DNA of 64,000 nucleotides. It comes from Bdellovibrionales bacterium. Lineage in GTDB: Bacteria > Bdellovibrionota > Bdellovibrionia > Bdellovibrionales > UBA1609. This document shows, one piece after another, positions 1 to 64,000 of this stretch. Where the stretch lies: NCBI GenBank assembly GCA_965226095.1, contig OZ245336.1, forward strand, positions 1,481,308 through 1,545,307. The letters are read 5' to 3'. Position numbers and translations under genes: made by a program. Numbering within the stretch: the first letter of the stretch is position 1; every line of letters starts with the position of its first letter. The notes under the pieces were generated by a model. That model was not told where the DNA came from. It was given only the letters and a program-made list of their open reading frames with translations, and did not search any database.

Positions 1-94
1 GCGGAAGACTTAACATTTTGATAGATTGCTGTAATTGAGGATTCATCCTTAGCTTTTGAGCTAATTTAAAACCCATTTTTAATTGTGCTGACAT
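1..94 (-). CDS. rpoN: RNA polymerase sigma-54 factor, first 31 codons only (gene continues beyond left edge)
   Basis: Reverse strand ATG at 94-92, then MSAQLKMGFKLAQKLRMNPQLQQSIKMLSLP. This matches the Leu/Gln-rich region I signature of sigma-54 (xPQLQQxIKxLxL). Too short for the ORF track. Sigma-54 activators and a sigma-54 promoter occur elsewhere in the window. Confidence 0.6.
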   Translation of the reverse strand, partial: MSAQLKMGFKLAQKLRMNPQLQQSIKMLSLP

Positions 95-277
95 AAAAAA
101 CTCCAATGCTATCCTTAATTATCTTACACAGAATTTTGAAATAGTGAAAGTAAAAAAACTCTATCATTCATTGAGAAGGATAACACTTATAAAAAATCAA
201 CTTTTCAACCTATTTAATGGGATTAGTGACTGTAAAAAAGCCCTGAAAAACAAACAATGAAAAAAATTCACTGTGCT

Positions 278-835
278 TTATAACATGCCATACTTATCTT
301 CGGATTTAACCTTTACAACAGCAAAGTTCACTTTTTTTACACCAGCTTCTGTTAAAGTATATAAAACTTTTTTAACAGATAAAAAGTCTATTTCCTTATC
401 TACCTGCAAAGTCACACGATAATAAGGAGCCACTTCATCTCCTTTCCTCTGATCTTCATCCATTTTCTTATCTTTTTTAATTCCTGCAATAGCTTTTTGA
501 ACCACTTCCATAAGAGGTAAAATACTTAAGTCACTCACCTGCTGCACTTCTTGAAAGCTAAGGATTTTCTTTTCATTAAAAGATAAATCTTTTGTGGACA
601 AGGCCACCACAAAAGACGGCTTTAATTCTTTCACTGATGAAGCCTGAGGCAAATCAATCTGCTCAACAATAGGTAATATCTGATTAGTGGAGGCATAATT
701 TTGAAGTAAAAACACCACTAACACTGTAAACATATCCACCATAGCTGTTAACTGTAAGGCAGCTACAACATTTCTTTTTGCACCACCTGCTTTTCGCCCA
801 TGTCGATTTCTTTTTCCTGGAACATAAATAGCCAT
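278..835 (-). CDS. ExbD/TolR-family biopolymer transport protein (AglS/AglQ-like motor subunit)
   Basis: 185 aa. Basic N-terminus followed by a single TM (LQLTAMVDMFTVLVVFLL), typical of ExbD/TolR. Start abuts the stop of the upstream ExbD gene. Confidence 0.8.
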   Translation of the reverse strand: MAIYVPGKRNRHGRKAGGAKRNVVAALQLTAMVDMFTVLVVFLLQNYASTNQILPIVEQIDLPQASSVKELKPSFVVALSTKDLSFNEKKILSFQEVQQVSDLSILPLMEVVQKAIAGIKKDKKMDEDQRKGDEVAPYYRVTLQVDKEIDFLSVKKVLYTLTEAGVKKVNFAVVKVKSEDKYGML

Positions 836-1314
836 TACTGCATATCTCCTGTAGCAATTGTAATTTCCGGAAAACCTCCATTAAGTAGAGCATCCATTGC
901 CGCAATGAGATGTTCATACTTTACCTTGTCACGGGAAGCCACTACAACATCGTTTTTTTCAGGATATACCTCTTTGATTTCCTTAATTTTTTTAAACAAA
1001 ACTTGTTCATTGTATTGTTTATTGTTAATTAGAGGAATCTCAAATCGCTCCTTACCAATGAGAACATTAAAACCATTTTCCAACACATTCACTCGAAAAG
1101 GAATATGCGCATAAGGAGGCACTTCCTTCATAGGCTCCGCTTCTGTTTTTTTGGCATAGAGAGAACTCCCCAGTTGAATCATAGAGATTTGTGTCCACAC
1201 GGCAGTAATCAACAAGAAGATAATACACACACTCATCAAATCAATAAAAGGAACAAGATTTAATTCAACAGCAATCTCTTTTTTATCGCTACCCATTTCC
1301 CGAACATGAGCCAT
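835..1314 (-). CDS. ExbD/TolR-family biopolymer transport protein
   Basis: 159 aa. Has the motif LNLVPFIDLMSVCIIFLLI plus a periplasmic alpha/beta domain. Lies directly downstream of the ExbB-like gene. Confidence 0.8.
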   Translation of the reverse strand: MAHVREMGSDKKEIAVELNLVPFIDLMSVCIIFLLITAVWTQISMIQLGSSLYAKKTEAEPMKEVPPYAHIPFRVNVLENGFNVLIGKERFEIPLINNKQYNEQVLFKKIKEIKEVYPEKNDVVVASRDKVKYEHLIAAMDALLNGGFPEITIATGDMQ

Positions 1315-1338
1315 TTTTTAACCCTCCAAGTCCACTCA

Positions 1339-2034
1339 CTACTGGCTTTGCTTAGTATAAATTTTATCCCTGTTGGACACCACACAATTCATTAAGTTCA
1401 TAGAACTTTCCAAAAGATCATTCGTCACCCGTCCAATCCTAATTTGAAAAAAACCATAAGCGGTAATTGCTACAATAGCCACAGATAACCCAAAAGCTGT
1501 GCAATTCAAAGCTTCTGAAATTCCCTTGGACAATACAGCCGCCTTGGTAGCTGCATCCACTTCCGCAACACCACCAAAAGATCGAATCAAACCAACAATT
1601 GTACCTAGCAAACCAATCAACACACTAATATTTCCAAAGACAGCTAAAAAAGCAGTCCAACCTTCAAAGCGTGGGGTTTCCCGTAAAACCGCCGCATCCA
1701 TCGCTACCTGCACTTCTTCATCCGGTCTCTTATTCATCACCTGCACCAAACCCGCTTTCAAAGTATTTGTTAAGGGCGCGGGACTGGTATCACAAAAGGC
1801 AACAGCCTGACGAACATTACCCTGCAACAGTAAGCCGAAAATGTTTTCACTCACATTGTCCTTATCCAGACTGAGAGTTTTTAAACTGAAAAACCTTTCA
1901 ATAATTAAAAATAAGACCATAAAACCACAGGCGGCAATAAAATACATCGCAAAACCCCCTTCACAAAAGGCCTTACTGATAAAATTACCGCTGGCTTCAC
2001 ATTTATTTAACATTTCTATTGTTTTTTCTTCCAA
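1339..2034 (-). CDS. MotA/TolQ/ExbB proton-channel protein (AglR-like)
   Basis: 231 aa with three TM segments. Conserved C-terminal channel motif LIGLLGTIVGLIRSFGG...ALNCTAFGLSVAIVA. Confidence 0.85.
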   Translation of the reverse strand: MEEKTIEMLNKCEASGNFISKAFCEGGFAMYFIAACGFMVLFLIIERFFSLKTLSLDKDNVSENIFGLLLQGNVRQAVAFCDTSPAPLTNTLKAGLVQVMNKRPDEEVQVAMDAAVLRETPRFEGWTAFLAVFGNISVLIGLLGTIVGLIRSFGGVAEVDAATKAAVLSKGISEALNCTAFGLSVAIVAITAYGFFQIRIGRVTNDLLESSMNLMNCVVSNRDKIYTKQSQ

Positions 2035-2083
2035 GGTCGTACCTCCTGTTAGTATTTAACCATAAAATAAACCCAAAATAAAA

Positions 2084-4423
2084 TTAAAAGACAAATGGCA
2101 CACTCACTGAACCAATTTGTCCTTTTTGTAAACCTGTTCCTGTAAAACGCATGTTTTTTATCTTACTCATTATACAGCGAGCCAATACAGCACTGTTTGA
2201 TGTATTTTTCTTTGCTCTCACCTTTTGTACCCTCTCATTTATAATTTCCCATCCAACCAACACTGTACCTGAAATATCCGGATTATTCTGTCTAGCGGTA
2301 CTAATACAGGATTCCAGTGTATATTTATGCCGTCGAATCACTCGCAAAATAGCATCTCGATCAATACCTCCATCAACAGCCAGATCAGAAACTCCAACTT
2401 CCAACTGTACTGAACCTTTACTACCCAAACTGCCACCTCGACCAGTGCCTCTACCACCGCCACCTCGACCTCTTGTTTTGATACCTGCCGACGCACCTAA
2501 TAAAGCCGTACCTGTTCCACCAGCACCTGCATTTTTAAACTTTGTTCCAATACCATCTCCTTTATAAGAATCTTTTTGCCCGGCAAATCCCGTTGCCTGA
2601 TCCGCTAATCCTGCTAACTCCCCTGTACCGGAGTAAGCTTTATCCAATACAGTTTGAGTCCCTTTAGAACCAAATACCCCCAGCAAACCCATTTTAGTTG
2701 GATCCGGACGAGGAGGTTTAGGAGGAGCACCTGCTTTTTTAGTTTTTACTGATCCTCCAGGACGAGCAGAAGTGATCGTTTTTTTCTTGGATTTGGCTTT
2801 AGGCTTGGGAGCTACTTGAGCAAGTTTTCCGGCCTTGCTCGGTTTTTTAATTCCAGTGATTTTCTTTTTTGGAGCCTTTTTTATAGGTACAGAAAACTCT
2901 CTTTTCTTTCTTACTTTCTTGGCCATTTTTAAACGAACCGGTGGACGATATTTTTTCTTAAATTCAATAGTTACATTTCTGATACCTTCCTCTTCAAGAT
3001 CCTCTTTCGAATCTAAAAACTGAGGAGAAAACAAACCAATATAAAATACCAGAAGACACATAAAAAAACAGGACATCATAATACCTGTCATCTCCGATGC
3101 ACTAAAGTTAAATAGAGAACCCGTCAGTGCTGTTTGCACTCTATTGACGAAACGAACATATACACTTAAACAATTACCAAATTCCAATTTAATAAGTTGT
3201 TTTTGCTGTAAAGTCACACCACCTTGTGCATTCATTAAACCTTTGGACATTAATTGTTTTAAAGAATATTTACCCTGCTTATTAAATACTGTTGCTTGAA
3301 CACCATCAGATATACCAATATTCACACTACTGTTGATTTCCAATAAAGGGTATTTAGGTATACTCAATAAATTAGGTAAACAAATACTGGCTGTTGAATC
3401 GGATCCAAAACTGACTTCCTTTTCCTTATAAAAATGACTCATGTTAAGAATTCTTTCTTTCCAGGCAACAATAACTTCCACAATTGGACCACTTCCCAAG
3501 GATAAATTTTTATCCAAATCTTTAATAGAGCTGGGAGGGGCATAAGTTCCAAAATCAGCTGGACGAATTTCTTCAGCTTGCTGTTCCATAGAAGAATCCG
3601 ACAACTCCTGAAAAGAAGGTAAATCCTCAGGAATACCTTCAGTATTTATATTTTGCACAACTTCAGATGACTGAGCAGGAACCTGAAAAGAGGAGGATGG
3701 CGGTGGCGGCGGCTCAACATCTTGATCATCTTGAACCAACTTGGACGGTTTTATTGAAAATACAGGATCCTGTGGTACTTCTTCCTTTGATTCCACATCT
3801 AAAGGAAAAGTAGGGACCGCACTTTCTGAACTTACAGCACTTTCTGAACTTACAGGACTTTCTGAACTTACAGGAGTTTCTGAACTTACAGCACTTTCTG
3901 AACTTACAGGACTTTCTGAACTTACAGGAGTTTCTGAACTTACAGGAGTTTCTGAACTTACAGGAGTTTCTGAACTTACAGGAGTTTCTGAACTTACAGG
4001 AGTTTCTTCAACTGCTGGTATGGGAGCAACTTCCTCTGTTGTTTCCTCAGATTTCTCACTGATGAGTTCCTGGTCTTCGGAACTCTTTGGAGGTTGCTCA
4101 GGATCTGTACGAGCAAAAGGCACATTGATATAAAATTGAATATTAAAATTCCCAATAGTAATTTGATCTCCATGATTTAAAGGCTCTTCCAAAATTTTAT
4201 GACCATTCACAAAAGTTCCAGTCGGGGAACCAAGATCAGAAATATAATATCCTGCACCTCTTTTTTCAATTAAGGTATGCCAATAACACACACTGGGATC
4301 AGACAACACCAAAGAAGGGCCGTCCTGACTACTTCCAATACTTATTTGATCAGCAAAAAATTGTTTATTACAATAAAGCTTTCCTGATCGAAATACTTTT
4401 AAAAACAATGGCTGATTGGCCAA
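2084..4423 (-). CDS. FHA-domain / TonB-like membrane protein with AgmX/PglI-type C-terminal domain (GltG/NfsG-like)
   Basis: 779 aa. N-terminal FHA fold (ISIGSS...GYYISDLGSPTGTFVNGHKI...GDQITIGNFNIQF). Then an acidic Pro/Ser repeat linker, one TM (MTGIMMSCFFMCLLVFYIGLF) and a Lys/Pro/Gly-rich spacer. C-terminal TonB-like domain (IDRDAILRVIRRHKYTLESC...GTVLVGWEI). Confidence 0.7.
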   Translation of the reverse strand: MANQPLFLKVFRSGKLYCNKQFFADQISIGSSQDGPSLVLSDPSVCYWHTLIEKRGAGYYISDLGSPTGTFVNGHKILEEPLNHGDQITIGNFNIQFYINVPFARTDPEQPPKSSEDQELISEKSEETTEEVAPIPAVEETPVSSETPVSSETPVSSETPVSSETPVSSESPVSSESAVSSETPVSSESPVSSESAVSSESAVPTFPLDVESKEEVPQDPVFSIKPSKLVQDDQDVEPPPPPSSSFQVPAQSSEVVQNINTEGIPEDLPSFQELSDSSMEQQAEEIRPADFGTYAPPSSIKDLDKNLSLGSGPIVEVIVAWKERILNMSHFYKEKEVSFGSDSTASICLPNLLSIPKYPLLEINSSVNIGISDGVQATVFNKQGKYSLKQLMSKGLMNAQGGVTLQQKQLIKLEFGNCLSVYVRFVNRVQTALTGSLFNFSASEMTGIMMSCFFMCLLVFYIGLFSPQFLDSKEDLEEEGIRNVTIEFKKKYRPPVRLKMAKKVRKKREFSVPIKKAPKKKITGIKKPSKAGKLAQVAPKPKAKSKKKTITSARPGGSVKTKKAGAPPKPPRPDPTKMGLLGVFGSKGTQTVLDKAYSGTGELAGLADQATGFAGQKDSYKGDGIGTKFKNAGAGGTGTALLGASAGIKTRGRGGGGRGTGRGGSLGSKGSVQLEVGVSDLAVDGGIDRDAILRVIRRHKYTLESCISTARQNNPDISGTVLVGWEIINERVQKVRAKKNTSNSAVLARCIMSKIKNMRFTGTGLQKGQIGSVSVPFVF
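3819..4016 (-). repeat. 18-bp tandem repeat, 10 full units plus 1 degenerate, encoding (E-T/S-P/A-V-S-S)n inside the FHA/TonB-like gene
   Basis: Plus-strand units g(c/g)a(c/g)tttctgaacttaca repeat head-to-tail from 3819 to 3998, with a degenerate unit to 4016. The protein reads ETPVSSETPVSS...ESAVSS. Confidence 0.95.
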
Positions 4424-4441
4424 AATACCCCCTAAAGTATT

Positions 4442-4723
4442 TTACATTTCCCTTGCGGTTCTTCGCATTTCTGGTAAAAAGTTTTTTCTAAACTTAATTA
4501 AGCGTCCATAATTAACATCTTTTTTTTGAAACAAATTAAAAATACCTGGACTGGATGGACCACCATGCAATAACTCATCTTCAAAGTTAATAGTCACTTT
4601 CTTCGGTGTTCTTCTCTTACTTCTTTTTTTCTTAGCTTCCACTGTGCCAGATAAAAGAAATAAAGTTAAAGCAATAGAAAATAACCAACAATATTTTTTC
4701 TTTTTTGTTTTCATTTTAAACAC
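4442..4723 (-). CDS. small basic secreted protein (positional GltF/NfsF equivalent)
   Basis: 93 aa. Signal peptide (CWLFSIALTLFLLSGTVEA) followed by a Lys/Arg-rich tract. The assignment rests on operon position only. Confidence 0.45.
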   Translation of the reverse strand: MFKMKTKKKKYCWLFSIALTLFLLSGTVEAKKKRSKRRTPKKVTINFEDELLHGGPSSPGIFNLFQKKDVNYGRLIKFRKNFLPEMRRTAREM

Positions 4724-4729
4724 TCCATC

Positions 4730-5608
4730 TCATTTCATAGATTCCAAATATTTCTTTAAACTTCTAATCTTCCTGGTATAAAGTCCTGAGCTATCTAGGA
4801 AATCCACTCTCTTTAAAGTTTTTAAAGCTCGTTCTTTCTTTTTCAAATTTCTTCCTATAAGGATAGCATGATTCATCACCAATTCCACTTCCTTTGGATT
4901 ATTCTTAATTAACTCTCTAAAAACTCTATCAGCTTTTCTAAAATTTCCAGACCATGATAAAGCAACTGCATAATTGTTACCTGTCTTAACAACTTGAGGA
5001 TGCGTTACAGACAACTCTTCTTTAGTACCATTATAAGCCAACCCTAAATAATCCAAAGCAGAACGATAGTTATATCCTTGTATATATAAGGAACCTAAAT
5101 TACCAGCCGCAAAAAAATTTTTTCTCTCATACTTTAAACTCTTTTTAAAAGATAATGCCGCTGTGTCTATCTCACCCTCCTTCAACAAAATCAAACCCAT
5201 ATTGTTATGTATAGAAGAGTTTTCAGAATAATATTTTAAAGCTCTGGTAAATATAATTTTAGCCATTTGATATCGACCTGTTTCCAAGTAGTAAGTGCCC
5301 AAACTTAACAAAGCTACTTTATTTTTAGAATCAAAATTTAAAATCCTGGCACCTAAAGCAGTAATACGATCTTCATTTTCCCGGGTTTTCTTAATTTCTT
5401 TCAGTTCCTGTTCCCATTGTTTCACTTGTTGTTCTCTTATTCTCTTTCTGTCTTTTTCGCTTCTACCAACATCCACACTACTTACATCCCTGGAATCTTC
5501 AGCACCACCAACTTCAGCACCACCAACTTCAGGCATAAAAACTACAGCGATCATAAAAAATAAAAACATTTGTAAAAAACTCTTAAACACTTTTATACTC
5601 CCGACCAA
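4730..5608 (-). CDS. TPR-repeat protein (GltE/AglT/NfsE-like)
   Basis: 292 aa. N-terminal signal/TM, then TPR-like repeats (ALLSLGTYYLETGRYQMAKIIFTRAL..., AAGNLGSLYIQGYNYRSALDY). The start may be an internal Met at 5569. Confidence 0.6.
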   Translation of the reverse strand: MVGSIKVFKSFLQMFLFFMIAVVFMPEVGGAEVGGAEDSRDVSSVDVGRSEKDRKRIREQQVKQWEQELKEIKKTRENEDRITALGARILNFDSKNKVALLSLGTYYLETGRYQMAKIIFTRALKYYSENSSIHNNMGLILLKEGEIDTAALSFKKSLKYERKNFFAAGNLGSLYIQGYNYRSALDYLGLAYNGTKEELSVTHPQVVKTGNNYAVALSWSGNFRKADRVFRELIKNNPKEVELVMNHAILIGRNLKKKERALKTLKRVDFLDSSGLYTRKIRSLKKYLESMK

Positions 5609-8600
5609 TCATAAAAAGTAACTGGCGAAACTGTTTGCCCTGTACTCAATGATGACTTATTATACTGGCTTAATTTATCCAAAGCTTTTTTGATCCATGT
5701 TGAATCATAATTATTTAATTGTTGAGATTTTTTGACAGCTAATTCATAGTTATTAACAGCCTCATTCTTAAAGGGTTCAACAGTTTTTTGAAGTCCTGCC
5801 TTATACTGCTGGATCTCTGCTTTATTTAAACCTCTAGGAATAGGTGAATTATAAATCGCATCACCAATATGATCAGAGGCAAGCCCAATTAAAACCAAAG
5901 ATGCAATCACTTGTTCTCCACTATCATAACGAATAACTTTCTTTAATTCCTCCTTCAGTCTGGCTAAGAGGGCAAGCTTTTCTTTAACAACTTTTTGTTG
6001 CAACCGAGGGCTAGCTGGAATTTTAATTTTAATGAATCGAAGATAAGTATCGTATACTTTTAAAAACTCTGCCTGAGCAGCATAGTGGACACCTACCTTA
6101 TATTTTTTATAAAGATTAACTGTTCTTTGATACCATACTTTAGATTGACTTATCTGACCTTTAGCTTTTTTAATTTCTGCAACTTTAAAAGCGGATTCCA
6201 CTAAAGCCCTATGATCAGAAGAACCTCTATTTAAGAATTGATTATAATAAGAAACTGCTTTGGTAATATGACCTCGACGCTTAAGCATTTCTGCCAATAA
6301 ATAAAGCGCTTGTGTTTTTTCCGCTTTTTTGGATTTTTTAAAGTACATTAAGTAGGCTTGCTCTGCCTGAGAATAGCGATTAAAACCATCATAGATCAAA
6401 GCTGAATTATACCAAAAATCTGCAGATACTTTATCATTAGGAAAAGCTTTAGCATAGGAAGAGAAAGCCTGAGCCGCCTTCATATATTGTCCCGTACTTT
6501 CGTAAATCCCCGGTGCTTCCTTTAATATGGATTGTTTTAATTTCTTACTGGTAGCTTTTCGACTTTGTAATACTCTATTATAGATAGACAGAGCTTTCAG
6601 CATATCACCACTTTCTTTATAATAAAATCCAGCATTATAGTAAGCGTTTAACCGTAAAGGGGACCCAGGATTATCATCTGCAAATCTCTGATACATCTCT
6701 GCTCCTTTAGCGTAATGTTTGTTTTTTACCATATCCTCAGCAGACTTTAATGCAATTTGAGAAATGATTTTTTGAATATCTTTTGCAGAAGGAGAACGAG
6801 CAATCGTCGGATTTTTTAATAACTGAACAGCCGCCTCTTTTAAAGCTACAAAATCTTTTTTCGTATTGTGAATATCTAAAATCAAATTAGCTGCATACTC
6901 AGTATATTTACTACGAGGATATTTTCTAACAATGTGCCAAAAATGATCCAAAGCATCCTTATGATGATTAAATTCATAATGAAACTCCCCTTTTTTATAT
7001 ATAATAGCCGGTATATTCGATTTAGAAGGAAAATGAGTGATATAGTAATCTGCCGCTTTCTGAAAAGTATGTATCGGTTGAGTAAAAGGAACAAACTCTG
7101 TTTTTTTATTCACTAATTTTTTAATCTGTTGAGAAGAAGGTAATACTTTTTCAAAAGCAAGCACACTGTTTAAACTGGCCAATGCATAGTACTGACTCCT
7201 GTTATAGTTTTCCGCGAGATATTGATAATACTTTCCAGCTTGTGCATATCTTCCAATATCAAAGAGAAGTTCTGCATGAAAAAAATGCATTTGATCCGAC
7301 TTCTTGGATTGTTTAAAATATTTATTATATAATTCATAGCCAAATAAAGCCTGGCCTTTTGCCACTTTATCTCTTGTCTTACGGTAAGATTGGTGCATCT
7401 GTAAAGCATAGTTTCTCACAGTACTTTCCATCAGTGTTCTAGCTTTCACCAAGATTTGTGGCTCATGTTTGTTCAGCTTGGCCCAATTACTCGTTGGACC
7501 AAATCTCTCTAACCAGTACCTAAGCTCCTTTAAAAAAAATTGTCTGTTACCAGCTGAAGTATAAGCACGAATAATCTGATATTGATAATCATAAGCTCTG
7601 GAAGAGTTAGGTTGTTCAGAAATTAACTGTTTGAATGTAATACGTACTCCCTTTAAATGACCAGAATCCAGATAAGCCTCCGCTAGCCGCTTTAACATCT
7701 TCATAGCTTGAACAGAACTACCAGACTTCTTTTCAAAATAAGATAGTGCCAAATTCGGACTTCTTGTAGAATGACTATAAAACAAAACTAAATCATTTAA
7801 AGCTTCTTTTGCAAAATGCACAATTCCAGCGGCTTGAACACTCATGTTACCTCTTGCTTTTTGACGATTCCCCTCTCTAATAATAGCTTCCATATTCACA
7901 AGCGCTCTATCCACCTGCCCAATGTTAAAGTAGCACCAAGCTAATTTATATAAAGCAAAAGAATAAATTTTTAAACGAGGGTTCTTAACAATTCTTCTAT
8001 AATAAGATAGTGCTTTTTTCCATTGAGATTGATTAAAATGATATTCCGCCAGTTCAAAATTTACATCAGTAATATATTCACTTCTTGGAAATTTTTTAAC
8101 CAGCCTCTCATAACTTTTTTTCCCATCAGTCAACCGACCTCTTTTAAAATAAGCAACACCTAAAAAAAACAAAACTTGATCTGTGTACTTATCTTTTGGA
8201 AATTGTCGGCGATAGGTTTCAAAAAGCTTAATCGATTTATCCACATACACAAAAGTGGACCTTAAATTAAGACGAGGTTTCTGAGCTCTTTGTTTTTTTA
8301 TAAATCTCTTTATATCCTGATCATATTTTTCATATAAACGGTATTCGATGAGACGTACTTTTTCAATATAGAGACTTCCCAATCTTAAACGTAAATCTCT
8401 ACGGGAACTGGTCTTAATCAAAGAAAATAATTGTTTAATTTCTGCGTTGATGACTTCCTCAAGAGCCGCTTCATCAGTGCCTTCTTCAAAGTACTGCCTG
8501 AATTGACGAGGTGGAGTAGCCACTTTAATGACCTGTCGCTTAATTCTACGAATAGTATCTTTGGACTTGGGAACTATGAGTTTTTTCCTTTGTAATCCAA

Positions 8601-8793
8601 ATCGTCGATTTTTACCTCTTCGACGGGCAGCTGGTTCTCTGGAATTTAACCGATCATCTATTTGATCGATGGATTCCTCTACCTGAACATTCTGCATTTT
8701 ATCCTCAGATACTTCTTCCGCATACAAAGGAATACAACCCAGTATAAAAACACATAGTGCAAAAAATTTACTTACAGCTTTCCATACCCACAT
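5593..8793 (-). CDS. large multi-TPR periplasmic protein (GltD/AgmU/NfsD-like)
   Basis: The ORF-track frame runs 5593..8883. I place the start at the ATG at 8793 (MWVWKAVSKFFALCVFILGCIPLYAEE, a signal peptide) because the upstream 90 nt overlap the preceding gene. TPR-like A-x-Y-x-x-G/A helices occur throughout. Confidence 0.65.
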   Translation of the reverse strand: MWVWKAVSKFFALCVFILGCIPLYAEEVSEDKMQNVQVEESIDQIDDRLNSREPAARRRGKNRRFGLQRKKLIVPKSKDTIRRIKRQVIKVATPPRQFRQYFEEGTDEAALEEVINAEIKQLFSLIKTSSRRDLRLRLGSLYIEKVRLIEYRLYEKYDQDIKRFIKKQRAQKPRLNLRSTFVYVDKSIKLFETYRRQFPKDKYTDQVLFFLGVAYFKRGRLTDGKKSYERLVKKFPRSEYITDVNFELAEYHFNQSQWKKALSYYRRIVKNPRLKIYSFALYKLAWCYFNIGQVDRALVNMEAIIREGNRQKARGNMSVQAAGIVHFAKEALNDLVLFYSHSTRSPNLALSYFEKKSGSSVQAMKMLKRLAEAYLDSGHLKGVRITFKQLISEQPNSSRAYDYQYQIIRAYTSAGNRQFFLKELRYWLERFGPTSNWAKLNKHEPQILVKARTLMESTVRNYALQMHQSYRKTRDKVAKGQALFGYELYNKYFKQSKKSDQMHFFHAELLFDIGRYAQAGKYYQYLAENYNRSQYYALASLNSVLAFEKVLPSSQQIKKLVNKKTEFVPFTQPIHTFQKAADYYITHFPSKSNIPAIIYKKGEFHYEFNHHKDALDHFWHIVRKYPRSKYTEYAANLILDIHNTKKDFVALKEAAVQLLKNPTIARSPSAKDIQKIISQIALKSAEDMVKNKHYAKGAEMYQRFADDNPGSPLRLNAYYNAGFYYKESGDMLKALSIYNRVLQSRKATSKKLKQSILKEAPGIYESTGQYMKAAQAFSSYAKAFPNDKVSADFWYNSALIYDGFNRYSQAEQAYLMYFKKSKKAEKTQALYLLAEMLKRRGHITKAVSYYNQFLNRGSSDHRALVESAFKVAEIKKAKGQISQSKVWYQRTVNLYKKYKVGVHYAAQAEFLKVYDTYLRFIKIKIPASPRLQQKVVKEKLALLARLKEELKKVIRYDSGEQVIASLVLIGLASDHIGDAIYNSPIPRGLNKAEIQQYKAGLQKTVEPFKNEAVNNYELAVKKSQQLNNYDSTWIKKALDKLSQYNKSSLSTGQTVSPVTFYDWSGV

Positions 8794-10300
8794 AATGATA
8801 ATTCCCCAGTTCATCCAACCAATATTCCCCACCTTTAAAAGGCCAGTATTCATAACCATTTTGAATATAAAAACTACGATCAAATTCTTCTATACTGACT
8901 TTACCAACAGTTTTTTGAGCAATTTTTTTCTTTAAAAAACCCCTTTTATTTCTTAACAACTCATATCGAAGATACTTCTCTTGATTAAAAAAATCTCTCA
9001 ACTCATTTCGAATACCTTTTACCTGCCTCATTGCTATTTGACCGGCACCCTTTTGTGCCTTAAGTAATTCTTTTTTAATTAAAGAACTCGTGTAACGCCC
9101 CACTTGAGATCTTCTCCAGGATCCAGACAAATTATAAGTCATATCTCTTTGTTTTTTTAAACCTTTAATATATTGGTGCTGAGCCGCAAAGTCAGCTTCC
9201 CGAAGAATTCTACGGGATACCACCATAGGATAATCCACAGATCTGGATCCTTTATGTGGCCCTACAGACAAGACTAAAGACTGATAATGGGATATAAAAG
9301 AGTGTCCTTGTTTTGTTAATTCATTCACCTTTGTATAAACAGGGTAATATATACTTTTAAATAAATCCAACACTTTACCCATTTCAAAATATTTACAAAT
9401 ATATAGATAAACAATCGCACGCAACAATAGAGATTCCGGTTGATAATGTTTGGAATAATACTCAGAATGCAAAGTCTGAAAATTCCCTAGAGCGGATCTT
9501 AATCTTCCAGCTCTTAATAAGGCCCAACTTCTTTCCAATAGGGTATCATGCCAAAAAGGAGAATTTCTTGGAACCTGGTAGTAAGTATCCGCTGAAAGAT
9601 TCCATTTTTTTCCTTGATAATAAGAACGCGCCCTTCCCATGATAGCTGACACCCTTAGATTATCTGTATCTCTATTTGTCCGCTGACTTTCCAGGTTATT
9701 AAATACCCGAATCGCCCGATTAACTTGATTTAACTCTGCATAAGCCAAGCCAGAATTATATAAAGATTTATAAAACATGGAATGAGAAGATGGAATCATT
9801 GAAAAATGTTTAATTGCCTTTCTATAGTTACGTTTTCTCATCCAATATTCCCCTAAATAATAATTAAGCAGAGGTTTTTGAGAGCTTGAAACATATCTTA
9901 AACTGTTATGAGCTATAGAATAATCTAAAATGGCCTCATTATGCAAAACAGTAGCCGCCAGTGCAATTTTTTGCAGACTGTTTCTGACATAACCTTTTGC
10001 TTTTGTACGCACTAAAATCTGAAATTGCTTAACTGCCGGAACATACAATCCCATATTATATAGACTTAAGGCTAAATTATATCTTATTTTATCTTTATGT
10101 GCAGAAAACTTCTTATTTTCTAACAATAGAAACAAGGATTTAGAAGCAGTATGATAATCTCTGGCAAGCACTCTTCTGAAAGCGCTTCGCAATTGAACAT
10201 TGGAACTATTGTATCCTTTTTTACTGGTTCTTTTCGCACCTGCACTAAAACTACAAAATAAACAAACAGATACTAATAGCAGATAAATATTTTTTTTCAT
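8768..10300 (-). CDS. TPR-repeat protein with signal peptide (GltC/NfsC-like)
   Basis: 510 aa. Signal peptide MKKNIYLLLVSVCLFCSFSAGA. Repeated TPR-like motifs (YNLALSLYNMGLYVPAVKQF, YNSGLAYAELNQVNRAIRVF). Confidence 0.6.
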   Translation of the reverse strand: MKKNIYLLLVSVCLFCSFSAGAKRTSKKGYNSSNVQLRSAFRRVLARDYHTASKSLFLLLENKKFSAHKDKIRYNLALSLYNMGLYVPAVKQFQILVRTKAKGYVRNSLQKIALAATVLHNEAILDYSIAHNSLRYVSSSQKPLLNYYLGEYWMRKRNYRKAIKHFSMIPSSHSMFYKSLYNSGLAYAELNQVNRAIRVFNNLESQRTNRDTDNLRVSAIMGRARSYYQGKKWNLSADTYYQVPRNSPFWHDTLLERSWALLRAGRLRSALGNFQTLHSEYYSKHYQPESLLLRAIVYLYICKYFEMGKVLDLFKSIYYPVYTKVNELTKQGHSFISHYQSLVLSVGPHKGSRSVDYPMVVSRRILREADFAAQHQYIKGLKKQRDMTYNLSGSWRRSQVGRYTSSLIKKELLKAQKGAGQIAMRQVKGIRNELRDFFNQEKYLRYELLRNKRGFLKKKIAQKTVGKVSIEEFDRSFYIQNGYEYWPFKGGEYWLDELGNYHYVGMESCK

Positions 10301-11046
10301 TGTGCTCTCACTGAAGGATAATAATAAATCAAACCAAGTGTAAATATACCATGCAATCTTATGTCCCAGTCTGTTTTAGTCTCCACAGGTGCATGTAATC
10401 GCAAATCCCATCTTAAGCCAAAATCCCTTGTAATGGCAAAAATCTGTCCCATACCTATAAGAGCCGTTGGCTCCCAAACAGTGCTAGTCATCCAACTCAG
10501 ACCTCCACCAAAATTAAAAAAAGTATCAAAGGATAATACTTTTTTATTAAAGAACGCCGTTTTTCCATAAATAGGCATCCATTTATAGCTTAATCCAAAA
10601 AAAGCACCCGGAATGGAAACCTGATGCTCCCACTGCACATTAATGCCAAGACTTTCCAAATCATTAACTACTCTTCTTGTATTAGAAAAAGTGTAATAAG
10701 CACTTAATTCCAAATTATGTTTCTCTAGCAGGTGATAAGATAAGTGCGCTTCCACACCCGGGCGTAAATAAAACTCACTGCTTAAAATAAAAACAGCAGA
10801 ACTGGATAGTGAAAGTCGACCGGTTTTAGGCATAAAACGCCTTTGAATCACTGAAATATCTGAAAAAGGAATAAGATATACCAAGTCTTTAACACTTTTA
10901 ATATCTTTTCTTCTTAGCTGTTCAACATGGTAACCATCTACAGATTCTACATCTTCTTCCAATAGATCCACTTCTTCTTGTCCAAAAACCCAACAAGAAA
11001 AAGAAACAATAAAAAATAAAAATATAATTTTTTTAAACACAAACAC
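10297..11046 (-). CDS. outer-membrane beta-barrel protein (GltB/NfsB-like, myxobacterial-type OMP domain)
   Basis: 249 aa. Signal peptide and alternating amphipathic strands. Motif WMPIYGKTAFFNKKVLSFDTFFNFGGG is paralogous to the neighbouring barrel. 4-nt overlap with the next gene. Confidence 0.6.
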   Translation of the reverse strand: MFVFKKIIFLFFIVSFSCWVFGQEEVDLLEEDVESVDGYHVEQLRRKDIKSVKDLVYLIPFSDISVIQRRFMPKTGRLSLSSSAVFILSSEFYLRPGVEAHLSYHLLEKHNLELSAYYTFSNTRRVVNDLESLGINVQWEHQVSIPGAFFGLSYKWMPIYGKTAFFNKKVLSFDTFFNFGGGLSWMTSTVWEPTALIGMGQIFAITRDFGLRWDLRLHAPVETKTDWDIRLHGIFTLGLIYYYPSVRAQ

Positions 11047-11052
11047 TCTTTC

Positions 11053-11850
11053 CTACATTAAAGCTGTAATGCCCACACGTATTAAAACACGAAAAAAAAT
11101 ATTACTGTTAAAACTGGAAGGATCGGGAAGAGTATCGGAATAGGCTTCTCCTCGCTGTATTTTCAGCTGACCATCTATCGGATTAAAAGCTTTATATATT
11201 AAAAAATCTGCTCCACCATCCAAAGCTATCCAACGATTAAAATAAAACCTTTGCCCTAAACCAAAATGAGCGGCCGGCATCATCTCAATTGGAGCAACAG
11301 AACCATGTTGCTTCATATTCATAACTCCCAAACCCCAAAAAGAATAAAGAGAAAAGTTAACAGCTACTTTCTTGCCCAAGCTCATTTTTCCATAGAGAGG
11401 AGAAAATTGATAATTCAAAAACATTCCAAAAAAAGGAGCTGGAGCCCGACCAGGATCAAAATGGGAAAGCACCTTATCAGTGCCCTCTTGAGAAATACCC
11501 TCTCTCAAGGCCGATCCGATATTATTTAATACCAGACGATTTGCACCATCTACCAAAAAAGGAAAAAATACAGTGGAAATACCTATGCCATGAGATTCAT
11601 TCCAATAAAAAGCCACAGAGCCTTGAACACTATGTTTGAAAAAAAGAGGTTCATCAGCACGTAAAGCATAAGCTCCTGAAAATACCAAACGATTGGTTAA
11701 AGTTACATTCCGACTCAAGACTGCCTGGTATTTTTCAAAATAAGGCAAAGCATACTCTGATGGCAGTTCTTTTTCAGGAAACTTAATAGTTACTGCATGC
11801 ACATAAAGCGGCAAACTGATAAAAAATAAAATACACAAATTTAAAAACAT
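11053..11850 (-). CDS. outer-membrane beta-barrel protein (GltA/NfsA-like)
   Basis: 265 aa. Signal peptide MFLNLCILFFISLPLYVHA. Motif FSPLYGKMSLGKKVAVNFSLYSFWGLG is shared with the 249-aa paralogue. First gene of the operon. Confidence 0.6.
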   Translation of the reverse strand: MFLNLCILFFISLPLYVHAVTIKFPEKELPSEYALPYFEKYQAVLSRNVTLTNRLVFSGAYALRADEPLFFKHSVQGSVAFYWNESHGIGISTVFFPFLVDGANRLVLNNIGSALREGISQEGTDKVLSHFDPGRAPAPFFGMFLNYQFSPLYGKMSLGKKVAVNFSLYSFWGLGVMNMKQHGSVAPIEMMPAAHFGLGQRFYFNRWIALDGGADFLIYKAFNPIDGQLKIQRGEAYSDTLPDPSSFNSNIFFRVLIRVGITALM

Positions 11851-12006
11851 TGCCCTACTCCATTAGTATAGTGTTTCTTAAATTTTCGATCACTCACAAA
11901 TTATTGACAAGTTTTAAACTATTTTTATTATGCATAGCTTTATGTAGTACAAAATCTGTACAATAATGTCTTTCAAATAAAAAAGATAAAAAGCGAATAA
12001 TATGAA

Positions 12007-13686
12007 TTACACTCTTAAGGAAGTTGCCTTATTGTTGTGTAATTGACTGTATTTTTTTTTTACAGTTTCTGAGCGATCCTGTAGAGTAGCTGCAATGAAA
12101 TTGGCGAACAAAGGATGTGACTGTAAGGGTCGGGATTGAAACTCAGGGTGAAATTGCACAGCCATAAACCAAGGATGCTCAGAAATTTCCATAATTTCCA
12201 CCAATTCTGAATCCGGATTCACGCCAGAGCAACGCATTCCATTTTTTTCAAATAAATCCTTAAATTTGTTATTAAATTCAAAACGATGGCGATGCCGTTC
12301 AAAAATACGATCACAACCATATATTTGTTTCGCTAAACTATCCGGCTGTAAAAGACAAAGATAAGAGCCTAGGCGCATACTGGCACCTTTATTATCAACT
12401 GAAGATTGTCCAGGCATATAATCAATGACTCGATCTTCTTCTTTAAGCTTGGCTTCAAATTCAGAGCTCCCGGCATTGGCAATATGACAAACATGACGGG
12501 CAAATTCCACGGCCGCCAGCTGCATGCCCAAACAAATACCCAAAAAGGGAATATGATTTTCACGAACATAACGAACGGCAATGATCTTTCCTTCCACACC
12601 CCGCTCACCAAAGCCACCAGGAATAAGAACACCATCCAAGCCTTTCATCTTTTCAACAACATTTGTTTCAGTGACACTTTCTGAATCAATATAACAAACT
12701 TTCACCCCGGTTTTATTAGCTACCCCACCATGCACTAAAGCTTCATGAATCGATTGGTAACTATCTTTTAAATTAACATACTTACCAATCAAACCAATAG
12801 ATACCTGTTGACCTGGATTCTTAATCGTAGACACAACAGATTCCCATACAGACATATTAGAATCTCTAACCGGCAAACGCAGTCTCTTTAACAACTTCTG
12901 ATCAAAACTTTCTCTTTGCAACAGTAAAGGCACTTCGTAAATAGTTTCTACATCCGGTGTAGCAATCACATTAGCTTCATTGACACTACAAAAAAGAGCT
13001 ATCTTTTTTTTCAGACTGACAGAAATGGTTCGACTGCTCCGGCAAATTAAAAAGTCCGGCTGAATCCCCACCTCTCTTAATGCTTTTACAGAGTGTTGTG
13101 TGGGTTTGCTTTTAACTTCTCCGGCAGAAGGCACGTAAGGTACAAGTGTTAAATGCACAAAGACTGTATTTTCAAAGCCCAAGTCCACTCGCATTTGTCG
13201 AATAGCTTCTATAAAAGGCAATCCCTCAATGTCACCAATTGTGCCTCCAATTTCCACAATCACTAAATCGGCATCACCAGCCGCAGTCAGAATGCGAGAT
13301 TTGATTTCATCTGTAATATGAGGAATAACCTGAACAGTATTTCCTAAATATAAACCTTTTCTCTCTTTTAAAATGACATTTTCATAGACTTGACCGGTCG
13401 TTATGCTATTTTCTTTTTTAAGAGGTGCAGAAGTAAAACGTTCATAATGACCCAAGTCTAAGTCCGTTTCCGCACCATCAGCCGTTACATAGACTTCTCC
13501 ATGTTGAAAGGGAGACATTGTACCAGGATCCACATTCAAATAAGGATCACATTTGATAATACCGATTTTATAATTTTGCGATTCCAGTAAAGAGCCTAGA
13601 CTGGCCGCCAATAAACCTTTACCTAAAGAGGAAACCACACCACCTGTAATAAAAATAAATTTTTGATTTTTGTTTTGTGTGCTCAT
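12007..13686 (-). CDS. pyrG: CTP synthase
   Basis: 559 aa. N-terminal KFIFITGGVVSSLGKG synthetase motif. C-terminal GATase with GICLGMQ (Cys nucleophile) and HRHRFEFN. Confidence 0.97.
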   Translation of the reverse strand: MSTQNKNQKFIFITGGVVSSLGKGLLAASLGSLLESQNYKIGIIKCDPYLNVDPGTMSPFQHGEVYVTADGAETDLDLGHYERFTSAPLKKENSITTGQVYENVILKERKGLYLGNTVQVIPHITDEIKSRILTAAGDADLVIVEIGGTIGDIEGLPFIEAIRQMRVDLGFENTVFVHLTLVPYVPSAGEVKSKPTQHSVKALREVGIQPDFLICRSSRTISVSLKKKIALFCSVNEANVIATPDVETIYEVPLLLQRESFDQKLLKRLRLPVRDSNMSVWESVVSTIKNPGQQVSIGLIGKYVNLKDSYQSIHEALVHGGVANKTGVKVCYIDSESVTETNVVEKMKGLDGVLIPGGFGERGVEGKIIAVRYVRENHIPFLGICLGMQLAAVEFARHVCHIANAGSSEFEAKLKEEDRVIDYMPGQSSVDNKGASMRLGSYLCLLQPDSLAKQIYGCDRIFERHRHRFEFNNKFKDLFEKNGMRCSGVNPDSELVEIMEISEHPWFMAVQFHPEFQSRPLQSHPLFANFIAATLQDRSETVKKKYSQLHNNKATSLRV

Positions 13687-14056
13687 ATTATTCTTTTATA
13701 AACTTAAGATTACCCAAGAGAATTTTTTTATTAACTATCCCTACCTGTCACTTTTTCTGCCGCTCAATCTAAACTCACATTTTTTTAAATGCAAGTAAAA
13801 AGTAGGTTTGTTCATTCTTCGGAATTTAGTTTCTCTCAGTTGTGTTCAAACTACAAAAGTTTTCTATGCCATTACCTTGTACCTCTTTCTAATTTTATTC
13901 AATAATTTTAAATAGTTACAAACATTATACCATTATGAGACAATCAAAGAACATAATCAAGTCATTAACTTATTTTTCTTAAAGTTTTCAAACACTTAGT
14001 CCGAGAATTAAGTAGTAAAGTGAAAATAACCATTTATACACATTCTCAGGAGAAAA

Positions 14057-14539
14057 ATGATAATGAAAAACCAATTTGAAAAAATCATTCTGGCTAGCCT
14101 TTTAATTCTTATGATAAACCACACAATAGCAAGCGACAGCTACTGCGGTAAACCTAAAGACACTAATTACGAAGTGAGTATGAGATATGTAGATTATGAT
14201 GAACTGAAAAGCGATGATTTATCTCCTCCTCCTCCCAGAGAGGGATTCAATCTAAATGAAAAAGATTCAGAAGATCAAGCTCTGAAATATCAGGATGGAA
14301 ATACTGATATTATCATCACTATTAACAAAACCTCTACTGGTAATGATTGGTACTCTGGACTTGAAATAGAAAAAGTAGAAATATTGGACGATACTGGACT
14401 CTATACAGCACACTTTTTAGTACAGGATTTAATAAAAAAGGCCAACAAAGACACTAGAGAAATCAATACAGAAGACCATAGACCAACAAATCAAAAAAAT
14501 AAAAAAACAGTTACACAAGCTAAAAGAACTTGTAAATGA
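14057..14539 (+). CDS. secreted hypothetical protein; probably the 5' part of a frameshifted gene continuing in 14604..15167
   Basis: 160 aa with signal peptide (ILASLLILMINHTIA). Paralogous to 15234..16037 (DDTGLYTAHFLVQDLIKKANKD vs DDTGFLSTYALTVHLIQQAGKD). The frame closes just after an A7-T-A7 tract. Confidence 0.5.
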   Translation: MIMKNQFEKIILASLLILMINHTIASDSYCGKPKDTNYEVSMRYVDYDELKSDDLSPPPPREGFNLNEKDSEDQALKYQDGNTDIIITINKTSTGNDWYSGLEIEKVEILDDTGLYTAHFLVQDLIKKANKDTREINTEDHRPTNQKNKKTVTQAKRTCK

Positions 14540-14603
14540 AGTAGCTACCCTTGGCAAATCTAGAATAGATGCAGAAGACATTGAAGATAGCATAGGAGAT
14601 GAA

Positions 14604-15167
14604 ATGGGAGAAGGAGATGGTGTCTTAGATGTATTGGATGAGAACCCCATAAATGTTGATGAATTGTCGACACACTGGGCAACACTTATGAATAACGTTA
14701 GCCTCGCAAAAGATATACGTATTCAAGCTTATAAGAAAATGGAGAGGATTATTACTATTGATGAAGATTCTAAGATAGATGATACAGATGATGATGAAGA
14801 TTCTAGATATTATTGGGATACTGTAGGAGTACCCTCAGCATGGAGAAAAATATCTCATGAAAATTTAATACCAATAACTTTAACCAAGGCTCAAGAAGAT
14901 GCGTCAATACCAGGACAAACCAAGGCTCAATCAATATCAGAACATTATGGGGATATATTAAAAAAAGCATACGGCACAACAACGTATTATGCCAGCCAAT
15001 ATACAAAGGGTCACCCTTTAGATGTATTACTTGTTCCCAGTCACTGTACCACTGTTAATTCCCGCACTATGGGTCAACCTAGAAGTTGGTGGGGCCGCGG
15101 GAAACATTTCTTCAGAGGTGGCAAGAAGACAAAAAAATCTACGACAGGTAGTGGTGGGGTACAGTAA
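14604..15167 (+). CDS. hypothetical protein; probable 3' part of the frameshifted gene starting at 14057
   Basis: This frame is already open from 14421 and overlaps the end of the previous ORF. The upstream in-frame text KQLHKLKELVNEVATLGK aligns with KHLKLIKRIFKNVKKVRKKIKELE of the paralogue. Confidence 0.45.
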   Translation: MGEGDGVLDVLDENPINVDELSTHWATLMNNVSLAKDIRIQAYKKMERIITIDEDSKIDDTDDDEDSRYYWDTVGVPSAWRKISHENLIPITLTKAQEDASIPGQTKAQSISEHYGDILKKAYGTTTYYASQYTKGHPLDVLLVPSHCTTVNSRTMGQPRSWWGRGKHFFRGGKKTKKSTTGSGGVQ

Positions 15168-15233
15168 AAAATAATTCTTTTGATAGCTTTAGATTCTTAT
15201 GTTAAATCATACATACAATTGGAAACACAAACC

Positions 15234-16037
15234 ATGAATCACAGAAAAAATAACACACCATATTTTATTTTCTTTATAGGTTTTCTAGCTAGTGGACTGC
15301 TTCATCTACCAGCTCAGGCACAAGAAAAATGCAACACCTTTAAAACCACAAATTATAATTTTCAATTATCTCCTGATAAGTCAGATGGTATTATTTCTTT
15401 CCATAGATTGAAGATCGATCGCCGCTCCTCACCACCTGCTCAAAAAAATGATCATTTGGAATTAAAAGATGACACCGGTTTCCTATCCACCTATGCACTC
15501 ACTGTCCATCTGATTCAACAAGCCGGCAAAGATAAAGAAAAAATAAAAAAAGCAAAACATCTGAAGTTAATTAAACGAATCTTTAAAAATGTCAAAAAGG
15601 TGAGAAAAAAAATTAAAGAATTAGAAACAGCTATTCCCAAAGAAGAGAGGCTTGCTTCACATCAAGATGACATCAACACACTTCTTCAACCCATAAATAA
15701 CATCTTAAAAACATTAAAATCCAAAAATATCAGTATTGAAGCATTAGACAAAGCTTTTGAGGCTATGATAGCTTTCCCTGCTGATGCAGAAAAAACAAAC
15801 ATTGGAATTGGCATCTACGCATCTGTCAGAAAAAATAAGGATGCTCAATGGAGTCGAAAGCAATCCATTTCGGATCTGAAAGTTCTTCCTCCACTATTTG
15901 TCTCCGGTAAAAGAAAAACAAAATTTTTATGTAATAGAAGTGCAGAAAAAATTAATGTCAATATTAAGTTAAATAGTGACACCAAAACTATTCCTAGCAA
16001 ATCAAAAGAGGTACAAAGTGAAAAAAGTAAAAAATAA
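15234..16037 (+). CDS. secreted hypothetical protein (paralogue of 14057..15167)
   Basis: ATG at 15234 gives MNHRKNNTPYFIFFIGFLASGLLHLPAQA, a signal peptide. The ORF-track TTG at 15180 is less plausible. Lys-rich coiled-coil-like middle region. Confidence 0.55.
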   Translation: MNHRKNNTPYFIFFIGFLASGLLHLPAQAQEKCNTFKTTNYNFQLSPDKSDGIISFHRLKIDRRSSPPAQKNDHLELKDDTGFLSTYALTVHLIQQAGKDKEKIKKAKHLKLIKRIFKNVKKVRKKIKELETAIPKEERLASHQDDINTLLQPINNILKTLKSKNISIEALDKAFEAMIAFPADAEKTNIGIGIYASVRKNKDAQWSRKQSISDLKVLPPLFVSGKRKTKFLCNRSAEKINVNIKLNSDTKTIPSKSKEVQSEKSKK

Positions 16038-16335
16038 TACTTATATAGTCTACCTTACTTTTTTTGTTACTATTGGAATAACTTGTTTTTCTTATTTTTC
16101 CACCGCTGGTGTTTGCCTGAGGATGGACGCTAAAGTCACAGGCTATGATAAGAAGCATTTTACACTAACGACTGCTTTGAATAATTCTCCCAAAAAAACA
16201 AAAGAAGATAAACCGGCACCAAAAATAAAGATCATTCGATCTACTCTGTCTAAAAATCTGGATAAATTTTTAAAAATGAATGTCGGCAACCAAGTGCATG
16301 AATGTTTTGAAGCAAATAGTATTAAAAAACGCTAA
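16018..16335 (+). CDS. small membrane/secreted hypothetical protein
   Basis: The ORF-track frame is 15976..16335. A GTG at 16018 is preceded by agagg and is followed by a hydrophobic segment (YIVYLTFFVTIGITCFSYFSTAGVC). Confidence 0.35.
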   Translation: MKKVKNNTYIVYLTFFVTIGITCFSYFSTAGVCLRMDAKVTGYDKKHFTLTTALNNSPKKTKEDKPAPKIKIIRSTLSKNLDKFLKMNVGNQVHECFEANSIKKR

Positions 16336-16344
16336 AGATACTTT

Positions 16345-17199
16345 TTAACCTTCTTCTGAATAATCATTTAATAAAGCTCGATTATGCCAATAAAGAGCTT
16401 TTTCATCGTCTTTTTCTGTTTCCACTCCAAAATAGTACTTCATACTTAAAAGATACTGAGCTATGACATTCTCTTGGGTAGCCTCTGTCTGCAAATCTTG
16501 CATAGCTTGTCTCACACAAAAGCTATCATCACCATTGCAAGGCTCAAAATGATTGATTTTATCTTCATCCACTAAAGCAATATGAACACCCGCCGTGGAA
16601 ACATTACTCACTATCCCTACCAGCTGACCATCTATTAGCATCGGCCCTCCACTCATTCCTCGTAAATTATAATTATTAGGGTGGTCTACTACCATATAAT
16701 GATCCAGATTATATTGATTAGAATCTATAATAGATACAGGCAAAGAAGTAAAACGAGATTTCATACTTTTAGGAAAACCCTTAAGAAACCCTTCATCACC
16801 TATTGAAGATGTGTTTTCCTCTTCTCTCTTCATCAATGGGTAAAAGTCTTCAGAAGTATAATCTGCAACCTCTAAAATAGCTACATCATCTATCGCAGAA
16901 GTAGTAATCACTCTGTTAAATTGTACTTTTGTATGAGGCTGTTTAGGATGACGAAAAAATAAAACATCTTTGATGGAATCTTTTGTTTGAAGAATCGGCG
17001 AAATAACATGATAAGCTGTTAACACTTGATTGGAAGAAATAAAAACCCCAGTGCCTAAACCACATGTATTGTAAAAATCTCTTTTTACACAGAACTGTAC
17101 AACAGCAGGATCTTGTGGAACTTCTTCTGTATTTTGAGCTACAGCCAAAGGAACTGAAAGACATAAACTGAAATATAATAAAAACACTAACTTAGCCAT
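16345..17199 (-). CDS. secreted trypsin-like (S1 family) serine protease with C-terminal Sel1-like repeat
   Basis: Signal peptide MAKLVFLLYFSLCLSVPLAVA. Catalytic triad contexts LTAYHV (His), DDVAILEV (Asp), GMSGGPML (Ser). C-terminal AQYLLSMKYYFGVETEKDDEKALYWHNRA resembles a Sel1 repeat. Confidence 0.7.
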   Translation of the reverse strand: MAKLVFLLYFSLCLSVPLAVAQNTEEVPQDPAVVQFCVKRDFYNTCGLGTGVFISSNQVLTAYHVISPILQTKDSIKDVLFFRHPKQPHTKVQFNRVITTSAIDDVAILEVADYTSEDFYPLMKREEENTSSIGDEGFLKGFPKSMKSRFTSLPVSIIDSNQYNLDHYMVVDHPNNYNLRGMSGGPMLIDGQLVGIVSNVSTAGVHIALVDEDKINHFEPCNGDDSFCVRQAMQDLQTEATQENVIAQYLLSMKYYFGVETEKDDEKALYWHNRALLNDYSEEG

Positions 17200-17380
17200 G
17201 CTACTTATATATAATATAATCCAATAAAAAAACAGAAAAATTTATATTTTTACTGTTTTAAACAAATATTTCCCTATATAATTTTAAAATTTACTGAATT
17301 TATGTATTTATATTATACACCTGAATAAGTATTATACACTTCAGTTAATCATTCAGCGAAATAAGAAAAACTACTAAAAA

Positions 17381-18496
17381 CTAGAATGGATGACCAAAAG
17401 CCACTACAAAATTTGTTTGATCTTCACCTACACCAAATTCTATACGAATTTTTTTATTGTAGTCCGGCGGCAAGCCTAAACGAACACCACCTCCATAAGA
17501 ATACCTGGCTTTCAAAAGATCAAATTTTTTCTGTTCTTCATTATTCATATTGAAAAAATTATTAACAAATGATTTTTTCATCGCCGCAGCTCCCGCATCA
17601 AAAAATACTACAAAGCTCAAAAAGGAAAAAGGAGTATAGCGAAGTTCCAACTGTGATAAATAATACTGTTCACCATGAAAGCGATTCAAACGAAACCCTC
17701 TCAATGTATCCGGACCTCCCAATTGAAAACGAAACAAATAACTGGAAGATCTTACAAAAGTCGTACCTCCCTTAAACCTTACAGCCATGACAAGGTTATC
17801 TTTTGCAAAAGGAAAAAATAAACGCATATCCCCTTCCAAAAAGACTGGAGTGGGCCACTTGGTTCGGGCCCAGGTTCTGATTTCATAATACTCCCCTTTA
17901 TGAGGATTAAAATAATTGTCTCTGGAATCAAAACGAAGAAGAACACCTCCTCCAAAAGTCCATTCATCAGAAAAAACCTTCTGTTCATCTTTTTCCTTTC
18001 TATAGAGAAATTGAACGAATAAACCTGTAAACGTAGATGGACCGAGTGTAAATACATATTCCAACTGAGAGGACCATTTATTAGAGGGAATAATTTGTTG
18101 ATCCTCCGGTGTGGTATAACTACCTTGTCCATAATAAAAATCATGAAACCCGTCATACTCTGCAAAAAAATCCAGTTGAGAACCATTCTCCAGCCATCTT
18201 TGATAAGAATAGCTGGTGGAAAAAAAGAGATCTTTACTGAGTCTAACATCCAAAGCTGTGTAATAACCTATATCCCCGGTGGGGTAGACAAAAAGACGGA
18301 GACTGCCAACATGGCTAAAAGTAGCATTTCTGTAATAAGCGGGGATCACTCCAAGCTTTTGCTTTTTTTTATCTTTAGAGAAAAACCATGAAGGGCTTTC
18401 CTCTGTTTCTTCTGCAGCTATAGAGAAAGAACCCACTAAAGCAACAAAGAAGCAAAAAAATAATCTGATACCCAATAAATACAAGCGCACAAACAA
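17381..18496 (-). CDS. Omp85/D15-family outer-membrane beta-barrel protein without POTRA domains
   Basis: 371 aa with signal peptide. Has the GGPDTLRGF motif (Omp85 loop-6 RGF/Y type). Alternating aromatic strands and a terminal ...FGHPF. Confidence 0.55.
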   Translation of the reverse strand: MFVRLYLLGIRLFFCFFVALVGSFSIAAEETEESPSWFFSKDKKKQKLGVIPAYYRNATFSHVGSLRLFVYPTGDIGYYTALDVRLSKDLFFSTSYSYQRWLENGSQLDFFAEYDGFHDFYYGQGSYTTPEDQQIIPSNKWSSQLEYVFTLGPSTFTGLFVQFLYRKEKDEQKVFSDEWTFGGGVLLRFDSRDNYFNPHKGEYYEIRTWARTKWPTPVFLEGDMRLFFPFAKDNLVMAVRFKGGTTFVRSSSYLFRFQLGGPDTLRGFRLNRFHGEQYYLSQLELRYTPFSFLSFVVFFDAGAAAMKKSFVNNFFNMNNEEQKKFDLLKARYSYGGGVRLGLPPDYNKKIRIEFGVGEDQTNFVVAFGHPF

Positions 18497-18818
18497 CTCC
18501 TAAAAAGTTTCCTTCTACCTTTTATAAAATAACTTTCAGCAAAGATATGTTTTTATAAGCTCTTGTCAATTCAAAACAGGGGTTTTGAACGATTTATAAA
18601 TAACAAATTGCTCCATCTCTCGATTAAAAAACTTGCTTTATCAAAACATATTCTCATAAAACACATGTGAGCAATGGAAGTTAAAAAAAGACGAATTTCG
18701 TACTTTTCTGACAAAAAATACGAAACTCGAACAAAAAACAGGATTTAAATCTCTTTAGAGCTATGTCATGTATTTGCAGGATGCTTCTCCAGAACATAAA
18801 ATAGGAAAGGAGAAAACA

Positions 18819-20120
18819 ATGTTAACAAAAAAAATTAATACAAATACACAGCCTCGACATTTACATGGCTTTTTACGCTGGTCAGAAGATTCCCGTACAG
18901 AACAAAGAGAAATTACCTCCCTTATCAGCGTGGGTAGAGATCCAAACAATATGCTACAACTGGAGGATGACAGCGCTTCCCGTCGACATTGCCGTATTCA
19001 AAAACAAGAAAATGAAGGATTTATTTTACAGGACATGAATAGTAAAAACGGCACATTCTTAAATGGCAGTCGAGTCTTCAAAGCTTTATTAAAAAATAAT
19101 GATCATATTCAAATAGGAAATAAAGAATTTATTTTTTCATTTGAACGCTTTGACCAAAATGAAAATATCCATATAAAAAGCAAAAACACTTATTGGAGCC
19201 AACAACTCAGTACTTTGCCCAATATAGCGACGAATAATATGCCAGTACTTATTACAGGTCCCTCAGGTACCGGTAAGGAAATATTGGCTAAACTGATTCA
19301 CCGTTATTCCCATAGAAGCAAAGGCCCCATGATTTCCATCAACTGTAGTGCTGTATCAGAGTCACTCATAGAAAGTGAATTCTTCGGTCACTTAAAAGGT
19401 AGTTATACCGGCGCGCTCACTCATCGAAGCGGGGCTTTTATGGCCGCTAAAGGAGGATCCCTCTTTTTGGATGAAATTGGGGACCTGTCCTTACATCTAC
19501 AACCCAAACTACTCAGAGCTTTGGAATACCAGGAAATCAAACCTGTTGGCGCTGATCGTATGCAAAAAACAGATGTTCGAATCATCGCCGCCACTCACCA
19601 AAATTTACAGGAAAAAGTTGCTAAAAAAACTTTCCGTGCCGACTTATATTTTCGACTCAATGTCTTAAACCTCTCACTCCCTCACCTGAAAGACAGAATG
19701 GAAGACTTTGATAATCTACTTGCCTTTTTCTGTACCATGTACAACACTTCCTTTTCTCCATCCAGTATTCGTCAAATGAAGGAACACTCATGGCCAGGTA
19801 ATATCAGAGAATTAAAAAACACCGTTGCCAGAGCTAAAGCTCTTTTCTCAAATAAAATGATCGATAATAAAATGTTGCCACAGTTAATTTCGACCCCTAT
19901 TTCACCTGCTGAAGCCTATATGAGTTCAGAAGAACTATCAGAAAAATTTTCTGAATCACCATCTATTATAAAAAAAATAGAAAAAAACATGATCATAGAA
20001 AACTTGAAGAAACATAAAGGCAGACAAAGCAAAGTAGCGGAAGAATTGAATATTCCCAAAAGCACTTTAGCCGGTCGAATGAAAAAGTATGGTATTAATC
20101 CTAACCACTATAAGAAGTGA
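18819..20120 (+). CDS. sigma-54-dependent transcriptional activator with N-terminal FHA domain
   Basis: ATG at 18819 lies 6 nt after aaaggag. FHA core (SVGRDPNNMLQLEDDSASRRHCRI...NSKNGTFLNGSRV). AAA+ motifs GPSGTGKE, GAFMAAKGGSLFLDEIG, and ESEFFGH (the GAFTGA-loop region). C-terminal Fis-type HTH (KVAEELNIPKSTLAGRMKKYGI). Confidence 0.9.
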   Translation: MLTKKINTNTQPRHLHGFLRWSEDSRTEQREITSLISVGRDPNNMLQLEDDSASRRHCRIQKQENEGFILQDMNSKNGTFLNGSRVFKALLKNNDHIQIGNKEFIFSFERFDQNENIHIKSKNTYWSQQLSTLPNIATNNMPVLITGPSGTGKEILAKLIHRYSHRSKGPMISINCSAVSESLIESEFFGHLKGSYTGALTHRSGAFMAAKGGSLFLDEIGDLSLHLQPKLLRALEYQEIKPVGADRMQKTDVRIIAATHQNLQEKVAKKTFRADLYFRLNVLNLSLPHLKDRMEDFDNLLAFFCTMYNTSFSPSSIRQMKEHSWPGNIRELKNTVARAKALFSNKMIDNKMLPQLISTPISPAEAYMSSEELSEKFSESPSIIKKIEKNMIIENLKKHKGRQSKVAEELNIPKSTLAGRMKKYGINPNHYKK

Positions 20121-20284
20121 TTACAGCTGAATATAAATCACTACTTCTCTATTTTAAAATTTATTTGAAGTGAGATTTATACTTCATAGCTATATCATTT
20201 TGTAAAAACAACGAAATTTAAATCTTTTGTACGAGATTCGTTTTTATTATTTTCAACCACTATATTTTTTTCAGTTTTTCAGTC

Positions 20285-20300
20285 TGGCACGGAATTTGCT
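20285..20300 (+). promoter_or_regulatory. sigma-54 (-24/-12) promoter TGGCACGGAATTTGCT
   Basis: Exact match to TGGCACG-N4-TTGCW with correct GG-N10-GC spacing. Lies 61 nt upstream of the ATG at 20361 and 165 nt downstream of the FHA-EBP gene. Confidence 0.75.
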
Positions 20301-20360
20301 AGTATATAAAATACAGCAATTATGTTATTGTTTAATTATAAAGATGTAAGGAGTTCATTC

Positions 20361-20927
20361 ATGTCCAAAAACATAGAACAAAGTACACTCTACTTTAAAG
20401 AAATGTGTAGAGATACACAGGAGTTGAAAAAACAAATAAAGGAAATGGCGCATAGCTTGAAAATCAGTGGACAAGAAACCGATCGGCAACTTAGAAGAAC
20501 AGAAGCTCTATTCAACACCCAATGGGGAAAACTTATGGAAACTTTAGTGGAAGGGGATTTATTAAAGCTACTTAAACAAAAAAATATAGTAGTGGATGAC
20601 ACCACCATGAATATGAAAGGCCAGCATAAGGGAGAGGATTGGGAGATCGACATTTTAGCCAGCAATGGAGAGGAGATTGTTTTAGTGGAAGTAAAAACGA
20701 CTTTAAAAATTCAACATGTAAAGGATTTTCTTTATAAGCTAAAAAGATTCACCACCTGGAAGCCAAAATATAAAGATGATAAAATATATGGAGCTGTGGC
20801 TTATTTAAAGGAAGATCAAAGCTCAGCAAAGTATGCTGAAAAGCAGGGCTTGTTTGTCATTCGAGCCACCGGAAGTAGCTCCAGTATTATTAACAAGAAA
20901 AATTTTAAACCAAAAATATTTTCATAA
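20361..20927 (+). CDS. PD-(D/E)XK (restriction-endonuclease-like) fold protein with N-terminal coiled coil
   Basis: ATG at 20361 lies 8 nt after aaggag; the ORF-track start at 20322 is less likely. Core WEIDILASNGEEIVLVEVKTTL fits the D...(D/E)xK nuclease motif. No family name is claimed. Confidence 0.45.
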   Translation: MSKNIEQSTLYFKEMCRDTQELKKQIKEMAHSLKISGQETDRQLRRTEALFNTQWGKLMETLVEGDLLKLLKQKNIVVDDTTMNMKGQHKGEDWEIDILASNGEEIVLVEVKTTLKIQHVKDFLYKLKRFTTWKPKYKDDKIYGAVAYLKEDQSSAKYAEKQGLFVIRATGSSSSIINKKNFKPKIFS

Positions 20928-21014
20928 GCCCCTTTTCTATGTACTTTAGAGCTCACTTTTTTGTAAGCATGTCCTCTAAGTTCCACAATCTAAATAATTA
21001 TTTTCAAGACAAGT

Positions 21015-22913
21015 TTATTCCACAGTGACAGACTTGGCTAAATTGCGTGGCTGATCCACATTATGCCCTAAAGATACAGCCGTATGGTAGGCCATTAACT
21101 GTAATGGTATGGCACTTAAAATTGCCAACAAATCATCTTCAGCAGAAGGTAAAGAAATAAAATGCTCTGATAATGCAGAAGCGGTGGAATTCGCTTGAGA
21201 ACCAATCAAAATCAATCGAGCTTTTCTGGCTTTAGCTTCCTGTAAACTCGTCAACGTTTTTTTATACAATAAATTATTTACAGCAGAGGGAAGTAAACCC
21301 ACCACAGCCATTTTGTCATCTATTAAAGCCAAAGGACCATGCTTCATTTCACCAGCAGGATACCCCTCAGCCAACTTGTAAGTGAGCTCTTTCATCTTTA
21401 AAGCCCCTTCCAAAGCCAAAGGATACTGCACACCCCTGCCTAAATAAATAAAACCATGAAAAGTATTTAATAGCTCTGCCAAATCTGCAATGGATGATTC
21501 CTGCTGTAAAACCTGTCTCATCTGAGTAGACAAACCCAAAAGGTTTTTTATTTGTTCTTCTTCTGCCTCAGTAGAAAGAGAATTTTGTTTTTTAGCCAAG
21601 ACCAAAGCCAGTAAATATAAAACCAGTAAAGTGCAGGTAAAAGCTTTTGTACTGGCCACTCCTTTTTCCAAGCCTGCAAACATCTGTAAGCCCAGATCCG
21701 ATTCTCTCACTAAAGTGGAATGATCCACATTACACAAACTTAAAACCGGACAGGTTTTGATGTTTGTCATCTTCAACACAGCCAAGGTATCCGCCGTCTC
21801 ACCGCTCTGAGAAATCAATAGTACCGGTGTCTTCTCAGCAACTAGCACTGGATCACGATAACGAAATTCACTGGAGATATCTATTTCCACCGGAATACGC
21901 GCCCACTTTTCAATCACATATTTTCCATAAACAGCCGCATAGTAACTACTACCACAAGCAACAATACAAAGCCTGCGCACTTTCAACAAATGATCCAAAA
22001 ACCCCTTGCTGTCACCACCTGTCCATTGCAAATTAAGTTCATCCTTACACAAATGCTGAGACAAAAGGTGCTCCACACAAGCGGGTTGTTCATGAATCTC
22101 CTTTAACATATCAAAAGCATAAGAATTGTGTTTGTTCTCTTTATTTTTACCATCATTTCTTATGGCAGCCATAGATAAAGTCTCTATGGCTTTATGAATT
22201 TTCGTAAATGACTTTGCCGAATCCTTTTTGGAATAAAAATCCACATCACCGGATTTATGCACATGAGTCACTTCTCCATCCTGTAAAAAAACCACTTGCC
22301 TTGTGTAAGGTAGAAGTGCCTGCGCATCACTGGCAATAAAGACCTCTTTATTTTCTGCCTCCCCAAAACCCAAAAGCAAAGAAGGACCTTTTTTAAAAGC
22401 CCAGAACTCCCCTGGAGCTTTCTCTGACATAACAACAACAGCATACTCCCCTTTTATGAGAGCCAGAGTTTCGAAAACCGCTGTTTTCAAAGAACCGGAT
22501 TTTTCATATAAATCAGCTAAGATAAAAGCCACCACTTCTGTATCCGTTTCAGAAGTGAATTGAGAAAGATTTTTTTCTGTCAACCCGGCTTTTAGTTCTT
22601 CAGCATTCTCAATCACTCCATTGTGAACAATGTAAATAGATCCGGCTTTATGAGGATGAGCATTATTTTCAGAAGGAGCACCATGTGTCGCCCATCGAGT
22701 GTGCCCCATCGCCCAATGACCTTTATATTCTCCTTGAGCTATTTTATCCTCTAAATTTTTTAAAAGACCTTTGGTTCGTACTCTTTGAAAACCTGATTTT
22801 GTAGCCACTACTACACCAGCGCTGTCATAACCTCTGTACTGCAAACGACGAAGTCCTTGAAGCAACACCTCTTTACTATCTCGAAAGCCTGTATAAGCTA
22901 CAATACCACACAT
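21015..22913 (-). CDS. glmS: glutamine--fructose-6-phosphate aminotransferase (isomerising)
   Basis: 632 aa. Begins MCGIVAY (Ntn Cys). Two SIS domains. Ends ...NLAKSVTVE. Confidence 0.97.
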   Translation of the reverse strand: MCGIVAYTGFRDSKEVLLQGLRRLQYRGYDSAGVVVATKSGFQRVRTKGLLKNLEDKIAQGEYKGHWAMGHTRWATHGAPSENNAHPHKAGSIYIVHNGVIENAEELKAGLTEKNLSQFTSETDTEVVAFILADLYEKSGSLKTAVFETLALIKGEYAVVVMSEKAPGEFWAFKKGPSLLLGFGEAENKEVFIASDAQALLPYTRQVVFLQDGEVTHVHKSGDVDFYSKKDSAKSFTKIHKAIETLSMAAIRNDGKNKENKHNSYAFDMLKEIHEQPACVEHLLSQHLCKDELNLQWTGGDSKGFLDHLLKVRRLCIVACGSSYYAAVYGKYVIEKWARIPVEIDISSEFRYRDPVLVAEKTPVLLISQSGETADTLAVLKMTNIKTCPVLSLCNVDHSTLVRESDLGLQMFAGLEKGVASTKAFTCTLLVLYLLALVLAKKQNSLSTEAEEEQIKNLLGLSTQMRQVLQQESSIADLAELLNTFHGFIYLGRGVQYPLALEGALKMKELTYKLAEGYPAGEMKHGPLALIDDKMAVVGLLPSAVNNLLYKKTLTSLQEAKARKARLILIGSQANSTASALSEHFISLPSAEDDLLAILSAIPLQLMAYHTAVSLGHNVDQPRNLAKSVTVE

Positions 22914-22923
22914 ACCAGGCCCC

Positions 22924-24318
22924 TTAACTCACTGGTTTTTTTTCATCAGATCTTTTCTTGGTAAAATAATTCTGTAAATTATTTTGCCGAGAACGCCCCA
23001 CACCCAGTGAACGAGCAGGTACATTTTCCGTAATGACTGAACCAGCTCCCGTTGCTGATTCTTCTGCCAACACCACTGGCGCCACTAACTGGGTGCCACT
23101 TCCCACAAACACCTTATCTTTAATTGTCGTGGAATATTTTTTACCATCCAGATTCAAATTGGAAGTAATAGTTCCACACCCGATATTGACATCCTCTCCG
23201 ACTTGCGCATCCCCTAAATAGGAAAAATGACCCGCCTTGGAACGATCGCCAAATTGAGTTTTTTTCATTTCCACAAAGTTACCCACTCGACATTTTTGAC
23301 CTATTTGTGTACCTCGCCTTAAACGGGCATAAGGACCAAGCACAGACTGCGCCTTCACTTCCACTGCCTCCAAATAACAACCGGCTCGCACTAAAACCAA
23401 CTCATGAATTAAACTGTCTGAAATAAAACAATGCGGCTCTATCGCACAAAAAGAACCAATAGCGGTTTTTCCTTTTAAATACACCCCTGGGTAAATCACA
23501 CTGCCCTGACCTACTTGCACATCCTCTTCAATGTAAGTATTCAAAGCATCAATAATAACTACTCCTTTTTGCATGAGTTGATTGAGCTTTGCTGTAAAAA
23601 TCTGTTTTGTGGCAAGAGCTAACTCTCGTTGAGAGTTTACTCCGTAAGCTGTTTGCTCCGATACAGTAAAACTACTAATTTTTTTATTATTCGTTGCAAA
23701 CAAAGTTACGATATCTGTTAAACAAAATTCCTCTTTAGGATTTTTATTATCGATCTGAGATAAAAAAAGATTTAAAGACTGGTTTTTAAAAAGGTAGATC
23801 CCCGTATTGATCTCATTAATTTTTTCTGATTCATGACTTAAAGATTCTTTTTCTGCAATAGCCACAATGTTGTCTTTTTTACGAATAATCCTGCCATAGT
23901 GACCAGGTTTTTCCTTTTCAAAAGTGCCAATACATAAGTCCGCTTGCTCCTGATGAAACACCTTAATCATTTCCTGTAGATCTTTTGGTTGAATCAATGG
24001 ATGATCGCCATTCACAATCAATATATCGCCTTTACTGCTGGCCGGTTGAGCACTCATCACCGCCACGGCTGTTCCTTTGCGATTTTCCTGAAAACTTATA
24101 CTGGCCTTGAAAGCTTCAGCCACCGGTCGCATTAAATGCTCATGTTCCTCATTAATAACCACACAAGTGTCTACCACACCTGAAGCCTTTAAAGCCTGCA
24201 AAATACGTGCCAAGACAGGTTTTCCCGCCACTGGGTGTAAACTCTTAGGCAAGGACGTTCGCATTCTGCTTCCCCGACCTGCCGCCAAAACAATAGCTGT
24301 GATAAATGATGAAGCCAT
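22924..24318 (-). CDS. glmU: bifunctional UDP-N-acetylglucosamine diphosphorylase / glucosamine-1-phosphate N-acetyltransferase
   Basis: LAAGRGSRM nucleotidyltransferase motif and C-terminal left-handed beta-helix hexapeptide repeats. ATG at 24318 is preceded by ggggaaag. The ORF-track start at 24354 is a TTG 12 codons upstream. Confidence 0.93.
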   Translation of the reverse strand: MASSFITAIVLAAGRGSRMRTSLPKSLHPVAGKPVLARILQALKASGVVDTCVVINEEHEHLMRPVAEAFKASISFQENRKGTAVAVMSAQPASSKGDILIVNGDHPLIQPKDLQEMIKVFHQEQADLCIGTFEKEKPGHYGRIIRKKDNIVAIAEKESLSHESEKINEINTGIYLFKNQSLNLFLSQIDNKNPKEEFCLTDIVTLFATNNKKISSFTVSEQTAYGVNSQRELALATKQIFTAKLNQLMQKGVVIIDALNTYIEEDVQVGQGSVIYPGVYLKGKTAIGSFCAIEPHCFISDSLIHELVLVRAGCYLEAVEVKAQSVLGPYARLRRGTQIGQKCRVGNFVEMKKTQFGDRSKAGHFSYLGDAQVGEDVNIGCGTITSNLNLDGKKYSTTIKDKVFVGSGTQLVAPVVLAEESATGAGSVITENVPARSLGVGRSRQNNLQNYFTKKRSDEKKPVS

Positions 24319-24502
24319 TAAAGCACTTTCCCCTAAGCTAAGGGCTATCGTCAAGTCTTATCAGTGACAAATTCAAAAAAGTGTTCCCAGCATTCAGTCC
24401 TAATTTTTATTTGTTTTTTGCTATACCCTGTTATCCCTTTAAAAAAAAAGCTAAATTGTAAAAGGATTCAGTGTAAGGATAAATTGATATCAGGATAGTT
24501 CA

Positions 24503-25408
24503 GTGACAATACAAAAAAAAACCAAGAGCAGTGATGAATTATCACAAAAAAAACAACTACTACAAAATTTACAAAGTGTACTATGGCTGATCTGGGAGGC
24601 TCAAAGTACAGAACAATTACTTAAAATCATGGAATACACTTTACCTAAATTGTGTCAGGTGGATTCCATTAACATCCCCAGCAACAGTCTCAAAAAAAAT
24701 AAAAAAATCTATCAATACTCTTTTACATACAAAGAACAATTTATACATTTCTATAAATCTTCTGGATTTGTTCATGGACAAAAGTGGTTTTTAAAAAAAG
24801 CCGGAGAATTTTTGGAAAAAGCTTTTCAACGCCTGGAAATACATAATCAACTTAAAAAACAAAAGGAACAATGGGAGTTGGCTTTTGACACCATTGCCAC
24901 ACCCATCAGCCTCACTGATTCCAATGGAGCTATATTGAAGACCAATAAAACCTTTCGCACTAAAACAAAAATGTCCAAGGCAGAACTATCACAGAAAAAC
25001 TGTTTTCAAGTTTTCTTCGGGAAACCTCTAACCGGAAATAAACGTGAAACTCGAATCGTTAATGGAAAAACAGAATGTTATGAAATTTTTCTTCAACAAA
25101 TTCCACAAAAAAATACAACTATTCAATTAGTGGTTTTAAGGGATATTACCAAACAAATCCATATAGAGAAACAACTGGCTCATCATGCTCAATCCAAAGA
25201 GATGAGTATAATTTCCAGAAGTATTGCTCACGAATTAAATAATCCTATTAGCGGTATCATCGCTATTTTGCAAACAATGATAATGAATAATACACTGAAA
25301 GACCAAACCAAAACAGATTTGGATCAAATGCTACTGGCTGGTCAAAGATGCTCTCAGATAATCAATAAATTTTTAAACATCTCTTACGAAACTTCACTGA
25401 AGTCTTGA
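24503..25408 (+). CDS. PAS + HisKA (DHp) sensor-kinase fragment lacking the HATPase_c domain
   Basis: 301 aa. PAS-like WELAFDTIATPISLTDSNGAILKTNKTF. H-box SRSIAHELNNPISGI. The ORF stops about 50 aa after the H-box, and only 115 bp remain before the next gene. Confidence 0.6.
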   Translation: MTIQKKTKSSDELSQKKQLLQNLQSVLWLIWEAQSTEQLLKIMEYTLPKLCQVDSINIPSNSLKKNKKIYQYSFTYKEQFIHFYKSSGFVHGQKWFLKKAGEFLEKAFQRLEIHNQLKKQKEQWELAFDTIATPISLTDSNGAILKTNKTFRTKTKMSKAELSQKNCFQVFFGKPLTGNKRETRIVNGKTECYEIFLQQIPQKNTTIQLVVLRDITKQIHIEKQLAHHAQSKEMSIISRSIAHELNNPISGIIAILQTMIMNNTLKDQTKTDLDQMLLAGQRCSQIINKFLNISYETSLKS

Positions 25409-25523
25409 TTTTATTTTTAAAATGAAAATGACTGAATGGTGGAACTCCCAACAATGAGAATATTCAGTCCAGATTTTTTGTTACCCATAGTGAAAAAATC
25501 AATATTCCATTAAGATTAATGAT

Positions 25524-26954
25524 ATGCAAAAAAAAATTCTTATTATTGATGATGAAGTTACTCTGAATCACTCTCTCACGAAAGTGCTGAATCACCACGG
25601 CTATATTACAAAAAGCCTAAAATCCAAACAAGAATTTAGTGAACTGAAACAAAATTTTCACTATGACATAGTTTTATTAGATCTCAGACTCCCGGATGGC
25701 AATGGATTGGAATTGATGAAACAAATAAAACAATTTAATCAAAATACTCAAGTCATTGTTATGACTGGTTACGGAACCATTGAGTTGGCAGTGACTGCAA
25801 CAAAACAGGGAGCTTTCCATTTTATTACCAAGCCTTTTAACCTAGGTGAAATTATCAATCTATGTGCTAAGGCACTTTCCCAATCCCAATTGGAAACTGA
25901 AAATGCGCAACTGAGATTTGTTGTAAAGAAACAATTTCATTTTAATCAAATTATTGGACAAAGCCAACCCCTCCTATCAGTCATTGAAATGATAAAAAAA
26001 ATATCTGCTTCTTTATCTACTGTATTGATCACAGGAGAAAGTGGTACTGGAAAAGAACTCATTGCCAAATCCATTCACTTTAATTCCCAGCAAAGTACAG
26101 GACCTTTTATTCCTGTCCACTGCGGAGCTATACCAAAAGATTTACTGGAAAGCGAACTGTTCGGACATATAAAAGGCTCTTTTACAGGAGCTATTAAAGA
26201 TCGCATCGGACGATTTCAAATGGCTGAAAACGGAAGTTTATTCCTGGATGAAGTGAGTACTATGGACATTTCCACACAAATTAAACTGCTTAGAGTTTTA
26301 CAGGAAAAAGAATTTCAACCAGTGGGCGGTGATGAAATTATACAGTCTAATTCCCGTGTGATTGCCGCCAGTAATGAAAATCTGGAAACAGCTGTTAAAA
26401 GAGGTGATTTCAGAGAAGATCTGTTTTACCGTCTTAATGTTATTCCTCTTCCTATCCCTTCTTTAAGAGAACGAAAAGATGATATTCCCCTTCTGATCAA
26501 TCATTTTATAAAAGCATTCAATAAAAACAACTCCCCCCATAAAATAAACTACATCAACCAGGAAGTGATGGATTGTCTTTGTCAATATAGGTGGCCTGGC
26601 AATATCAGAGAGCTGGAGAACCAGATTGAGCGATTATGTGTTCTAAAAGAGAATGAATGCATAGAACTGTCTGATTTACCTGAACAATATCAAAATAATA
26701 ATCATTCCACCATTAAGCCTACTGTGGATATACCACAGACAGGGCTGGATTTTAATCACATCGTTAATGTATTTGAAAATGAACTGATTTTAAAAGCTCT
26801 TGAAAGAACCAGATGGAATCGTAATCAAGCCGCCAGATTATTAAAATTAAATCGCACCACTTTACTGGAAAAAATTAAAAAGAAGGGTTTAAAAGAGAAC
26901 ATGCCTTCTATACTGCCTGACGATTTCTCTTCAGTAACTAACAAGTCAATTTAA
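25524..26954 (+). CDS. NtrC-family sigma-54-dependent response regulator (REC-AAA+-Fis HTH)
   Basis: REC domain (ILIIDDE...DIVLLDLRLPDG...KPF). AAA+ motifs GESGTGKE, ESELFGH and GSFTGA, LFLDEV. C-terminal HTH QAARLLKLNRTTLLEKIKK. Confidence 0.93.
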   Translation: MQKKILIIDDEVTLNHSLTKVLNHHGYITKSLKSKQEFSELKQNFHYDIVLLDLRLPDGNGLELMKQIKQFNQNTQVIVMTGYGTIELAVTATKQGAFHFITKPFNLGEIINLCAKALSQSQLETENAQLRFVVKKQFHFNQIIGQSQPLLSVIEMIKKISASLSTVLITGESGTGKELIAKSIHFNSQQSTGPFIPVHCGAIPKDLLESELFGHIKGSFTGAIKDRIGRFQMAENGSLFLDEVSTMDISTQIKLLRVLQEKEFQPVGGDEIIQSNSRVIAASNENLETAVKRGDFREDLFYRLNVIPLPIPSLRERKDDIPLLINHFIKAFNKNNSPHKINYINQEVMDCLCQYRWPGNIRELENQIERLCVLKENECIELSDLPEQYQNNNHSTIKPTVDIPQTGLDFNHIVNVFENELILKALERTRWNRNQAARLLKLNRTTLLEKIKKKGLKENMPSILPDDFSSVTNKSI

Positions 26955-27163
26955 CCTTGCAGAAATAACAAGATTTGTGAAAAAAAATTTTAAGTCAATT
27001 AACTGTAAAAAGTCTATTCAATTCCCTACTTCATAACTAAATAATATAACAGTAAGAATATGTAATTTTTACATTATCTCTCGAAAAACATTTGCAAAAG
27101 TAGAAAACATCAATAAACTGAATATACTTCATCTTGAATACCTTAAATATTATTGTTTTAATT

Positions 27164-28747
27164 ATGATTTACAAGAACTATATTCTCTTCTTATTGTTGT
27201 GTTTTTTTTCATGGACGGCCTTTGCGCAGTTTCTACTGAAAGGACTGTTTCCGGAATATGAAACCTGCTCCTGCACTAATGATAAATTTACAAAACAACT
27301 CACTCAACCTTATGAAGAGGAAATTCAAGTTTGGCTCTTACAAACACAAGAGGAAAAGATACTAATAAATAATACTCTAGTTATGGAAGAATCGGAATAT
27401 TTGGAGGATGAAGATAGCTCTTTTCTATCATCTGTCGGAAATTTCTTTACAGGATTAGCAGATACTGTTGTCTTCTGGGATGATGAAGAAGAAGAATTAG
27501 TAGAGCAACAGCTATTAAAACCTCCTCCTTTATTAACACCAGCTATTCCATCTATATGTTTTGCAATGAGTGTAGATATGATTAGAAATGAAGGCATCCA
27601 AAAACAATTCTACTCTTGTATTCACAAACATTACGACAATTCAGATGAAGATAATTTTTGTTTTGATACACGTAACCAACTGAACTCCCCTAAAAAATGT
27701 GATGTGTTGCCCATACCCTGTGATAGCTCCAATGATTTAAATCTTACTTGTTCACAAAGATACAAAAATCGTCCTGAAAGATATGGCGCTAATGGATGTA
27801 ACAAGGGAGCTGTATTCCCCAGAAGACCTTGTTTAAGTCAAGACTATATTGCCATGACAGCGAAAGCCTTTCATGATGTAGCAGAGTGTTTGGACATTGC
27901 TCCTGAAATGGCTTTTCCTATTTTTCTTCATGAGTCCCGCTTTATTTTAAATATCCAAAGCCATACAGGTGCCTTATGCTATGGGCAAATCACCGGTAAT
28001 GCCGTGGCAGACTTCAATTCTTTTTTAACAAACCATAAAGGCTATCCTAACTATGATATACCGGATTTACTGGAAAAAAATATAGAAAAAAGATGTCCAG
28101 ATGTTTGGAAACATTTTAAAAAAGTCAGTACTACTACAAGAGAAGATAAAACCCTTATCCGATCTGATTTTGATCAATGCAATATGAATACTAATCCTTA
28201 CACATGTTTTTTTTACGGATTTGCCTATTTAAGAATATTGTATGAAAAAGCGAACCAGGAAATAACAGAAATAAATAATATTTATAGTGCTCTTTTAGAA
28301 GATAATTCCGTACAACTGTTAAATACCTCAAAATACTCTCCTCTCTCCTTACCTATTATAGAAAGAAAAAAATTAAAACTTTTTTCGAAGCCACAGGATT
28401 TACTCAATATATTAACAGTGCTCTCTTATAATGGTGGTTTATCCATTATTCAGATACACTTTAACAGCTTTATGGCAAAGTTAAAAATTTCTATTATAGA
28501 AGAAAACAATACAGAATTGCAAAACGCTGTATTAAATAATAGTGGCTTAACCACTGACTTTTTTAAAAAGGAGTTTATAAATTTCCTCAGAGATCGATAT
28601 TTTATAAACGACAATCGCCGCAATGGAGAACTATTTTCTTACCTGGATAAAGTGACTTCTGAAACAAAAGTTCTGAACCAACTAATAAGAAAACTCTACC
28701 CTTCTATCCCTGAAACTTTTGATGTATGTCCTTCACTGATGCAATAA
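27164..28747 (+). CDS. secreted protein with divergent lytic-transglycosylase (SLT/GH23-like) core motif
   Basis: ATG at 27164 gives the signal peptide MIYKNYILFLLLCFFSWTAFA. FLHESRFILNIQSHTGALCYGQITGNA resembles the SLT E-S...S..GA.G..Q catalytic block. The rest of the protein is unrecognised. Confidence 0.4.
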   Translation: MIYKNYILFLLLCFFSWTAFAQFLLKGLFPEYETCSCTNDKFTKQLTQPYEEEIQVWLLQTQEEKILINNTLVMEESEYLEDEDSSFLSSVGNFFTGLADTVVFWDDEEEELVEQQLLKPPPLLTPAIPSICFAMSVDMIRNEGIQKQFYSCIHKHYDNSDEDNFCFDTRNQLNSPKKCDVLPIPCDSSNDLNLTCSQRYKNRPERYGANGCNKGAVFPRRPCLSQDYIAMTAKAFHDVAECLDIAPEMAFPIFLHESRFILNIQSHTGALCYGQITGNAVADFNSFLTNHKGYPNYDIPDLLEKNIEKRCPDVWKHFKKVSTTTREDKTLIRSDFDQCNMNTNPYTCFFYGFAYLRILYEKANQEITEINNIYSALLEDNSVQLLNTSKYSPLSLPIIERKKLKLFSKPQDLLNILTVLSYNGGLSIIQIHFNSFMAKLKISIIEENNTELQNAVLNNSGLTTDFFKKEFINFLRDRYFINDNRRNGELFSYLDKVTSETKVLNQLIRKLYPSIPETFDVCPSLMQ

Positions 28748-28964
28748 ACTAACAATTATTGAATTTGTTTCTTCACTGAACCCCTCTCAATTATCTTAAT
28801 CTTCTGTGAAATAAATACACTTTAAATAGAATATTTTCATACTCTAATACCTTTTTCATTGACTTATATAACACTTTTTCCTATCTAAACTTTATAAAAA
28901 ATCATCATGATTCCATTCAACAAGTAAATTATATAAACTTGATTTTAACATTTTTAATAAAAGC

Positions 28965-29795
28965 ATGCTGGAGAAAAACATGAGCACTTTACATATTCAT
29001 TTTTTTAACTCCCAAATCCTAACTGTTTATTTAAACCCATACAAAGTGATCTTATCGGGTTCACTGATTTTTTCTATTTTATTTTCCAATCAGGTTTTCA
29101 GTGTAGAACAATCTCAAACAACTGCTTCATTAGAGCATCTCAACACAGAACAAAGACAACTGCTCTCCTCTATGCAATCCACTAATGAAGAGGAGCGAAT
29201 ACAGGCCGCTCAAGCCCTGCAAAATATGGCACAATCTAATAAGTTGACTCGACTGACAGCCGAAGAATTAAAAAAACTAATGAAGAATAACAATATCCCT
29301 CTATATGTCAGAACTAAAGCTGTAATCATCTTACATTACACCAGTACACACTCTATCCCATCGGATTTAATATTTAAAATGAAAGAACACATAACTAATG
29401 ATCGACATAAATTGACCATCTTGAACTTGCTGGATGAACTCCTCCATCAAAGATTATCTCTTGATTCCATTTACAATATAGGAAATATATTAATAGATTC
29501 TGTAGAAAAGATTATTTTCACTAATTCACGTGTATCAAAACTTATTAGAAAACAAGCTACAGACACCTTAGCACATATTATCGTTCAATTCTTTCATTTG
29601 AACCTGGAAATGATAATCAAAGATTCTTCTATAAATGATATTTTTAATATGTTAAATGACCTTATTAAGGATGAAAAGCAGTCCGAACATGTCGAAGAGG
29701 CGGCTAAAGAAATAAGAGCAAATCTCATAAAATATCAAAAAAAATATAATGTAATTAGCCCTTCTAAACAGTGTAGTCGCAGTTTTTCCCAATAA
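28965..29795 (+). CDS. hypothetical secreted helical-repeat (HEAT-like) protein
   Basis: 276 aa. Hydrophobic N-terminal segment (ILSGSLIFSILFSNQVFS). EERIQAAQALQNMAQSN and later helices resemble HEAT/armadillo repeats. Confidence 0.3.
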   Translation: MLEKNMSTLHIHFFNSQILTVYLNPYKVILSGSLIFSILFSNQVFSVEQSQTTASLEHLNTEQRQLLSSMQSTNEEERIQAAQALQNMAQSNKLTRLTAEELKKLMKNNNIPLYVRTKAVIILHYTSTHSIPSDLIFKMKEHITNDRHKLTILNLLDELLHQRLSLDSIYNIGNILIDSVEKIIFTNSRVSKLIRKQATDTLAHIIVQFFHLNLEMIIKDSSINDIFNMLNDLIKDEKQSEHVEEAAKEIRANLIKYQKKYNVISPSKQCSRSFSQ

Positions 29796-29869
29796 AATAC
29801 ACTTGACAGTACAAAACGAATACAGTTAAAAAAGCAGCTGAAGTTAATTTTTTAAAAAAGAAAGAACAA

Positions 29870-30247
29870 ATGCCCACCCTCAATCAACTGATTCGCAAAA
29901 GCCGTAAGGTGCAAAGGACCAGAACCAAATCCCCTGCTCTCACCTCCTGCCCTCAAAGACGCGGCGTATGTATTCGGGTGTATACCCGATCACCTAAAAA
30001 ACCTAACTCTGCCATTCGAAAGGTGGCTCGTGTCCGTCTCACCAATGGCTTTGAAATCAATTCTTATATCCCGGGAGAAGGTCATAATTTACAGGAACAC
30101 TCTGTGGTCTTGGTGCGTGGAGGACGTGTACAGGACTTACCAGGAGTGAAATATCATATTATTCGTGGTCATCTGGACACTCAAGGTGTAAAAGATCGTA
30201 AAAGAGGCCGTTCCAGATACGGAACCAAAAGAGTGAAAAAAACCTAA
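29870..30247 (+). CDS. rpsL: 30S ribosomal protein S12
   Basis: [10 protein letters not shown]...[19 protein letters not shown]...[17 protein letters not shown], a full-length S12. Confidence 0.98.
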
Positions 30248-30257
30248 AGGAGAACTT

Positions 30258-30734
30258 ATGTCCCGCCGCCGCCGCAAAATTCACACAAGAGAAGTTCAGC
30301 CGGATCCCGTCTACTCTGACACAACTGTCGAGTATTTTATTAACAAAATCCTATGGGATGGAAAAAAAGAACTGGCACGAAAAATTGTCTATGGAGCTTT
30401 AAAGAAGCTGGGCGAAAAGCATGGTGGTGACAATGCCGTATCTGTTTTTAAAAAAGCCATTGAAAACTGCAAACCTTCGCTGGAGGTGCGCTCCCGCAGG
30501 GTGGGTGGCGCTACTTATCAGGTGCCGGTCGATGTTCGACCTGTCAGAAAAAATACTTTAGCTATTAGGTGGCTTATTCTTAATGCCCGCTCTCGTCGTG
30601 AAAAAACCATGAGTCAACGACTGGCGGCTGAGCTGACAGAAGCTTATAACAACAAAGGCGCTTCTATTAAGAAAAAAGAGGATGTGCATCGGATGGCTGA
30701 GTCCAACAGGGCTTTTTCTCACTACAACTGGTAA
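30258..30734 (+). CDS. rpsG: 30S ribosomal protein S7
   Basis: 158 aa. PDPVYSD...[21 protein letters not shown]...[13 protein letters not shown]. Confidence 0.98.
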
Positions 30735-30760
30735 ACTCTTTTTAAAAAGCGAGGCTATTT

Positions 30761-32899
30761 TTGCCCTCATTATCTATAAAAAATCAAAAAGATTTAGAAA
30801 TCACCCGTAATATTGGAATCATTGCTCATATTGACGCTGGCAAGACCACTTTGACTGAGCGTATTTTATTTTATACCGGCCGTAGTCATAAAATGGGCGA
30901 AGTGCATGAGGGCAACACCGTCATGGACTGGATGAAGCAGGAACAGGAAAGAGGGATTACCATTACAGCGGCGGCGACTACCTGTTTTTGGCGGGAGCAT
31001 CGAATTAACATTATAGATACCCCTGGTCATGTGGATTTCACTTTGGAAGTGGAACGCTCTCTAAGAGTACTGGATGGAGCTATCACTGTTTTTGATGCTG
31101 TCAGTGGTGTGGAGCCACAAAGTGAAACTGTGTGGAGGCAGGCGGATAAATACAAAGTTCCTCGAATTTGTTTTATCAATAAGATGGACAGAGTAGGCGC
31201 TAATTTTACAGCCAGTGTGCAATCTATTAGAGATAAACTAAAAGCAAACCCTCTTTGTCTACAAATACCCATTGGGGCAGAAGAAAATTTTAGCGGAGTT
31301 ATTGATCTGGTGGAGAACAAAGCTTTTGTATGGGATCAAGATGAATTAGGGGAAAAATATTCCACAGTGCCTATTCCTGAGGATCAATTGGCAGAGTGTA
31401 AGTCCGGCAGAGAAAAAATAATAGAAAAAGCTTGTGAGTTCGATGATGATTTAATAAAGCAATTTTTATCTGATGAAAATATTGATCCAAAAGAACTAAA
31501 AAAAGCTCTACGAAAAGCCTGTTTAAATTTAAAAATTACTCCCGTGTTTTGTGGAGCGGCTTTTAAAAACAAGGGTGTTCAGCAAATCATTTCCGCGGTG
31601 TTGGATTATCTGCCCAGTCCTATTGATTTACCTCCTATCAAGGCCTTACCTAGCTGGGGTGAGCAAAAAAAACCTAAAAAATCATCCTCTCAACACTTAT
31701 GCTCCACCAGTTTTGATGAGCCTCTTTGTGCTTTGGCTTTTAAAATCATGGAAGATCCTTTTGCTGGTTACTTAACTTATGTGCGTGTGTACTCTGGTGT
31801 TTTAAAAGTTGGTACTCAAGTTATCAATACACGGGAGCAAAAAAAAGAGAGAATACAAAAATTAGTGAAGATGCATTCCAAGGCTCGTGAAGAGATAGAT
31901 TGTTTAAAAGCCGGAGACATTGGAGCTATCCTGGGTTTAAAGTTTACCAAGACAGGTGATACATTATGTGAATCTTCTCGTTTGTTGGCTTTGGAGTCTA
32001 TAGAGTTTCCTGAACCGGTGATTTCCATAGCGGTGGAAGCAAAATCCTCTGTGGATCAAAAAAAGATGTTAAAAATTTTAAAAGATATACAGAGAGAAGA
32101 TCCTTCTTGTGCTCTGACCACTGATGCCGAAACAGGCATGACTTTATTGATGGGTATGGGGGAACTGCATTTGGAAGTGCTTATTCATCGTTTAAAAGAT
32201 GAGCACAAAATTCTTGTTAACACTGGTAAACCTAAAGTGTCTTTTAGGGAAAGTATTTCAAATGCTACAGAAGCGGTCGCAACTTTTGATAAAGAGATCC
32301 AAGGGCAAATGCAATTTGCCAAGGTGAAAATAAAAATTGAACCTTCCACTCATTTAAAAACTCTGGAGTTTGAAAATGCTCTCTCTACAAATACCATTAA
32401 AGTAATAAAAAAATCACAATTGTCAGAAGTGTCCTCTGCTATTCAAAAAGGAGTGGAGGAGGCTTCTTATGTTGGCAATATTATGGGGTATCGTTTGCTG
32501 GGAGTAAAAGCCACTTTACTTTCTATTGAAGGAAAAGAAGACAGTTTTTCAACAGAGGCTTTTAAAGCGGCTGGTGCTTTAGCTTTGCGAAAAGCCCTGC
32601 AAAAAGCAAGTAGTTATTTGTTGGAGCCTGTTTTTGATTTGGAAGTAATGACATCGGAGAATTTTTTAGGAGCTGTGATCAATGACCTCAATTCCCGAAG
32701 GGCTAAGGTGGAGGGAGTACAAATGCAAAAACATTTACAAGTGATCAAAGCGCAGGTGCCTTTGATGAATTTGTTTGGCTATGCTACGGATTTGCGATCG
32801 GTTAGTCAGGGGCGGGCTTCTTTTTCCATGAAAATGCGGGAATATGTGAAACTGCCGGAGAAAATTGCCAAGCAAATCATTTCTGGGGAACTGTTATGA
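30761..32899 (+). CDS. fusA: translation elongation factor G
   Basis: 712 aa. G-domain motifs [21 protein letters not shown]. The TTG start is taken from the ORF track. Follows rpsL-rpsG as in the str operon. Confidence 0.92.
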
Positions 32900-34152
32900 A
32901 TATTTTAGTAATGGGAAAAGGTGGTAGAGAGCACGCTATTATTCGAGCAATTAAAAAGTCTTCTACAACACACAAGGTATTTGCTTTATCTGGTCAGGAT
33001 GGTTTTAAAACTTTGGCGGATTGTATTTCCAAAGATCTTTTGAAAGATAGGGATCAGTTTAAGGATTGGATAAAAAAAGAAAATATTCATTTGGTGGTGA
33101 TTGGTCCGGAGCAGGAGTTAGTGGATGGCTGGGCGGATTTTTTTAGAGATGAGGGGATTTGTGTGTTTGGTCCTTCCGGGAAGGCGGCTCAGTTGGAGGG
33201 CAGTAAATTGTTTGCGAAAAAATTTATGTCATCGGCGGGTGTGCCTACTTCTAACTATGAGGAAGTGAATTCTGTCAAAAGCGCTTTGGCAAATTCCTCC
33301 AGCTTTGATTTTCCGGTGGTGTTAAAGGCGGATGGCTTGGCAGCGGGCAAGGGTGTGTTTATTTGTCATGATAAAGAAGAATTGGAAAAATCAGCTAACC
33401 TGTTGTTTGAGCAAAAAATATTTGGACAAGCTGGTGAGGTAGCTTTTTTGGAAACATGTCAAAAAGGTTGGGAGCTATCTGTATTTATTTTAACTAATGG
33501 AGAAGATTACAAATTACTTCCGTTTGCCAGGGATTACAAAAAACGGGATGAGAATAACAAGGGGCCTAATACGGGTGGTATGGGAGCAGTGGCTCCACAT
33601 TTTATCTCTGAGGATTTACAGAAAAAAATTCATCAGCAAGTTCTTAAGCCCACTGTGATGGAGTTAAAAAAAAGAAACATGTTTTACAGAGGTGTTTTAT
33701 ATATTGGTTTAATGATAACTGATAAGGGGCCGGTGGTGTTGGAGTACAATGTGCGTTTTGGTGATCCGGAAACACAAGTTATTTTACCTTTATTGGATGG
33801 AGATTGGGCGAGTGTATTTTATGAAGTGACTCAAGGTTCTTTATCTGATTTACAGTGGAAACAAAATTGTTTTTCTACTTGTGTGGTGTTGGCCAGTCCT
33901 GGTTATCCTTTTAAGCCTGAGACAGGATTATTGATTGAGGGAAATATAGTATCCGATCTGGAATCGGACACATCTTATTTTCTACACGCGGGTGTTAAAG
34001 AAGATAATGGAAAATGGTTTACTAATGGTGGTCGTGTTTTAAATGCGATTGGTTTAGGTAATAGTCAGAAAGAATCTATTCAGCGAGCCTATGAGTTAGC
34101 TTCCCAGGTGAATTGGAAAAACCTTCACAAGCGCTCCGACATTGGTCAGTAG
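32896..34152 (+). CDS. purD: phosphoribosylamine--glycine ligase
   Basis: 418 aa. [15 protein letters not shown] start and ATP-grasp core ([29 protein letters not shown]). ATGA overlap with the fusA stop. Confidence 0.95.
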
Positions 34153-34167
34153 GCTATTCCTATATAA

Positions 34168-34191
34168 CTGAAAGCTCTCTAAGAGCTTCAG
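34168..34191 (+). terminator. possible stem-loop downstream of purD
   Basis: ctgaaAgctct-cta-agagcttcag forms a 10-bp stem with one bulge and a 3-nt loop, 16 nt after the purD stop. There is no T-tract, so this is weak. Confidence 0.25.
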
Positions 34192-34289
34192 TCCCTTGAA
34201 AGCAGGAATCCAGTCAAACCCGTCATTCCGGCCTTGAGCCGGAATCCAGAAAACAAATTTCGTCATTCCGGCCTTGAGCCGGAATCCAG
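34191..34289 (+). repeat. REP/NIME-like hairpin repeat block (3 units)
   Basis: One variant unit (cttgaaagcaggaatccag) plus two exact copies of cgtcattccggccttgagccggaatccag, with 8-bp arms ATTCCGGC/GCCGGAAT. Lies between the purD stop and the 3' end of OMP paralogue 1. Confidence 0.95.
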
Positions 34290-34319
34290 TCAGCTTCTCA
34301 ACTTTACATTACTCTTGGC

Positions 34320-34925
34320 TTAAAAATAGTATCTGCCTTTTACTTCAAAGAAAGGCATTGGAACAAGAAGGAAAAGTGTCTTTCCTCCTGCATCATTATC
34401 ATAAAGTAAACTATCTAAAGCTATAGAAGGAGCTAAAGAAGCAACTTTTATTTCAATGGCAATTTCAAATGAATCGTTTATATTAAAATTTCCAAAAACT
34501 CCAAGAAAACTAACTAACATAAGACTCCAATCATCTTTTGGAAAAAACAAATAAGGAACGATGGGTGATACATTTAATCCAAAAGAAAATAAACTATCTC
34601 TCATAAATTCATATCCATACTCAAGATTTAATTTCCCCATCAATGGAGCTTCAAGCAAAACTTCACTAAATGCAGAAGTACCGACATTTATATCTGCAAG
34701 AACATAACCAAAATAATTTGTTGAATCTAAAGTATGTTTGTACCCCAAACCAACACTTATAGAAACACCCGGTTTACTAGAAAGATTCAGTTCTTGAAAT
34801 AATCCAAATGTTGTCAGTTCAACAAAAGTGTTTTTCTGATTTGCACCTGCATACGAAACAGACACACAGAAACAACTTAATAAAATTAAGTGCTTCATAA
34901 CTCGTAAAACATTTTTCAAGTTCAT
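34320..34925 (-). CDS. small outer-membrane beta-barrel protein, paralogue 1 of 4
   Basis: True start taken at the ATG at 34925 (MNLKNVLRVMKHLILLSCFCVSVSYA, a signal peptide). The ORF-track TTG at 34988 is the -35 hexamer. Ends ...FFEVKGRYYF (terminal aromatic, OMP signature). Confidence 0.7.
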   Translation of the reverse strand: MNLKNVLRVMKHLILLSCFCVSVSYAGANQKNTFVELTTFGLFQELNLSSKPGVSISVGLGYKHTLDSTNYFGYVLADINVGTSAFSEVLLEAPLMGKLNLEYGYEFMRDSLFSFGLNVSPIVPYLFFPKDDWSLMLVSFLGVFGNFNINDSFEIAIEIKVASLAPSIALDSLLYDNDAGGKTLFLLVPMPFFEVKGRYYF

Positions 34926-35000
34926 AATAATCTTCTTTTCTATAAAGTTTACAACTGTCATGTTATTTTTATAGCTTAAAATTGTCAAAATAAATTAAAT

Positions 35001-35147
35001 AACACATACAGCTGCCGGCGCGAAAGTAGTTTCAGATATTTGCCGTCATCCCTGTACTGCCGTCATTCCGGCCTTGAGCCGGAATCCAGAAAACAAATCT
35101 CGTCATCCCTGCATCCACCGTCATTCCGGCCTTGAGCCGGAATCCAG
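35001..35147 (+). repeat. composite repeat: GC-rich palindromic module + TTCAGATATTTGC module + 2 hairpin units
   Basis: aacacatacagctgccggcgcgaaagta / ttcagatatttgccgtcatccc / 2x gtcattccggccttgagccggaatccag. Confidence 0.95.
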
Positions 35148-35177
35148 TCAACTTTTTAACGTTACATTACTCTTGGC

Positions 35178-35783
35178 TTAAAAATAGTATCTGCCTTTTA
35201 CTTCAAAGAAAGGTCTTGGCTTAAATGGACTCAACAAAGGTATCTCATCAGAGCGACTGAAAATGTAATAATCTAAGGCTTGAAAAACAGCTTTTACTTC
35301 AATGGCAACTTCAAATGAATCGTTTATATTAAAATTTCCAAAAATTCCAAGAGAACTTGCTAAATTAACGTTCCATTCTTTATCGCTTTGATTTTCGTAT
35401 TTAATAAGTGAAACAAGAGGAAAGACAGGTGATACATTTAACCCAAAAGAAAATAAACTGTCTCTCATAAATTCATATCCATACTCAAGATTTAATTTTC
35501 CGGCAAGTATGTAGTGCTCATCAGAAACGAGTCCACCAGTAAATACAGATGTACCAATATTTACATCTGCCAAAACATAACCAAAATAGTTATTGGAATC
35601 TAACTCATACTTGTATCCCAAACCTCCACCTACAACAAAAACCACATCAAATGATACTACTTCGCTTGTTGTTAGCTCAACAAAAGTATTTTTCTTATTT
35701 ACACCTGCATACGAAACAGATACAAAAAAACAACTTAATAAAATTAAGTGCTTCATAACTCGTAAAACATTTTTAAAGCTCAT
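35178..35783 (-). CDS. small outer-membrane beta-barrel protein, paralogue 2 of 4
   Basis: ATG at 35783 lies 6 nt after AAGGAG. Signal peptide MSFKNVLRVMKHLILLSCFFVSVSYA. Conserved blocks GLGYKYELD..NYFGYVLAD, GKLNLEYGYEFMRDSLFSFGLNVSP, FGNFNINDSFEVAIEVKA, FFEVKGRYYF. Confidence 0.75.
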   Translation of the reverse strand: MSFKNVLRVMKHLILLSCFFVSVSYAGVNKKNTFVELTTSEVVSFDVVFVVGGGLGYKYELDSNNYFGYVLADVNIGTSVFTGGLVSDEHYILAGKLNLEYGYEFMRDSLFSFGLNVSPVFPLVSLIKYENQSDKEWNVNLASSLGIFGNFNINDSFEVAIEVKAVFQALDYYIFSRSDEIPLLSPFKPRPFFEVKGRYYF

Positions 35784-35817
35784 AATAATCTCCTTTTTTA
35801 TAAAGTTTACAACTGTC

Positions 35818-35846
35818 ATCTTATTTGTATAGTTTAAAATTGTCAA
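35818..35846 (-). promoter_or_regulatory. sigma-70-type promoter of OMP paralogue 2 (TTGACA-N17-TAAGAT)
   Basis: The reverse strand reads TTGACAattttaaactatacaaaTAAGAT. The same architecture is conserved upstream of all four paralogues, with -35 hexamers at 34983-34988, 35841-35846, 37831-37836 and 38694-38699. Confidence 0.65.
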
Positions 35847-35926
35847 AATAAATTAAAAAACCAGCTAATAACACACCCAGCTGCCGGCATGAAAGTGACT
35901 ACTTCCATAAAACTAACATTTTGGAT

Positions 35927-35982
35927 ACCTATCCAAAATATTAGCTAATATTTTTGACACCTATCCAAAATATTAGTACTAT
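35927..35982 (+). promoter_or_regulatory. candidate promoter TTGACA-N17-TACTAT embedded in an 18-bp direct repeat
   Basis: acctatccaaaatattag occurs twice (35927-35944 and 35959-35976). The -35 TTGACA is at 35954-35959 and the -10 TACTAT at 35977-35982, 10 nt before the ATPase ATG at 35993. Confidence 0.45.
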
Positions 35983-35992
35983 ACTAGGTACG

Positions 35993-37102
35993 ATGAAAAG
36001 GTATTTAAAACAAGCTATTTTGGAAGACATAAAAAGTAAAATGGTGTTTGTATCCGGTCCAAGGCAAGTGGGAAAAACCACTCTCTGTCTTGATTTAGCT
36101 CCAAAAAAACACCGTTATATGAATTGGGATATTTTAACAGACAGAGAGTTTATTTTAAGACAAAAGTTCCCTGTAGAGAAATTCATTATTTATGATGAAA
36201 TTCATAAATTCACAAAGTGGCGTAATTATCTCAAAGGACTTTATGATAAACATAAACCGCAAAAAAAAATTCTCGTCACAGGAAGTGCCCGTTTGGATTA
36301 TTATAGACATTCCGGTGATTCTTTACAGGGAAGGTATCATCATCATCGTCTCCACCCTTTTACTGTGCGGGAGTTAAATATAAAAAGTCAAAAAGACATT
36401 ATGGATCTTCTGCATTTGGGAGGTTTCCCTGAACCTTTTTTATCCGGTTCTCATAGGCAGGCGAAGCGATGGATGCGGGAATACAGAAGTCGTGTGGTTA
36501 ACGAGGAAATTTCTTCCCTGGAGCTTTCTAAAAATTTATCTCAAATGGAGCTTCTCCTGTTAAAACTTCCTGAAAGGATAGGCAGTCCTTTATCCATCAA
36601 TTCTTTAAGAGAAGATATGGATGTTGCTCATAAAACTCTCTCCAAATGGCTCAATATTTTTGAAAGAATGTACCTGATTTACAGAGTTTCTCCTTTTCAT
36701 TCTAATAAGTTTAGAGCATTAAAAAAAGATCAAAAACATTACCATTACAACTGGGCGGAGGCGATCAATGACGGAGCAAAATTTGAAAACATGATGGCCG
36801 GGCACTTATTAAAATGGGTTCATTTCCAGCAGGATTACAATGGGAAGAACATAGATCTTTGTTATTTTCGGGATGTAGATAAAAGAGAGGTGGATTTTAT
36901 TATAACTGAGAACAAAAGACCAATTCAGGCTATAGAGTGTAAGTGGCAGTCAAAAGAGATTTCACCTTCTTTAAAATATTTTAAGTCAAAATTTTCAAAG
37001 ACGGAATGCATACAGGTTAATATGATTTGTCCAAAAGAATACATCTCGAAAGAAGGAATTAAAAACCTAAGCTGGAACACCTTATTGCACAAGCTGATTT
37101 AA
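35993..37102 (+). CDS. AAA-type ATPase (AAA_14 + DUF4143-like architecture)
   Basis: ATG at 35993 (MKRYLKQAILEDI...). Walker A GPRQVGKTT and Walker B IIYDEIHK. C-terminal EVDFIITE...IECKW resembles the DUF4143 nuclease-like tail. The ORF-track TTG at 35954 coincides with a -35 hexamer. Confidence 0.7.
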   Translation: MKRYLKQAILEDIKSKMVFVSGPRQVGKTTLCLDLAPKKHRYMNWDILTDREFILRQKFPVEKFIIYDEIHKFTKWRNYLKGLYDKHKPQKKILVTGSARLDYYRHSGDSLQGRYHHHRLHPFTVRELNIKSQKDIMDLLHLGGFPEPFLSGSHRQAKRWMREYRSRVVNEEISSLELSKNLSQMELLLLKLPERIGSPLSINSLREDMDVAHKTLSKWLNIFERMYLIYRVSPFHSNKFRALKKDQKHYHYNWAEAINDGAKFENMMAGHLLKWVHFQQDYNGKNIDLCYFRDVDKREVDFIITENKRPIQAIECKWQSKEISPSLKYFKSKFSKTECIQVNMICPKEYISKEGIKNLSWNTLLHKLI

Positions 37103-37110
37103 GGATATTA

Positions 37111-37137
37111 GTCATTCCTGCGGAAGCAGGAATCCAG
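37111..37137 (+). repeat. hairpin repeat unit, variant stem
   Basis: gtcattcctgcggaagcaggaatccag, with arms ATTCCTGC/GCAGGAAT. Lies immediately 3' of OMP paralogue 3. Confidence 0.9.
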
Positions 37138-37179
37138 CCAATTTTTCAATTATCAGATAAACGTTACATTACTCTTGGC

Positions 37180-37773
37180 TTAAAAGTAGTATCTACCTTT
37201 TACTTCAAAACCAGGCTGTGGATAAAATGGACCCAAAATGGAGCTCTTTTTCTCATCAGAGTTGCTAAGAATGTAATAATCTAAAGTCGTAAAAATAGCT
37301 TTTACTTCAATTGCAACTTCAAATGAATCGTTTATATTAAAATTTCCAAAGATTCCAAGAGTACTGTTTAAATTAAGACTCCACTTTCTATCGCTTTGAT
37401 TTTCGTATTTAGTAAATGAAACAACAGGTATAACAGGTGACACATTTAATCCAAAAGAAAATAAACTATCTCTCATAAATTCGTACCCATACTCAAAATT
37501 TAATTCTCCGTATGCGCGACCGAAACCAGTAAGAGCAGCACTAACATTTAAATCTGTTAGAACATAACCAAAGTAGTCTTTTGAACCTAAATCGTATTTA
37601 TACCCTAAACCTCCACCTATATTAAAGTCCATCCCTATAGACGATACCTCTCCTGATGTTGTCAGTTCAACAAAAGTGTTTTTCTTATTTACACCTGCAT
37701 ACGAAACAGATACAAAAAAACAACTTAATACAATTAAGCGTTTCATAACTCGTAAAACATTTTTAAAGCTCAT
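37180..37773 (-). CDS. small outer-membrane beta-barrel protein, paralogue 3 of 4
   Basis: ATG at 37773 after AAGGAG. Same conserved blocks as the other paralogues, with divergent loop segments. Confidence 0.75.
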   Translation of the reverse strand: MSFKNVLRVMKRLIVLSCFFVSVSYAGVNKKNTFVELTTSGEVSSIGMDFNIGGGLGYKYDLGSKDYFGYVLTDLNVSAALTGFGRAYGELNFEYGYEFMRDSLFSFGLNVSPVIPVVSFTKYENQSDRKWSLNLNSTLGIFGNFNINDSFEVAIEVKAIFTTLDYYILSNSDEKKSSILGPFYPQPGFEVKGRYYF

Positions 37774-37866
37774 AATAATCTCCTTTTTTATAAAGTTTAC
37801 AACTGTCATCTTATTTGTATAGTTTAAAATTGTCAAAATAAATTAAGAAGACAACATAATATTAAA

Positions 37867-37981
37867 ATAACACCCAGCTGCCGGCGCGTAAGTAAGTCAT
37901 TCCTGTCACTGTCGTCATGCCTGCGAAGGCAGGCATCCAGAAAAAAAGTTCATCCCTGTGAAAACAGGGACAGGAATCCAG
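37867..37981 (+). repeat. composite repeat: GC-rich palindromic module + 2 variant hairpins
   Basis: aataacacccagctgccggcgcgtaagtaa, then gtcatgcctgcgaaggcaggcatccag (arms ATGCCTGC/GCAGGCAT), then ccctgtgaaaacaggg...ggaatccag. Confidence 0.9.
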
Positions 37982-38024
37982 TCAACTTTTCAATTATCAG
38001 ATAAACGTTTACATTACTCTTGGC

Positions 38025-38636
38025 TTAAAAATAATATCTGCATTTTAGTTCAAAATGAGGTATTGGAAAAAAGTCAGTCCTAACAAATCCTTCTTTTAAA
38101 TTACCAAGTAACATTCTATTTAAAAATCGATAAACAGCTTTTATTTCAATGGCAACTTCAAATGAATCGTTTATATTAAAATTTCCAAACATTCCAAGAG
38201 AACTCGTAAACATAAGATCCCAATCCGTACGGCCTTTACGATTTTCAGAGATAGACAAATCACGACCTTTAAAAATAGACACAGAAGAAATAATGGGTGA
38301 TACATTTAACCCAAAAGAAAATAAACTATCTCTCATAAATTCATATCCATATTCAAGATTTAATTTTCCAGCCAATATAGCTTCCCCACCAGTAAGTGCA
38401 GGAGTACCAATATTTATATCTGCCAAAACATAACCAAAATAGTTGTTAAAATCTAACTCATACTTGTATCCCAAACCTCCACTTATATAAATACCTCCTA
38501 AAAATGATACTATTCCATTTGTTGTCAGTTCAACAAAAGTATTTTTCTTATTTACACCTGCATACGAAACAGATATGCAGAAACAACTTAATACAATTAA
38601 GCGTTTCATAATTTGTAAAATATTTTTAAAGCTCAT
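38025..38636 (-). CDS. small outer-membrane beta-barrel protein, paralogue 4 of 4
   Basis: ATG at 38636 after AAGGAG. Signal peptide MSFKNILQIMKRLIVLSCFCISVSYA. Ends HFELKCRYYF. Confidence 0.75.
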   Translation of the reverse strand: MSFKNILQIMKRLIVLSCFCISVSYAGVNKKNTFVELTTNGIVSFLGGIYISGGLGYKYELDFNNYFGYVLADINIGTPALTGGEAILAGKLNLEYGYEFMRDSLFSFGLNVSPIISSVSIFKGRDLSISENRKGRTDWDLMFTSSLGMFGNFNINDSFEVAIEIKAVYRFLNRMLLGNLKEGFVRTDFFPIPHFELKCRYYF

Positions 38637-38728
38637 AATAATCTCCTTTTTTACAAAATTTATAACTGTCATGTTATTTATATAGCTAAAAAATGTCAAA
38701 ATAAATCAAATAACCAGCATAGTATGAA

Positions 38729-38782
38729 ATAACACACCCAGCTGCCGGCAGGTAAGTAACTTCAGGTATTTGCTGTCACTCC
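38729..38782 (+). repeat. GC-rich palindromic module + TTCAGGTATTTGC module
   Basis: ataacacacccagctgccggcaggtaagtaacttcaggtatttgctgtcactcc. Confidence 0.9.
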
Positions 38783-38791
38783 TTTAAGGGT

Positions 38792-38980
38792 TCAATTATC
38801 CTTAGAAAAGTCTTCTGCTTCATATTTTTGAAGGATGTGGTGACAACGATTTTTTATAGATAAAAACAACTCTCCTTTAAGAGAAAAATCTGCTTTTGTA
38901 ATTAAATCACATCGACTATCTGCACTCATTTTTTTTAGATGCCTCTTTACATCCTGCACACTTCTTTGAGGATTAAACAC
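38792..38980 (-). CDS. small ORF; likely the 3' remnant of a 109-codon gene split by the HAD insertion
   Basis: 62 aa. Codons 11-15 (VKRHL) are encoded by the 17-bp repeat that also occurs in ORF 39681..39914, in the same codon phase. Confidence 0.35.
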   Translation of the reverse strand: MFNPQRSVQDVKRHLKKMSADSRCDLITKADFSLKGELFLSIKNRCHHILQKYEAEDFSKDN

Positions 38981-39705
38981 TACACTACAATACCATATCC
39001 ACCATAAGTCCTTGTCAATGACAGTGCTGGTATGTCTGTCGGACCATCTCCTATATAAATAAAGTTACTAAATGGACTCCAAAATTCGCCCCGTTGCACC
39101 TTATCATTAACAGCCTGTACCTTAGATTCTTCTGTAAAAACTCCTTTGGATATCTCATATAAAGCTCTTGTTTTCATTGTTTGATCCATACAAAAAACAG
39201 GAATACTCTCTACATCATCTTTCTTTCCCGGCGGATACACACAGCTATATCGACAACCCCAGATATTTGAAAATATTTCTTTAGGTACTAAAGATTCCAC
39301 ATACTCCTTTAAACCAGCTGTAATAATAAACTGATGAATTTTTATATTACTGTTTTTAAATTTGATTTCTTCTTCAATTTTTTTAATTTTTCCCAACAAA
39401 CTTTCAACTCCTGAATATAATTTCACCAATTCAGTGACTTCTTCATGAGAAAAAAATTCTTTTGTTAATGGTTTCTTCCCATGAAAAGCTATTCGTGATA
39501 AAACATACATCCATGTAGGCGCATCAGATGAAAGCATTCTCTCCCAATCAACTTCAGATTTTGAACCACTCACTGTTTTAATCCACTCCCAAAATTTTTC
39601 TATTTTTTCTGTACCTAAAAAGTACTCAACAATTTCTGATGTAGAATCATCTGGAGTAAGTGTACCGTCAAAATCCCAAACTATAGATATATTTCTGTGA
39701 GGCAT
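38980..39705 (-). CDS. HAD-superfamily hydrolase
   Basis: 241 aa. Motif I VWDFDGTLT (DxDxT) and motif IV IYIGDGPTDIPAL (GDGxxD). Confidence 0.7.
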   Translation of the reverse strand: MPHRNISIVWDFDGTLTPDDSTSEIVEYFLGTEKIEKFWEWIKTVSGSKSEVDWERMLSSDAPTWMYVLSRIAFHGKKPLTKEFFSHEEVTELVKLYSGVESLLGKIKKIEEEIKFKNSNIKIHQFIITAGLKEYVESLVPKEIFSNIWGCRYSCVYPPGKKDDVESIPVFCMDQTMKTRALYEISKGVFTEESKVQAVNDKVQRGEFWSPFSNFIYIGDGPTDIPALSLTRTYGGYGIVV

Positions 39706-39914
39706 GATTGATTATATGTTTCTGCGCTTAGATGCCTCTTTACAGATCTGCTTTTGGTAGCATTGTTGTTAGAAACTAACCGCCCAGTTCGAGAATCCCT
39801 ATGAACAGGCATATCAAGTATACCAAAATTGGACACATCATACCCATGAGAATTAATATGCTTTGTTGGTACTTTAGTTTTAGAAGATGATTTTTTCTTG
39901 CTCATATTTGACAA
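39681..39914 (-). CDS. small ORF; likely the 5' remnant of the gene split by the HAD insertion
   Basis: 77 aa, Ser/Lys-rich. Codons 58-62 (VKRHL) lie on the second copy of the 17-bp repeat. The tail overlaps the HAD start. Confidence 0.35.
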   Translation of the reverse strand: MSNMSKKKSSSKTKVPTKHINSHGYDVSNFGILDMPVHRDSRTGRLVSNNNATKSRSVKRHLSAETYNQSCLTEIYL

Positions 39915-40150
39915 TTACTATACCTAAATATAACTGTTCAAGCAATACATTAATGCTTACAGCAATATAATAAAAAAATTATCTTATCAAGTCTCCACCT
40001 TGGTCTTAAACTCTATATTTTATTCTTACATAATGCACAACTGCTGACACAAAAATCATTTCAGGTATAGGTCACCATTTTGACATAAGATAATTTATAC
40101 GAAATTCGGATCTCGTTCAGATTTCGCACAAACCAAAAATTACACAATCA

Positions 40151-40200
40151 AATAACACACCCAGCTGCCGGCAGGTAAGTAAACCTAGATATTTACTGCT
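40151..40200 (+). repeat. GC-rich palindromic module + (C)TAGATATTTAC module, overlapping the 3' end of the next gene
   Basis: aataacacacccagctgccggcaggtaagtaaacctagatatttactgct. The last 6 codons and the stop of ORF 40185..42197 are supplied by the repeat. Confidence 0.9.
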
Positions 40201-42197
40201 ACACCTATTCCCAGTTCAGTGTTTAACATATCACGCCAGGCTTCGTAAATCATAACCATTGCAAGAGTGTCCAGTTCACAATACTTAAGTAAGGCAGACT
40301 CAAGTTCTTTTTTCTCATACTCGCTTATTTCACTAAATTGCATCCTTCCATAAGCAGTTAAAGCTGCTCCACCATTGGATAATTCATCTTCTTCTGATAA
40401 CAGACTCATATTCTTATCCGACACATCCTGAAACATTTTAGGTAGCCGTTTATAGGGTTCAACAATACTCCCTTCTTTCCATTCAATCCATTTCCAATCC
40501 TTAAAGTTCAAGCTTTTTATACCTTCTGAAGAACCATAAATAGGCTTGCTGTATTTCTCTTGCAAAAATTTTGAGGAGTTTAACACAGCAGGAAGGACTT
40601 GCTTAATAGAATTTGATCCTTTGGTATAAGGAGCATAGAAAAACCTTTTTACCAATTCGTACATATCCACCATACACCTATCACCTTCCCATTTTTCAGA
40701 ATTTGACCGGTTGGATTTTGTAATAGATTTTATAAATTCACAAAGAACCTTTCTGTCTGGAATATTGTTTTGGTCTTCTAACAACTGACGATAAATTTTA
40801 TTTAAATAGGTATTCTCATGACTTGCATATCTAAATATAGTGCCCTTATCTTTTTCAAGCTCACTCTTTAATTGTCTTACAAACTCATAGTTAGGAAAAA
40901 CACCTTGTTTTGTATTTAAAAATTGTCCGGCATGTTCTATTGTTCCGTCTTCATAGACTACATGGTGAGAAAACTGAAAGGCTACTCCCTCGTAAGGCTT
41001 ACGGCCTTTATTAAAAGGAAAAGCAACAGAGCTTGTTTCAAAGTCAATAAAATGTAATGGGAATATCCATTTGTCCATTTCGTTTTTCATTCCTTGAACA
41101 TCCAGGAAAGGTTTTATTTCTCCTCTCTGGGCCATTTTAACCTGAAGCCATTGTCTCTCACTAGAAGACATACCTGATTTTTTATCTTCTTTAGGACACA
41201 CATCTTCTTCAACCAAACTGGATAATTTGACTTTCCCATTTTGTATCAATTTATCTTTTTTTCTAAAACCACAAATGCTCAAAACATTTTCATCTTCAAA
41301 ATCTTTATCAGACCAATTTAGCTGTGAAGACCAACATTCTTTAAAACCACTTTTAAAACCAGTTTGTTCTTCTTCCTTTGAACAGGTAAATTCACACTCT
41401 GCACACTTTGAACCAATATCTGAAACAATCTTCTCGTCCTTTTCGTATTTCTCAGCTAAAAATGAAACTTCATCAAAAAAGTTTCTATTTCTTTGTTCTG
41501 CTGAATCGTTGCCGTCATAAATCAGTTGAATTTCCTTATCCACAGGAACTTGCACTAAAATTTTCTTATCTAAACATTCTTTAGGTAGAGTATTAGAGAC
41601 CTTAATACCTTTTCTGTTATTTTCATCTCTAATAATTTTAAATTTCTGATTTAAACCTTCAACAGGGCATTTTGCGTTCTTATCTACCAGCATTAAATAG
41701 GATGTAACTGAAGCTTCGGGATAAGCACTTGTCAGAACATATTTTTGAAAAGCTATATCGTATAAGTAGGACTTCCAACTTGATTTTATTGTTGTTCCTT
41801 TTTTACTTAAAAATGGTCTTTCTTTATTCCCATCAAATGACTTGGATTTGACTTCAATAAGTTGAAACTGATTACCTTTTTTAATTAAAACATCAATTCT
41901 TATAAAAAGATTTTTAAATTTGATAGCTGGCTCATAAATAATAACTTCATCTTGCTTCAATAGCTCTAGTGTTTGAGCCTGCGCTTCCTCATAATCAAGG
42001 GTTGTAATATCATGTCCATTAGGAAAATACAGCTTTGCAAGCTCCCCTACTTGATAACCTCCGTCTGCGAGGGCAGAAAGAAAGGGATCATCTATTTTTT
42101 GATTTGGGTATTCTGACTTCCTTGTGTAATAGAGTTTTGTTGGACATTCCAGACCCAATTTAAAGCGTGATTTTGTTAAATATCTATGATTTTTCAT
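40185..42197 (-). CDS. DUF2779-like protein (N-terminal PD-(D/E)XK/Cas4-like nuclease region plus C-terminal DFET exonuclease-like region)
   Basis: 670 aa. N-terminus YLTKSRFKLGLECPTKLYY...IRIDVLIKKGNQFQLIEVKSKS. C-terminal FPLHFIDFETSSVAFPFNKGRKPYEGVAFQFSHHV matches my recollection of the DUF2779 hallmark. Confidence 0.6.
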   Translation of the reverse strand: MKNHRYLTKSRFKLGLECPTKLYYTRKSEYPNQKIDDPFLSALADGGYQVGELAKLYFPNGHDITTLDYEEAQAQTLELLKQDEVIIYEPAIKFKNLFIRIDVLIKKGNQFQLIEVKSKSFDGNKERPFLSKKGTTIKSSWKSYLYDIAFQKYVLTSAYPEASVTSYLMLVDKNAKCPVEGLNQKFKIIRDENNRKGIKVSNTLPKECLDKKILVQVPVDKEIQLIYDGNDSAEQRNRNFFDEVSFLAEKYEKDEKIVSDIGSKCAECEFTCSKEEEQTGFKSGFKECWSSQLNWSDKDFEDENVLSICGFRKKDKLIQNGKVKLSSLVEEDVCPKEDKKSGMSSSERQWLQVKMAQRGEIKPFLDVQGMKNEMDKWIFPLHFIDFETSSVAFPFNKGRKPYEGVAFQFSHHVVYEDGTIEHAGQFLNTKQGVFPNYEFVRQLKSELEKDKGTIFRYASHENTYLNKIYRQLLEDQNNIPDRKVLCEFIKSITKSNRSNSEKWEGDRCMVDMYELVKRFFYAPYTKGSNSIKQVLPAVLNSSKFLQEKYSKPIYGSSEGIKSLNFKDWKWIEWKEGSIVEPYKRLPKMFQDVSDKNMSLLSEEDELSNGGAALTAYGRMQFSEISEYEKKELESALLKYCELDTLAMVMIYEAWRDMLNTELGIGVAVNI

Positions 42198-42237
42198 TTT
42201 AAGGTATCATATCGGATAATTTTGATAAAACTTGAAT

Positions 42238-42353
42238 TTCAGATATTTACAGTCATTCTTGTCACTGCCGTCATTCCGGCCTTGAGCCGGAATCCAGAAA
42301 ACAAATTGTCATTTCTACATCCACCGTCATTCCGGCCTTGATCCGGAATCCAG
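42238..42353 (+). repeat. TTCAGATATTTAC module + 2 hairpin units
   Basis: ttcagatatttacagtcattcttgtcactgcc, gtcattccggccttgagccggaatccag, and a second unit with one arm mismatch (ccttgatccgg). Confidence 0.95.
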
Positions 42354-42490
42354 TCAACTTCTCAATTTATTAATAGCTATTTTAAATCTTATTTGTTCTA
42401 AAATTACCATAGTCTAGTTTAAGCAGTGTTTTTATATATTATTTAGTATAAACCCTTAAGTTGATTTCAAAATAGCCGATAAATTCAATT

Positions 42491-43259
42491 ATGGAAGCAA
42501 CTAAAGAGATTCTTCTTGCTCATCATCGGAGCAAAAAGAGAATCCTTACTTTGGGGAAGTTTTCACCCCTGAGAAATATGTCAATCAAATGTTGGATATG
42601 TTGGACAAGTTGTTTGGATAGATACCAATACTGTTTTTTTTGAGCCAACATGTGGGCACGGAAATTTCGTTGAAGCTATTGTTGAAAGACGGATACACGC
42701 TTTCTTGAGAAAAGCAAAAAGACAAAAGATTAAAAATCCTCATTTCTATACTGTAGCAAATACTTTAAACAATCTATGGGCTATAGATATTGATTCAAAA
42801 AATATAGAGTTTTGCCGAAATAGAGTGAGAACTCTCATTTTCAATTTCCTATTTATCTTTTGAACATGAGAGAAATATTCTATCATCAGCAGATTTTATA
42901 AGAACTAATGAAGATTTTTTAACTCACGTTTTATGCTGTATTGAATGGCAGATACATGAAAACGAAACACTTTCATGTTTGGAGGCAAATGTTCTTAAAG
43001 CCAAAGAGATAGTAAATAGAACGACTGTCAGCAAAAAATGGTTAAAAAAAAATAAACATCGACCCTAAATTTTGAAATGAATTGGTGCCAGTATTTTAAA
43101 GGCTATAAAAGAGAAAACATTATTCCAGATGAATATACAAAGAATTTTAGAGTTATCAATTCATTAGTAAATAGCAAAAAAAAGTATCATAGAAAGAAAG
43201 AAATCTTAGAGACCTTTCCCATGCCAGACTTTAATATCGAAATACCAACAGTCGCTTAA
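42491..43259 (+). pseudogene. remnant of an N6-adenine DNA methyltransferase-like gene (multiple frameshifts/stops)
   Basis: No ORF of 60 aa or more covers 42491-43076. Across two frames one reads YFGEVFTPEKYVNQMLDMLDK and DTNTVFFEPTCGHGNFVEAIVER...LWAIDIDSKNIEFCRNRV, an AdoMet-binding motif I context. No NPPY motif was found, so the extent is uncertain. Confidence 0.45.
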
Positions 43260-43277
43260 AAAAATATAGGAGATTTT

Positions 43278-44718
43278 ATGTCAGCCCAATTAAAACTTAC
43301 TAATGTCAATACCCATGTTGTGGATATTTTGGGCAGTGTTAAAGGACGAGATCAGCCCGTGATGAAAATGGATAAGGCTGTAGAATTAGTCAAATGTTTA
43401 GATGAAGAGTTCTTTATAAATGATGATTATGTATTCTTTGATCCTTTTTTAAAGCTGGAGAAATTTTATTAGCCACAGCTCTTGTTTCAACACTTCATAA
43501 ATCCCAAAAGAAACTTGTGCTTTTGGATGTAGTTTATAACGAGATATATCAGAGTGATAGATACTTTGCTCTAGCTCCTGATGAAAGACACTACAATCTT
43601 AGTCTTAGAACCTTTTATGGAAATGAATAAATCTCATGATAAAAATTTTACTGAAAATATTAAAAATGGTGGCTATCTGTCAGAAATTGACGGACGGCTA
43701 AATAAAGAAAAATTTAACAAGGAGTTAAAAGCTATGCTGGAATATATCAAAGAAAAAACCAGAAATAAAAAAATTGTTGCTGTTGGAAACCCTCCTTACC
43801 AAGAAGAAGATGAAGGTCACGGAAAAAGTGCCAAACCTGTTTATAATATTTTTATTGAATCTCTAATTGATTCACAGGAAATTAGTAAGTTTTCTTTAGT
43901 TATCCCTGCTCGTTGGTTTTCTGGAGGTAAAGGGTTAGATAATTTTCGTAATAGAATGATAATAAATAAAAAACTTAAAAAAATAACTTACTTTGAAAAT
44001 TCTTCTTTTATTTTTCCAACTGTAGATATTAGAGGCGGAATATTGGGATAAATTTATAGGAGAAACTACTATTGATAACGGAAAAAAAACAAAGAAATGA
44101 TCTTTCTAAATGGGACATTTTGTCCCCCATGTTGAAGCACATTCAATACTTAATAAAGTATTGAATAGGAGTGATACATTTGTTTCTGAAGCAGTGTGGT
44201 CAAGAAAACCTTTTGGTTTGTCCGGCGATTATTTTTTAAAAAATAAAACAGATCACTCTAAATCAGATCAATTTGTTGAATGTTTAAGTGTAGGAAAACA
44301 AATTAATAAAATTCCTAAAGAACTAGTCCTAACAAATAAAAACAAAGTAAATGAGTATCAGATAGCTTTTCCAAGAGCTTCTGGTGGCGGTAAAGGTAGA
44401 AGAGATCAAATTCTCCTACGGCCAAAACATTTTTTTATTTTGGGAAAAGGACAAATCTCAACAGAAACATATAGTGTAGCTCATAGTTTTAAGGATAGAA
44501 AAGAAGCTGAAAACTTTTTATTATTTTTACAAACTTTTGCGAGATTTTTATTAGGACTCAGAAAACCAACACAAGATACGAAAAGAAATACTTTTGCATG
44601 GATTCCACTAATGGATGCTAAAAAGTCTTGGACAGATGAGGAATTGTTTAAACATTTTGGTATCAATAAAGAAGAGCAAAAATATATTATAGAACAAGTA
44701 GAGAAATGGACAGCTTAA
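43278..44718 (+). pseudogene. adenine-specific DNA methyltransferase (NPPY class), disrupted by several frameshifts and stops
   Basis: Good RBS (taggag) before the ATG at 43278. Three ORF pieces (43278-43472, 43581-44051, 44110-44718) plus an alternate-frame stretch (GEILLATALV...). Catalytic VGNPPYQ. C-terminal WTDEELFKHFGINKEEQKYIIEQVEKW is typical of these methylases. Confidence 0.7.
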
Positions 44719-44791
44719 CAAGTTTTTAATATTGAAAACTTGTTATAGCTTCAAAAGGAAAATTTTTGTGAAAAAAAGAATACGCCGGTCA

Positions 44792-45475
44792 ATGATACTT
44801 ACTCAAAAATTAGAAGGTATCTCAAAAAAAATATTTGAAAGATATAAAAAAAAAGTAATCCTATATATTGGAAATAAACCAGGAGTATATGCTCTTTATG
44901 ATGAAAAAGAGTTATACTATGTAGGTCGTGCCTCTGATTTGGCAAAAAGAGTTAATGATCATTTGAAGGATCGACATTCTGCACTTTGGACTCATTTTTC
45001 AGTTTATTTTACTAAAAAAGCACAATATGCAAATGATATAGAAGCTGTAATTATTTCTGTAGCACAACCTAAAGGAAATAAAGAAACACCCAAATTGGGA
45101 AAAGAAAAAAAACTTAAAGATATTCTTAGAAAAGCTATAAAAGAGAGTCACCAAGAAGAATTAAGAGAACTAGGGTTGAGTAGAAAAAAACAAGTTGATT
45201 TAAAGAAAAAGAGAAAAAGGAAAAATAGACCTGTCTTAAAAAATTATTTTAATAAAAACAAACCTTTAATGAAATCTTATAAAGGTAAAATCTATAAGGC
45301 TGTATTGCTGAAGTCAGGTAAAATTAAATATAATAAGAGAGAGTATGATACTCCCACTTCAGCTGCAGAAGCGATTGTAAAAATGCATTTACCAAATTCA
45401 GCTGTTAATGGTTGGTATTTTTGGTTTATTAAAGATTCTGAAAACAATTGGATTAAGTTAAACGAACTGGATTAA
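44792..45475 (+). CDS. GIY-YIG nuclease-domain protein with DUF4357-like C-terminal domain
   Basis: GVYALYDEKELYYVGRASDLAKRVNDH (GIY...YVG...R). C-terminal YDTPTSAAEAIVKMHLPNSAVNGWYFW resembles the SPSxAA...NGW motif of DUF4357. ATG at 44792; the ORF-track TTG is at 44732. Confidence 0.65.
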   Translation: MILTQKLEGISKKIFERYKKKVILYIGNKPGVYALYDEKELYYVGRASDLAKRVNDHLKDRHSALWTHFSVYFTKKAQYANDIEAVIISVAQPKGNKETPKLGKEKKLKDILRKAIKESHQEELRELGLSRKKQVDLKKKRKRKNRPVLKNYFNKNKPLMKSYKGKIYKAVLLKSGKIKYNKREYDTPTSAAEAIVKMHLPNSAVNGWYFWFIKDSENNWIKLNELD

Positions 45476-45489
45476 GAAAGGTAATTAAT

Positions 45490-47894
45490 ATGTCTGAAAA
45501 ATTAGAACTTTATGTTTATACTACAAACACTTGGCAAGAAAAAGGTTTGTTAAAGGTGGGACATTGTTTGAGAGGACGACATGAAGAGCGTATCAATGAA
45601 CAATTTAATGCCAGTAACCCTGATAAACCTAAAATTCTGTGGTTCGTAGAGTTGCCAGAGGGAAAAACAGATAAGCATATTCATCAACAATTAATAGATA
45701 ATGGGATTAAACATAAAGAAGATGGTGCAGGAACAGAATGGTTTTATGCAAATTTAGAGGATGTAAAAACCGCTTATAATCAAATGATTTGTGGGGTTAA
45801 ACGAACAGACCGTTTTCCTTTGAGAAGAGAACAGAAAGAAGCTGTAGATAAAGCTGTTAAATGGTTTAACAAAGACTATTCTTATAAGACAATAGATTCA
45901 GCTACTCATAAAAACAGGTTTTTATTAAATGCTAAAATGAGATTTGGAAAATGTTTTACTGGTATCCATATTGCAAAAGCTATTGAGGCAAAAAAGACCA
46001 TTATTGTTACCTATAAACCAAGAGTTATTGAGGAGTGGATGAATGCTGTCAATAACCATGTAGATTTCAAAGATTGGACAGGAATCAGAGCAAAACAAGG
46101 AGAAAATAGAAATGAACTTTTTCTTAATGAAATAGGTGATTTTCCTGAACATTCAGATTCTTTAGTCTTATGTGTGTCTTTACAGGATTTGGATATTGAT
46201 GATCAGGGAAATGTAAAAGGCCGGCTCAAAAAAGTTTTAGAAACAAAATGGGACTTACTTATTTTTGATGAAGTGCATTTTGGAGGAAGAACGAATAGAT
46301 TTAAGAATATTTTAAAATACTTAGATCCACAATTTCGCCTTGAGCTTTCTGGAACTCCTTTTCGTCTCATTGGAACAGTAGATTTTTGCCCTGAACAGGT
46401 TTTTACCTACAGTTATCTTGATGAACAGAAAAATAAGAAACAAGAGATTCAAAGTGACCCAGAACAAAAACAACTTTTTATTTATAGACAAATGCCAAAT
46501 TTGAATCTTTCTACTATAGAAATTACAGATAAAGATATAAAACATCAAAAAGAAAAATTTATGACAGATGACAGGGACTTTTCTTTAAATGAATTATTTA
46601 AAGCAACTAATTCAGGTTTTATTCATAATGATGCTGTAGATCACTTTTTAGAAAGTCTGTCAAAAAGAGATTATGGGGCTACTGCTTTGAGTGTTTATGG
46701 AAAATTAGGAGAACAGTTAGGTCTTTCAAACAAAAGACATAGTATTTGGTGGTTAAAGTGTTCAGTCTATTAAGCAACTTATAAAAAAGTCTAAAACATC
46801 ATCCTATTTTTTCTCAATATGAAATTATCAATGCGGCTGGTGGAAAAGCTGGTGATGATTTATCTGATGACGATTTATCTGATGAAATTTTTGCAAAAAA
46901 CAAAAAAGATATAATAAACACAATTGAAAAGGTTAATACCAATGAAATTAACAAGATTGGCACAATAACACTTACTTGTAGGAAATTTTTAACAGGTGTT
47001 ACTATTAAACAATGGGATTCCATGTTGATATTAAATGATATTCAATCGGCAGAAAGTTATTTTCAAGCTATTTTTCGGATTCAATCAGCTTGGTTTGATA
47101 GAGAATATAATAAAGTGTTAAAGCCTGTGGGATATGTTTTTGATTTTGCTATTTCTCGTTGTTTACGAACTACTTATAGTTATGCAAATGCTTTGGCTGA
47201 TCAGTTAGATCAACAGGACAGTTCTAAATATCAAGCTTGTAGGAATAGTAATTTAGTGAAGGTAATTGACGGTTTCTGTGACACTTTGAACATCAAACAA
47301 TTTTATGAGGGAAGTTTAAAGAGTGATCCTGTAACTTCTCGGCAAATATTTGAAGCAATAGCCAGTGAAGGTTCTGTAGTTGCTTTAGCCAAAAGAATTA
47401 CCAGTGATGTTTTGGTGTCCTTTCCTTCTCTATCTCTTTTGGAGAGTTATCCACACTTGTTTGAAGCATTAAAAAATGTGAAAGGTTACAGAAGTCAGCA
47501 AGCTGGTAGCCTTGAGGATTTTATTCGAATAGGAGATGAAGCTAAAAGAAAAAAGTTAGAAAAAGATAAATTAGAACCTAATGATGAAAAAACTGCAAAA
47601 GATAATGAAGATTTTGTAGAAAAAGATAAAGATAAAGATAAGAAAAATAAAAAGAAATGGTATGCGACACAAATTAAAAGATTGGCCATTTGTATGGCTG
47701 ATTTTATTTATATGACTTATAAAAGAGAATATAAAATTGATGAAGTTATCGAAACAAAGTATCCAAAATTTTTTAAAACTGTTACAGGTATCAGTAAAGA
47801 TGATTTTTGTGAACTTTGTGAAAAAGGGTTTATACATAAGAGTCACTCAATCGTATTGTTAGAGAGTTTGCCTTCCGAGAAGAAAGCTCTGTAA
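45490..47894 (+). pseudogene. T5orf172/GIY-YIG-like N-terminal domain + DEAD/DEAH-type helicase, interrupted
   Basis: N-terminus LYVYTT...GLLKVGH...GTEWFYANLEDV. Walker A-like AKMRFGKC and DEVH box (LLIFDEVHFGG). Frame 1 stops at 46773. The homologous text continues in frame 3, which has its own TAA at 46782-46784 and is open from 46785 (HHPIFSQYEIINAAGG...QAIFRIQSAW) to 47894. Confidence 0.65.
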
Positions 47895-47982
47895 AACCAG
47901 AAGAATATATTTTTGAGCATATACAACAAATTACGGATAAAAAATCCGCTTAAAATCTTAAAATTATTTAGTTTTTTTAAAT

Positions 47983-48018
47983 GACTGGATTCTTGCTTTC
48001 GCAGAGGTAGGAATCCAG
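47983..48018 (-). repeat. degenerate hairpin repeat unit (reverse orientation)
   Basis: gactggattcttgctttcgcagaggtaggaatccag, with CTGGATTC...GAATCCAG arms. Confidence 0.7.
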
Positions 48019-48045
48019 AAAACTAAAACCTATTATTTATATGTT

Positions 48046-49251
48046 CTATTTTCGTAAGTAATAACTCCACTTCCCTCTGACTTTATTATGTTTAGAAAAT
48101 ATAAATTGATTGTGATTAGCACACAACAGTCTTAAGTTATCAGGCTCACTTGTGCCACCTAACGAAAAAGGTTTAATGTGATCTATTTGCAACAAGTGAT
48201 TGGATGAACATCTTCTTTTTGTCTTTGGACAAATATAAGTACACTGCCCCTGATCTCTCATCCACACATGATGTCTCACTACTGAAGGAATATATCTTGT
48301 GTATTTTGAATGTTTTTTTGTTGTTTGTTCTAAAGAAGCTTTTTTGAATGTGCTTTTACTTTGTTTATTTAATTTTCGTTTAGGATCATATTTGTCTAAA
48401 CCCAGTTCTGCTAGTAGTGTGAATAACTCTCCATAGGACATATTGGGATTTTTATGTGATAAGAGCTTTTTTAAATCTTCCAGGTTTTGCTGACAATTTT
48501 TGTCCAAAATTACTTTTATCTCTACTTTATCATTATTTATATCTCTAACTTTTTCTTTTGAAATGGGAATTTCAGGATCTATCTCAAAAAGTGTCTTTTC
48601 CAACTCACGACTGGACTGACCTTCCGCTTTTTGTATTAAATCCAGTTTTTGAGTAGAATTTAACTCCAAAGTGGTTTTATTTTTTTGCTTATCCTCTAAT
48701 TTGTTCTCTTCTTTTTTGCCTTCATCCGCATTGTTATTAACGCACCCAGCTGCCGGCAGGTAAGTAGACTTAGAATCACACCCCTTTAAATTGCTTTCTT
48801 TAAGTGTTTTATCCTTCCTTCTCTTTTTCTCAAAAAAAGTTTGTAATTGAGAAGCTGTAGTTAAGTTTAAACTTCCACTTTTTATCTTTGGTGTGGCTTG
48901 TGGGATATCACGGCATAATCTCATAGCTTTAATTCTCCTATAAGCAGCACTGTGACTATAATCCAATTCCTTAATGGCATATTCAAATAGGCTAGGAAAA
49001 CCTCTTTTAAGATAGAGCTTTCTACTTTCTATTTCCTGTAAGTGTTGCAGCACTTGGATATTGATTTGTCTTTCTTTTTGAACCAGATTTTTTTGTGAAA
49101 GCAATTGGTCATTGCTGAGTTTTTTTAAATTTGTATTTATTTTTATTTCTGTACTTGTATTGACTGGATTCCTGTCCCTGTTTTCACAGGGATAAACTTT
49201 TTTTTCGCAGGAATGACGACGTATATTTTGTTTTTCCTGTTGTATGTACAT
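48046..49251 (-). CDS. HNH endonuclease (DUF222-like N-terminal region) carrying repeat-element insertions
   Basis: C-terminal HNH motif: QCTYICPKTKRRCSSNHLLQIDHIKPFSLGGTSEPDNLRLLCANHNQF. N-terminal LQEIESRKLYLKRGFPSLFEYAIKELDYSHSAAYRRIKAMRL. Codons 10-32 and the STYLPAAGCV segment are encoded by repeat modules. Confidence 0.75.
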   Translation of the reverse strand: MYIQQEKQNIRRHSCEKKVYPCENRDRNPVNTSTEIKINTNLKKLSNDQLLSQKNLVQKERQINIQVLQHLQEIESRKLYLKRGFPSLFEYAIKELDYSHSAAYRRIKAMRLCRDIPQATPKIKSGSLNLTTASQLQTFFEKKRRKDKTLKESNLKGCDSKSTYLPAAGCVNNNADEGKKEENKLEDKQKNKTTLELNSTQKLDLIQKAEGQSSRELEKTLFEIDPEIPISKEKVRDINNDKVEIKVILDKNCQQNLEDLKKLLSHKNPNMSYGELFTLLAELGLDKYDPKRKLNKQSKSTFKKASLEQTTKKHSKYTRYIPSVVRHHVWMRDQGQCTYICPKTKRRCSSNHLLQIDHIKPFSLGGTSEPDNLRLLCANHNQFIFSKHNKVRGKWSYYLRK

Positions 49252-49450
49252 AAAAAATACCTCCTATGTTGTTACTGTTACCTTTATAAGGGAAAAACAA
49301 TATAACATGGGTTTTTAAAAGAGATTTTTATAAGGGTGGAGCTTAGTTATAGCTTCAAGCTTTAAGGCACCTGATAGCTTCATAAATAGGTTGTTTTACT
49401 CTTAAGCTTTAAAAAACATTTAGATGATAGAAAAAAAGCAACCACGATGA

Positions 49451-49515
49451 AATATAAGCATCAAAAATCCTGTCAAGATTTTTTACAATAAGAACAGTGT
49501 GTAAATTAAATATAC
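49451..49515 (+). promoter_or_regulatory. conserved ~65-bp upstream element with near-palindrome AAAAATCCTGTCAAGATTTTT (copy A)
   Basis: aatataagcatcaaaaatcctgtcaagattttttacaataagaacagtgtgtaaattaaatata. A second copy is found at 50207-50271. Lies about 110 bp upstream of ORF 49623. Confidence 0.5.
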
Positions 49516-49622
49516 TAATTTTAATTTTTTTCATACATTAGTCTAAATTTTTACACATTTTTTCAGAGTTTTTTTAATATAACCCTTTAGATTGAAACTA
49601 AGTAGGCCGATAAAGTTATGTC

Positions 49623-50189
49623 ATGGAGGCAATCGAGAATATTCTGCAATTTATATATTATCGGAGTAAAAAAGAATCCGAAGTTTTAAAGCAGTTTTCA
49701 TTTTTGAAAAATATGTTAGAAATAATAAAAATAATTTTAATATCAATATTACTTGTATTTAGCTTTAATAGCTACTCACTGTTAGCTTTAGATTGTAAAG
49801 ATTTAAAAGGATTAAGTCTTAGAAATGAAAAATTTTCGAAGGACAGCTTTTCTAAGGCTCGTCTACTTATTACATTTTTTAGTAATAACAATAGTATGTT
49901 CTATAATTGGAATCAAAATACAGGAACTTTTGTTGATATGTGGAATAGCATTAAAGGATTTGAAGAATTAAAAGTTGTGCAAAGTAACTCTAATATGGCT
50001 TTAGGGTATTCAGTTAAAAATGGTTTAGAAGGTATAAGGATTCATTTTAAAAAGAAAACAGCTGTATATGCTAAACATGTAGCACCTCTTATTGATGGCT
50101 TTGGGACAGACGGTATTTATAAAATGAAGTGTATTGATGTAACACAAGAGTTACAACAGGTTACAAAAAGTAGCAATAAGGAAAATTAA
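49623..50189 (+). CDS. hypothetical secreted/membrane protein
   Basis: 188 aa. Internal Met followed by a hydrophobic segment (MLEIIKIILISILLVFSFNSYS), so the real start may be downstream. No recognisable domain. Confidence 0.35.
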   Translation: MEAIENILQFIYYRSKKESEVLKQFSFLKNMLEIIKIILISILLVFSFNSYSLLALDCKDLKGLSLRNEKFSKDSFSKARLLITFFSNNNSMFYNWNQNTGTFVDMWNSIKGFEELKVVQSNSNMALGYSVKNGLEGIRIHFKKKTAVYAKHVAPLIDGFGTDGIYKMKCIDVTQELQQVTKSSNKEN

Positions 50190-50206
50190 AAAGAACGAAT
50201 ATAAAA

Positions 50207-50271
50207 AATATAAGCATCAAAAATCTTGTCAAGATTTTTTACTAGTAAAACAATGCGTAAATTAAATGTAT
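50207..50271 (+). promoter_or_regulatory. conserved ~65-bp upstream element with perfect 10-1-10 palindrome AAAAATCTTG-T-CAAGATTTTT (copy B)
   Basis: aatataagcatcaaaaatcttgtcaagattttttactagtaaaacaatgcgtaaattaaatgta. Lies about 55 bp upstream of ORF 50326. Confidence 0.5.
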
Positions 50272-50325
50272 AAATAATTTAAAGTTCTTTAAGATCATGT
50301 CAATATACTTATAAAGAGGTAAGTA

Positions 50326-50733
50326 ATGAAAATATCTGGAAAGATACTAATAACTGTATTGGCATTGATTAGTGTATTTTATTTTTATGTCCAATTTCCA
50401 AAAAGTGCCTTTTATAGCAAAATTTTTTATAGGAAATGTGACTCCCATAAAACTGATCTTGAACTTGAAAAACTTGGAAAACAATTTTCTGTTCTAACTG
50501 AAAACTGGGAAAACAATAAAAACCCTATAAATATAGATCATTATTTTAAAATGAAAGAAGCAGAAAAAGATCTTTTTAGTGCTGAACCATGCTTTGAAAA
50601 GATCAATAAAAAAATTAACAGTTTAGGTATAACAGATATGAAGAATGAAAGTCAGAGAGTAAAATGTTTATTTACAAGGGAACTTATAAAGTGTTATAAA
50701 AAAGCGATTAAAATAATGCAGAGATATTTATAA
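50326..50733 (+). CDS. hypothetical membrane-anchored protein
   Basis: 135 aa. N-terminal TM (ILITVLALISVFYFYV). RBS-like agaggtaag upstream. No recognisable domain. Confidence 0.4.
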   Translation: MKISGKILITVLALISVFYFYVQFPKSAFYSKIFYRKCDSHKTDLELEKLGKQFSVLTENWENNKNPINIDHYFKMKEAEKDLFSAEPCFEKINKKINSLGITDMKNESQRVKCLFTRELIKCYKKAIKIMQRYL

Positions 50734-50929
50734 AAATTATCTTTGCTAATCGATCAATCTTTTTTATTTCATGAATAACTGCATCTAATCTGTTTTTAGT
50801 AGAGGCTTCTATCTCTAATCCATTATCAATAGGAAACCAATATACTCCCTCAATTTGTAAGCGCACATCCCCTAATTTGTTCTTATTATCAGGGTCAGGA
50901 TAGTAATTTGCTCTATATCTTTTATCCAT
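50708..50929 (-). CDS. small hypothetical protein
   Basis: 73 aa. Strong RBS (aaaggagaa, 5 nt before the ATG). Convergent 26-nt overlap with the previous gene. No recognisable domain. Confidence 0.4.
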   Translation of the reverse strand: MDKRYRANYYPDPDNKNKLGDVRLQIEGVYWFPIDNGLEIEASTKNRLDAVIHEIKKIDRLAKIIFINISALF

Positions 50930-51004
50930 TATTTTCTCCTTTATTACTTAATGAAAGTAAGAATTGTATTCATAAACTTATCAGTTGATCAAATATTTTT
51001 TTTA

Positions 51005-51431
51005 ATGACTGGATTGCGGCTCAAGGCCGCAATGACAGGCGCATGCAGGAATGACGGTTGAGACAGGAATGACGGGGTTACAGGAATGATGGGCTTGTAG
51101 TCACTAAGTAACTTTTTCTGGATTCCGGCTCAAGGCCGGAATGACGACTGAGGTAGGAATGACAATTTGTTTTCTGGATTCCGGCTCAAGGCCGCAATGA
51201 CAGCTTTACTGGATTGCGGCTCAAGGCCGCAATGACGAGTACACGCAGGAATGAAAGGTGGGTGCAGAAATGAAAAGTGGATTCCGGCTCAAGGCCGGAA
51301 TGACGACTGAGGCAGGAATGAAAGGTGGATTGCGGCTCAAGGCCGGAATGACGAGCACGCGCAGGGATGAAAGGTGGATTGCGGCTCAAGGCAGGAATGA
51401 AAGGTGGATTGCGGCTCAAGGCCGGAATGAC
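51005..51431 (-). repeat. dense array of 8 hairpin repeat units plus half-sites (reverse orientation) abutting the ftsK stop
   Basis: Eight copies of (c/g)tggatt(c/g)cggctcaaggcc(g)(g/c)aatgac, separated by 20-80 bp that contain caggaatga(c/a) half-sites. Arm variants ATTCCGGC and ATTGCGGC mostly co-vary with their partners. Confidence 0.95.
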
Positions 51432-51437
51432 AAAGAA

Positions 51438-53726
51438 TTACTTTTGCTCTAGGACTTCGCGGGGTTTGCTGCCGCGGGCGGGGCCGATGATTCCTTCTTC
51501 TTCTAACCTGTCAATCAATCTCGCGGCTCTTGGATAACCTAAACCATACTTCCTCTGTAAATGGGAAACACTTACCTCTTTTAAATCAGATACATAATTA
51601 AATATTTCCATGTACTTCTCATCCTCCTGATCAGGAAACAGAGGCATCAAACCACCTTTGGAAGCCTTCTTCTCATTAAATAAAATGGGATAGGAAACTT
51701 TTCCCGCCTGCTTTTTCCAAAACTTCACAACTGCAATCAAATCTTTCTCCCGTACATAAGGACCATGAAAACGCGTAGGCTGTGCCTGCCCAGGACCCAA
51801 GTAAAGCATGTCCCCCTGAGCTAACAATCTTTCCGCTCCACCCTCATCCAATATAATTCTTGAATCAATCCTGGAAGACACTTTAAAACTAATACGACCT
51901 GGAATATTGGTTTTAATCAAACCCGTTACCACATCCTTCCTCGGACTCTGCATACATAAAATCAAATGCATTCCACAAGCCCTGGCCATCTGAGCCAAAC
52001 GCACTACACAGTTCTCCACCTGATTTCTCTCAGGCCCACTCATCAAATCACCAAACTCCTCCAACACCATACAAATATAAGGCTGAGGAGAAATGTAAAA
52101 ACTCTCTTCCAGATTATCTATGGATGCTAACTCCTCCTGATAACTTTTAAGCTCTGACTTTTTTAAACTTTTTATTTTTTCATTAAAACTCTGTAAATCC
52201 CTCACCTGAAAATGCGCCAAAGAACGATAACGTTTTTCCATCTCCCTGATACACCAATGTAAAGCCGTGATCACCTTTTTGGATTCACACACCGGAGGCG
52301 CCAGCAAATGAGGAAGACCAGTAAATAAAGTTAAGTCTACACGCTTGGGATCCACCAACAACAACCTTAGAGTTTCAGGAGAATGACGAAATAATAAACT
52401 GAGTAAAAACGACACCACAAAAACAGATTTACCGGAACCAGTAGAACCAGCCACCATGAGATGAGGAATTTTTCGCAAATCCACAACAGCCGGACGACCA
52501 TTCACCTGACGACCTAAAACCAAAGGCAACAACATATCTTTTTGCCAAAACAAAGGATCATCAAGCAAATTTTTTAAATGAACCGTTTGTCTCTTGGCAT
52601 GAGCCGTTTCAATTCCCACTACATCCCGCCCAGGAATGGGCGCAATGATTCGAATGGATTCACTTTTTAAAGCAATCATTAAATCATCTTCCATCTGTGT
52701 AATGCGAGCAATTTTCACATGATCATCGGGTTTAAATTCAAATAATGTAATTATCGGTCCATAATGAATCCTTGTAATTTCTCCGGAAATAGAAAACTGA
52801 TCCAATTTTTTCCTTAAGCACTCCGCATCTTCCGCCAACTCAACCTCGTCCGGTTGCAAAGAAGCATAAGGAGGTGCTTGCAGTAATTTTGTTTCCGGAA
52901 ATTTCCAGTCAATACTGACAGGCTCTTCAATTAATAAATTTAAATCCTCTTTAGAGTCTTCATCGATGACAGAATCAGAGCCATACTCTTCCGGTGTAAT
53001 CGTTAGATCATCTGATAGATCCAATTTTCCTTCTTCTGTATCCTGATCCAAATCCCAATACGAATGCTCCGGATTACGCCACCTTCTTCCACTCACCACA
53101 GAAATAAGTGTATGAATACCATTCACACAAACAGACACCCCTTTTTGTGAATAAAATATAAGTCCCTGTCCGGAGTGTTTTAAAAACTTTAAGCTATTTA
53201 AAAAAACAACAAAGGGAGGGCTTTTCGTATAGATTGTCAGTAACATCAAAAAACTGAACCACAACAAAACAAACAAACCAAAGAAATGCAGATAAGGTTC
53301 CGCTCGCTGTACAACTGTTTTCCCTAAAATTCCACCGGAGGCAATATAACCTTGAAAAAATGTTTTTCCATACTCCGGTAGATGTAACTCCACCAAAGAA
53401 GAACAAGTCACCAAAGTGAGGCTGACAAAAAACCACTTTTTCCAAGCACTCACATTTAAGTCTTTTCTCTGAAAAGCCGCCATGGAATTTTTAAAAGCTG
53501 TTAACACCAATACCCATGCCCCATGACCAAACATCTGATAAAAGATATCCGCTATAAAAGAACCTAAATAACCACACTTGTTTTGCACCAGGCCAGTAGA
53601 ACCAATAGAGTTAAAAGAAGGATCCATGGGATTGTAGCTACTCATAGCCAGTGCTAGAAAAAGACCTGTCGCCAGCCAAAAAAGACCGGCTATATCTGCC
53701 CGATAACCATATAAAGCTTTTTTCAT
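51438..53726 (-). CDS. ftsK: DNA translocase FtsK/SpoIIIE
   Basis: N-terminal TM segments. Motor domain with Walker A VAGSTGSGKSV. C-terminal winged-helix gamma domain (LQRKYGLGYPRAARLIDRLEEEGIIGP). Start placed at the ATG at 53726 (MKKALYGYRADIAGL...). Confidence 0.93.
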   Translation of the reverse strand: MKKALYGYRADIAGLFWLATGLFLALAMSSYNPMDPSFNSIGSTGLVQNKCGYLGSFIADIFYQMFGHGAWVLVLTAFKNSMAAFQRKDLNVSAWKKWFFVSLTLVTCSSLVELHLPEYGKTFFQGYIASGGILGKTVVQRAEPYLHFFGLFVLLWFSFLMLLTIYTKSPPFVVFLNSLKFLKHSGQGLIFYSQKGVSVCVNGIHTLISVVSGRRWRNPEHSYWDLDQDTEEGKLDLSDDLTITPEEYGSDSVIDEDSKEDLNLLIEEPVSIDWKFPETKLLQAPPYASLQPDEVELAEDAECLRKKLDQFSISGEITRIHYGPIITLFEFKPDDHVKIARITQMEDDLMIALKSESIRIIAPIPGRDVVGIETAHAKRQTVHLKNLLDDPLFWQKDMLLPLVLGRQVNGRPAVVDLRKIPHLMVAGSTGSGKSVFVVSFLLSLLFRHSPETLRLLLVDPKRVDLTLFTGLPHLLAPPVCESKKVITALHWCIREMEKRYRSLAHFQVRDLQSFNEKIKSLKKSELKSYQEELASIDNLEESFYISPQPYICMVLEEFGDLMSGPERNQVENCVVRLAQMARACGMHLILCMQSPRKDVVTGLIKTNIPGRISFKVSSRIDSRIILDEGGAERLLAQGDMLYLGPGQAQPTRFHGPYVREKDLIAVVKFWKKQAGKVSYPILFNEKKASKGGLMPLFPDQEDEKYMEIFNYVSDLKEVSVSHLQRKYGLGYPRAARLIDRLEEEGIIGPARGSKPREVLEQK

Positions 53727-53836
53727 TAGTAAACAGTTTAAAAAAAGCTTGGAAAGAACAAAAGTCCATTTTATTAAAAACTTCAATTGTGCTACATTGG
53801 CAAAACCAAATCACACCAAATAAGGAATATAATAGA

Positions 53837-55207
53837 ATGAACTCAGAGAAAAGCTTCCCTAATTTACCCTCTGCTTTGGAAGCAGAACGATTTATACTGG
53901 GAACCTTACTCACCAATGGACAGGAAACATGGGATGAAGTGATGGAAATTCTTAAACCTGAGGATTTTTATAAAACTTCCCATAAGGAAATATTTTCCTG
54001 CATGGAAAAACTACATAAAACCGGTGGAACAGGTGATGTACTGCTCCTATCTGACGAACTGAAAAAAGCACAAAAACTGGACAGTATAGGAGGAGATATC
54101 TATCTGGTGGATCTGGTAAAAGAAAGTACCTCTTCTGTCAGCGCTGCTGACTGTGCAAAAATTATCCGCGAAAAACATGTTTTAAGAAAAATTATTCATT
54201 TATGTGCTGGTTTCAGTCAGAAAGCCTTTAGTCAAAACTACGATCAGCTGGATGCATTTCTTGATTCCTTGGAAAGAGACCTCTTCCAATTCACAGATAA
54301 ACTGCAAGATCATCAACTTTTACCAGTGAATGACCTTATTAAAGATAGCCTGGATAAACTGGAAGATCTTCATCACAAGAAACTCAGTGTCACAGGAGTA
54401 TCCTCCTCTTTTACAGAATTAGACCACCTAACATCCGGTTTTCAGCCAGGAGAATTGACGATTATCGCCGCCCGCCCCTCTATGGGAAAAACAGCTCTCA
54501 GCCTAAATATGGCTCTATCAGCCAGCTTAAATAAAAAAACTATAGCCTTCTTCTCAGTTGAGATGGCCAAAGAACAAATTCTCATGCGGCTTCTTTCTCT
54601 AGCTGGCAAAGTGCCTTTATCCAACTTAAGAACCGGACAAATTGCCTCTTCAGAATGGGATCAATTAGTGCACGCCGCATCAAAACTGAGTGAAACACAA
54701 TTCTTTATTGATGATTCTTCAGCTCTTTCTCCTTTTGACATACGTTCCCGAGCCAGAAGAATGAAAGCTCGTTACGGCCTTGATCTTCTCATTGTAGATT
54801 ATCTCCAGTTAATGACCTTAAAATCCTCTATGGAAAGCCGGGAAAGAGAAGTATCTGAAATTTCCCGTTTATTAAAGGCAATGGCCAAAGAACTGGAAAT
54901 TCCAGTGATCGCCTTATCCCAACTTAATCGTGGAGTGGAAGGACGTACCAATCGTCGTCCTCTGCTATCAGATTTACGAGAAAGCGGCTCCATTGAACAG
55001 GACGCAGATGTGATCATGATGCTTTATCGAGATGATTATTACAACAGCAACAGTGATAAAAAAGGCCAAGCTGATCTTATTTTAAGTAAACAAAGAAATG
55101 GTCCCACCGGTACTGTCCACCTAAGATGGAATCCTATTTATGGTGCATTTGAAAATTTTATTCCCATGGAAGAAGAAATGGCGGCGCCGCCACCCACACC
55201 GTTTTAA
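53837..55207 (+). CDS. dnaB: replicative DNA helicase DnaB
   Basis: ATG at 53837 after aaggaa. N-terminus PSALEAERFILGTLL. Walker A ARPSMGKTA. LIVDYLQL, SQLNR and ADVIMMLYRDDYY motifs. Confidence 0.95.
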   Translation: MNSEKSFPNLPSALEAERFILGTLLTNGQETWDEVMEILKPEDFYKTSHKEIFSCMEKLHKTGGTGDVLLLSDELKKAQKLDSIGGDIYLVDLVKESTSSVSAADCAKIIREKHVLRKIIHLCAGFSQKAFSQNYDQLDAFLDSLERDLFQFTDKLQDHQLLPVNDLIKDSLDKLEDLHHKKLSVTGVSSSFTELDHLTSGFQPGELTIIAARPSMGKTALSLNMALSASLNKKTIAFFSVEMAKEQILMRLLSLAGKVPLSNLRTGQIASSEWDQLVHAASKLSETQFFIDDSSALSPFDIRSRARRMKARYGLDLLIVDYLQLMTLKSSMESREREVSEISRLLKAMAKELEIPVIALSQLNRGVEGRTNRRPLLSDLRESGSIEQDADVIMMLYRDDYYNSNSDKKGQADLILSKQRNGPTGTVHLRWNPIYGAFENFIPMEEEMAAPPPTPF

Positions 55208-55797
55208 GATTTTGATTTTGTTTCCTGTGACTGTGCTTCCACTGGGGTTTTTTCTGTTTCTTCTGATGAAGTATCAGCTATTTTCTTAAAAAACTTCGCT
55301 ATTTTACTTGATTTTTTACCTTCTTCAGCATGTTCTGCTGTCTTCTTTACAGAAAGAACAGGAATAATATTTATGGTGATCTCTGTTTTTAAATCACCAC
55401 CCATATCCACCGACACCTGGTGCTCACCAACTACCTTCAAAGGTTTTTCCAGTTTAATAGCTCTCTTATCCACTTCATAGTTTTGCTCTTCCAGCTTTTT
55501 GGAAATTGCAAACGCAGAGACCGAACCAAACAAGCGACCCGCTGTATCCGCCTCTTTTTTAAAATCCAACTTTAAACCCTTAATTTTTGCAACCAAAGCC
55601 TCTCTCAAACTTAAAGCTTTCTTTTTTTTAGCTTCAATTAATTGTTTTTGATGTTGCACCTGCGCCTTTGTCCCAGTTCTGACAGGCATGGCCCATTTTT
55701 TAGGAAATAAAAAATTACGAGCATAACCAGCTTTTACAGAAACAATATCTCCAGTATAACCCAAACTTTTAACATCTTTTTGCAAAATCACCTGCAT
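55204..55797 (-). CDS. rplI: 50S ribosomal protein L9 with extended acidic/Lys-rich C-terminal tail
   Basis: MQVILQKDVKSLGYTGDIVSVKAGYARNFLFPKKWA. 197 aa, against roughly 150 aa for a typical L9. Confidence 0.93.
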   Translation of the reverse strand: MQVILQKDVKSLGYTGDIVSVKAGYARNFLFPKKWAMPVRTGTKAQVQHQKQLIEAKKKKALSLREALVAKIKGLKLDFKKEADTAGRLFGSVSAFAISKKLEEQNYEVDKRAIKLEKPLKVVGEHQVSVDMGGDLKTEITINIIPVLSVKKTAEHAEEGKKSSKIAKFFKKIADTSSEETEKTPVEAQSQETKSKS

Positions 55798-55799
55798 AT

Positions 55800-56339
55800 T
55801 TATACTCTTTCTGGCCTTCTATCATCTGGTCTTCTATCATTTGGTCTTCTATCATCTGGTCTTCTATCATCTGGTCTTCTATCAAATGAGGAGCCCATTT
55901 TTTTTCTCTGCTGAAGACGGGTTAACCTCTCTTTCTCTTTTTTAAGAGAGTTCTCTACACTTTGTCTAAACTGCTCTAAATGCTCTTTTAATGAACGCCG
56001 AGGATGCAGTTTTTCAAAATGATGATAAATGCTTTGATCCTGCATTTTTATAATTCTTGTTAACTCAGTCACTACACCAGCATCACCGTTAAAGGAAAAA
56101 TGAAAATAGAGACCTTGTGAATAACCTTTTGTATTATGATTAGCTAATTTTCTTAAGCCCCAAGTGTCTACATGATGAACACTCCCTTTAAACTGTACGA
56201 TAATTTCCTTAATTTTTTGAAAAAAACCATTTTGTTGTTCCTGACTCATATCAGGAGCCATAACTAAGATAGATTCATAAGCAGGAATCGAGTCAATTTT
56301 GTTCACTTTTTTTATCCTTTCGTCAAATTTTTTTAACAC
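55800..56339 (-). CDS. rpsF: 30S ribosomal protein S6 with N-terminal extension and C-terminal (RRPDD)5 repeat tail
   Basis: Core YESILVMAPDMSQEQ...VHHVDTWGLRKLA matches S6. The tail is FDRRPDDRRPDDRRPNDRRPDDRRPERV. Confidence 0.85.
   Translation of the reverse strand: MLKKFDERIKKVNKIDSIPAYESILVMAPDMSQEQQNGFFQKIKEIIVQFKGSVHHVDTWGLRKLANHNTKGYSQGLYFHFSFNGDAGVVTELTRIIKMQDQSIYHHFEKLHPRRSLKEHLEQFRQSVENSLKKEKERLTRLQQRKKMGSSFDRRPDDRRPDDRRPNDRRPDDRRPERV
55813..55887 (-). repeat. 15-bp tandem repeat x5 encoding RRPDD units in the rpsF tail
   Basis: Plus-strand units gg(c/t)cttctatca(t/a)(c/t/a)t repeat head-to-tail five times. Confidence 0.9.
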
Positions 56340-56401
56340 AGAGAGTTTAAATCAGCAAGTCTTCTTAGAGTATCTCTGTACTTTTTAGTATAATACCAAA
56401 A

Positions 56402-57094
56402 ATGAAGATTCAGTTTATCAATGGTCCCAACCAGGGAAAGCAATTTAAAGTCCAAGCCGGCCTGATTTTAAGCCGGAAAAAACTAAAAAAAGGGGATATT
56501 GCTGTTCTAGATCCTAAAGCTTCTTCCCCTCATGCAGAAATTATAAAAAAAAGAAAATCTTTTTATTTAAAAGATCTAGATTCTAAAAACGGTACCTGTG
56601 TCGATGAAGAGGTTAACGACCTGTTTACACTCAAACCCGGTACGACATTTTTTATTGGAGAGACCGGCTTTCAAGTGATGGATTCCCCTCCTCCCAAGCC
56701 AAAACAAGTTATAAAAAAGACATGGCAGGAAACCATTACAGAGGAATTAAACAAACACTTAAAACAAATCAAAGATCCACCTGCACAAGAGATGTTACCC
56801 ATCTATCCCACACTAAAGCTCACATTTAAATCCGGATCCCAAAAAGGGGATGTATGGCATGTGTATTACGGTCCACGACAAAGTGGAAGCGCCAGTGTAG
56901 ATCTACCTATTTTGGATCCTTCAGTTCCCGGGATATGCTTTTCTCTTCATCCTGTCAGCGGAGGAGGAGTCTTGTTTAAAACCACTTTCCCGGACAAGGT
57001 GCTTTTGAATAAAAAGCACCAGAATAGAAAGAATTTAAAAGATGGTGATCTTATTTCTGTCGCTGATACTTTGATTGAAGTTAGTTTTCTTTAG
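56402..57094 (+). CDS. FHA-domain protein (N-terminal FHA plus a second FHA-like module)
   Basis: 230 aa. First module: ILSRKK...DPKASSPHAEI...LKDLDSKNGTCVDEE...GETGFQV. Second module: SASVDLPILDPSVPGICFSL...DGDLISVADTLIEV. Confidence 0.75.
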   Translation: MKIQFINGPNQGKQFKVQAGLILSRKKLKKGDIAVLDPKASSPHAEIIKKRKSFYLKDLDSKNGTCVDEEVNDLFTLKPGTTFFIGETGFQVMDSPPPKPKQVIKKTWQETITEELNKHLKQIKDPPAQEMLPIYPTLKLTFKSGSQKGDVWHVYYGPRQSGSASVDLPILDPSVPGICFSLHPVSGGGVLFKTTFPDKVLLNKKHQNRKNLKDGDLISVADTLIEVSFL

Positions 57095-58305
57095 CAGTCT
57101 GGATATTCACAGTGATCAAAGTCACAGTTGTTATAATCCATATGGCAACTGCCGCCTGTAGTACCTGTTGTAGTAGTACCTGTCGTTGCACCTGTTGTTG
57201 CACCTGTTGTTGCACCTGTCGTAGTGCTTGCACTTAAGCCTAAATTTAAATTACCATCGTTCCAATTGTCCTTTAACTTATCACAAGCGGCATCAGACCA
57301 TTCATCTGCATCTCTTCTCTCAAGATCTAAACCACCCTCATCAATAGGAGCTTTAATAAAATCATCTACTTCACTATCATTTAGAATGTGTGCCACATTT
57401 TCCCTTAGATCTTCAGGGTCAAATTCATCAACATCCACAAGGCTGGCAACATGGCAATAAACACCTAGAATACAAGCCTGTAAATTAAATTCCTTTTCTG
57501 CCTCTGCTGTGTTTGCGTAAGTACTTGACGCCTTAGGACGATTGGATTCTTTACACACTTTTTTCATTAAAATTAATTCATGAACAAATTGAAAAGCCTC
57601 AGAATTACTTGAACCATCATTTTCTGAAAGATAAAGAAGAGCCGGAAGCTCTTCATCGTCATCATCCATAGATACATCCCTTTTAAAACCTTCGAGAAGA
57701 TTTTCTGATGTGACATCATCATTACCCCCTAAAGAAGAAAAAAGCTGCTCCATAAATTCTTTTTGAGGCTTATCTGCTATGAAGTAAGAACTGATATCCT
57801 CATCCACCACCCACGTAAAAGCAATTTCTGCTCTACTACTGCTATAGTCTTCAATTTTTTCCACTAATGGATCAGGACCTATTTTCAACAAGATACATAA
57901 CAACTGTGTATCCGCATCAGGTAAATCATCTTCATTGGGCCGATCAAAAACATCTTCCACCATTTCCTCTATATCAAAAATGATCTCTGGTTCATATTTC
58001 AAACAATTTTTACGGGCATCCCCATTGAATAACCTGCCACAAACTTGTTTACATGTTCTACCATCCTTATTCTCACCTTGATAATATTCACAATAACTGG
58101 TATTTTTATTACATTGATCATCTTCACACTTATCAACCTTATCAGATGAACATTTAGCACGACGATTGTGCATGATTGGTTCACCATCTGTGCCTCCATC
58201 GCCTGTCGGCCTTATAGTTTGTAATCCACTGTCCTCACAACTGGATACAGTAAATAGAATAGGCACCATCAATACAGTAGATATAATAATAATAATAAAT
58301 TTCAT
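57091..58305 (-). CDS. Cys-rich putative lipoprotein, paralogous family member 1 of 6
   Basis: 404 aa. Signal peptide with lipobox-like FTVSSC. Family motifs C-x3-C-x3-F (CKQVCGRLF), LCILL, AEIAFTWVV, FQFVHELI, ACILGVYC, DFIKAPIDEGGL, DAACDKLKDNW...LNLGL. Unique (GATT)n plus Cys-rich tail. Confidence 0.7.
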   Translation of the reverse strand: MKFIIIIISTVLMVPILFTVSSCEDSGLQTIRPTGDGGTDGEPIMHNRRAKCSSDKVDKCEDDQCNKNTSYCEYYQGENKDGRTCKQVCGRLFNGDARKNCLKYEPEIIFDIEEMVEDVFDRPNEDDLPDADTQLLCILLKIGPDPLVEKIEDYSSSRAEIAFTWVVDEDISSYFIADKPQKEFMEQLFSSLGGNDDVTSENLLEGFKRDVSMDDDDEELPALLYLSENDGSSNSEAFQFVHELILMKKVCKESNRPKASSTYANTAEAEKEFNLQACILGVYCHVASLVDVDEFDPEDLRENVAHILNDSEVDDFIKAPIDEGGLDLERRDADEWSDAACDKLKDNWNDGNLNLGLSASTTTGATTGATTGATTGTTTTGTTGGSCHMDYNNCDFDHCEYPDC

Positions 58306-58327
58306 TCCTCACTCCGAAGTATTGATT

Positions 58328-58384
58328 GGCGATCTTATTTCAATTGCTGATACCTTGATTGAGGTCAGTTTTTCAACAAAGTAG
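58328..58384 (+). pseudogene. relic copy of the 3' end of the FHA gene (56402..57094)
   Basis: ggcgatcttatttcaattgctgataccttgattgaggtcagtttt aligns with ggtgatcttatttctgtcgctgatactttgattgaagttagtttt at 57044-57088. Translation is GDLISIADTLIEVSF vs GDLISVADTLIEVSF. There is no upstream coding part. Confidence 0.8.
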
Positions 58385-58401
58385 TAATTTATCTACAAGA
58401 C

Positions 58402-59550
58402 TTAACTTCCTAAGCCCAGATCCAAGTCACTATTGTCGTTCCAGTAGTTCTTTAACTCCTCACAAGCAGCATCAGTCCAATCATCTGCGTCATCATCATC
58501 ATCATCGAGCCCCAAACCACCTTCTTCAACAGGAGCCTCAATAAAATCAGTCACTTCACCATCATTTAGAATGTGTGCGACATTCTCTCTTAGATCATCT
58601 CCATCTTCATGCTCTCTTGCATCTACACCTGCAACATGACAATACACCCCTAAAATACAAGCCTGTAAATTAAACGCATCTTCTGCTTTTTTTACTGTAA
58701 TTTTAGACTCGGCTTCACCATCTTTTCCATACTTACAACTACTAGTAGTACAACTGGTATTAGCCGCATTTGCAATGGGACGATTGGAATTTTTACACAC
58801 CTTATCCACTAAAATCAGTTCATGAACAAATTGAAAAGCTTCGGAATTTTTAGAGCCATCATTTTCTGACAGATAGAAAAGAGCAGGTAGTTGTTCATCA
58901 TCATCCTCATCCACTTCCACATCACTCATAAAACCATCTAAAATATGATCAGGCGTCACTTTGTCTTCTCCACCTAAAGAGGAAAAAAGTTGTTTCATGA
59001 AATCCTGTTGATGATCATTTTCCGTAAAATAAGAGCTGATATTTTCATCCACCACCCACCTGAAAACAACTTCCGCTCGACCACTACTGTAGTCCTCAAT
59101 CTCTTCCACCCAAGGATCAGGATTTATTTTTAACAACATACAAAGTGTTTGTTTATCCACTTCGTCTTCCAGTTTGTCTTCCGTCGGCCGTTCAAGCAGA
59201 TCAACCAACTCTTTCACATCAAAAATAATCTCCGGTTTATACTCTAAGCATGTGTCGCGAGCATCTCCAGTAAATAAATCTTTGCACACCTCACTACAGG
59301 TATCATTATCTTCATTTTCACCGGTATAGTATCCACAATAACTGGTATTGTTATTGCATTCCTTATCTTTACATTTATCACTTGCATTGGATGTACATTC
59401 ACTTCGACGAGTCTGCATGATTGGTTCACTACCATCCGTGCCTCCATCGTCTCTTCCAGGTTGTAGTTCATTGTCTTCACAACTGGACACAGTAAATAAA
59501 ATAGGCACCATCAACACAATAGATACCATAATAATAAAAAGAGATTTCAT
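58402..59550 (-). CDS. Cys-rich putative lipoprotein, paralogous family member 2 of 6
   Basis: 382 aa. N-terminus is nearly identical to member 1 (MVPILFTVSSCED). Same motif set (CSEVCKDLF, LCMLL, FQFVHELI, ACILGVYC, AACEELKNYW...LDLGLG). Confidence 0.7.
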   Translation of the reverse strand: MKSLFIIMVSIVLMVPILFTVSSCEDNELQPGRDDGGTDGSEPIMQTRRSECTSNASDKCKDKECNNNTSYCGYYTGENEDNDTCSEVCKDLFTGDARDTCLEYKPEIIFDVKELVDLLERPTEDKLEDEVDKQTLCMLLKINPDPWVEEIEDYSSGRAEVVFRWVVDENISSYFTENDHQQDFMKQLFSSLGGEDKVTPDHILDGFMSDVEVDEDDDEQLPALFYLSENDGSKNSEAFQFVHELILVDKVCKNSNRPIANAANTSCTTSSCKYGKDGEAESKITVKKAEDAFNLQACILGVYCHVAGVDAREHEDGDDLRENVAHILNDGEVTDFIEAPVEEGGLGLDDDDDDADDWTDAACEELKNYWNDNSDLDLGLGS

Positions 59551-59663
59551 GTGGATCCTCCTGTTTGCACTACAAATTTTATTGTACCAAGTTTTTATCT
59601 AAATCCAAATAATAAAAAACCACTTCTCTGCCAAATTTACAATAAAAAACCAGCCTTTTGTCC

Positions 59664-60752
59664 TCAACGAGAGCAAGGGAGCCTTTTATTCTCTGGAAGA
59701 TCTTCAGCGGTTCCTAAATCAAAATTCAAAGCTTTGTTATGCCAAAAATTCTTCAGTTCTGAACAAGCGGCACTGGGCCATTCTTCCGCTTCTTGAGTCA
59801 CACCTAATCCCCCACTAATAACAGAAGTTGCAATAAAATCAGTCACTTCATTATCTTTGACTAAATTCTTCGCCACTACTCTTCTCTCCGCTTTACTATT
59901 GTTATCAGGACCAGCCAAACAATAAAGAGCTAAAATACAAGCTTGTTTCTTGTAAGCCAAGGCGGCTTTATGCTGATACCCACTGTTGGAATTATTGTAA
60001 TAACAGTTATTTCCACTTCTGGTACCCGTTGAATTGGGATGAGGTTGATTATTTTCTGTATCACAAATATCCCCTACAATAAGCTCATTATGTATTAAGT
60101 CAAAATTCACTTTTCCATTTTGTCCGGCATAATCAGCAATGTAAAAAATAGTTTTTCTACCTTCTATTGTTTGTCTAGTAAGGCCATTAAGAGCATTTTC
60201 ATCTGTCACTTGTCCTCTCCTGCCAGCACGAGCCGCTAATAAACTTTTTACGATATTCAAACGATCTTCTGTATCTGAAAACAAATGTAAAATCCCCTTG
60301 GAAAACATCCAATTGATAACAACCTCTGCATTACCGGATGTGTATCCCTCATTAATTTCTGTCAACCATGTATCCGACGACAGTTGTAATAAAGCACATA
60401 AATCTTCTGTTTTAATATTGAACAAATCAGAAGAGTTGGGCTTGAAATATAGAGTATCTCTTAGTGCCTCTAACTGCTCAACCAATTCCTTGTCGTATTT
60501 AATACAAATATCATAACTGCTTCCTTCGTCAAAAAGTTCTGTGCAAGTATCTTTACAACTGTTGTCTTCATGACAACAGTCATCTCCGGAACACTTTCGA
60601 TGTTCCTGACAAGTCTCTACCCTTATTTCTTCATTGTTTCTTTGTGAAGGGAGTGGATTAAATTGATCCCCTGGATCCTCATCGCAGCCTGATGTTACAG
60701 AAATAATAAAAAAAATAAAAAATAAGAAGGTAATATTTTGCCTTACATGCAC
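59664..60752 (-). CDS. Cys-rich putative lipoprotein, paralogous family member 3 of 6
   Basis: 362 aa. Signal peptide ends SVTSGC. Motifs CKDTCTELF, LCALL, AEVVINWMF, FDLIHNELI, ACILALYC, TDFIATSVISGGLGV, SAACSELKNFW...FDLG. Confidence 0.7.
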   Translation of the reverse strand: MHVRQNITFLFFIFFIISVTSGCDEDPGDQFNPLPSQRNNEEIRVETCQEHRKCSGDDCCHEDNSCKDTCTELFDEGSSYDICIKYDKELVEQLEALRDTLYFKPNSSDLFNIKTEDLCALLQLSSDTWLTEINEGYTSGNAEVVINWMFSKGILHLFSDTEDRLNIVKSLLAARAGRRGQVTDENALNGLTRQTIEGRKTIFYIADYAGQNGKVNFDLIHNELIVGDICDTENNQPHPNSTGTRSGNNCYYNNSNSGYQHKAALAYKKQACILALYCLAGPDNNSKAERRVVAKNLVKDNEVTDFIATSVISGGLGVTQEAEEWPSAACSELKNFWHNKALNFDLGTAEDLPENKRLPCSR

Positions 60753-60755
60753 CTT

Positions 60756-61847
60756 CTAATTAGCTCCCAAATCTAAATTTAAATCGCCATTTTTCCAATA
60801 TTGTCGAAGCTTCAAACAAGATTCGTTAGGCCATTCTGAAGCATCTTCATCGACACCCAAACCACCATCCACAATAGGAGTTGCAATAAACTCCTTAACC
60901 TGTGTACCGATCAACCTCGCTACTCTTTTTCTATCTGATTCATACTGATTATCTGTATAAGGCCCTGCTTTACAATACACAGCCAAAATACAAGCTTCCT
61001 CGGCAAATTTTTTAGCCGCTCCTACTGAATAACCTGTGTATTTTGTTGTATTGGGAGCCGGCTGGTTAGCTTCCTTACAAAGTTTTTCTACAACAATCTC
61101 TTCATGCACAAAATAAAAACCTGTGTTGTTCTGTTTAGCCTCCCGCTCTGCCAGATAAAAAATAGTTTTTTCATCAGCCACTTTTTGATCAGTTAAGCCA
61201 TTTAATAAATGAGTATCACTAACCTCTACCTTGGCACCTGCTCCACCTAATTTACCAATTAATTGTTCCAACAGGTCCAATAAATAATCTTTTTTATCTT
61301 CATCTTTGATTTTTGATAAACTCTCATCCCCAGCAGAAAGAAAATAATACCAAATATTTTTAGACACCAGCCATTCTAAAGTTATACGAGCATAGTTACT
61401 ACTATAATAATCCTTAACTTTATTAATCCATGTTTTAGGTGATAACTCCAACAGAGCACATAGAGGCTCAGGTTCTTTCAAATCCTCATCATCATACAAT
61501 TTATCCACACTTGGACGATCGAAAATATTATTTACAATATTTTCTATTTTGTTAACCATCTCACGGTTATATTTTTTACACTCACTTCTAATGCCGCTAG
61601 AAAACAAATCGTCACATTTATCAGCACAATCTTCATACTGCCCACAACAGTCGTCACTCCCGGAACAGTCTCCATCACTGTCTCTACAAACCACTTGTAC
61701 AGAATTATTAACACTCCCATCTCTTCCAAAATCTGCACCATCCTGACCATCAGTACGACCATTAACGCCAGTTGTATCATCACCACAACTAAATATTATG
61801 GAAGACATTAAAAGAATCGATGTAACAAAAATAATAAAAGCTCTCAT
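60756..61847 (-). CDS. Cys-rich putative lipoprotein, paralogous family member 4 of 6
   Basis: 363 aa. Signal peptide ends SIIFSC. Motifs CADKCDDLF, LCALL, ARITLEWLV, FYFVHEEIV, ACILAVYC, EFIATPIVDGGLGV, ESCLKLRQYW...LDLG. 3-bp gap to member 3. Confidence 0.7.
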   Translation of the reverse strand: MRAFIIFVTSILLMSSIIFSCGDDTTGVNGRTDGQDGADFGRDGSVNNSVQVVCRDSDGDCSGSDDCCGQYEDCADKCDDLFSSGIRSECKKYNREMVNKIENIVNNIFDRPSVDKLYDDEDLKEPEPLCALLELSPKTWINKVKDYYSSNYARITLEWLVSKNIWYYFLSAGDESLSKIKDEDKKDYLLDLLEQLIGKLGGAGAKVEVSDTHLLNGLTDQKVADEKTIFYLAEREAKQNNTGFYFVHEEIVVEKLCKEANQPAPNTTKYTGYSVGAAKKFAEEACILAVYCKAGPYTDNQYESDRKRVARLIGTQVKEFIATPIVDGGLGVDEDASEWPNESCLKLRQYWKNGDLNLDLGAN

Positions 61848-61931
61848 TATAGGTACCCCCTACTGGTTATAATTTACTAAAACTCTCTTTTGACGACCAG
61901 CTTATTTGTAAATTGCCGCTATACAATAATT

Positions 61932-62963
61932 TTATTCTCTTCTTTCACATAAACTGATATTAATACAAGTACTCTTACACACATCAGAAGTAATTTCAAA
62001 ATTCTTATTAAACATATCATCTACAATCGATCCATCCCTATGTAATTTATTCCAGTTATTCCAAACATTGGGACCATGAATATAACAATATCCAACATTA
62101 CTGAAAATAACACGAGAACTTCTATAGTAAGCACAGTGATTACGATGAGAGGGAGAACGCTCATTTTTTATACTCATACAATAATGTTGCAGTTTACATC
62201 CAGTACTTGAACAAAACTCACCTATTAAATCATGAATCAAAGCAAAAGCTGGATCATTTTTTACAACGTCCGCTAATACTAAAAAAGTTTCTCCAAAGCC
62301 TCTTAAATCCGCCGCCAAGCCATATTTTACAACATCTGCCACCGCAGGGTAGGACACTACCTTCCCAAAAACCTGAGTAAGAATATTATATTCAGTGTCA
62401 TGTTCTCTAATACCCGCAGCCGCATCTGGACTTTGTGCCAGCCAAATTAAAAATTCTTTAGCGTGTCTACTATTCCATTGGCGAATAAGACGTAACATTG
62501 GTTCTATAGAAATATCAATCATCACACCAAATGAATATTCATCCACTTGACTATGTAAAGAATTCTCTCCCTCTTTTATTTGTTGTGGACTTTCCAGGTG
62601 TTCAACCAGCTTCTCCAGCTCCTGAATTAAATCCACAGGTAAAACTTCACATTTATCGGCATCCCGTCCATACACCTTATTACATTTTTCCTGACATTCT
62701 TCCCGTTCATGATCTTCTGTATCATTACAAAGCTCGCCTTCATAATCACTTCTAATGTAACGACCAGCCTGAAAACGACCTTCGTTATTTGTAGGAACAA
62801 CTCTACCCGTTTCATCAGGACGAAAACGATTGTTGTTCGAATTTCTTATGCCATTTTCACACCCACAAAAAAATAATGTAATAAAAATACATGCTTTACC
62901 AAAAAACCTAGTTAAACAATTTATACTGTATCTTTTTTTAGAAAAAATATAAAGCCTGTGCAT
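61932..62963 (-). CDS. Cys-rich putative (lipo)protein, divergent family member 5 of 6
   Basis: 343 aa. Hydrophobic N-terminus ending FFCGC. Retains CQEKCNKVY, AKEFLIWLA, FALIHDLI and CKLQHYC, but has a different Cys-rich C-terminus. Confidence 0.6.
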   Translation of the reverse strand: MHRLYIFSKKRYSINCLTRFFGKACIFITLFFCGCENGIRNSNNNRFRPDETGRVVPTNNEGRFQAGRYIRSDYEGELCNDTEDHEREECQEKCNKVYGRDADKCEVLPVDLIQELEKLVEHLESPQQIKEGENSLHSQVDEYSFGVMIDISIEPMLRLIRQWNSRHAKEFLIWLAQSPDAAAGIREHDTEYNILTQVFGKVVSYPAVADVVKYGLAADLRGFGETFLVLADVVKNDPAFALIHDLIGEFCSSTGCKLQHYCMSIKNERSPSHRNHCAYYRSSRVIFSNVGYCYIHGPNVWNNWNKLHRDGSIVDDMFNKNFEITSDVCKSTCINISLCERRE

Positions 62964-63910
62964 TATTCACATCCTTTATTACTGTCATCGCAAGCGTATC
63001 CACAAACATTATTATTCAAAGTTGGCTCGATATAAACATACCTTCCACCTTTATAAAATTCATCAGCAATATACTCAAACAGCTCTTTATCATCAATTCG
63101 CTTAGCTATTTCTTCACGTAATGATTCTGTGTGAATATATTCACCATTACTATTAATTCTCTCCCGACAATAAATCCGCAATATACAAAGCTCTATATGG
63201 TTACTTCCTGAGTATTCAAACCTACACAGATCATTGCGAATCATCTCATGAGTCATTTGTAGCATTTCATCATTTCTATTGGACACTAGATGTTGAAAAA
63301 AAGTGTCATTAAAAGAGATCTTCTGAGATAAGCCTTCTTCAACGGCTCCATGTCTTGGCTTGGTTTTATCTCCAGCAGAAGCTAGTAGTTCGTAGATAAT
63401 TTCATTTCTGGCAGGCATACTTAATCGATTTAATTCCTTAATCACATTTAAATCCTGCGCCAACCAAACTAAAACCTGCCTGGCATCATCGATTTTGTAA
63501 CCTTTAATGATCCGAACCCATGCTTCATAATCCAAAGCTAAAAGCAAACGAAACTCTTCCCTGGTATCTATATAAACAAAATCCCTGGCCTTAGGATTTC
63601 TTAATAACCTCACAATATCTTCCAAATCCAACACAATTTGACGGTTTAAAGATTTACATTTTCTTTTAACCTCACTCACGATTTCAGATCGAGAAAGATA
63701 AAAAATATTATCGCAAACACGTTCACAATCACGATATTTGGAACAACAGTTATCACCATTACAGGAAAAAGTTGAAATATTTCTATTATTTTCTATTGCT
63801 TCAGCAACTTCTCCGGCACTCATATCTCCTTTGCATTGAATAAGAAAGGGGGATAAAAATATAATGACAGTGTTTTTCAATGAAATACCATGACGTGGAA
63901 ATTTATACAT
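62963..63910 (-). CDS. Cys-rich putative (lipo)protein, divergent family member 6 of 6
   Basis: 315 aa. N-terminus ...IIFLSPFLIQC. Retains CERVCDNIF, ARQVLVWLA, LQMTHEMI, LCILRIYC, FEYIADEFYKGG. C-terminal CGYACDDSNKGCE. 1-nt overlap with member 5. Confidence 0.6.
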   Translation of the reverse strand: MYKFPRHGISLKNTVIIFLSPFLIQCKGDMSAGEVAEAIENNRNISTFSCNGDNCCSKYRDCERVCDNIFYLSRSEIVSEVKRKCKSLNRQIVLDLEDIVRLLRNPKARDFVYIDTREEFRLLLALDYEAWVRIIKGYKIDDARQVLVWLAQDLNVIKELNRLSMPARNEIIYELLASAGDKTKPRHGAVEEGLSQKISFNDTFFQHLVSNRNDEMLQMTHEMIRNDLCRFEYSGSNHIELCILRIYCRERINSNGEYIHTESLREEIAKRIDDKELFEYIADEFYKGGRYVYIEPTLNNNVCGYACDDSNKGCE

Positions 63911-64000
63911 AACTCGACTCCGGTAAAAAGCTATCCATTGCTATTATCAATCCTTGCAACATAACTCTAACTTATGAATTCTACATACCTTCTATTAAGT

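Follow-up and report, generated by a model that had tools for sequence, protein, structure and literature searches.

The window is a 64,000-nt stretch of a Bdellovibrionales genome of 1,546,870 bp (35.4% GC) that is AT-rich, small, Bdellovibrio-like and probably sponge-associated. Four paralogous genes for putative outer-membrane proteins (OMPs) of ~200 aa occupy 34320..38699 on the minus strand, at approximately 34320-34925, 35178-35783, 37180-37773 and 38025-38636. All four products end in RYYF and have no match to a Pfam family, and the OMP family is essentially confined to this genome. Each gene carries a promoter-like TTGACA-17-TAACAT/TAAGAT, and the promoter regions of the four cassettes are ~90% identical. 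Next to the OMP genes lies a minus-strand segment (38760..40149) with small ORFs and an inserted HAD hydrolase gene (38980-39705), followed by a DUF2779 gene (40185..42197, minus strand) and, further along, an HNH endonuclease gene (48046..49251, minus strand).

Six matches to CACCCAGCTGCCGGC with at most two mismatches punctuate these genes, at 35005 (2 mismatches), 35874, 37871, 38735, 40158 and 48743, all on the plus strand. Dinucleotide-preserving shuffles gave a mean of 0.02 matches per window, so the six copies listed in the initial annotation are real and placed as it had them. Each forms the core of a repeat with 33 bp common to all copies and a long form of 50-60 bp. Copy 1 (34997..35049, long form) has a degenerate core, CATACAGCTGCCGGC, and lies upstream of OMP paralogue 1 with REP hairpins to its right. 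Copies 2 and 3 (35867..35898 and 37864..37896) are short forms upstream of paralogues 2 and 3; the former adjoins a divergent AAA_14/DUF4143 gene, and the latter has a 2-nt deletion in its tail and is followed by REP hairpins. Copy 4 (38727..38779, long form) lies upstream of paralogue 4 and has an orthologue in the sister genome L112 at 15668; its positions 38727-38759 match copy 5 (40150..40205, long form) at 33 of 33 nt. Copy 6 (48735..48775) lies inside the HNH gene. All six are on the plus strand, and the first five, as direct copies, separate the gene cassettes of the array.

Genome-wide there are nine copies, the other three being at 691316(-), 947781(+) and 1199724(-), and no additional diverged copies appear in the genome even when 7 mismatches are allowed in a 28-mer. 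Five of the six solo copies, that is, those outside HNH genes, sit in a single 5.2-kb array; the one at 947781 lies between convergent genes. Orientation relative to the local gene is uniform in 8/9 copies, i.e. in all those whose neighbouring gene fixes an orientation.

The conserved block is asymmetric, ACTT-N4-GCCGGCAGCTGGGTG-YR-TTA, and conservation extends beyond the palindromes (GGGTG-YR-TTA). Nested perfect palindromes had been described in the motif and taken to point to a dimeric protein. CAGCTG and GCCGGC are indeed present in every copy, but only three of the six window copies (5/9 genome-wide) have the 10-bp palindrome CTGCCGGCAG unbroken, and the four copies in which it is broken show no compensating changes. 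Together with the asymmetry of the invariant block, this argues against symmetric recognition by a dimer. Neither of the two 6-bp palindromes is rare in the genome (339 sites for CAGCTG, 197 for GCCGGC), and GCTGGGTG occurs 7+11 times on the two strands against ~5 expected per strand. Nor does the motif belong with DNA uptake sequences or Chi-type sites, which number hundreds with strand bias; there are nine copies here. The solo copies make up a separate sub-lineage, set off by the tail TGTTATTT, where HNH copies end in CGTTAAT. Decayed copies exist, namely GCTGTATG at 35005, GGATG at L112 15668 and units of an array in L111, so the constraint on the motif is not strict.

The initial annotation correctly placed the copy at 48743 in frame inside the HNH gene, where it reads STYLPAAGCVN within a disordered linker, and it missed that the motif belongs to a linker encoded by a multi-copy family of HNH genes that is found across genomes. 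The gene belongs to a motif-bearing subfamily A and is one of about 9-11 copies of a repeated unit of ~1.4 kb with its own promoter. Three of the nine motif copies in this genome lie in frame (STYLPAAGCV) in HNH genes of this single subfamily; six HNH copies (subfamily B) are without it. Homologues on many contigs encode ST[FYA][LA]PAAGCV[KN], with 1-4 units per protein. The linker DNA is the same in this genome (G000), G016, L111 and L125-L128, and the linker motif recurs in further genomes and in a different genus, in some cases as tandem arrays of 78-97 nt. Conservation is seen at the DNA level: synonymous variation affects 2/11 motif columns vs 128/211 in the rest of the HNH gene, while the codons used are rare in this genome (CTG 0.11, CCG 0.12, GGG 0.11 and TGC 0.21 of their synonymous sets). 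The encoded peptide falls in a segment with pLDDT <50 and is predicted to be disordered and dispensable. The linker copy of G110 shows decay towards AT, and no solo copies occur in G110. The HNH N-terminal domain has no match to a known DNA-binding fold. No half-motifs occur at the ends of the HNH unit and the motif is intact inside the gene; the HNH elements thus bear no homing signature, in which a gene would split its own target and empty sites would be found elsewhere.

The DUF2779 gene was said to receive its last codons from a motif copy. This holds for the longer form of the repeat, whose distal part encodes GIGVAVNI plus the stop and has replaced the native C-terminus; the 15-mer core is outside the gene, 12 nt beyond its stop. 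DUF2779 orthologues in G003 and G014 have no motif and retain a different, native C-terminus, and copy 5 is identical over 59 nt (59/59) in L112. The DUF2779 case is a breakpoint rather than a clean insertion. A scan of 185,579 species genomes found the 20-mer in multiple copies solely in the MAG RHO3_bin_17 (G016), and it is absent from 14 genomes of the same genus. The repeat is thus lineage-specific, belonging to a few small-genome, apparently sponge-associated Bdellovibrionales. Solo copies are restricted to G000, G016, L112 and L111, always genomes with motif-bearing HNH genes, and in L111 and G016 inverted free-standing arrays or solo copies are found at 0.3-1.1 kb on the upstream side of HNH starts.

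Motif copies coincide with recombination and synteny breakpoints, a check that the initial annotation had proposed. A contig of run X4, from another sample, lacks exactly the segment 38760..40149, and a single 33-nt copy remains where the flanks meet (38726->40150, 33 letters shared); it is the one clean population-level junction inside the motif, and comes from assembler contigs rather than raw reads. A second joint, 38773->40220, seen at low depth in run X2, falls at another place within the repeat. Further junctions of this array fall in other repeats, namely the OMP 3' flank and OMP coding sequence, so the motif is one recombination substrate among several. In L112 (~88% identity), motif copies follow the DUF2779 gene and occupy two further sites; other genes replace the OMP cassettes there, and homology ends at the motif edge. 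This difference fits either OMP insertion in G000 or loss in L112. With boundary sites in one orientation, a segment lost in X4 and different cassettes in L112, the locus has the make-up of a cassette array. It does not have that of an integron, with an adjacent IntI-type tyrosine recombinase, attI and Pc: no recombinase gene lies near any copy, all PF00589 hits being >30 kb away and none in the window.

On balance, we favour the interpretation that the motif is the core of a dispersed repeat serving as a recombination junction for cassettes, with exchange at direct copies. The GC-rich core of this short repeat has its constant home in the linker DNA of one HNH subfamily, whose selfish, multi-copy genes read the motif in frame with rare codons, sometimes in tandem. 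The solo copies, in one orientation between the gene cassettes of a variable purD-ftsK island, would provide identical, portable patches of sequence. By exchange between a pair of direct copies the intervening cassette would be lost or gained, and whatever lies beyond a copy could be replaced, so that the island would come to differ between strains and species. The repeat family, its tie to the HNH genes, its conservation as DNA and the junctions at its copies are direct results. We infer that the exchange proceeds on the 33-bp patch by homologous recombination of the ordinary kind or by gene conversion rather than through a dedicated enzyme, and conversion among copies may possibly hold the motif GC-rich. 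A 33-bp patch is close to the lower limit for RecA-dependent exchange, which leaves room for an enzyme-stimulated process. Nor does passive homology alone account for the persistence of a GC-rich 20-mer with rare codons in the AT-rich genomes of different genera.

Such an enzyme is the most substantial competitor, although we regard it as doubtful. Here a sequence-specific enzyme, in the likeliest case the HNH protein of subfamily A whose own gene carries the motif, would recognise or cut the motif, and by nicking or breaking the DNA at solo copies it would promote exchange. The strict co-occurrence of solo copies with motif-bearing HNH genes in four genomes speaks for this, as do their absence where the linker motif has decayed (G110), the conservation of DNA that is written in rare codons and encodes a disordered, dispensable linker, the tandem arrays within HNH genes together with the arrays and solo copies upstream of HNH starts, and the abrupt change of sequence at motif edges. 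The same co-occurrence is equally expected, however, if solo copies derive from HNH linker DNA. The N-terminal domain resembles no known DNA-binding fold, the six subfamily B copies lack the motif, no half-motifs flank the HNH elements, and the low-depth X2 joint falls at a different point of the repeat, the pattern expected of homologous exchange. That the motif is the cognate target of the subfamily-A HNH protein in particular, with selfish genes carrying their own target once or several times in dispensable linker DNA and seeding solo copies around the chromosome whose nicks or breaks drive cassette exchange, we consider rather unlikely. The six window copies might also be passive by-products of tandem duplication of a motif-promoter-OMP unit, without role or consequence. 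Five of the genome's six solo copies do fall in one 5.2-kb array, the promoter regions of the four OMP cassettes are nearly the same and the OMP family is essentially private to this genome; yet the motif also occurs after the DUF2779 gene, at 947781, in three HNH genes and in other genomes without OMP genes, and copies without OMP context already contradict this account, the key case being a sister genome that has the motif without the OMP genes. The stretch from the motif to the -35 carries indels while the motif core stays intact, and one junction falls inside the motif. We therefore find this account improbable.

A link to the OMP promoters fares worse. Four copies do stand 20-45 bp upstream of the OMP -35 elements, as had been noted (25, 36, 43 and 44 nt from GCCGGC to the -35), in the same orientation before four similar promoters, and the core is conserved as well as the promoter while the DNA between them is not. 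An operator or activator site of a transcription factor co-regulating the variable OMP genes is nonetheless quite improbable. The spacing varies by 19 nt and so puts the copies on different helical faces, where a fixed position and helical phase would be expected; five of nine copies lie away from such promoters; L112 keeps copies without OMP genes; the symmetric part is not conserved, with the dyad in 5/9 copies; and the same DNA lies inside HNH coding sequence in other genera. The motif is no operator of the OMP promoters, and of the initial interpretation the promoter-linked role falls along with the dimer symmetry, while the breakpoints at copies and the view that the motif is no RNA hairpin stand. 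An RNA-level element (a terminator, processing site or small-RNA target in transcripts containing the motif) is very improbable indeed. Its orientation relative to the local gene is constant, it often comes directly after a stop codon, and downstream of two copies there is sequence, specific to each, that can pair with the copy and precedes a T run. But five 61-nt folds, on either strand, were no better than shuffles (z -0.46 to +1.98), Rfam gave no match, the 4 nt before GCCGGC vary without compensation, and the terminator-like pairings are weak and peculiar to single copies, unlike an intrinsic terminator or structured RNA. The initial annotation had also named an outcome that would make the motif one end of a hairpin MITE, a rigid association with the hairpin modules. 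A REP-type hairpin, of which the genome has ~130, is found within 100 nt of only 2/9 copies; the motif is therefore no rigid end of such an element.

Among known repeats, REP/BIME elements are likewise GC-rich intergenic repeats at gene ends. They have a stable stem-loop and a Y1 RAYT gene; the motif forms no hairpin, is present in few copies and is not physically tied to the REP hairpins, and a Y1/RAYT transposase (PF01797) is absent from G000 and G016. Rickettsia palindromic elements (RPEs) and prokaryotic MITEs are short repeats found in frame in genes as well as between them (review PMC10969869). Like RPEs, the motif is inserted in frame in genes of a reduced genome without destroying them (three HNH genes here, many homologues and the DUF2779 tail) and also has intergenic copies. 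RPEs are ~150 bp, palindromic and spread over many unrelated genes, whereas the motif is 33-60 bp and not palindromic overall, with coding copies in one gene family and the DUF2779 tail; neither terminal inverted repeats nor a target-site duplication is visible in the aligned copies, which sets it apart from MITEs and RPEs. Integron attC and cassette-boundary sites such as pdif modules are further comparison systems. As with attC, copies stand in one orientation between cassettes, and a variant without exactly one cassette keeps one site. The motif differs in having no integrase or recombinase nearby, no bipartite imperfect inverted repeat and cassettes with their own promoters, and the exchange seen at it is compatible with plain homologous recombination. 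REP13E12 of Mycobacterium tuberculosis comprises multi-copy DUF222-HNH genes containing the phiRv1 attB; the likeness lies in multi-copy HNH genes with a short recombination site in their body, the difference in the lack of a Pfam DUF222 match and of a linked phage integrase.

A parallel in composition is offered by the mitochondrial GC clusters. These also occur inside coding sequence. One account of yeast and other AT-rich mitochondrial genomes describes them as dispersed, lineage-specific, GC-rich elements of 30-45 nt with recombination-mediated exchange (Wu and Hao 2015, PMC4478555). The motif shares with them short GC-rich islands in an AT-rich genome, dispersal, lineage specificity and a tie to recombination. 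GC clusters are true folding palindromes, in tens to hundreds, with target-site duplications; the motif, at nine copies, does not fold, has an asymmetric conserved core, shows no target-site duplication and keeps a constant home in the HNH linker. Host-associated genomes of small size tend to be seen as static. The variable island of this one, which holds putative surface proteins along with a restriction-like module and accessory genes, shows its differences between strains exactly at copies of a 33-bp repeat. If an enzyme acts on the motif, the system would exchange cassettes in a new way; should that enzyme be the HNH protein, a nuclease and its site would shuffle surface-protein and defence cassettes in sponge symbionts without an integrase. 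If none does, bacteria would have in this repeat a clean counterpart of the mitochondrial GC clusters, and it would be useful for marking rearrangements between strains of these symbionts. It is unusual for a GC-rich DNA word to be conserved across genera, with rare codons, in a disordered HNH linker whose peptide appears dispensable.

A search with CACCCAGCTGCCGGC at up to 2 mismatches returned six matches in the window (copies 1–6, at 35005, 35874, 37871, 38735, 40158 and 48743), all on the plus strand, against a mean of 0.02 in shuffled sequences, which bears out the six GC-rich copies of the initial annotation. Extended to the whole genome, as that annotation had proposed, the search brought the total to nine, with three further copies at 691316 (minus strand), 947781 (plus) and 1199724 (minus). 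Because a 28-mer search of the genome allowing up to 7 mismatches yielded the same nine copies and no more, the family is small and compact. The contig containing the window is single, 1,546,870 bp long and 35.4% GC, and sponge metagenomes are among the public runs that contain this region. Judged by EF-Tu, the nearest relative with a name is a 'MAG: Bdellovibrionales bacterium' (90% identity). We conclude that the feature is real and that its first reading was partly right; as a short GC-rich sequence dispersed through a reduced, AT-rich genome, the repeat belongs to a known kind of element.

In the orientation of the adjacent genes, the unit reads (T)TACTT-N4-GCCGGCAGCTGGGTG-YR-TTA(T/A)T, within which GCCGGCAGCTG is unchanged in all nine copies. 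Three solo copies (those outside HNH genes) have a further ~20 nt in common on the 5' side (GACRGCAAATAYCTGAA), so that a long form of 50–60 nt exists. Overlapping palindromes had been described: the two hexamers CAGCTG and GCCGGC stand, but the 10-bp palindrome CTGCCGGCAG is limited to 5/9 copies because the four bases 5' of GCCGGC vary (ACCT, TCGC, TCAT, ACGC, CCGC) with no compensating changes. This uncompensated variation of the dyad bases speaks against the symmetric recognition by a dimeric protein that had been suggested. Both hexamers are common in the genome and neither is under-represented, so restriction-site avoidance was rejected. As only two of the nine copies have a REP-type hairpin within 100 nt (the genome has ~130 such hairpins), the motif is not the rigid end of a MITE travelling with hairpins.

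Three paralogues of ~400 aa each contain a copy in frame, read as STYLPAAGCVN: copy 6 and the two remote copies on the minus strand. This agrees with the earlier placement of one copy inside an HNH gene. Pfam recognises only the C-terminal HNH domain of this protein, and structure comparison likewise found relatives for the HNH domain only and none for the N-terminal helical domain. The genome has about 9–11 copies of the gene: one in the window at 48046–49484 (gene 48046–49251), and others at genome positions 1107–2568, 565194–566655, 690586–692030, 1032936–1034350, 1041313–1042351, 1198976–1200458, 1399722–1401169 and 1411077–1412529. The repeated unit spans ~1.4–1.7 kb and has its own TTGACA promoter; its 5' edge is sharp and lies 233 nt before the ATG. 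There are two subfamilies, differing in the middle third, and the motif occurs in subfamily A only. ENA assemblies contain numerous homologues, many with ST[FYA][LA]PAAGCV[KN] one to four times. The family is the sole multi-copy nuclease seen in the genome. Its reading frame runs through REP hairpins at two places, near the N-terminus and in a second linker. A weak Pfam match to the ResT/TelK telomere-resolvase catalytic domain (E 0.023, below cut-off) in the middle domain, residues ~233–320, is probably spurious.

The motif is conserved as DNA rather than as peptide, with this conservation lost in some lineages. Four observations lead us to this: its codons CTG, CCG, GGG and TGC are rare (each 11–21% of its synonymous set in the genome); synonymous variation affects 2 of 11 motif columns versus 128 of 211 in the rest of the HNH gene; the peptide falls within a predicted disordered linker (residues 153–194, pLDDT <50); and the motif has decayed in another genome, G110, whose linker reads SLLLVIGCV at the equivalent position, with DNA departing from the motif chiefly by C-to-T, and which holds no motif copies. 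Sliding nucleotide identity between the HNH genes of our genome and those of G016 (MAG RHO3_bin_17; same family, other genus) did not distinguish the motif, since the linker is unalignable and conserved domains likewise reach 19–21/21.

The HNH family occurs in 39 of the 109 genomes of the taxonomic family and the motif is far narrower, and thus marks a sub-clade of this gene family. Among 185,579 species genomes, only G016 has the 20-mer in multiple copies; the motif is absent from the 14 other genomes of our genome's own genus, and two scans of JGI metagenome contigs gave no matches. G016 carries at least three HNH genes, each with one or two ~78-nt units, together with five copies that stand alone or in mini-arrays; three of these five are inverted and lie 300–500 nt upstream of an HNH start. 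Its apparent reciprocal recombinants (La-Rb, Lb-Ra) are really one- or two-unit mini-arrays with homologous flanks and therefore provide no evidence of site-specific exchange. In L111, the HNH gene contains four tandem 96-nt motif units, and a free-standing array of five 97-nt units (8900–9500) lies between REP arrays, inverted, 0.5–1.1 kb upstream of the HNH gene and outside any intact gene; L125–L128 have one unit each. A CRISPR-like reading of the 96–97-nt arrays was rejected, as the "spacers" are themselves repeated. Every genome in which solo copies were seen also has motif-bearing HNH genes. The tail of the solo copies (TGTTATTT in our genome and the sister genome L112, CATTATAT in G016) differs from the CGTTAA of the HNH copies, so that solo copies propagate as their own lineage.

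Read along the minus strand, the solo copies of the window fall in the order DUF2779, copy 5, small ORFs with an inserted HAD gene, copy 4, OMP4 and REPs; copy 3, OMP3, an AAA_14/DUF4143 gene on the other strand, copy 2, OMP2 and REPs; and copy 1, OMP1, REPs and purD. OMP1–4 (~200 aa, 57–73% mutual identity, C-terminus RYYF) match no Pfam family; we infer that they are outer-membrane barrels. As had been noted, one copy supplies the end of DUF2779: the long form of copy 5 encodes its last codons and stop. The protein ends ...GIGVAVNI* in our genome and L112, versus ...TKLKENKIAG* in the orthologues of G003 and G014 (85% identity), and downstream of these ends homology between the two pairs is absent.

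Comparison with other genomes and samples placed motif copies at recombination breakpoints, a coincidence that the initial annotation had raised. L112, from a 1.70-Mb ENA contig, is syntenic with the window between ftsK and purD (~88% identity). It retains the copy after DUF2779 (59 nt identical), the counterpart of copy 4, and another copy beside the AAA_14 3' end. Its homology stops at the motif edge, past which are unrelated genes (DUF6338-like and others), and the OMP genes are absent. In run X4 (other sample, other organism label), a contig of 1,216 nt connects 36935–37163, 38009–38726 and 40150–40418. At its second joint, what lies between copies 4 and 5 is exactly missing, and the two sides share 33 letters, which are the stretch of 33 nt over which these copies are identical; at its first, the OMP3 cassette is missing through a 34-nt repeat of the OMP 3' flanks. 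At low depth, the source sample also shows a joint 38773->40220, which falls in the repeat's distal part. Reads on a distant solo copy (L008) gave only assembly breaks at the repeat. In minor contigs of X1, from the source sample, OMP paralogues are fused to one another (37736->38605 and 35214->37297). With joints in the motif, the OMP 3' flanks and the OMP genes, several kinds of repeat reshape the array, the motif being one of them. Copy number of the OMP array (window 35214–38605) varies within and between populations. In the HAD region (window 38935–39744), an X4 contig has a joint 38953->39748, and L112 is without the HAD gene.

What, then, is the motif doing at these sites? Each of the four OMP genes has a TTGACA-17-TAACAT/TAAGAT site. 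A role as operator of these promoters is contradicted by the spacing from GCCGGC to the -35 hexamer (25, 36, 43 and 44 nt), by the lack of conserved symmetry and by the sister genome with its missing OMP genes. An RNA element fails as well: no copy folds better than shuffles (z -0.46 to +1.98) and an Rfam E-value scan of 33000–50500 gave no match, upholding the earlier view that this is not an RNA hairpin. Simple tandem duplication does not explain the copies that lie beyond the array or those of other genomes.

What is left is a dispersed repeat that resides constantly in HNH linker DNA and whose solo copies serve as cassette junctions, with two readings of the exchange itself. The HNH protein, or another enzyme, may recognise the word; this more interesting reading would account both for a dispensable linker being conserved as DNA and for the repeat co-occurring strictly with motif-bearing HNH genes. 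No tyrosine recombinase gene lies <30 kb from any motif copy, no serine recombinase was found, and the genome has no Y1/RAYT transposase (PF01797) despite its REP-type hairpins. We favour passive exchange, because other array repeats act alike, the motif has no linked enzyme and its copies decay. Exchange would then proceed by homologous recombination and gene conversion, processes that would also help preserve a multi-copy GC-rich word in an AT-rich genome.

Among known elements, the motif fails the defining tests of REP/RAYT elements, MITEs, integron attC sites, operators, terminators, and uptake or Chi sequences. A Chi-like word was rejected, GCTGGGTG showing no enrichment apart from the motif copies; for the E. 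coli Chi octamer itself, GCTGGTGG, the genome counts are 40+32 versus ~5 expected per strand. No E. coli-type dif site was found with as many as 7 mismatches allowed, likeness to a XerC arm is just 7/11 by eye, and a dif/Xer site was discarded; neither the sigma-54 nor the FliA promoter consensus matches by eye. The motif most closely resembles the palindromic GC clusters of AT-rich mitochondrial genomes (PMC4478555) and the Rickettsia palindromic elements, which lie in frame in genes (PMC10969869). Unlike both, the motif is non-folding, has few copies and is linked to a single nuclease gene family. Finally, a restriction-like module at window 42312–48038 (Eco57I-type methylase fragment, GIY-YIG/RAMA, ResIII helicase) has a word depth of ~4.7 in X1 and X2 versus ~23–25 in the DUF2779 and HNH genes on either side, and so is seemingly present in only ~1/5 of the source-sample population.

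Follow-up and report, generated by a model that had tools for sequence, protein, structure and literature searches.

A conserved operon encoding a new family of cysteine-rich, predicted all-helical proteins in a small-genome bacterium related to others labelled Bdellovibrionales

A 64,000-nucleotide stretch of DNA (the window) carries, at 57091-63910, an array of six minus-strand genes (m1 to m6, Table 1) for members of a protein family that is new, as is its predicted fold, and whose job can only be inferred. The array is a conserved operon in which three old subfamilies, A (m6), B (m5) and C (m4 to m1), are represented. We tentatively favour the idea that these form a membrane-tethered, disulfide-stapled A-B core with variable C paralogues, acting in the envelope or at the surface by binding rather than catalysis.

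Table 1. Genes and other features of the array and its boundary
Feature	Coordinates	Strand	Description
m6, type A	62963..63910	-	315 aa; first gene of the operon; LIQC, 12 further Cys; conserved C-terminal ...GCE
m5, type B	61932..62963	-	343 aa; second gene; canonical lipobox FCGC, 12 further Cys
m4, type C	60756..61847	-	363 aa; lipobox IFSC; linker and 12-Cys all-alpha domain
m3, type C	59664..60752	-	362 aa; GTG start; lipobox TSGC, 14 further Cys
m2, type C	58402..59550	-	382 aa; lipobox VSSC, 14 further Cys; poly-Asp stretches
m1, type C	57091..58305	-	404 aa; lipobox VSSC, 16 further Cys
12-nt tandem repeat within m1	57169..57224	-	4.7 copies (Tandem Repeats Finder and translation)
FHA-domain protein gene	56402..57094	+	230 aa; cytoplasmic; outside the family, marking the boundary (Pfam)

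An earlier, sequence-only reading had described six same-strand open reading frames with gaps of -1 to 113 nt, and both their sizes and their spacing were borne out by the list of open reading frames. From m1 to m6 the gaps are 96, 113, 3, 84 and -1 nt, the m5 start overlapping the m6 stop by 1 nt and the m3 start lying 3 nt past the m4 stop; no intrinsic terminators were found between the six genes, which form one operon. That they are real genes is clear from their orthologues on syntenic contigs and from dN/dS values of 0.085-0.35. The array does, as had been noted, end convergently on an FHA-domain gene, with a 4-nt overlap at the m1 stop; the product of this gene matches the Pfam families FHA (1.5e-10) and Yop-YscD_cpl (1.9e-10), and it has the same position in loci L006 and L007. 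At the other end, the window stops 90 nt upstream of m6, but in two syntenic relatives the type A gene is preceded by an Asp/Glu racemase gene and not by a further family member, so the six genes are probably the whole array. Its surroundings include rpsF-rplI-dnaB-ftsK, tRNA synthetase and heme A synthase genes, and its GC content is that of the genome.

On profile comparison the six proteins are homologous far beyond chance (hhalign of type A against type C: probability 99.7%, E = 5e-26). Four motifs that had been claimed for all six were each found once per protein, in identical order, an arrangement seen in 0/20000 shuffles of m4 (the m5 version of C-x-L-x2-Y-C is CKLQHYC, which is misplaced in the MAFFT alignment), and the C-terminal (D/E)FI...GGLG...W...C block is indeed restricted to m1-m4 (in m4, FI..GGLG..EW..C..L+.YW). 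Besides Cys, only a W, an H and a Y are near-invariant family-wide, a pattern with no signature of catalysis. The family had rightly been called unrecognised: the six proteins gave zero matches in Pfam, NCBIfam, PADLOC and PDB sequences. In 1.84 billion representatives a six-protein profile nevertheless matched 610 proteins at E <= 1e-3, of which 377 reached E <= 1e-10, and conservation of the reading frames in related genomes was confirmed by orthologues; the exact m1 protein is absent from a 15-billion-protein collection in which the other five are present. All of the relatives examined come from metagenome assemblies, the contigs mostly measuring 1.3-2.3 Mb, and two of these are labelled Bdellovibrionales. 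The family is so far found only in such small-genome uncultured bacteria, and the source organism, itself with a small genome, is related to those labelled Bdellovibrionales.

Each of the six proteins starts with a signal peptide closing on a conserved Cys, in agreement with the N-terminal endings first read from the sequence (Table 1). A strict PROSITE-type lipobox is present in m1-m5, the lipobox expression is matched by 120 of 156 relatives, and the signal-end Cys is kept in 96% of near-full-length members, which upholds the description of the proteins as putative lipoproteins and makes their lipidation likely. It is less certain for m6, because its lipobox is atypical (Q at -1); cleavage by signal peptidase I, yielding a soluble protein, is another option for m6, and its Cys parity does not distinguish this from lipidation. 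The numbers of mature Cys residues (16, 14, 14, 12, 12 and 12 from m1 to m6) are all even, as they are in 115 of 120 relatives, and Cys columns are gained and lost in pairs (phi 0.96 for C54-C130, 0.86 for C61-C67 and 0.70 for C292-C344). These observations strengthen the earlier suggestion that the Cys skeleton is disulfide-bonded, with probably six to eight disulfides per protein.

The AF2 model of m4 (pLDDT 87.7, pTM 0.82) is all-alpha, with 19 helices and with residues 26-47 disordered, the disordered, Gly/Asp-rich linker being about 25-35 residues long; that of m6 (pLDDT 90.3, pTM 0.86) is likewise all-alpha, and the family domain comprises about 300 residues and 17-19 helices. Foldseek found no match to either model in the PDB at E <= 0.001 (for m4, best E = 1.5 in PDB and 0.6 in BFVD; for m6 against PDB, best E = 0.25, TM 0.16). 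TM was at most 0.25 among the top 50 hits, all of them eukaryotic helical-repeat or membrane proteins; Wnt, SAA and TelC were absent.

The array had been interpreted as the product of repeated tandem duplication with graded divergence, in which members 5 and 6 retained only the core. This does not hold for m6 and m5, which represent two old and distinct subfamilies, m6 being the array's most constrained gene. A type A gene is directly followed by a type B gene in 10 of 11 loci (blastp matrix and further loci: the window, L004, L006, L007, L008, L010, L012, L013, L014 and L015), with an overlap of 1-4 nt in four of them (the window, L006, L007 and L010); the order is kept down to 26-46% identity, and every locus with an A gene also has a B gene. 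Orthologues of m6 are the first gene in L006, L007, L004 and L008 (about 90-92, 69, 46 and 41% identical, respectively). Only type C varies in copy number, from 0 to 4 across loci, two C copies in L007 being broken by frameshifts. L006 has one-to-one orthologues of m2 to m6 (for m3, L006_g4, 78% identical; for m2, L006_g5, 71% identical, with dS 0.48 and dN/dS 0.32), and the m4 orthologues P0002-P0007 show 47-72% identity, but m1 has no orthologue in L006. Nor is recent duplication supported for m1 and m2 (about 60-66% identical): their dS of 1.1 exceeds that of about 0.45 to the nearest relative, so their split is older than the split from that relative. An older duplicate of m2, m1 additionally carries a Thr/Gly linker and a 4-Cys tail (CHMDYNNCDFDHCEYPDC) at its C-terminus, the 12-nt repeat encoding the (T-T-G-A)n linker of this extension.

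All six members are under purifying selection by gene-wide dN/dS. The most conserved, m6, has a value of 0.085, compared with 0.31 for m5 and 0.18-0.35 for type C (m3, 0.18; m4, 0.33), and dN in B and C is 3-4-fold above that in A. Flanking genes range overall from 0.06 to 0.16 (FHA, 0.064; FtsK, 0.10; DnaB, 0.13; also S6), and ribosomal protein L9 has 0.26. Type A therefore evolves as slowly as housekeeping genes such as ftsK and dnaB. This housekeeping-level constraint, and the housekeeping neighbours, would be just as compatible with a housekeeping function in the envelope.

Type II secretion genes lie beside the array in two or three lineages: in L008 it divergently adjoins secretin and GspE genes, in L010 GspE-F-G-J genes, and in L011 a T2SSF gene is near; there are none beside it in the window or in four other loci (including L012, L014 and L015). 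Downstream of the A-B pair in L014, at a distance of 27 nt, come genes for COX4_pro and UbiA (heme O synthase type), and in L015 the pair is preceded by a gene for a periplasmic-type FKBP. No neighbour conserved across lineages was found among the loci compared.

How might such proteins work? Each product would be exported by Sec, lipidated at the Cys ending its signal peptide (in a lipobox that is canonical in B and C but atypical in the window's A), oxidized in the periplasm to form its 6-8 disulfides, and hung from a membrane by its disordered Gly/Asp/Thr-rich linker. In view of the adjacency of A and B in 10 of 11 loci, and of their frame overlap in four, we take them as an obligate conserved core, probably a heterodimer, to which the faster-evolving, copy-variable C paralogues may add binding modules on the periphery, at the cell surface or outer membrane. 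Non-enzymatic binding or recognition, either of envelope structures or of surface structures of foreign cells (prey or host), would be the most likely role, and export to the surface by a type II secretion system is possible.

A rather unlikely alternative is a housekeeping module of the periplasm: anchored to a membrane on its periplasmic side, the A-B pair and the C paralogues would serve envelope biogenesis or structure, for instance by scaffolding or chaperoning the assembly of the outer membrane, peptidoglycan or respiratory complexes, with no role in contact with other cells. The dN/dS of type A beside those of FtsK and DnaB, the array's neighbours and GC content, the COX4_pro, UbiA and FKBP genes of L014 and L015, and the constant company of A and B all accord with this. 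By the +2 rule of E. coli, m1-m4 would be retained in the inner membrane, since they carry acidic residues at +2 to +4 after the lipid Cys. However, so many disulfides in a helical domain of about 300 residues would be unusual for a core biogenesis factor, and the very acidic low-complexity linkers, the variable number of C copies and the higher dN of B and C would be atypical; moreover, envelope biogenesis factors are usually widespread, whereas this family is confined to one uncultured lineage and lacks a neighbour conserved across lineages. It is improbable that the proteins are new extracytoplasmic hydrolases or transferases acting on lipid, peptidoglycan or polysaccharide by means of the invariant His and a Tyr, Asn or Arg, with type A as the active archetype and B and C as isozymes or inactive partners, perhaps as very distant relatives of the Lipocone superfamily. 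The near-invariant His (m4 H248, m6 H221), with W and Y, would suit a catalytic role; in the type A alignment (A4) W149, N213, H221 and the Cys skeleton are invariant, and the conserved polar residues N213, H221, R245, Y247, Y258 and H260 could form an active site. Lipocone itself (Min-Wnt, prok-SAA, CapCone and TelC) provides a precedent in secreted or lipobox-linked helical enzyme domains on disordered linkers, some of them concentrated in Bdellovibrionota (bioRxiv 10.1101/2025.01.14.632903). Yet no acidic or nucleophile residue is common to the three subfamilies, type C has Ala where type A has R245, no Pfam enzyme family was matched in 68 + 10 members, hhalign of the family against a typed-in human SAA sequence gave a probability of 0.2%, and the PDB searches with both models argue in the same direction.

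Slightly less probable still is a diversifying repertoire of antigens or adhesins on the surface, recently and repeatedly duplicated and mutually interchangeable, of the kind known from the variable lipoproteins of spirochaetes and mycoplasmas. The tandem arrangement, the differing number of C copies, the two broken copies in L007, the repeat in m1 and the faster evolution of B and C might all be expected of it, but it is hard to reconcile with one-to-one orthology of m2-m6 in L006, with the age of the m1/m2 split, or with dN/dS of 0.18-0.35 rather than >1, and neither long near-identical repeats nor inverted switches nor silent cassettes were seen. For A and B, which are single-copy, ancient and fixed in position, an interchangeable diversifying repertoire is largely refuted. 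Roles as adhesin, effector or immunity protein had been put forward and stay putative. In the immunity reading, lipoproteins would neutralise secreted lytic enzymes, the cell's own or a competitor's, one paralogue per effector. A helical fold of binding type, placed outside the cytoplasm and present in several paralogues, would suit this, and there are parallels in the helical-repeat self-protection protein Bd3460 of Bdellovibrio and in lysozyme inhibitors such as MliC, which are lipoproteins. The immunity reading gained no support from gene context, there being no toxin, hydrolase or polymorphic-toxin gene beside the array in about 12 loci and no PADLOC match, and with the fixed A-B pairing and the constraint on A a poor fit to an arms-race set, we consider it very improbable.

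Among known systems, Lipocone proteins share with the family a helical domain that an unstructured linker connects to a lipobox or signal peptide, but the family lacks a conserved catalytic polar set and has 17-19 helices in place of a 5-helix cone, and neither Foldseek against the PDB nor hhalign connects the two. The Helicobacter Hcp proteins (Sel1-like repeats) are also exported all-helical paralogues with disulfide-stapled helices (predicted here), but in 78 family members Pfam found no Sel1 or TPR, the Cys spacing is not periodic, Foldseek revealed no SLR structure, and the family has a lipobox and a long tether. The OspC/Vsp, Mlp and CRASP proteins of Borrelia, to which no homology was found, are multi-copy, tethered, mostly helical lipoproteins at the cell surface (a location inferred here), but they are not disulfide-rich, are largely plasmid-borne and are hypervariable, whereas the array is chromosomal among housekeeping genes, under purifying selection and made up of three fixed subfamilies. 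Disulfide-stapled helical domains for adhesion or variant surfaces are known from eukaryotic parasites (PfEMP1 DBL and trypanosome VSG); the analogy extends to the domain size of about 300 residues, the many structural disulfides, the expansion of the gene families and the exposure to hostile surroundings, but the parasite proteins belong to another domain of life, with no detectable homology, and no switching or positive selection was found here. Finally, there are surface lipoproteins dependent on type II secretion, of the Klebsiella pullulanase (PulA) type and including SslE and MtrC/OmcA. The family has no sequence or fold similarity to them and no enzyme or cytochrome domain, and the array is not beside gsp genes in the window and four other loci; like them, however, its members are predicted to have a Sec signal and lipobox and to be folded and oxidized in the periplasm before any export. 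In Klebsiella, pulA is divergent from pulC-O, and the arrays of L008 and L010 are similarly divergent from gsp genes (for the secretin and GspE, F, G and J).

The six genes m1-m6 constitute a single tandem array of which m6 is the first gene (coordinates of these and other features are collected in the table), and the array as a whole, first recognised by reading the sequence alone, is borne out by the open reading frames, their spacing (96, 113, 3, 84 and -1 nt, from m1 to m6), their motifs and the overlap of m1 with an FHA gene. All four motifs picked out by that sequence-only reading occur once each and in the same order in 6/6 proteins (in m5, C-x-L-x2-Y-C reads CKLQHYC), an arrangement found in none of 20000 shuffles of m4, and the C-terminal FI...GGLG...W...C block is indeed present only in m1-m4. 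No terminator-like site was found between the array genes, which fits a single transcript; the sole site detected lay inside m1, and shuffles gave more. Promoter and terminator scans gave counts no higher than the shuffle expectation, and Rfam had no match in the window. m1 alone has a Thr/Gly-rich C-terminal linker, encoded by 4.7 copies of a 12-nt tandem repeat and followed by a His-containing four-Cys tail, CHMDYNNCDFDHCEYPDC. Of the six proteins, only m1 lacks an exact entry in the public protein collection; the other five (m2-m6), all without annotation, were seen on a single 1.55-Mb contig.

Coordinates of the array genes and of other features (positions in the window unless another locus, L003-L015, is named)
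Feature	Position	Strand	Length (ORF list)	Remarks
m1	57091-58305	-	404 aa	type C
m2	58402-59550	-	382 aa	type C
m3	59664-60752	-	362 aa	type C
m4	60756-61847	-	363 aa	type C
m5	61932-62963	-	343 aa	type B
m6	62963-63910	-	315 aa	type A
FHA gene	56402-57094	+		Pfam FHA 1.5e-10; overlaps m1 stop by 4 nt
m1 12-nt repeat	57169-57224
m1 C-terminus	57091-57230			linker and tail
Ribosomal protein S6	55800-56339	-
ExbD/ExbB/FHA/TPR cluster	278-10300	-
Second paralogue set	34320-38699	-		34320-34988, 35178-35846, 37180-37836, 38025-38699
AAA_14/DUF4143 gene	35954-37102	+		interrupts second set
Low-GC island	~40000-50000
DUF2779 protein	40185-42197			in island
T5orf172+ResIII helicase	45490-46773			in island
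HNH endonuclease	48046-49251			in island
L003, lone type C gene	7992-10999			DDE transposase beside it
L004, AAA_14/DUF4143 gene	6100-7269			within array
L007, split type C genes	11080-13490			frames 3-1-3 and 3-1
L008, array by secretin	4147-6664
L010, array by gsp genes	1-7405
L011, T2SSF region	1-3431
L012, Transposase_31 gene	14147-15298			after A-B pair
L014, bare A-B pair	10001-13403			COX4_pro and UbiA genes 27 nt later
L015, FKBP gene	9309-9833			precedes type A gene

The genes are real and make up one true homologous family. A profile of the six proteins had 610 matches at E <= 1e-3 among 1.84 billion cluster representatives (377 of them at E <= 1e-10 and 66 at E <= 1e-30), and a profile of the m6-like proteins (type A) aligned with one of the m1-m4 type over 241 columns (hhalign probability 99.7%, E = 5e-26). 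Syntenic orthologues are present on two metagenome contigs, L006 (1.70 Mb) and L007 (0.79 Mb), and pairwise dN/dS values against L006 of 0.085-0.35 across the six genes show that all are under purifying selection.

Comparison of these loci changes the view of how the array arose. The sequence-only reading had seen graded divergence, a pattern that it took to fit repeated tandem duplication, with m5 and m6 retaining only the core. In fact m6 has counterparts that are always the first gene of their array (90% identical in L006, 69% in L007, 46% in L004 and 41% in L008, by blastp), and those of m5 (76, 63, 35 and 34%, respectively) are always the second, so that m5 and m6 represent old subfamilies with one-to-one counterparts, here termed types B and A; m6, far from being a remnant, is the best-conserved gene of the set. 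The remaining genes, m4-m1, form a third group (type C), only 25-35% identical to copies in distant genomes. Among 164 family proteins classified, 18 were of type A, 59 of type B and 87 of type C. The order is A-B-C4 in the window and L010, A-B-C3 in L006 and L008, A-B-C in L015, A-B-C... up to the contig end in L013, and A-B in L012 and L014; L007 has A-B-C1 plus two frameshifted C genes, and L004 has A-B-C2, an inserted AAA_14/DUF4143 gene and then C2. The sole deviating order is C-B-C-A, in L011. In four loci (the window, L006, L007 and L010) the A and B reading frames share 1-4 nt. Against L006, dN/dS is 0.085 for type A and 0.31 for type B, and for type C it is 0.33 (m4), 0.18 (m3), 0.32 (m2) and 0.35 (m1); flanking genes gave 0.064 (FHA), 0.10 (FtsK), 0.13 (DnaB), 0.155 (S6) and 0.26 (L9). 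m2 is the orthologue of the last array gene of L006 (dS 0.48), and m1, missing from L006, is an older duplicate (m1-m2 dS 1.1). By these comparisons, the array is made up of three old subfamilies in a fixed order, with A followed directly by B, and its graded divergence does not record a recent series of duplications. Frameshifts break up both the m3-like and the m2-like gene of L007, which may be pseudogenes or artefacts of long-read assembly.

Two Bdellovibrionales-labelled MAGs of 2.08 and 2.31 Mb (L003 and L004) were the sole named genomes found, in a scan with a 13-sequence alignment that relied on one type C pattern, so that named genomes were thinly sampled; a match to Lawsonibacter in that scan was spurious, as the family HMM does not confirm it. 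The other members looked up are from ENA or Logan metagenome assemblies, many of them on contigs of 1.3-1.9 Mb with 36-41% GC, and word-index homology searches returned only 7-8 close orthologues, all lacking annotation names. A comparative-genomics paper on cultured Bdellovibrionota mentions no cysteine-rich, lipoprotein or tandem family. The family thus seems restricted to an uncultured lineage with small genomes, akin to bacteria labelled Bdellovibrionales. The GC content of the array is that of the genome (30-42% across 2-kb segments of the window, mostly 32-39%), and the window encodes Omp85, GlmS/GlmU, sigma-54 activators, several FHA proteins and an ExbB/ExbD/TPR cluster, a complement indicating that the organism has two membranes.

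The sequence-only reading of the proteins as lipoproteins stands for m1-m5 and is uncertain for m6. With a positive n-region, a hydrophobic h-region and [LVI][ASTVI][GAS]C within about the first 40 residues as the definition (PROSITE PS51257-type), m1-m5 were scored as lipoproteins with strict lipoboxes (VSSC, VSSC, TSGC, IFSC and FCGC). Among 156 relatives, 97 had a strict and 23 a loose lipobox, and the rest were mostly fragments or had near-lipoboxes (LNSC, FLYC); a Cys ends the signal peptide in 96% of near-full-length members. The preceding three residues are canonical both in type C ([VIL][FS][SG]) and in type B ([LFI][LVAF][GSA]). In type A, position -1 is Q in 6/14 proteins, including m6 (LIQC), and A, S or G in another 6/14, so LIQC may be a lipobox of atypical form or may mark cleavage by signal peptidase I. 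By sequence, types B and C would be classed as bacterial lipoproteins, the assignment of type A being uncertain. Acidic residues following the lipid-bearing Cys, considered as a family-wide sorting signal, are strong in type C of the window but only mildly enriched in the family (0.38 acidic at +4, background 0.20), and no such signal is claimed; predicted pI values are 4.1-4.9 for m1-m4, 6.0 for m5 and 5.7 for m6, types C and B being termed very acidic.

The proposal that the Cys skeleton reflects disulfide bonding agrees well with the distribution of Cys. After the lipobox Cys there are 16, 14, 14, 12, 12 and 12 Cys residues in m1-m6, and the mature count is even in 115/120 relatives; cleavage by signal peptidase I after the Cys would also leave an even number, so parity suits both interpretations of m6. 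C68, C74, C78 and C90 (m4 numbering) are invariant, and C257 and C286 are 96-97% conserved. Other Cys columns have been gained or lost in pairs, C54-C130 (phi 0.96), C61-C67 (0.86) and C292-C344 (0.70); this covariation supports the first two predicted bonds well and the third more weakly. These features fit 6-8 structural disulfides, a prediction that implies an extracytoplasmic protein.

The sequence-only reading had failed to place the family, and wider searches did no better. Pfam-A 2025, NCBIfam 20.0 and PADLOC 2.0 gave nothing above threshold for the six proteins, and Pfam found neither a match nor an informative fused domain in 68 diverse and 10 unusually long relatives; the best score in all these searches, E = 0.056, was to an unrelated kinase model. 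Sequence-profile searches of the PDB with three alignments yielded only noise (best E = 0.004, over 87 residues of an unrelated archaeal plasmid protein). The confident AlphaFold2 model of m4 (68-sequence alignment; pLDDT 87.7, pTM 0.82) has 19 helices, almost no strand, and disorder at residues 26-47, and that of m6 (66-sequence alignment; pLDDT 90.3, pTM 0.86) is also all-alpha. Taking as a fold match a Foldseek E <= 0.001 or TM >= 0.5, or a sequence-profile match, none was found: the best PDB values were E = 1.5 (TM <= 0.25) for m4 and E = 0.25 (TM 0.16) for m6, the best BFVD value for m4 was E = 0.6, and the weak top matches were to generic helical-repeat proteins. The family, its predicted fold and its A-B-C(n) organisation are therefore new to the curated libraries and the PDB, the modelled fold being novel with respect to the PDB.

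An Asp/Glu racemase gene and the FHA gene flank the array in the window's own lineage, with rpsF-rplI-dnaB-ftsK adjoining. A functional connection with the FHA neighbour was discounted, since its product is cytoplasmic and its gene is convergent and adjacent only in this lineage. Elsewhere there are hints of secretion: the array is divergent from secretin and GspE genes in L008 and from a GspE(MshEN)-GspF-GspG-pseudopilins-GspJ cluster in L010, and in L011 a T2SSF gene (about 1.2 kb away) is beside DUF192 and two FHA genes, the T2SSF gene and both FHA genes being found in the roughly 4.6 kb that precede the first family gene. No gsp genes adjoin the array in the window, L006, L007, L012, L014 or L015, and L004 and L008 have common downstream genes, so that some adjacencies represent one inherited position. 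Other neighbours are unrelated (a lyase in L012, ProS with COX4_pro/UbiA in L014, RibD with FKBP in L015). The secretion link is thus a lead, not a rule. Genes for COX4_pro and a heme O synthase-like UbiA come after the bare A-B pair of L014, L006 and L007 each carry COX15-CtaA (heme A synthase) 3-5 kb upstream of their arrays, and the FKBP of L015 is of periplasmic type; these proximities may be coincidence. Mobile genes adjoin or break into several arrays, namely the transposase genes beside family genes in L003 and L012 and the AAA_14/DUF4143 gene within the array of L004.

Several other features of the window deserve mention. A second paralogue set comprises four ORFs of about 220 aa, 57-73% identical, with signal-peptide-like N-termini (MKHLILLSCF.VSVSYAG), interrupted by an AAA_14/DUF4143 gene. 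The low-GC stretch at about 40000-50000 (0.30, compared with about 0.35-0.39 outside it) has the look of a mobile or a defence island. The cluster at the opposite end of the window from the array, with two ExbD genes, ExbB/MotA-type genes, a 779-aa FHA-domain protein and three TPR proteins (292, 1096 and 510 aa), resembles a Tol/Agl-type proton-motor module; the window has at least four FHA-domain genes. Five (D/N)DRRP repeats make up a C-terminal tail on ribosomal protein S6.

What might the array do? Apart from Cys, only W, H and Y are near-invariant across the family, and there is no family-wide catalytic signature. Taken with the lipobox, the disordered tether, the disulfide-stapled helices, the close A-B pair and the faster, variable C, this suggests a binding module. 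A and B would form the conserved core complex of a membrane-tethered envelope or surface module, with the C proteins as peripheral units that would bind structures of the envelope or of foreign-cell surfaces; a type II secretion system may carry the proteins to the surface. That the family is extracytoplasmic and disulfide-bonded, consisting of lipoproteins with an A-B core, is probable; the binding module in its entirety, including the possible secretion route, is put forward tentatively, and a surface or recognition role as such is somewhat doubtful. A bolder version, in which A-B-C(n) would be a new kind of hetero-oligomeric surface apparatus built from one new fold, exported by type II secretion and used by small-genome, Bdellovibrionales-like bacteria to recognise and grip prey or host, with A-B as anchor and C setting the target range, is distinctly unlikely.

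The main rival to the binding module is a purely periplasmic housekeeping role, which the housekeeping-level constraint on type A and the housekeeping neighbourhood of the array favour, and which we regard as unlikely. An enzymatic role could draw on the invariant His and on further polar positions conserved in type A (N213, R245, Y247, Y258 and H260, m6 residues); the family as a whole shows only W, H and Y in this respect, and we think such a role very unlikely. The variable number of C copies might bring to mind a recently diversifying, antigen-like repertoire. This fits the data poorly and is highly improbable: m2-m6 have one-to-one orthologues, gene-wide dN/dS is 0.085-0.35, the m1/m2 duplication is old (dS 1.1), and no long near-identical repeats or switching elements were found. 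An immunity repertoire, as in polymorphic toxin arrays, also fits poorly and is most improbable, there being no toxin- or effector-like gene beside the array in about 12 loci and no PADLOC match.

If the binding-module reading is true, about 0.4% of a roughly 1.5-Mb genome is devoted to one unannotated family with a predicted fold unmatched in the PDB. The family comprises at least 610 sequence clusters, every member examined being metagenomic and none annotated by its source, and its internal organisation is strict, with an A-B core and variable C copies. A Pfam-type family entry divided into three subfamilies suggests itself. Structural biologists gain a candidate new disulfide-rich helical fold, and for a lineage not yet grown the family offers a concrete handle on the envelope and on possible contact with other cells. 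Many such lineage-specific families exist in metagenomes, and as no new mechanism is revealed, its importance is moderate until a function is shown; on present evidence it would not surprise a specialist, and it is a solid, well-delimited family that merits structural and localisation work.

The general kind is already familiar, as a lineage-specific multigene family of exported, disulfide-bonded lipoproteins, with no new mechanism demonstrated. The PulA-type surface lipoproteins that depend on type II secretion share the lipobox, and divergent gsp neighbours occur in two lineages of the present family, but there is no homology and gsp adjacency is not general. The Lipocone superfamily (bioRxiv 10.1101/2025.01.14.632903) likewise has a helical domain on a disordered linker and occurs in Bdellovibrionota, but neither structure nor profile supports kinship: its defining five-helix cone, alignable with Wnt, SAA and TelC and bearing a polar active site, was not recovered, none of these three was among the top-50 Foldseek matches listed for the m4 and m6 models (no match reaching E <= 0.001), and the family profile gave an hhalign probability of 0.2% against SAA, the sole Lipocone family compared by profile. 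The Helicobacter cysteine-rich proteins are also paralogous and exported, with disulfide-stapled helices, but they are built of Sel1 repeats in tandem (PF08238), each holding one disulfide, and none of the members of the present family that were searched has a Sel1 or TPR match. Helical, multi-copy, tethered lipoproteins are found, too, among the spirochaete lipoprotein families, from which the present family differs in its genetics and selection.
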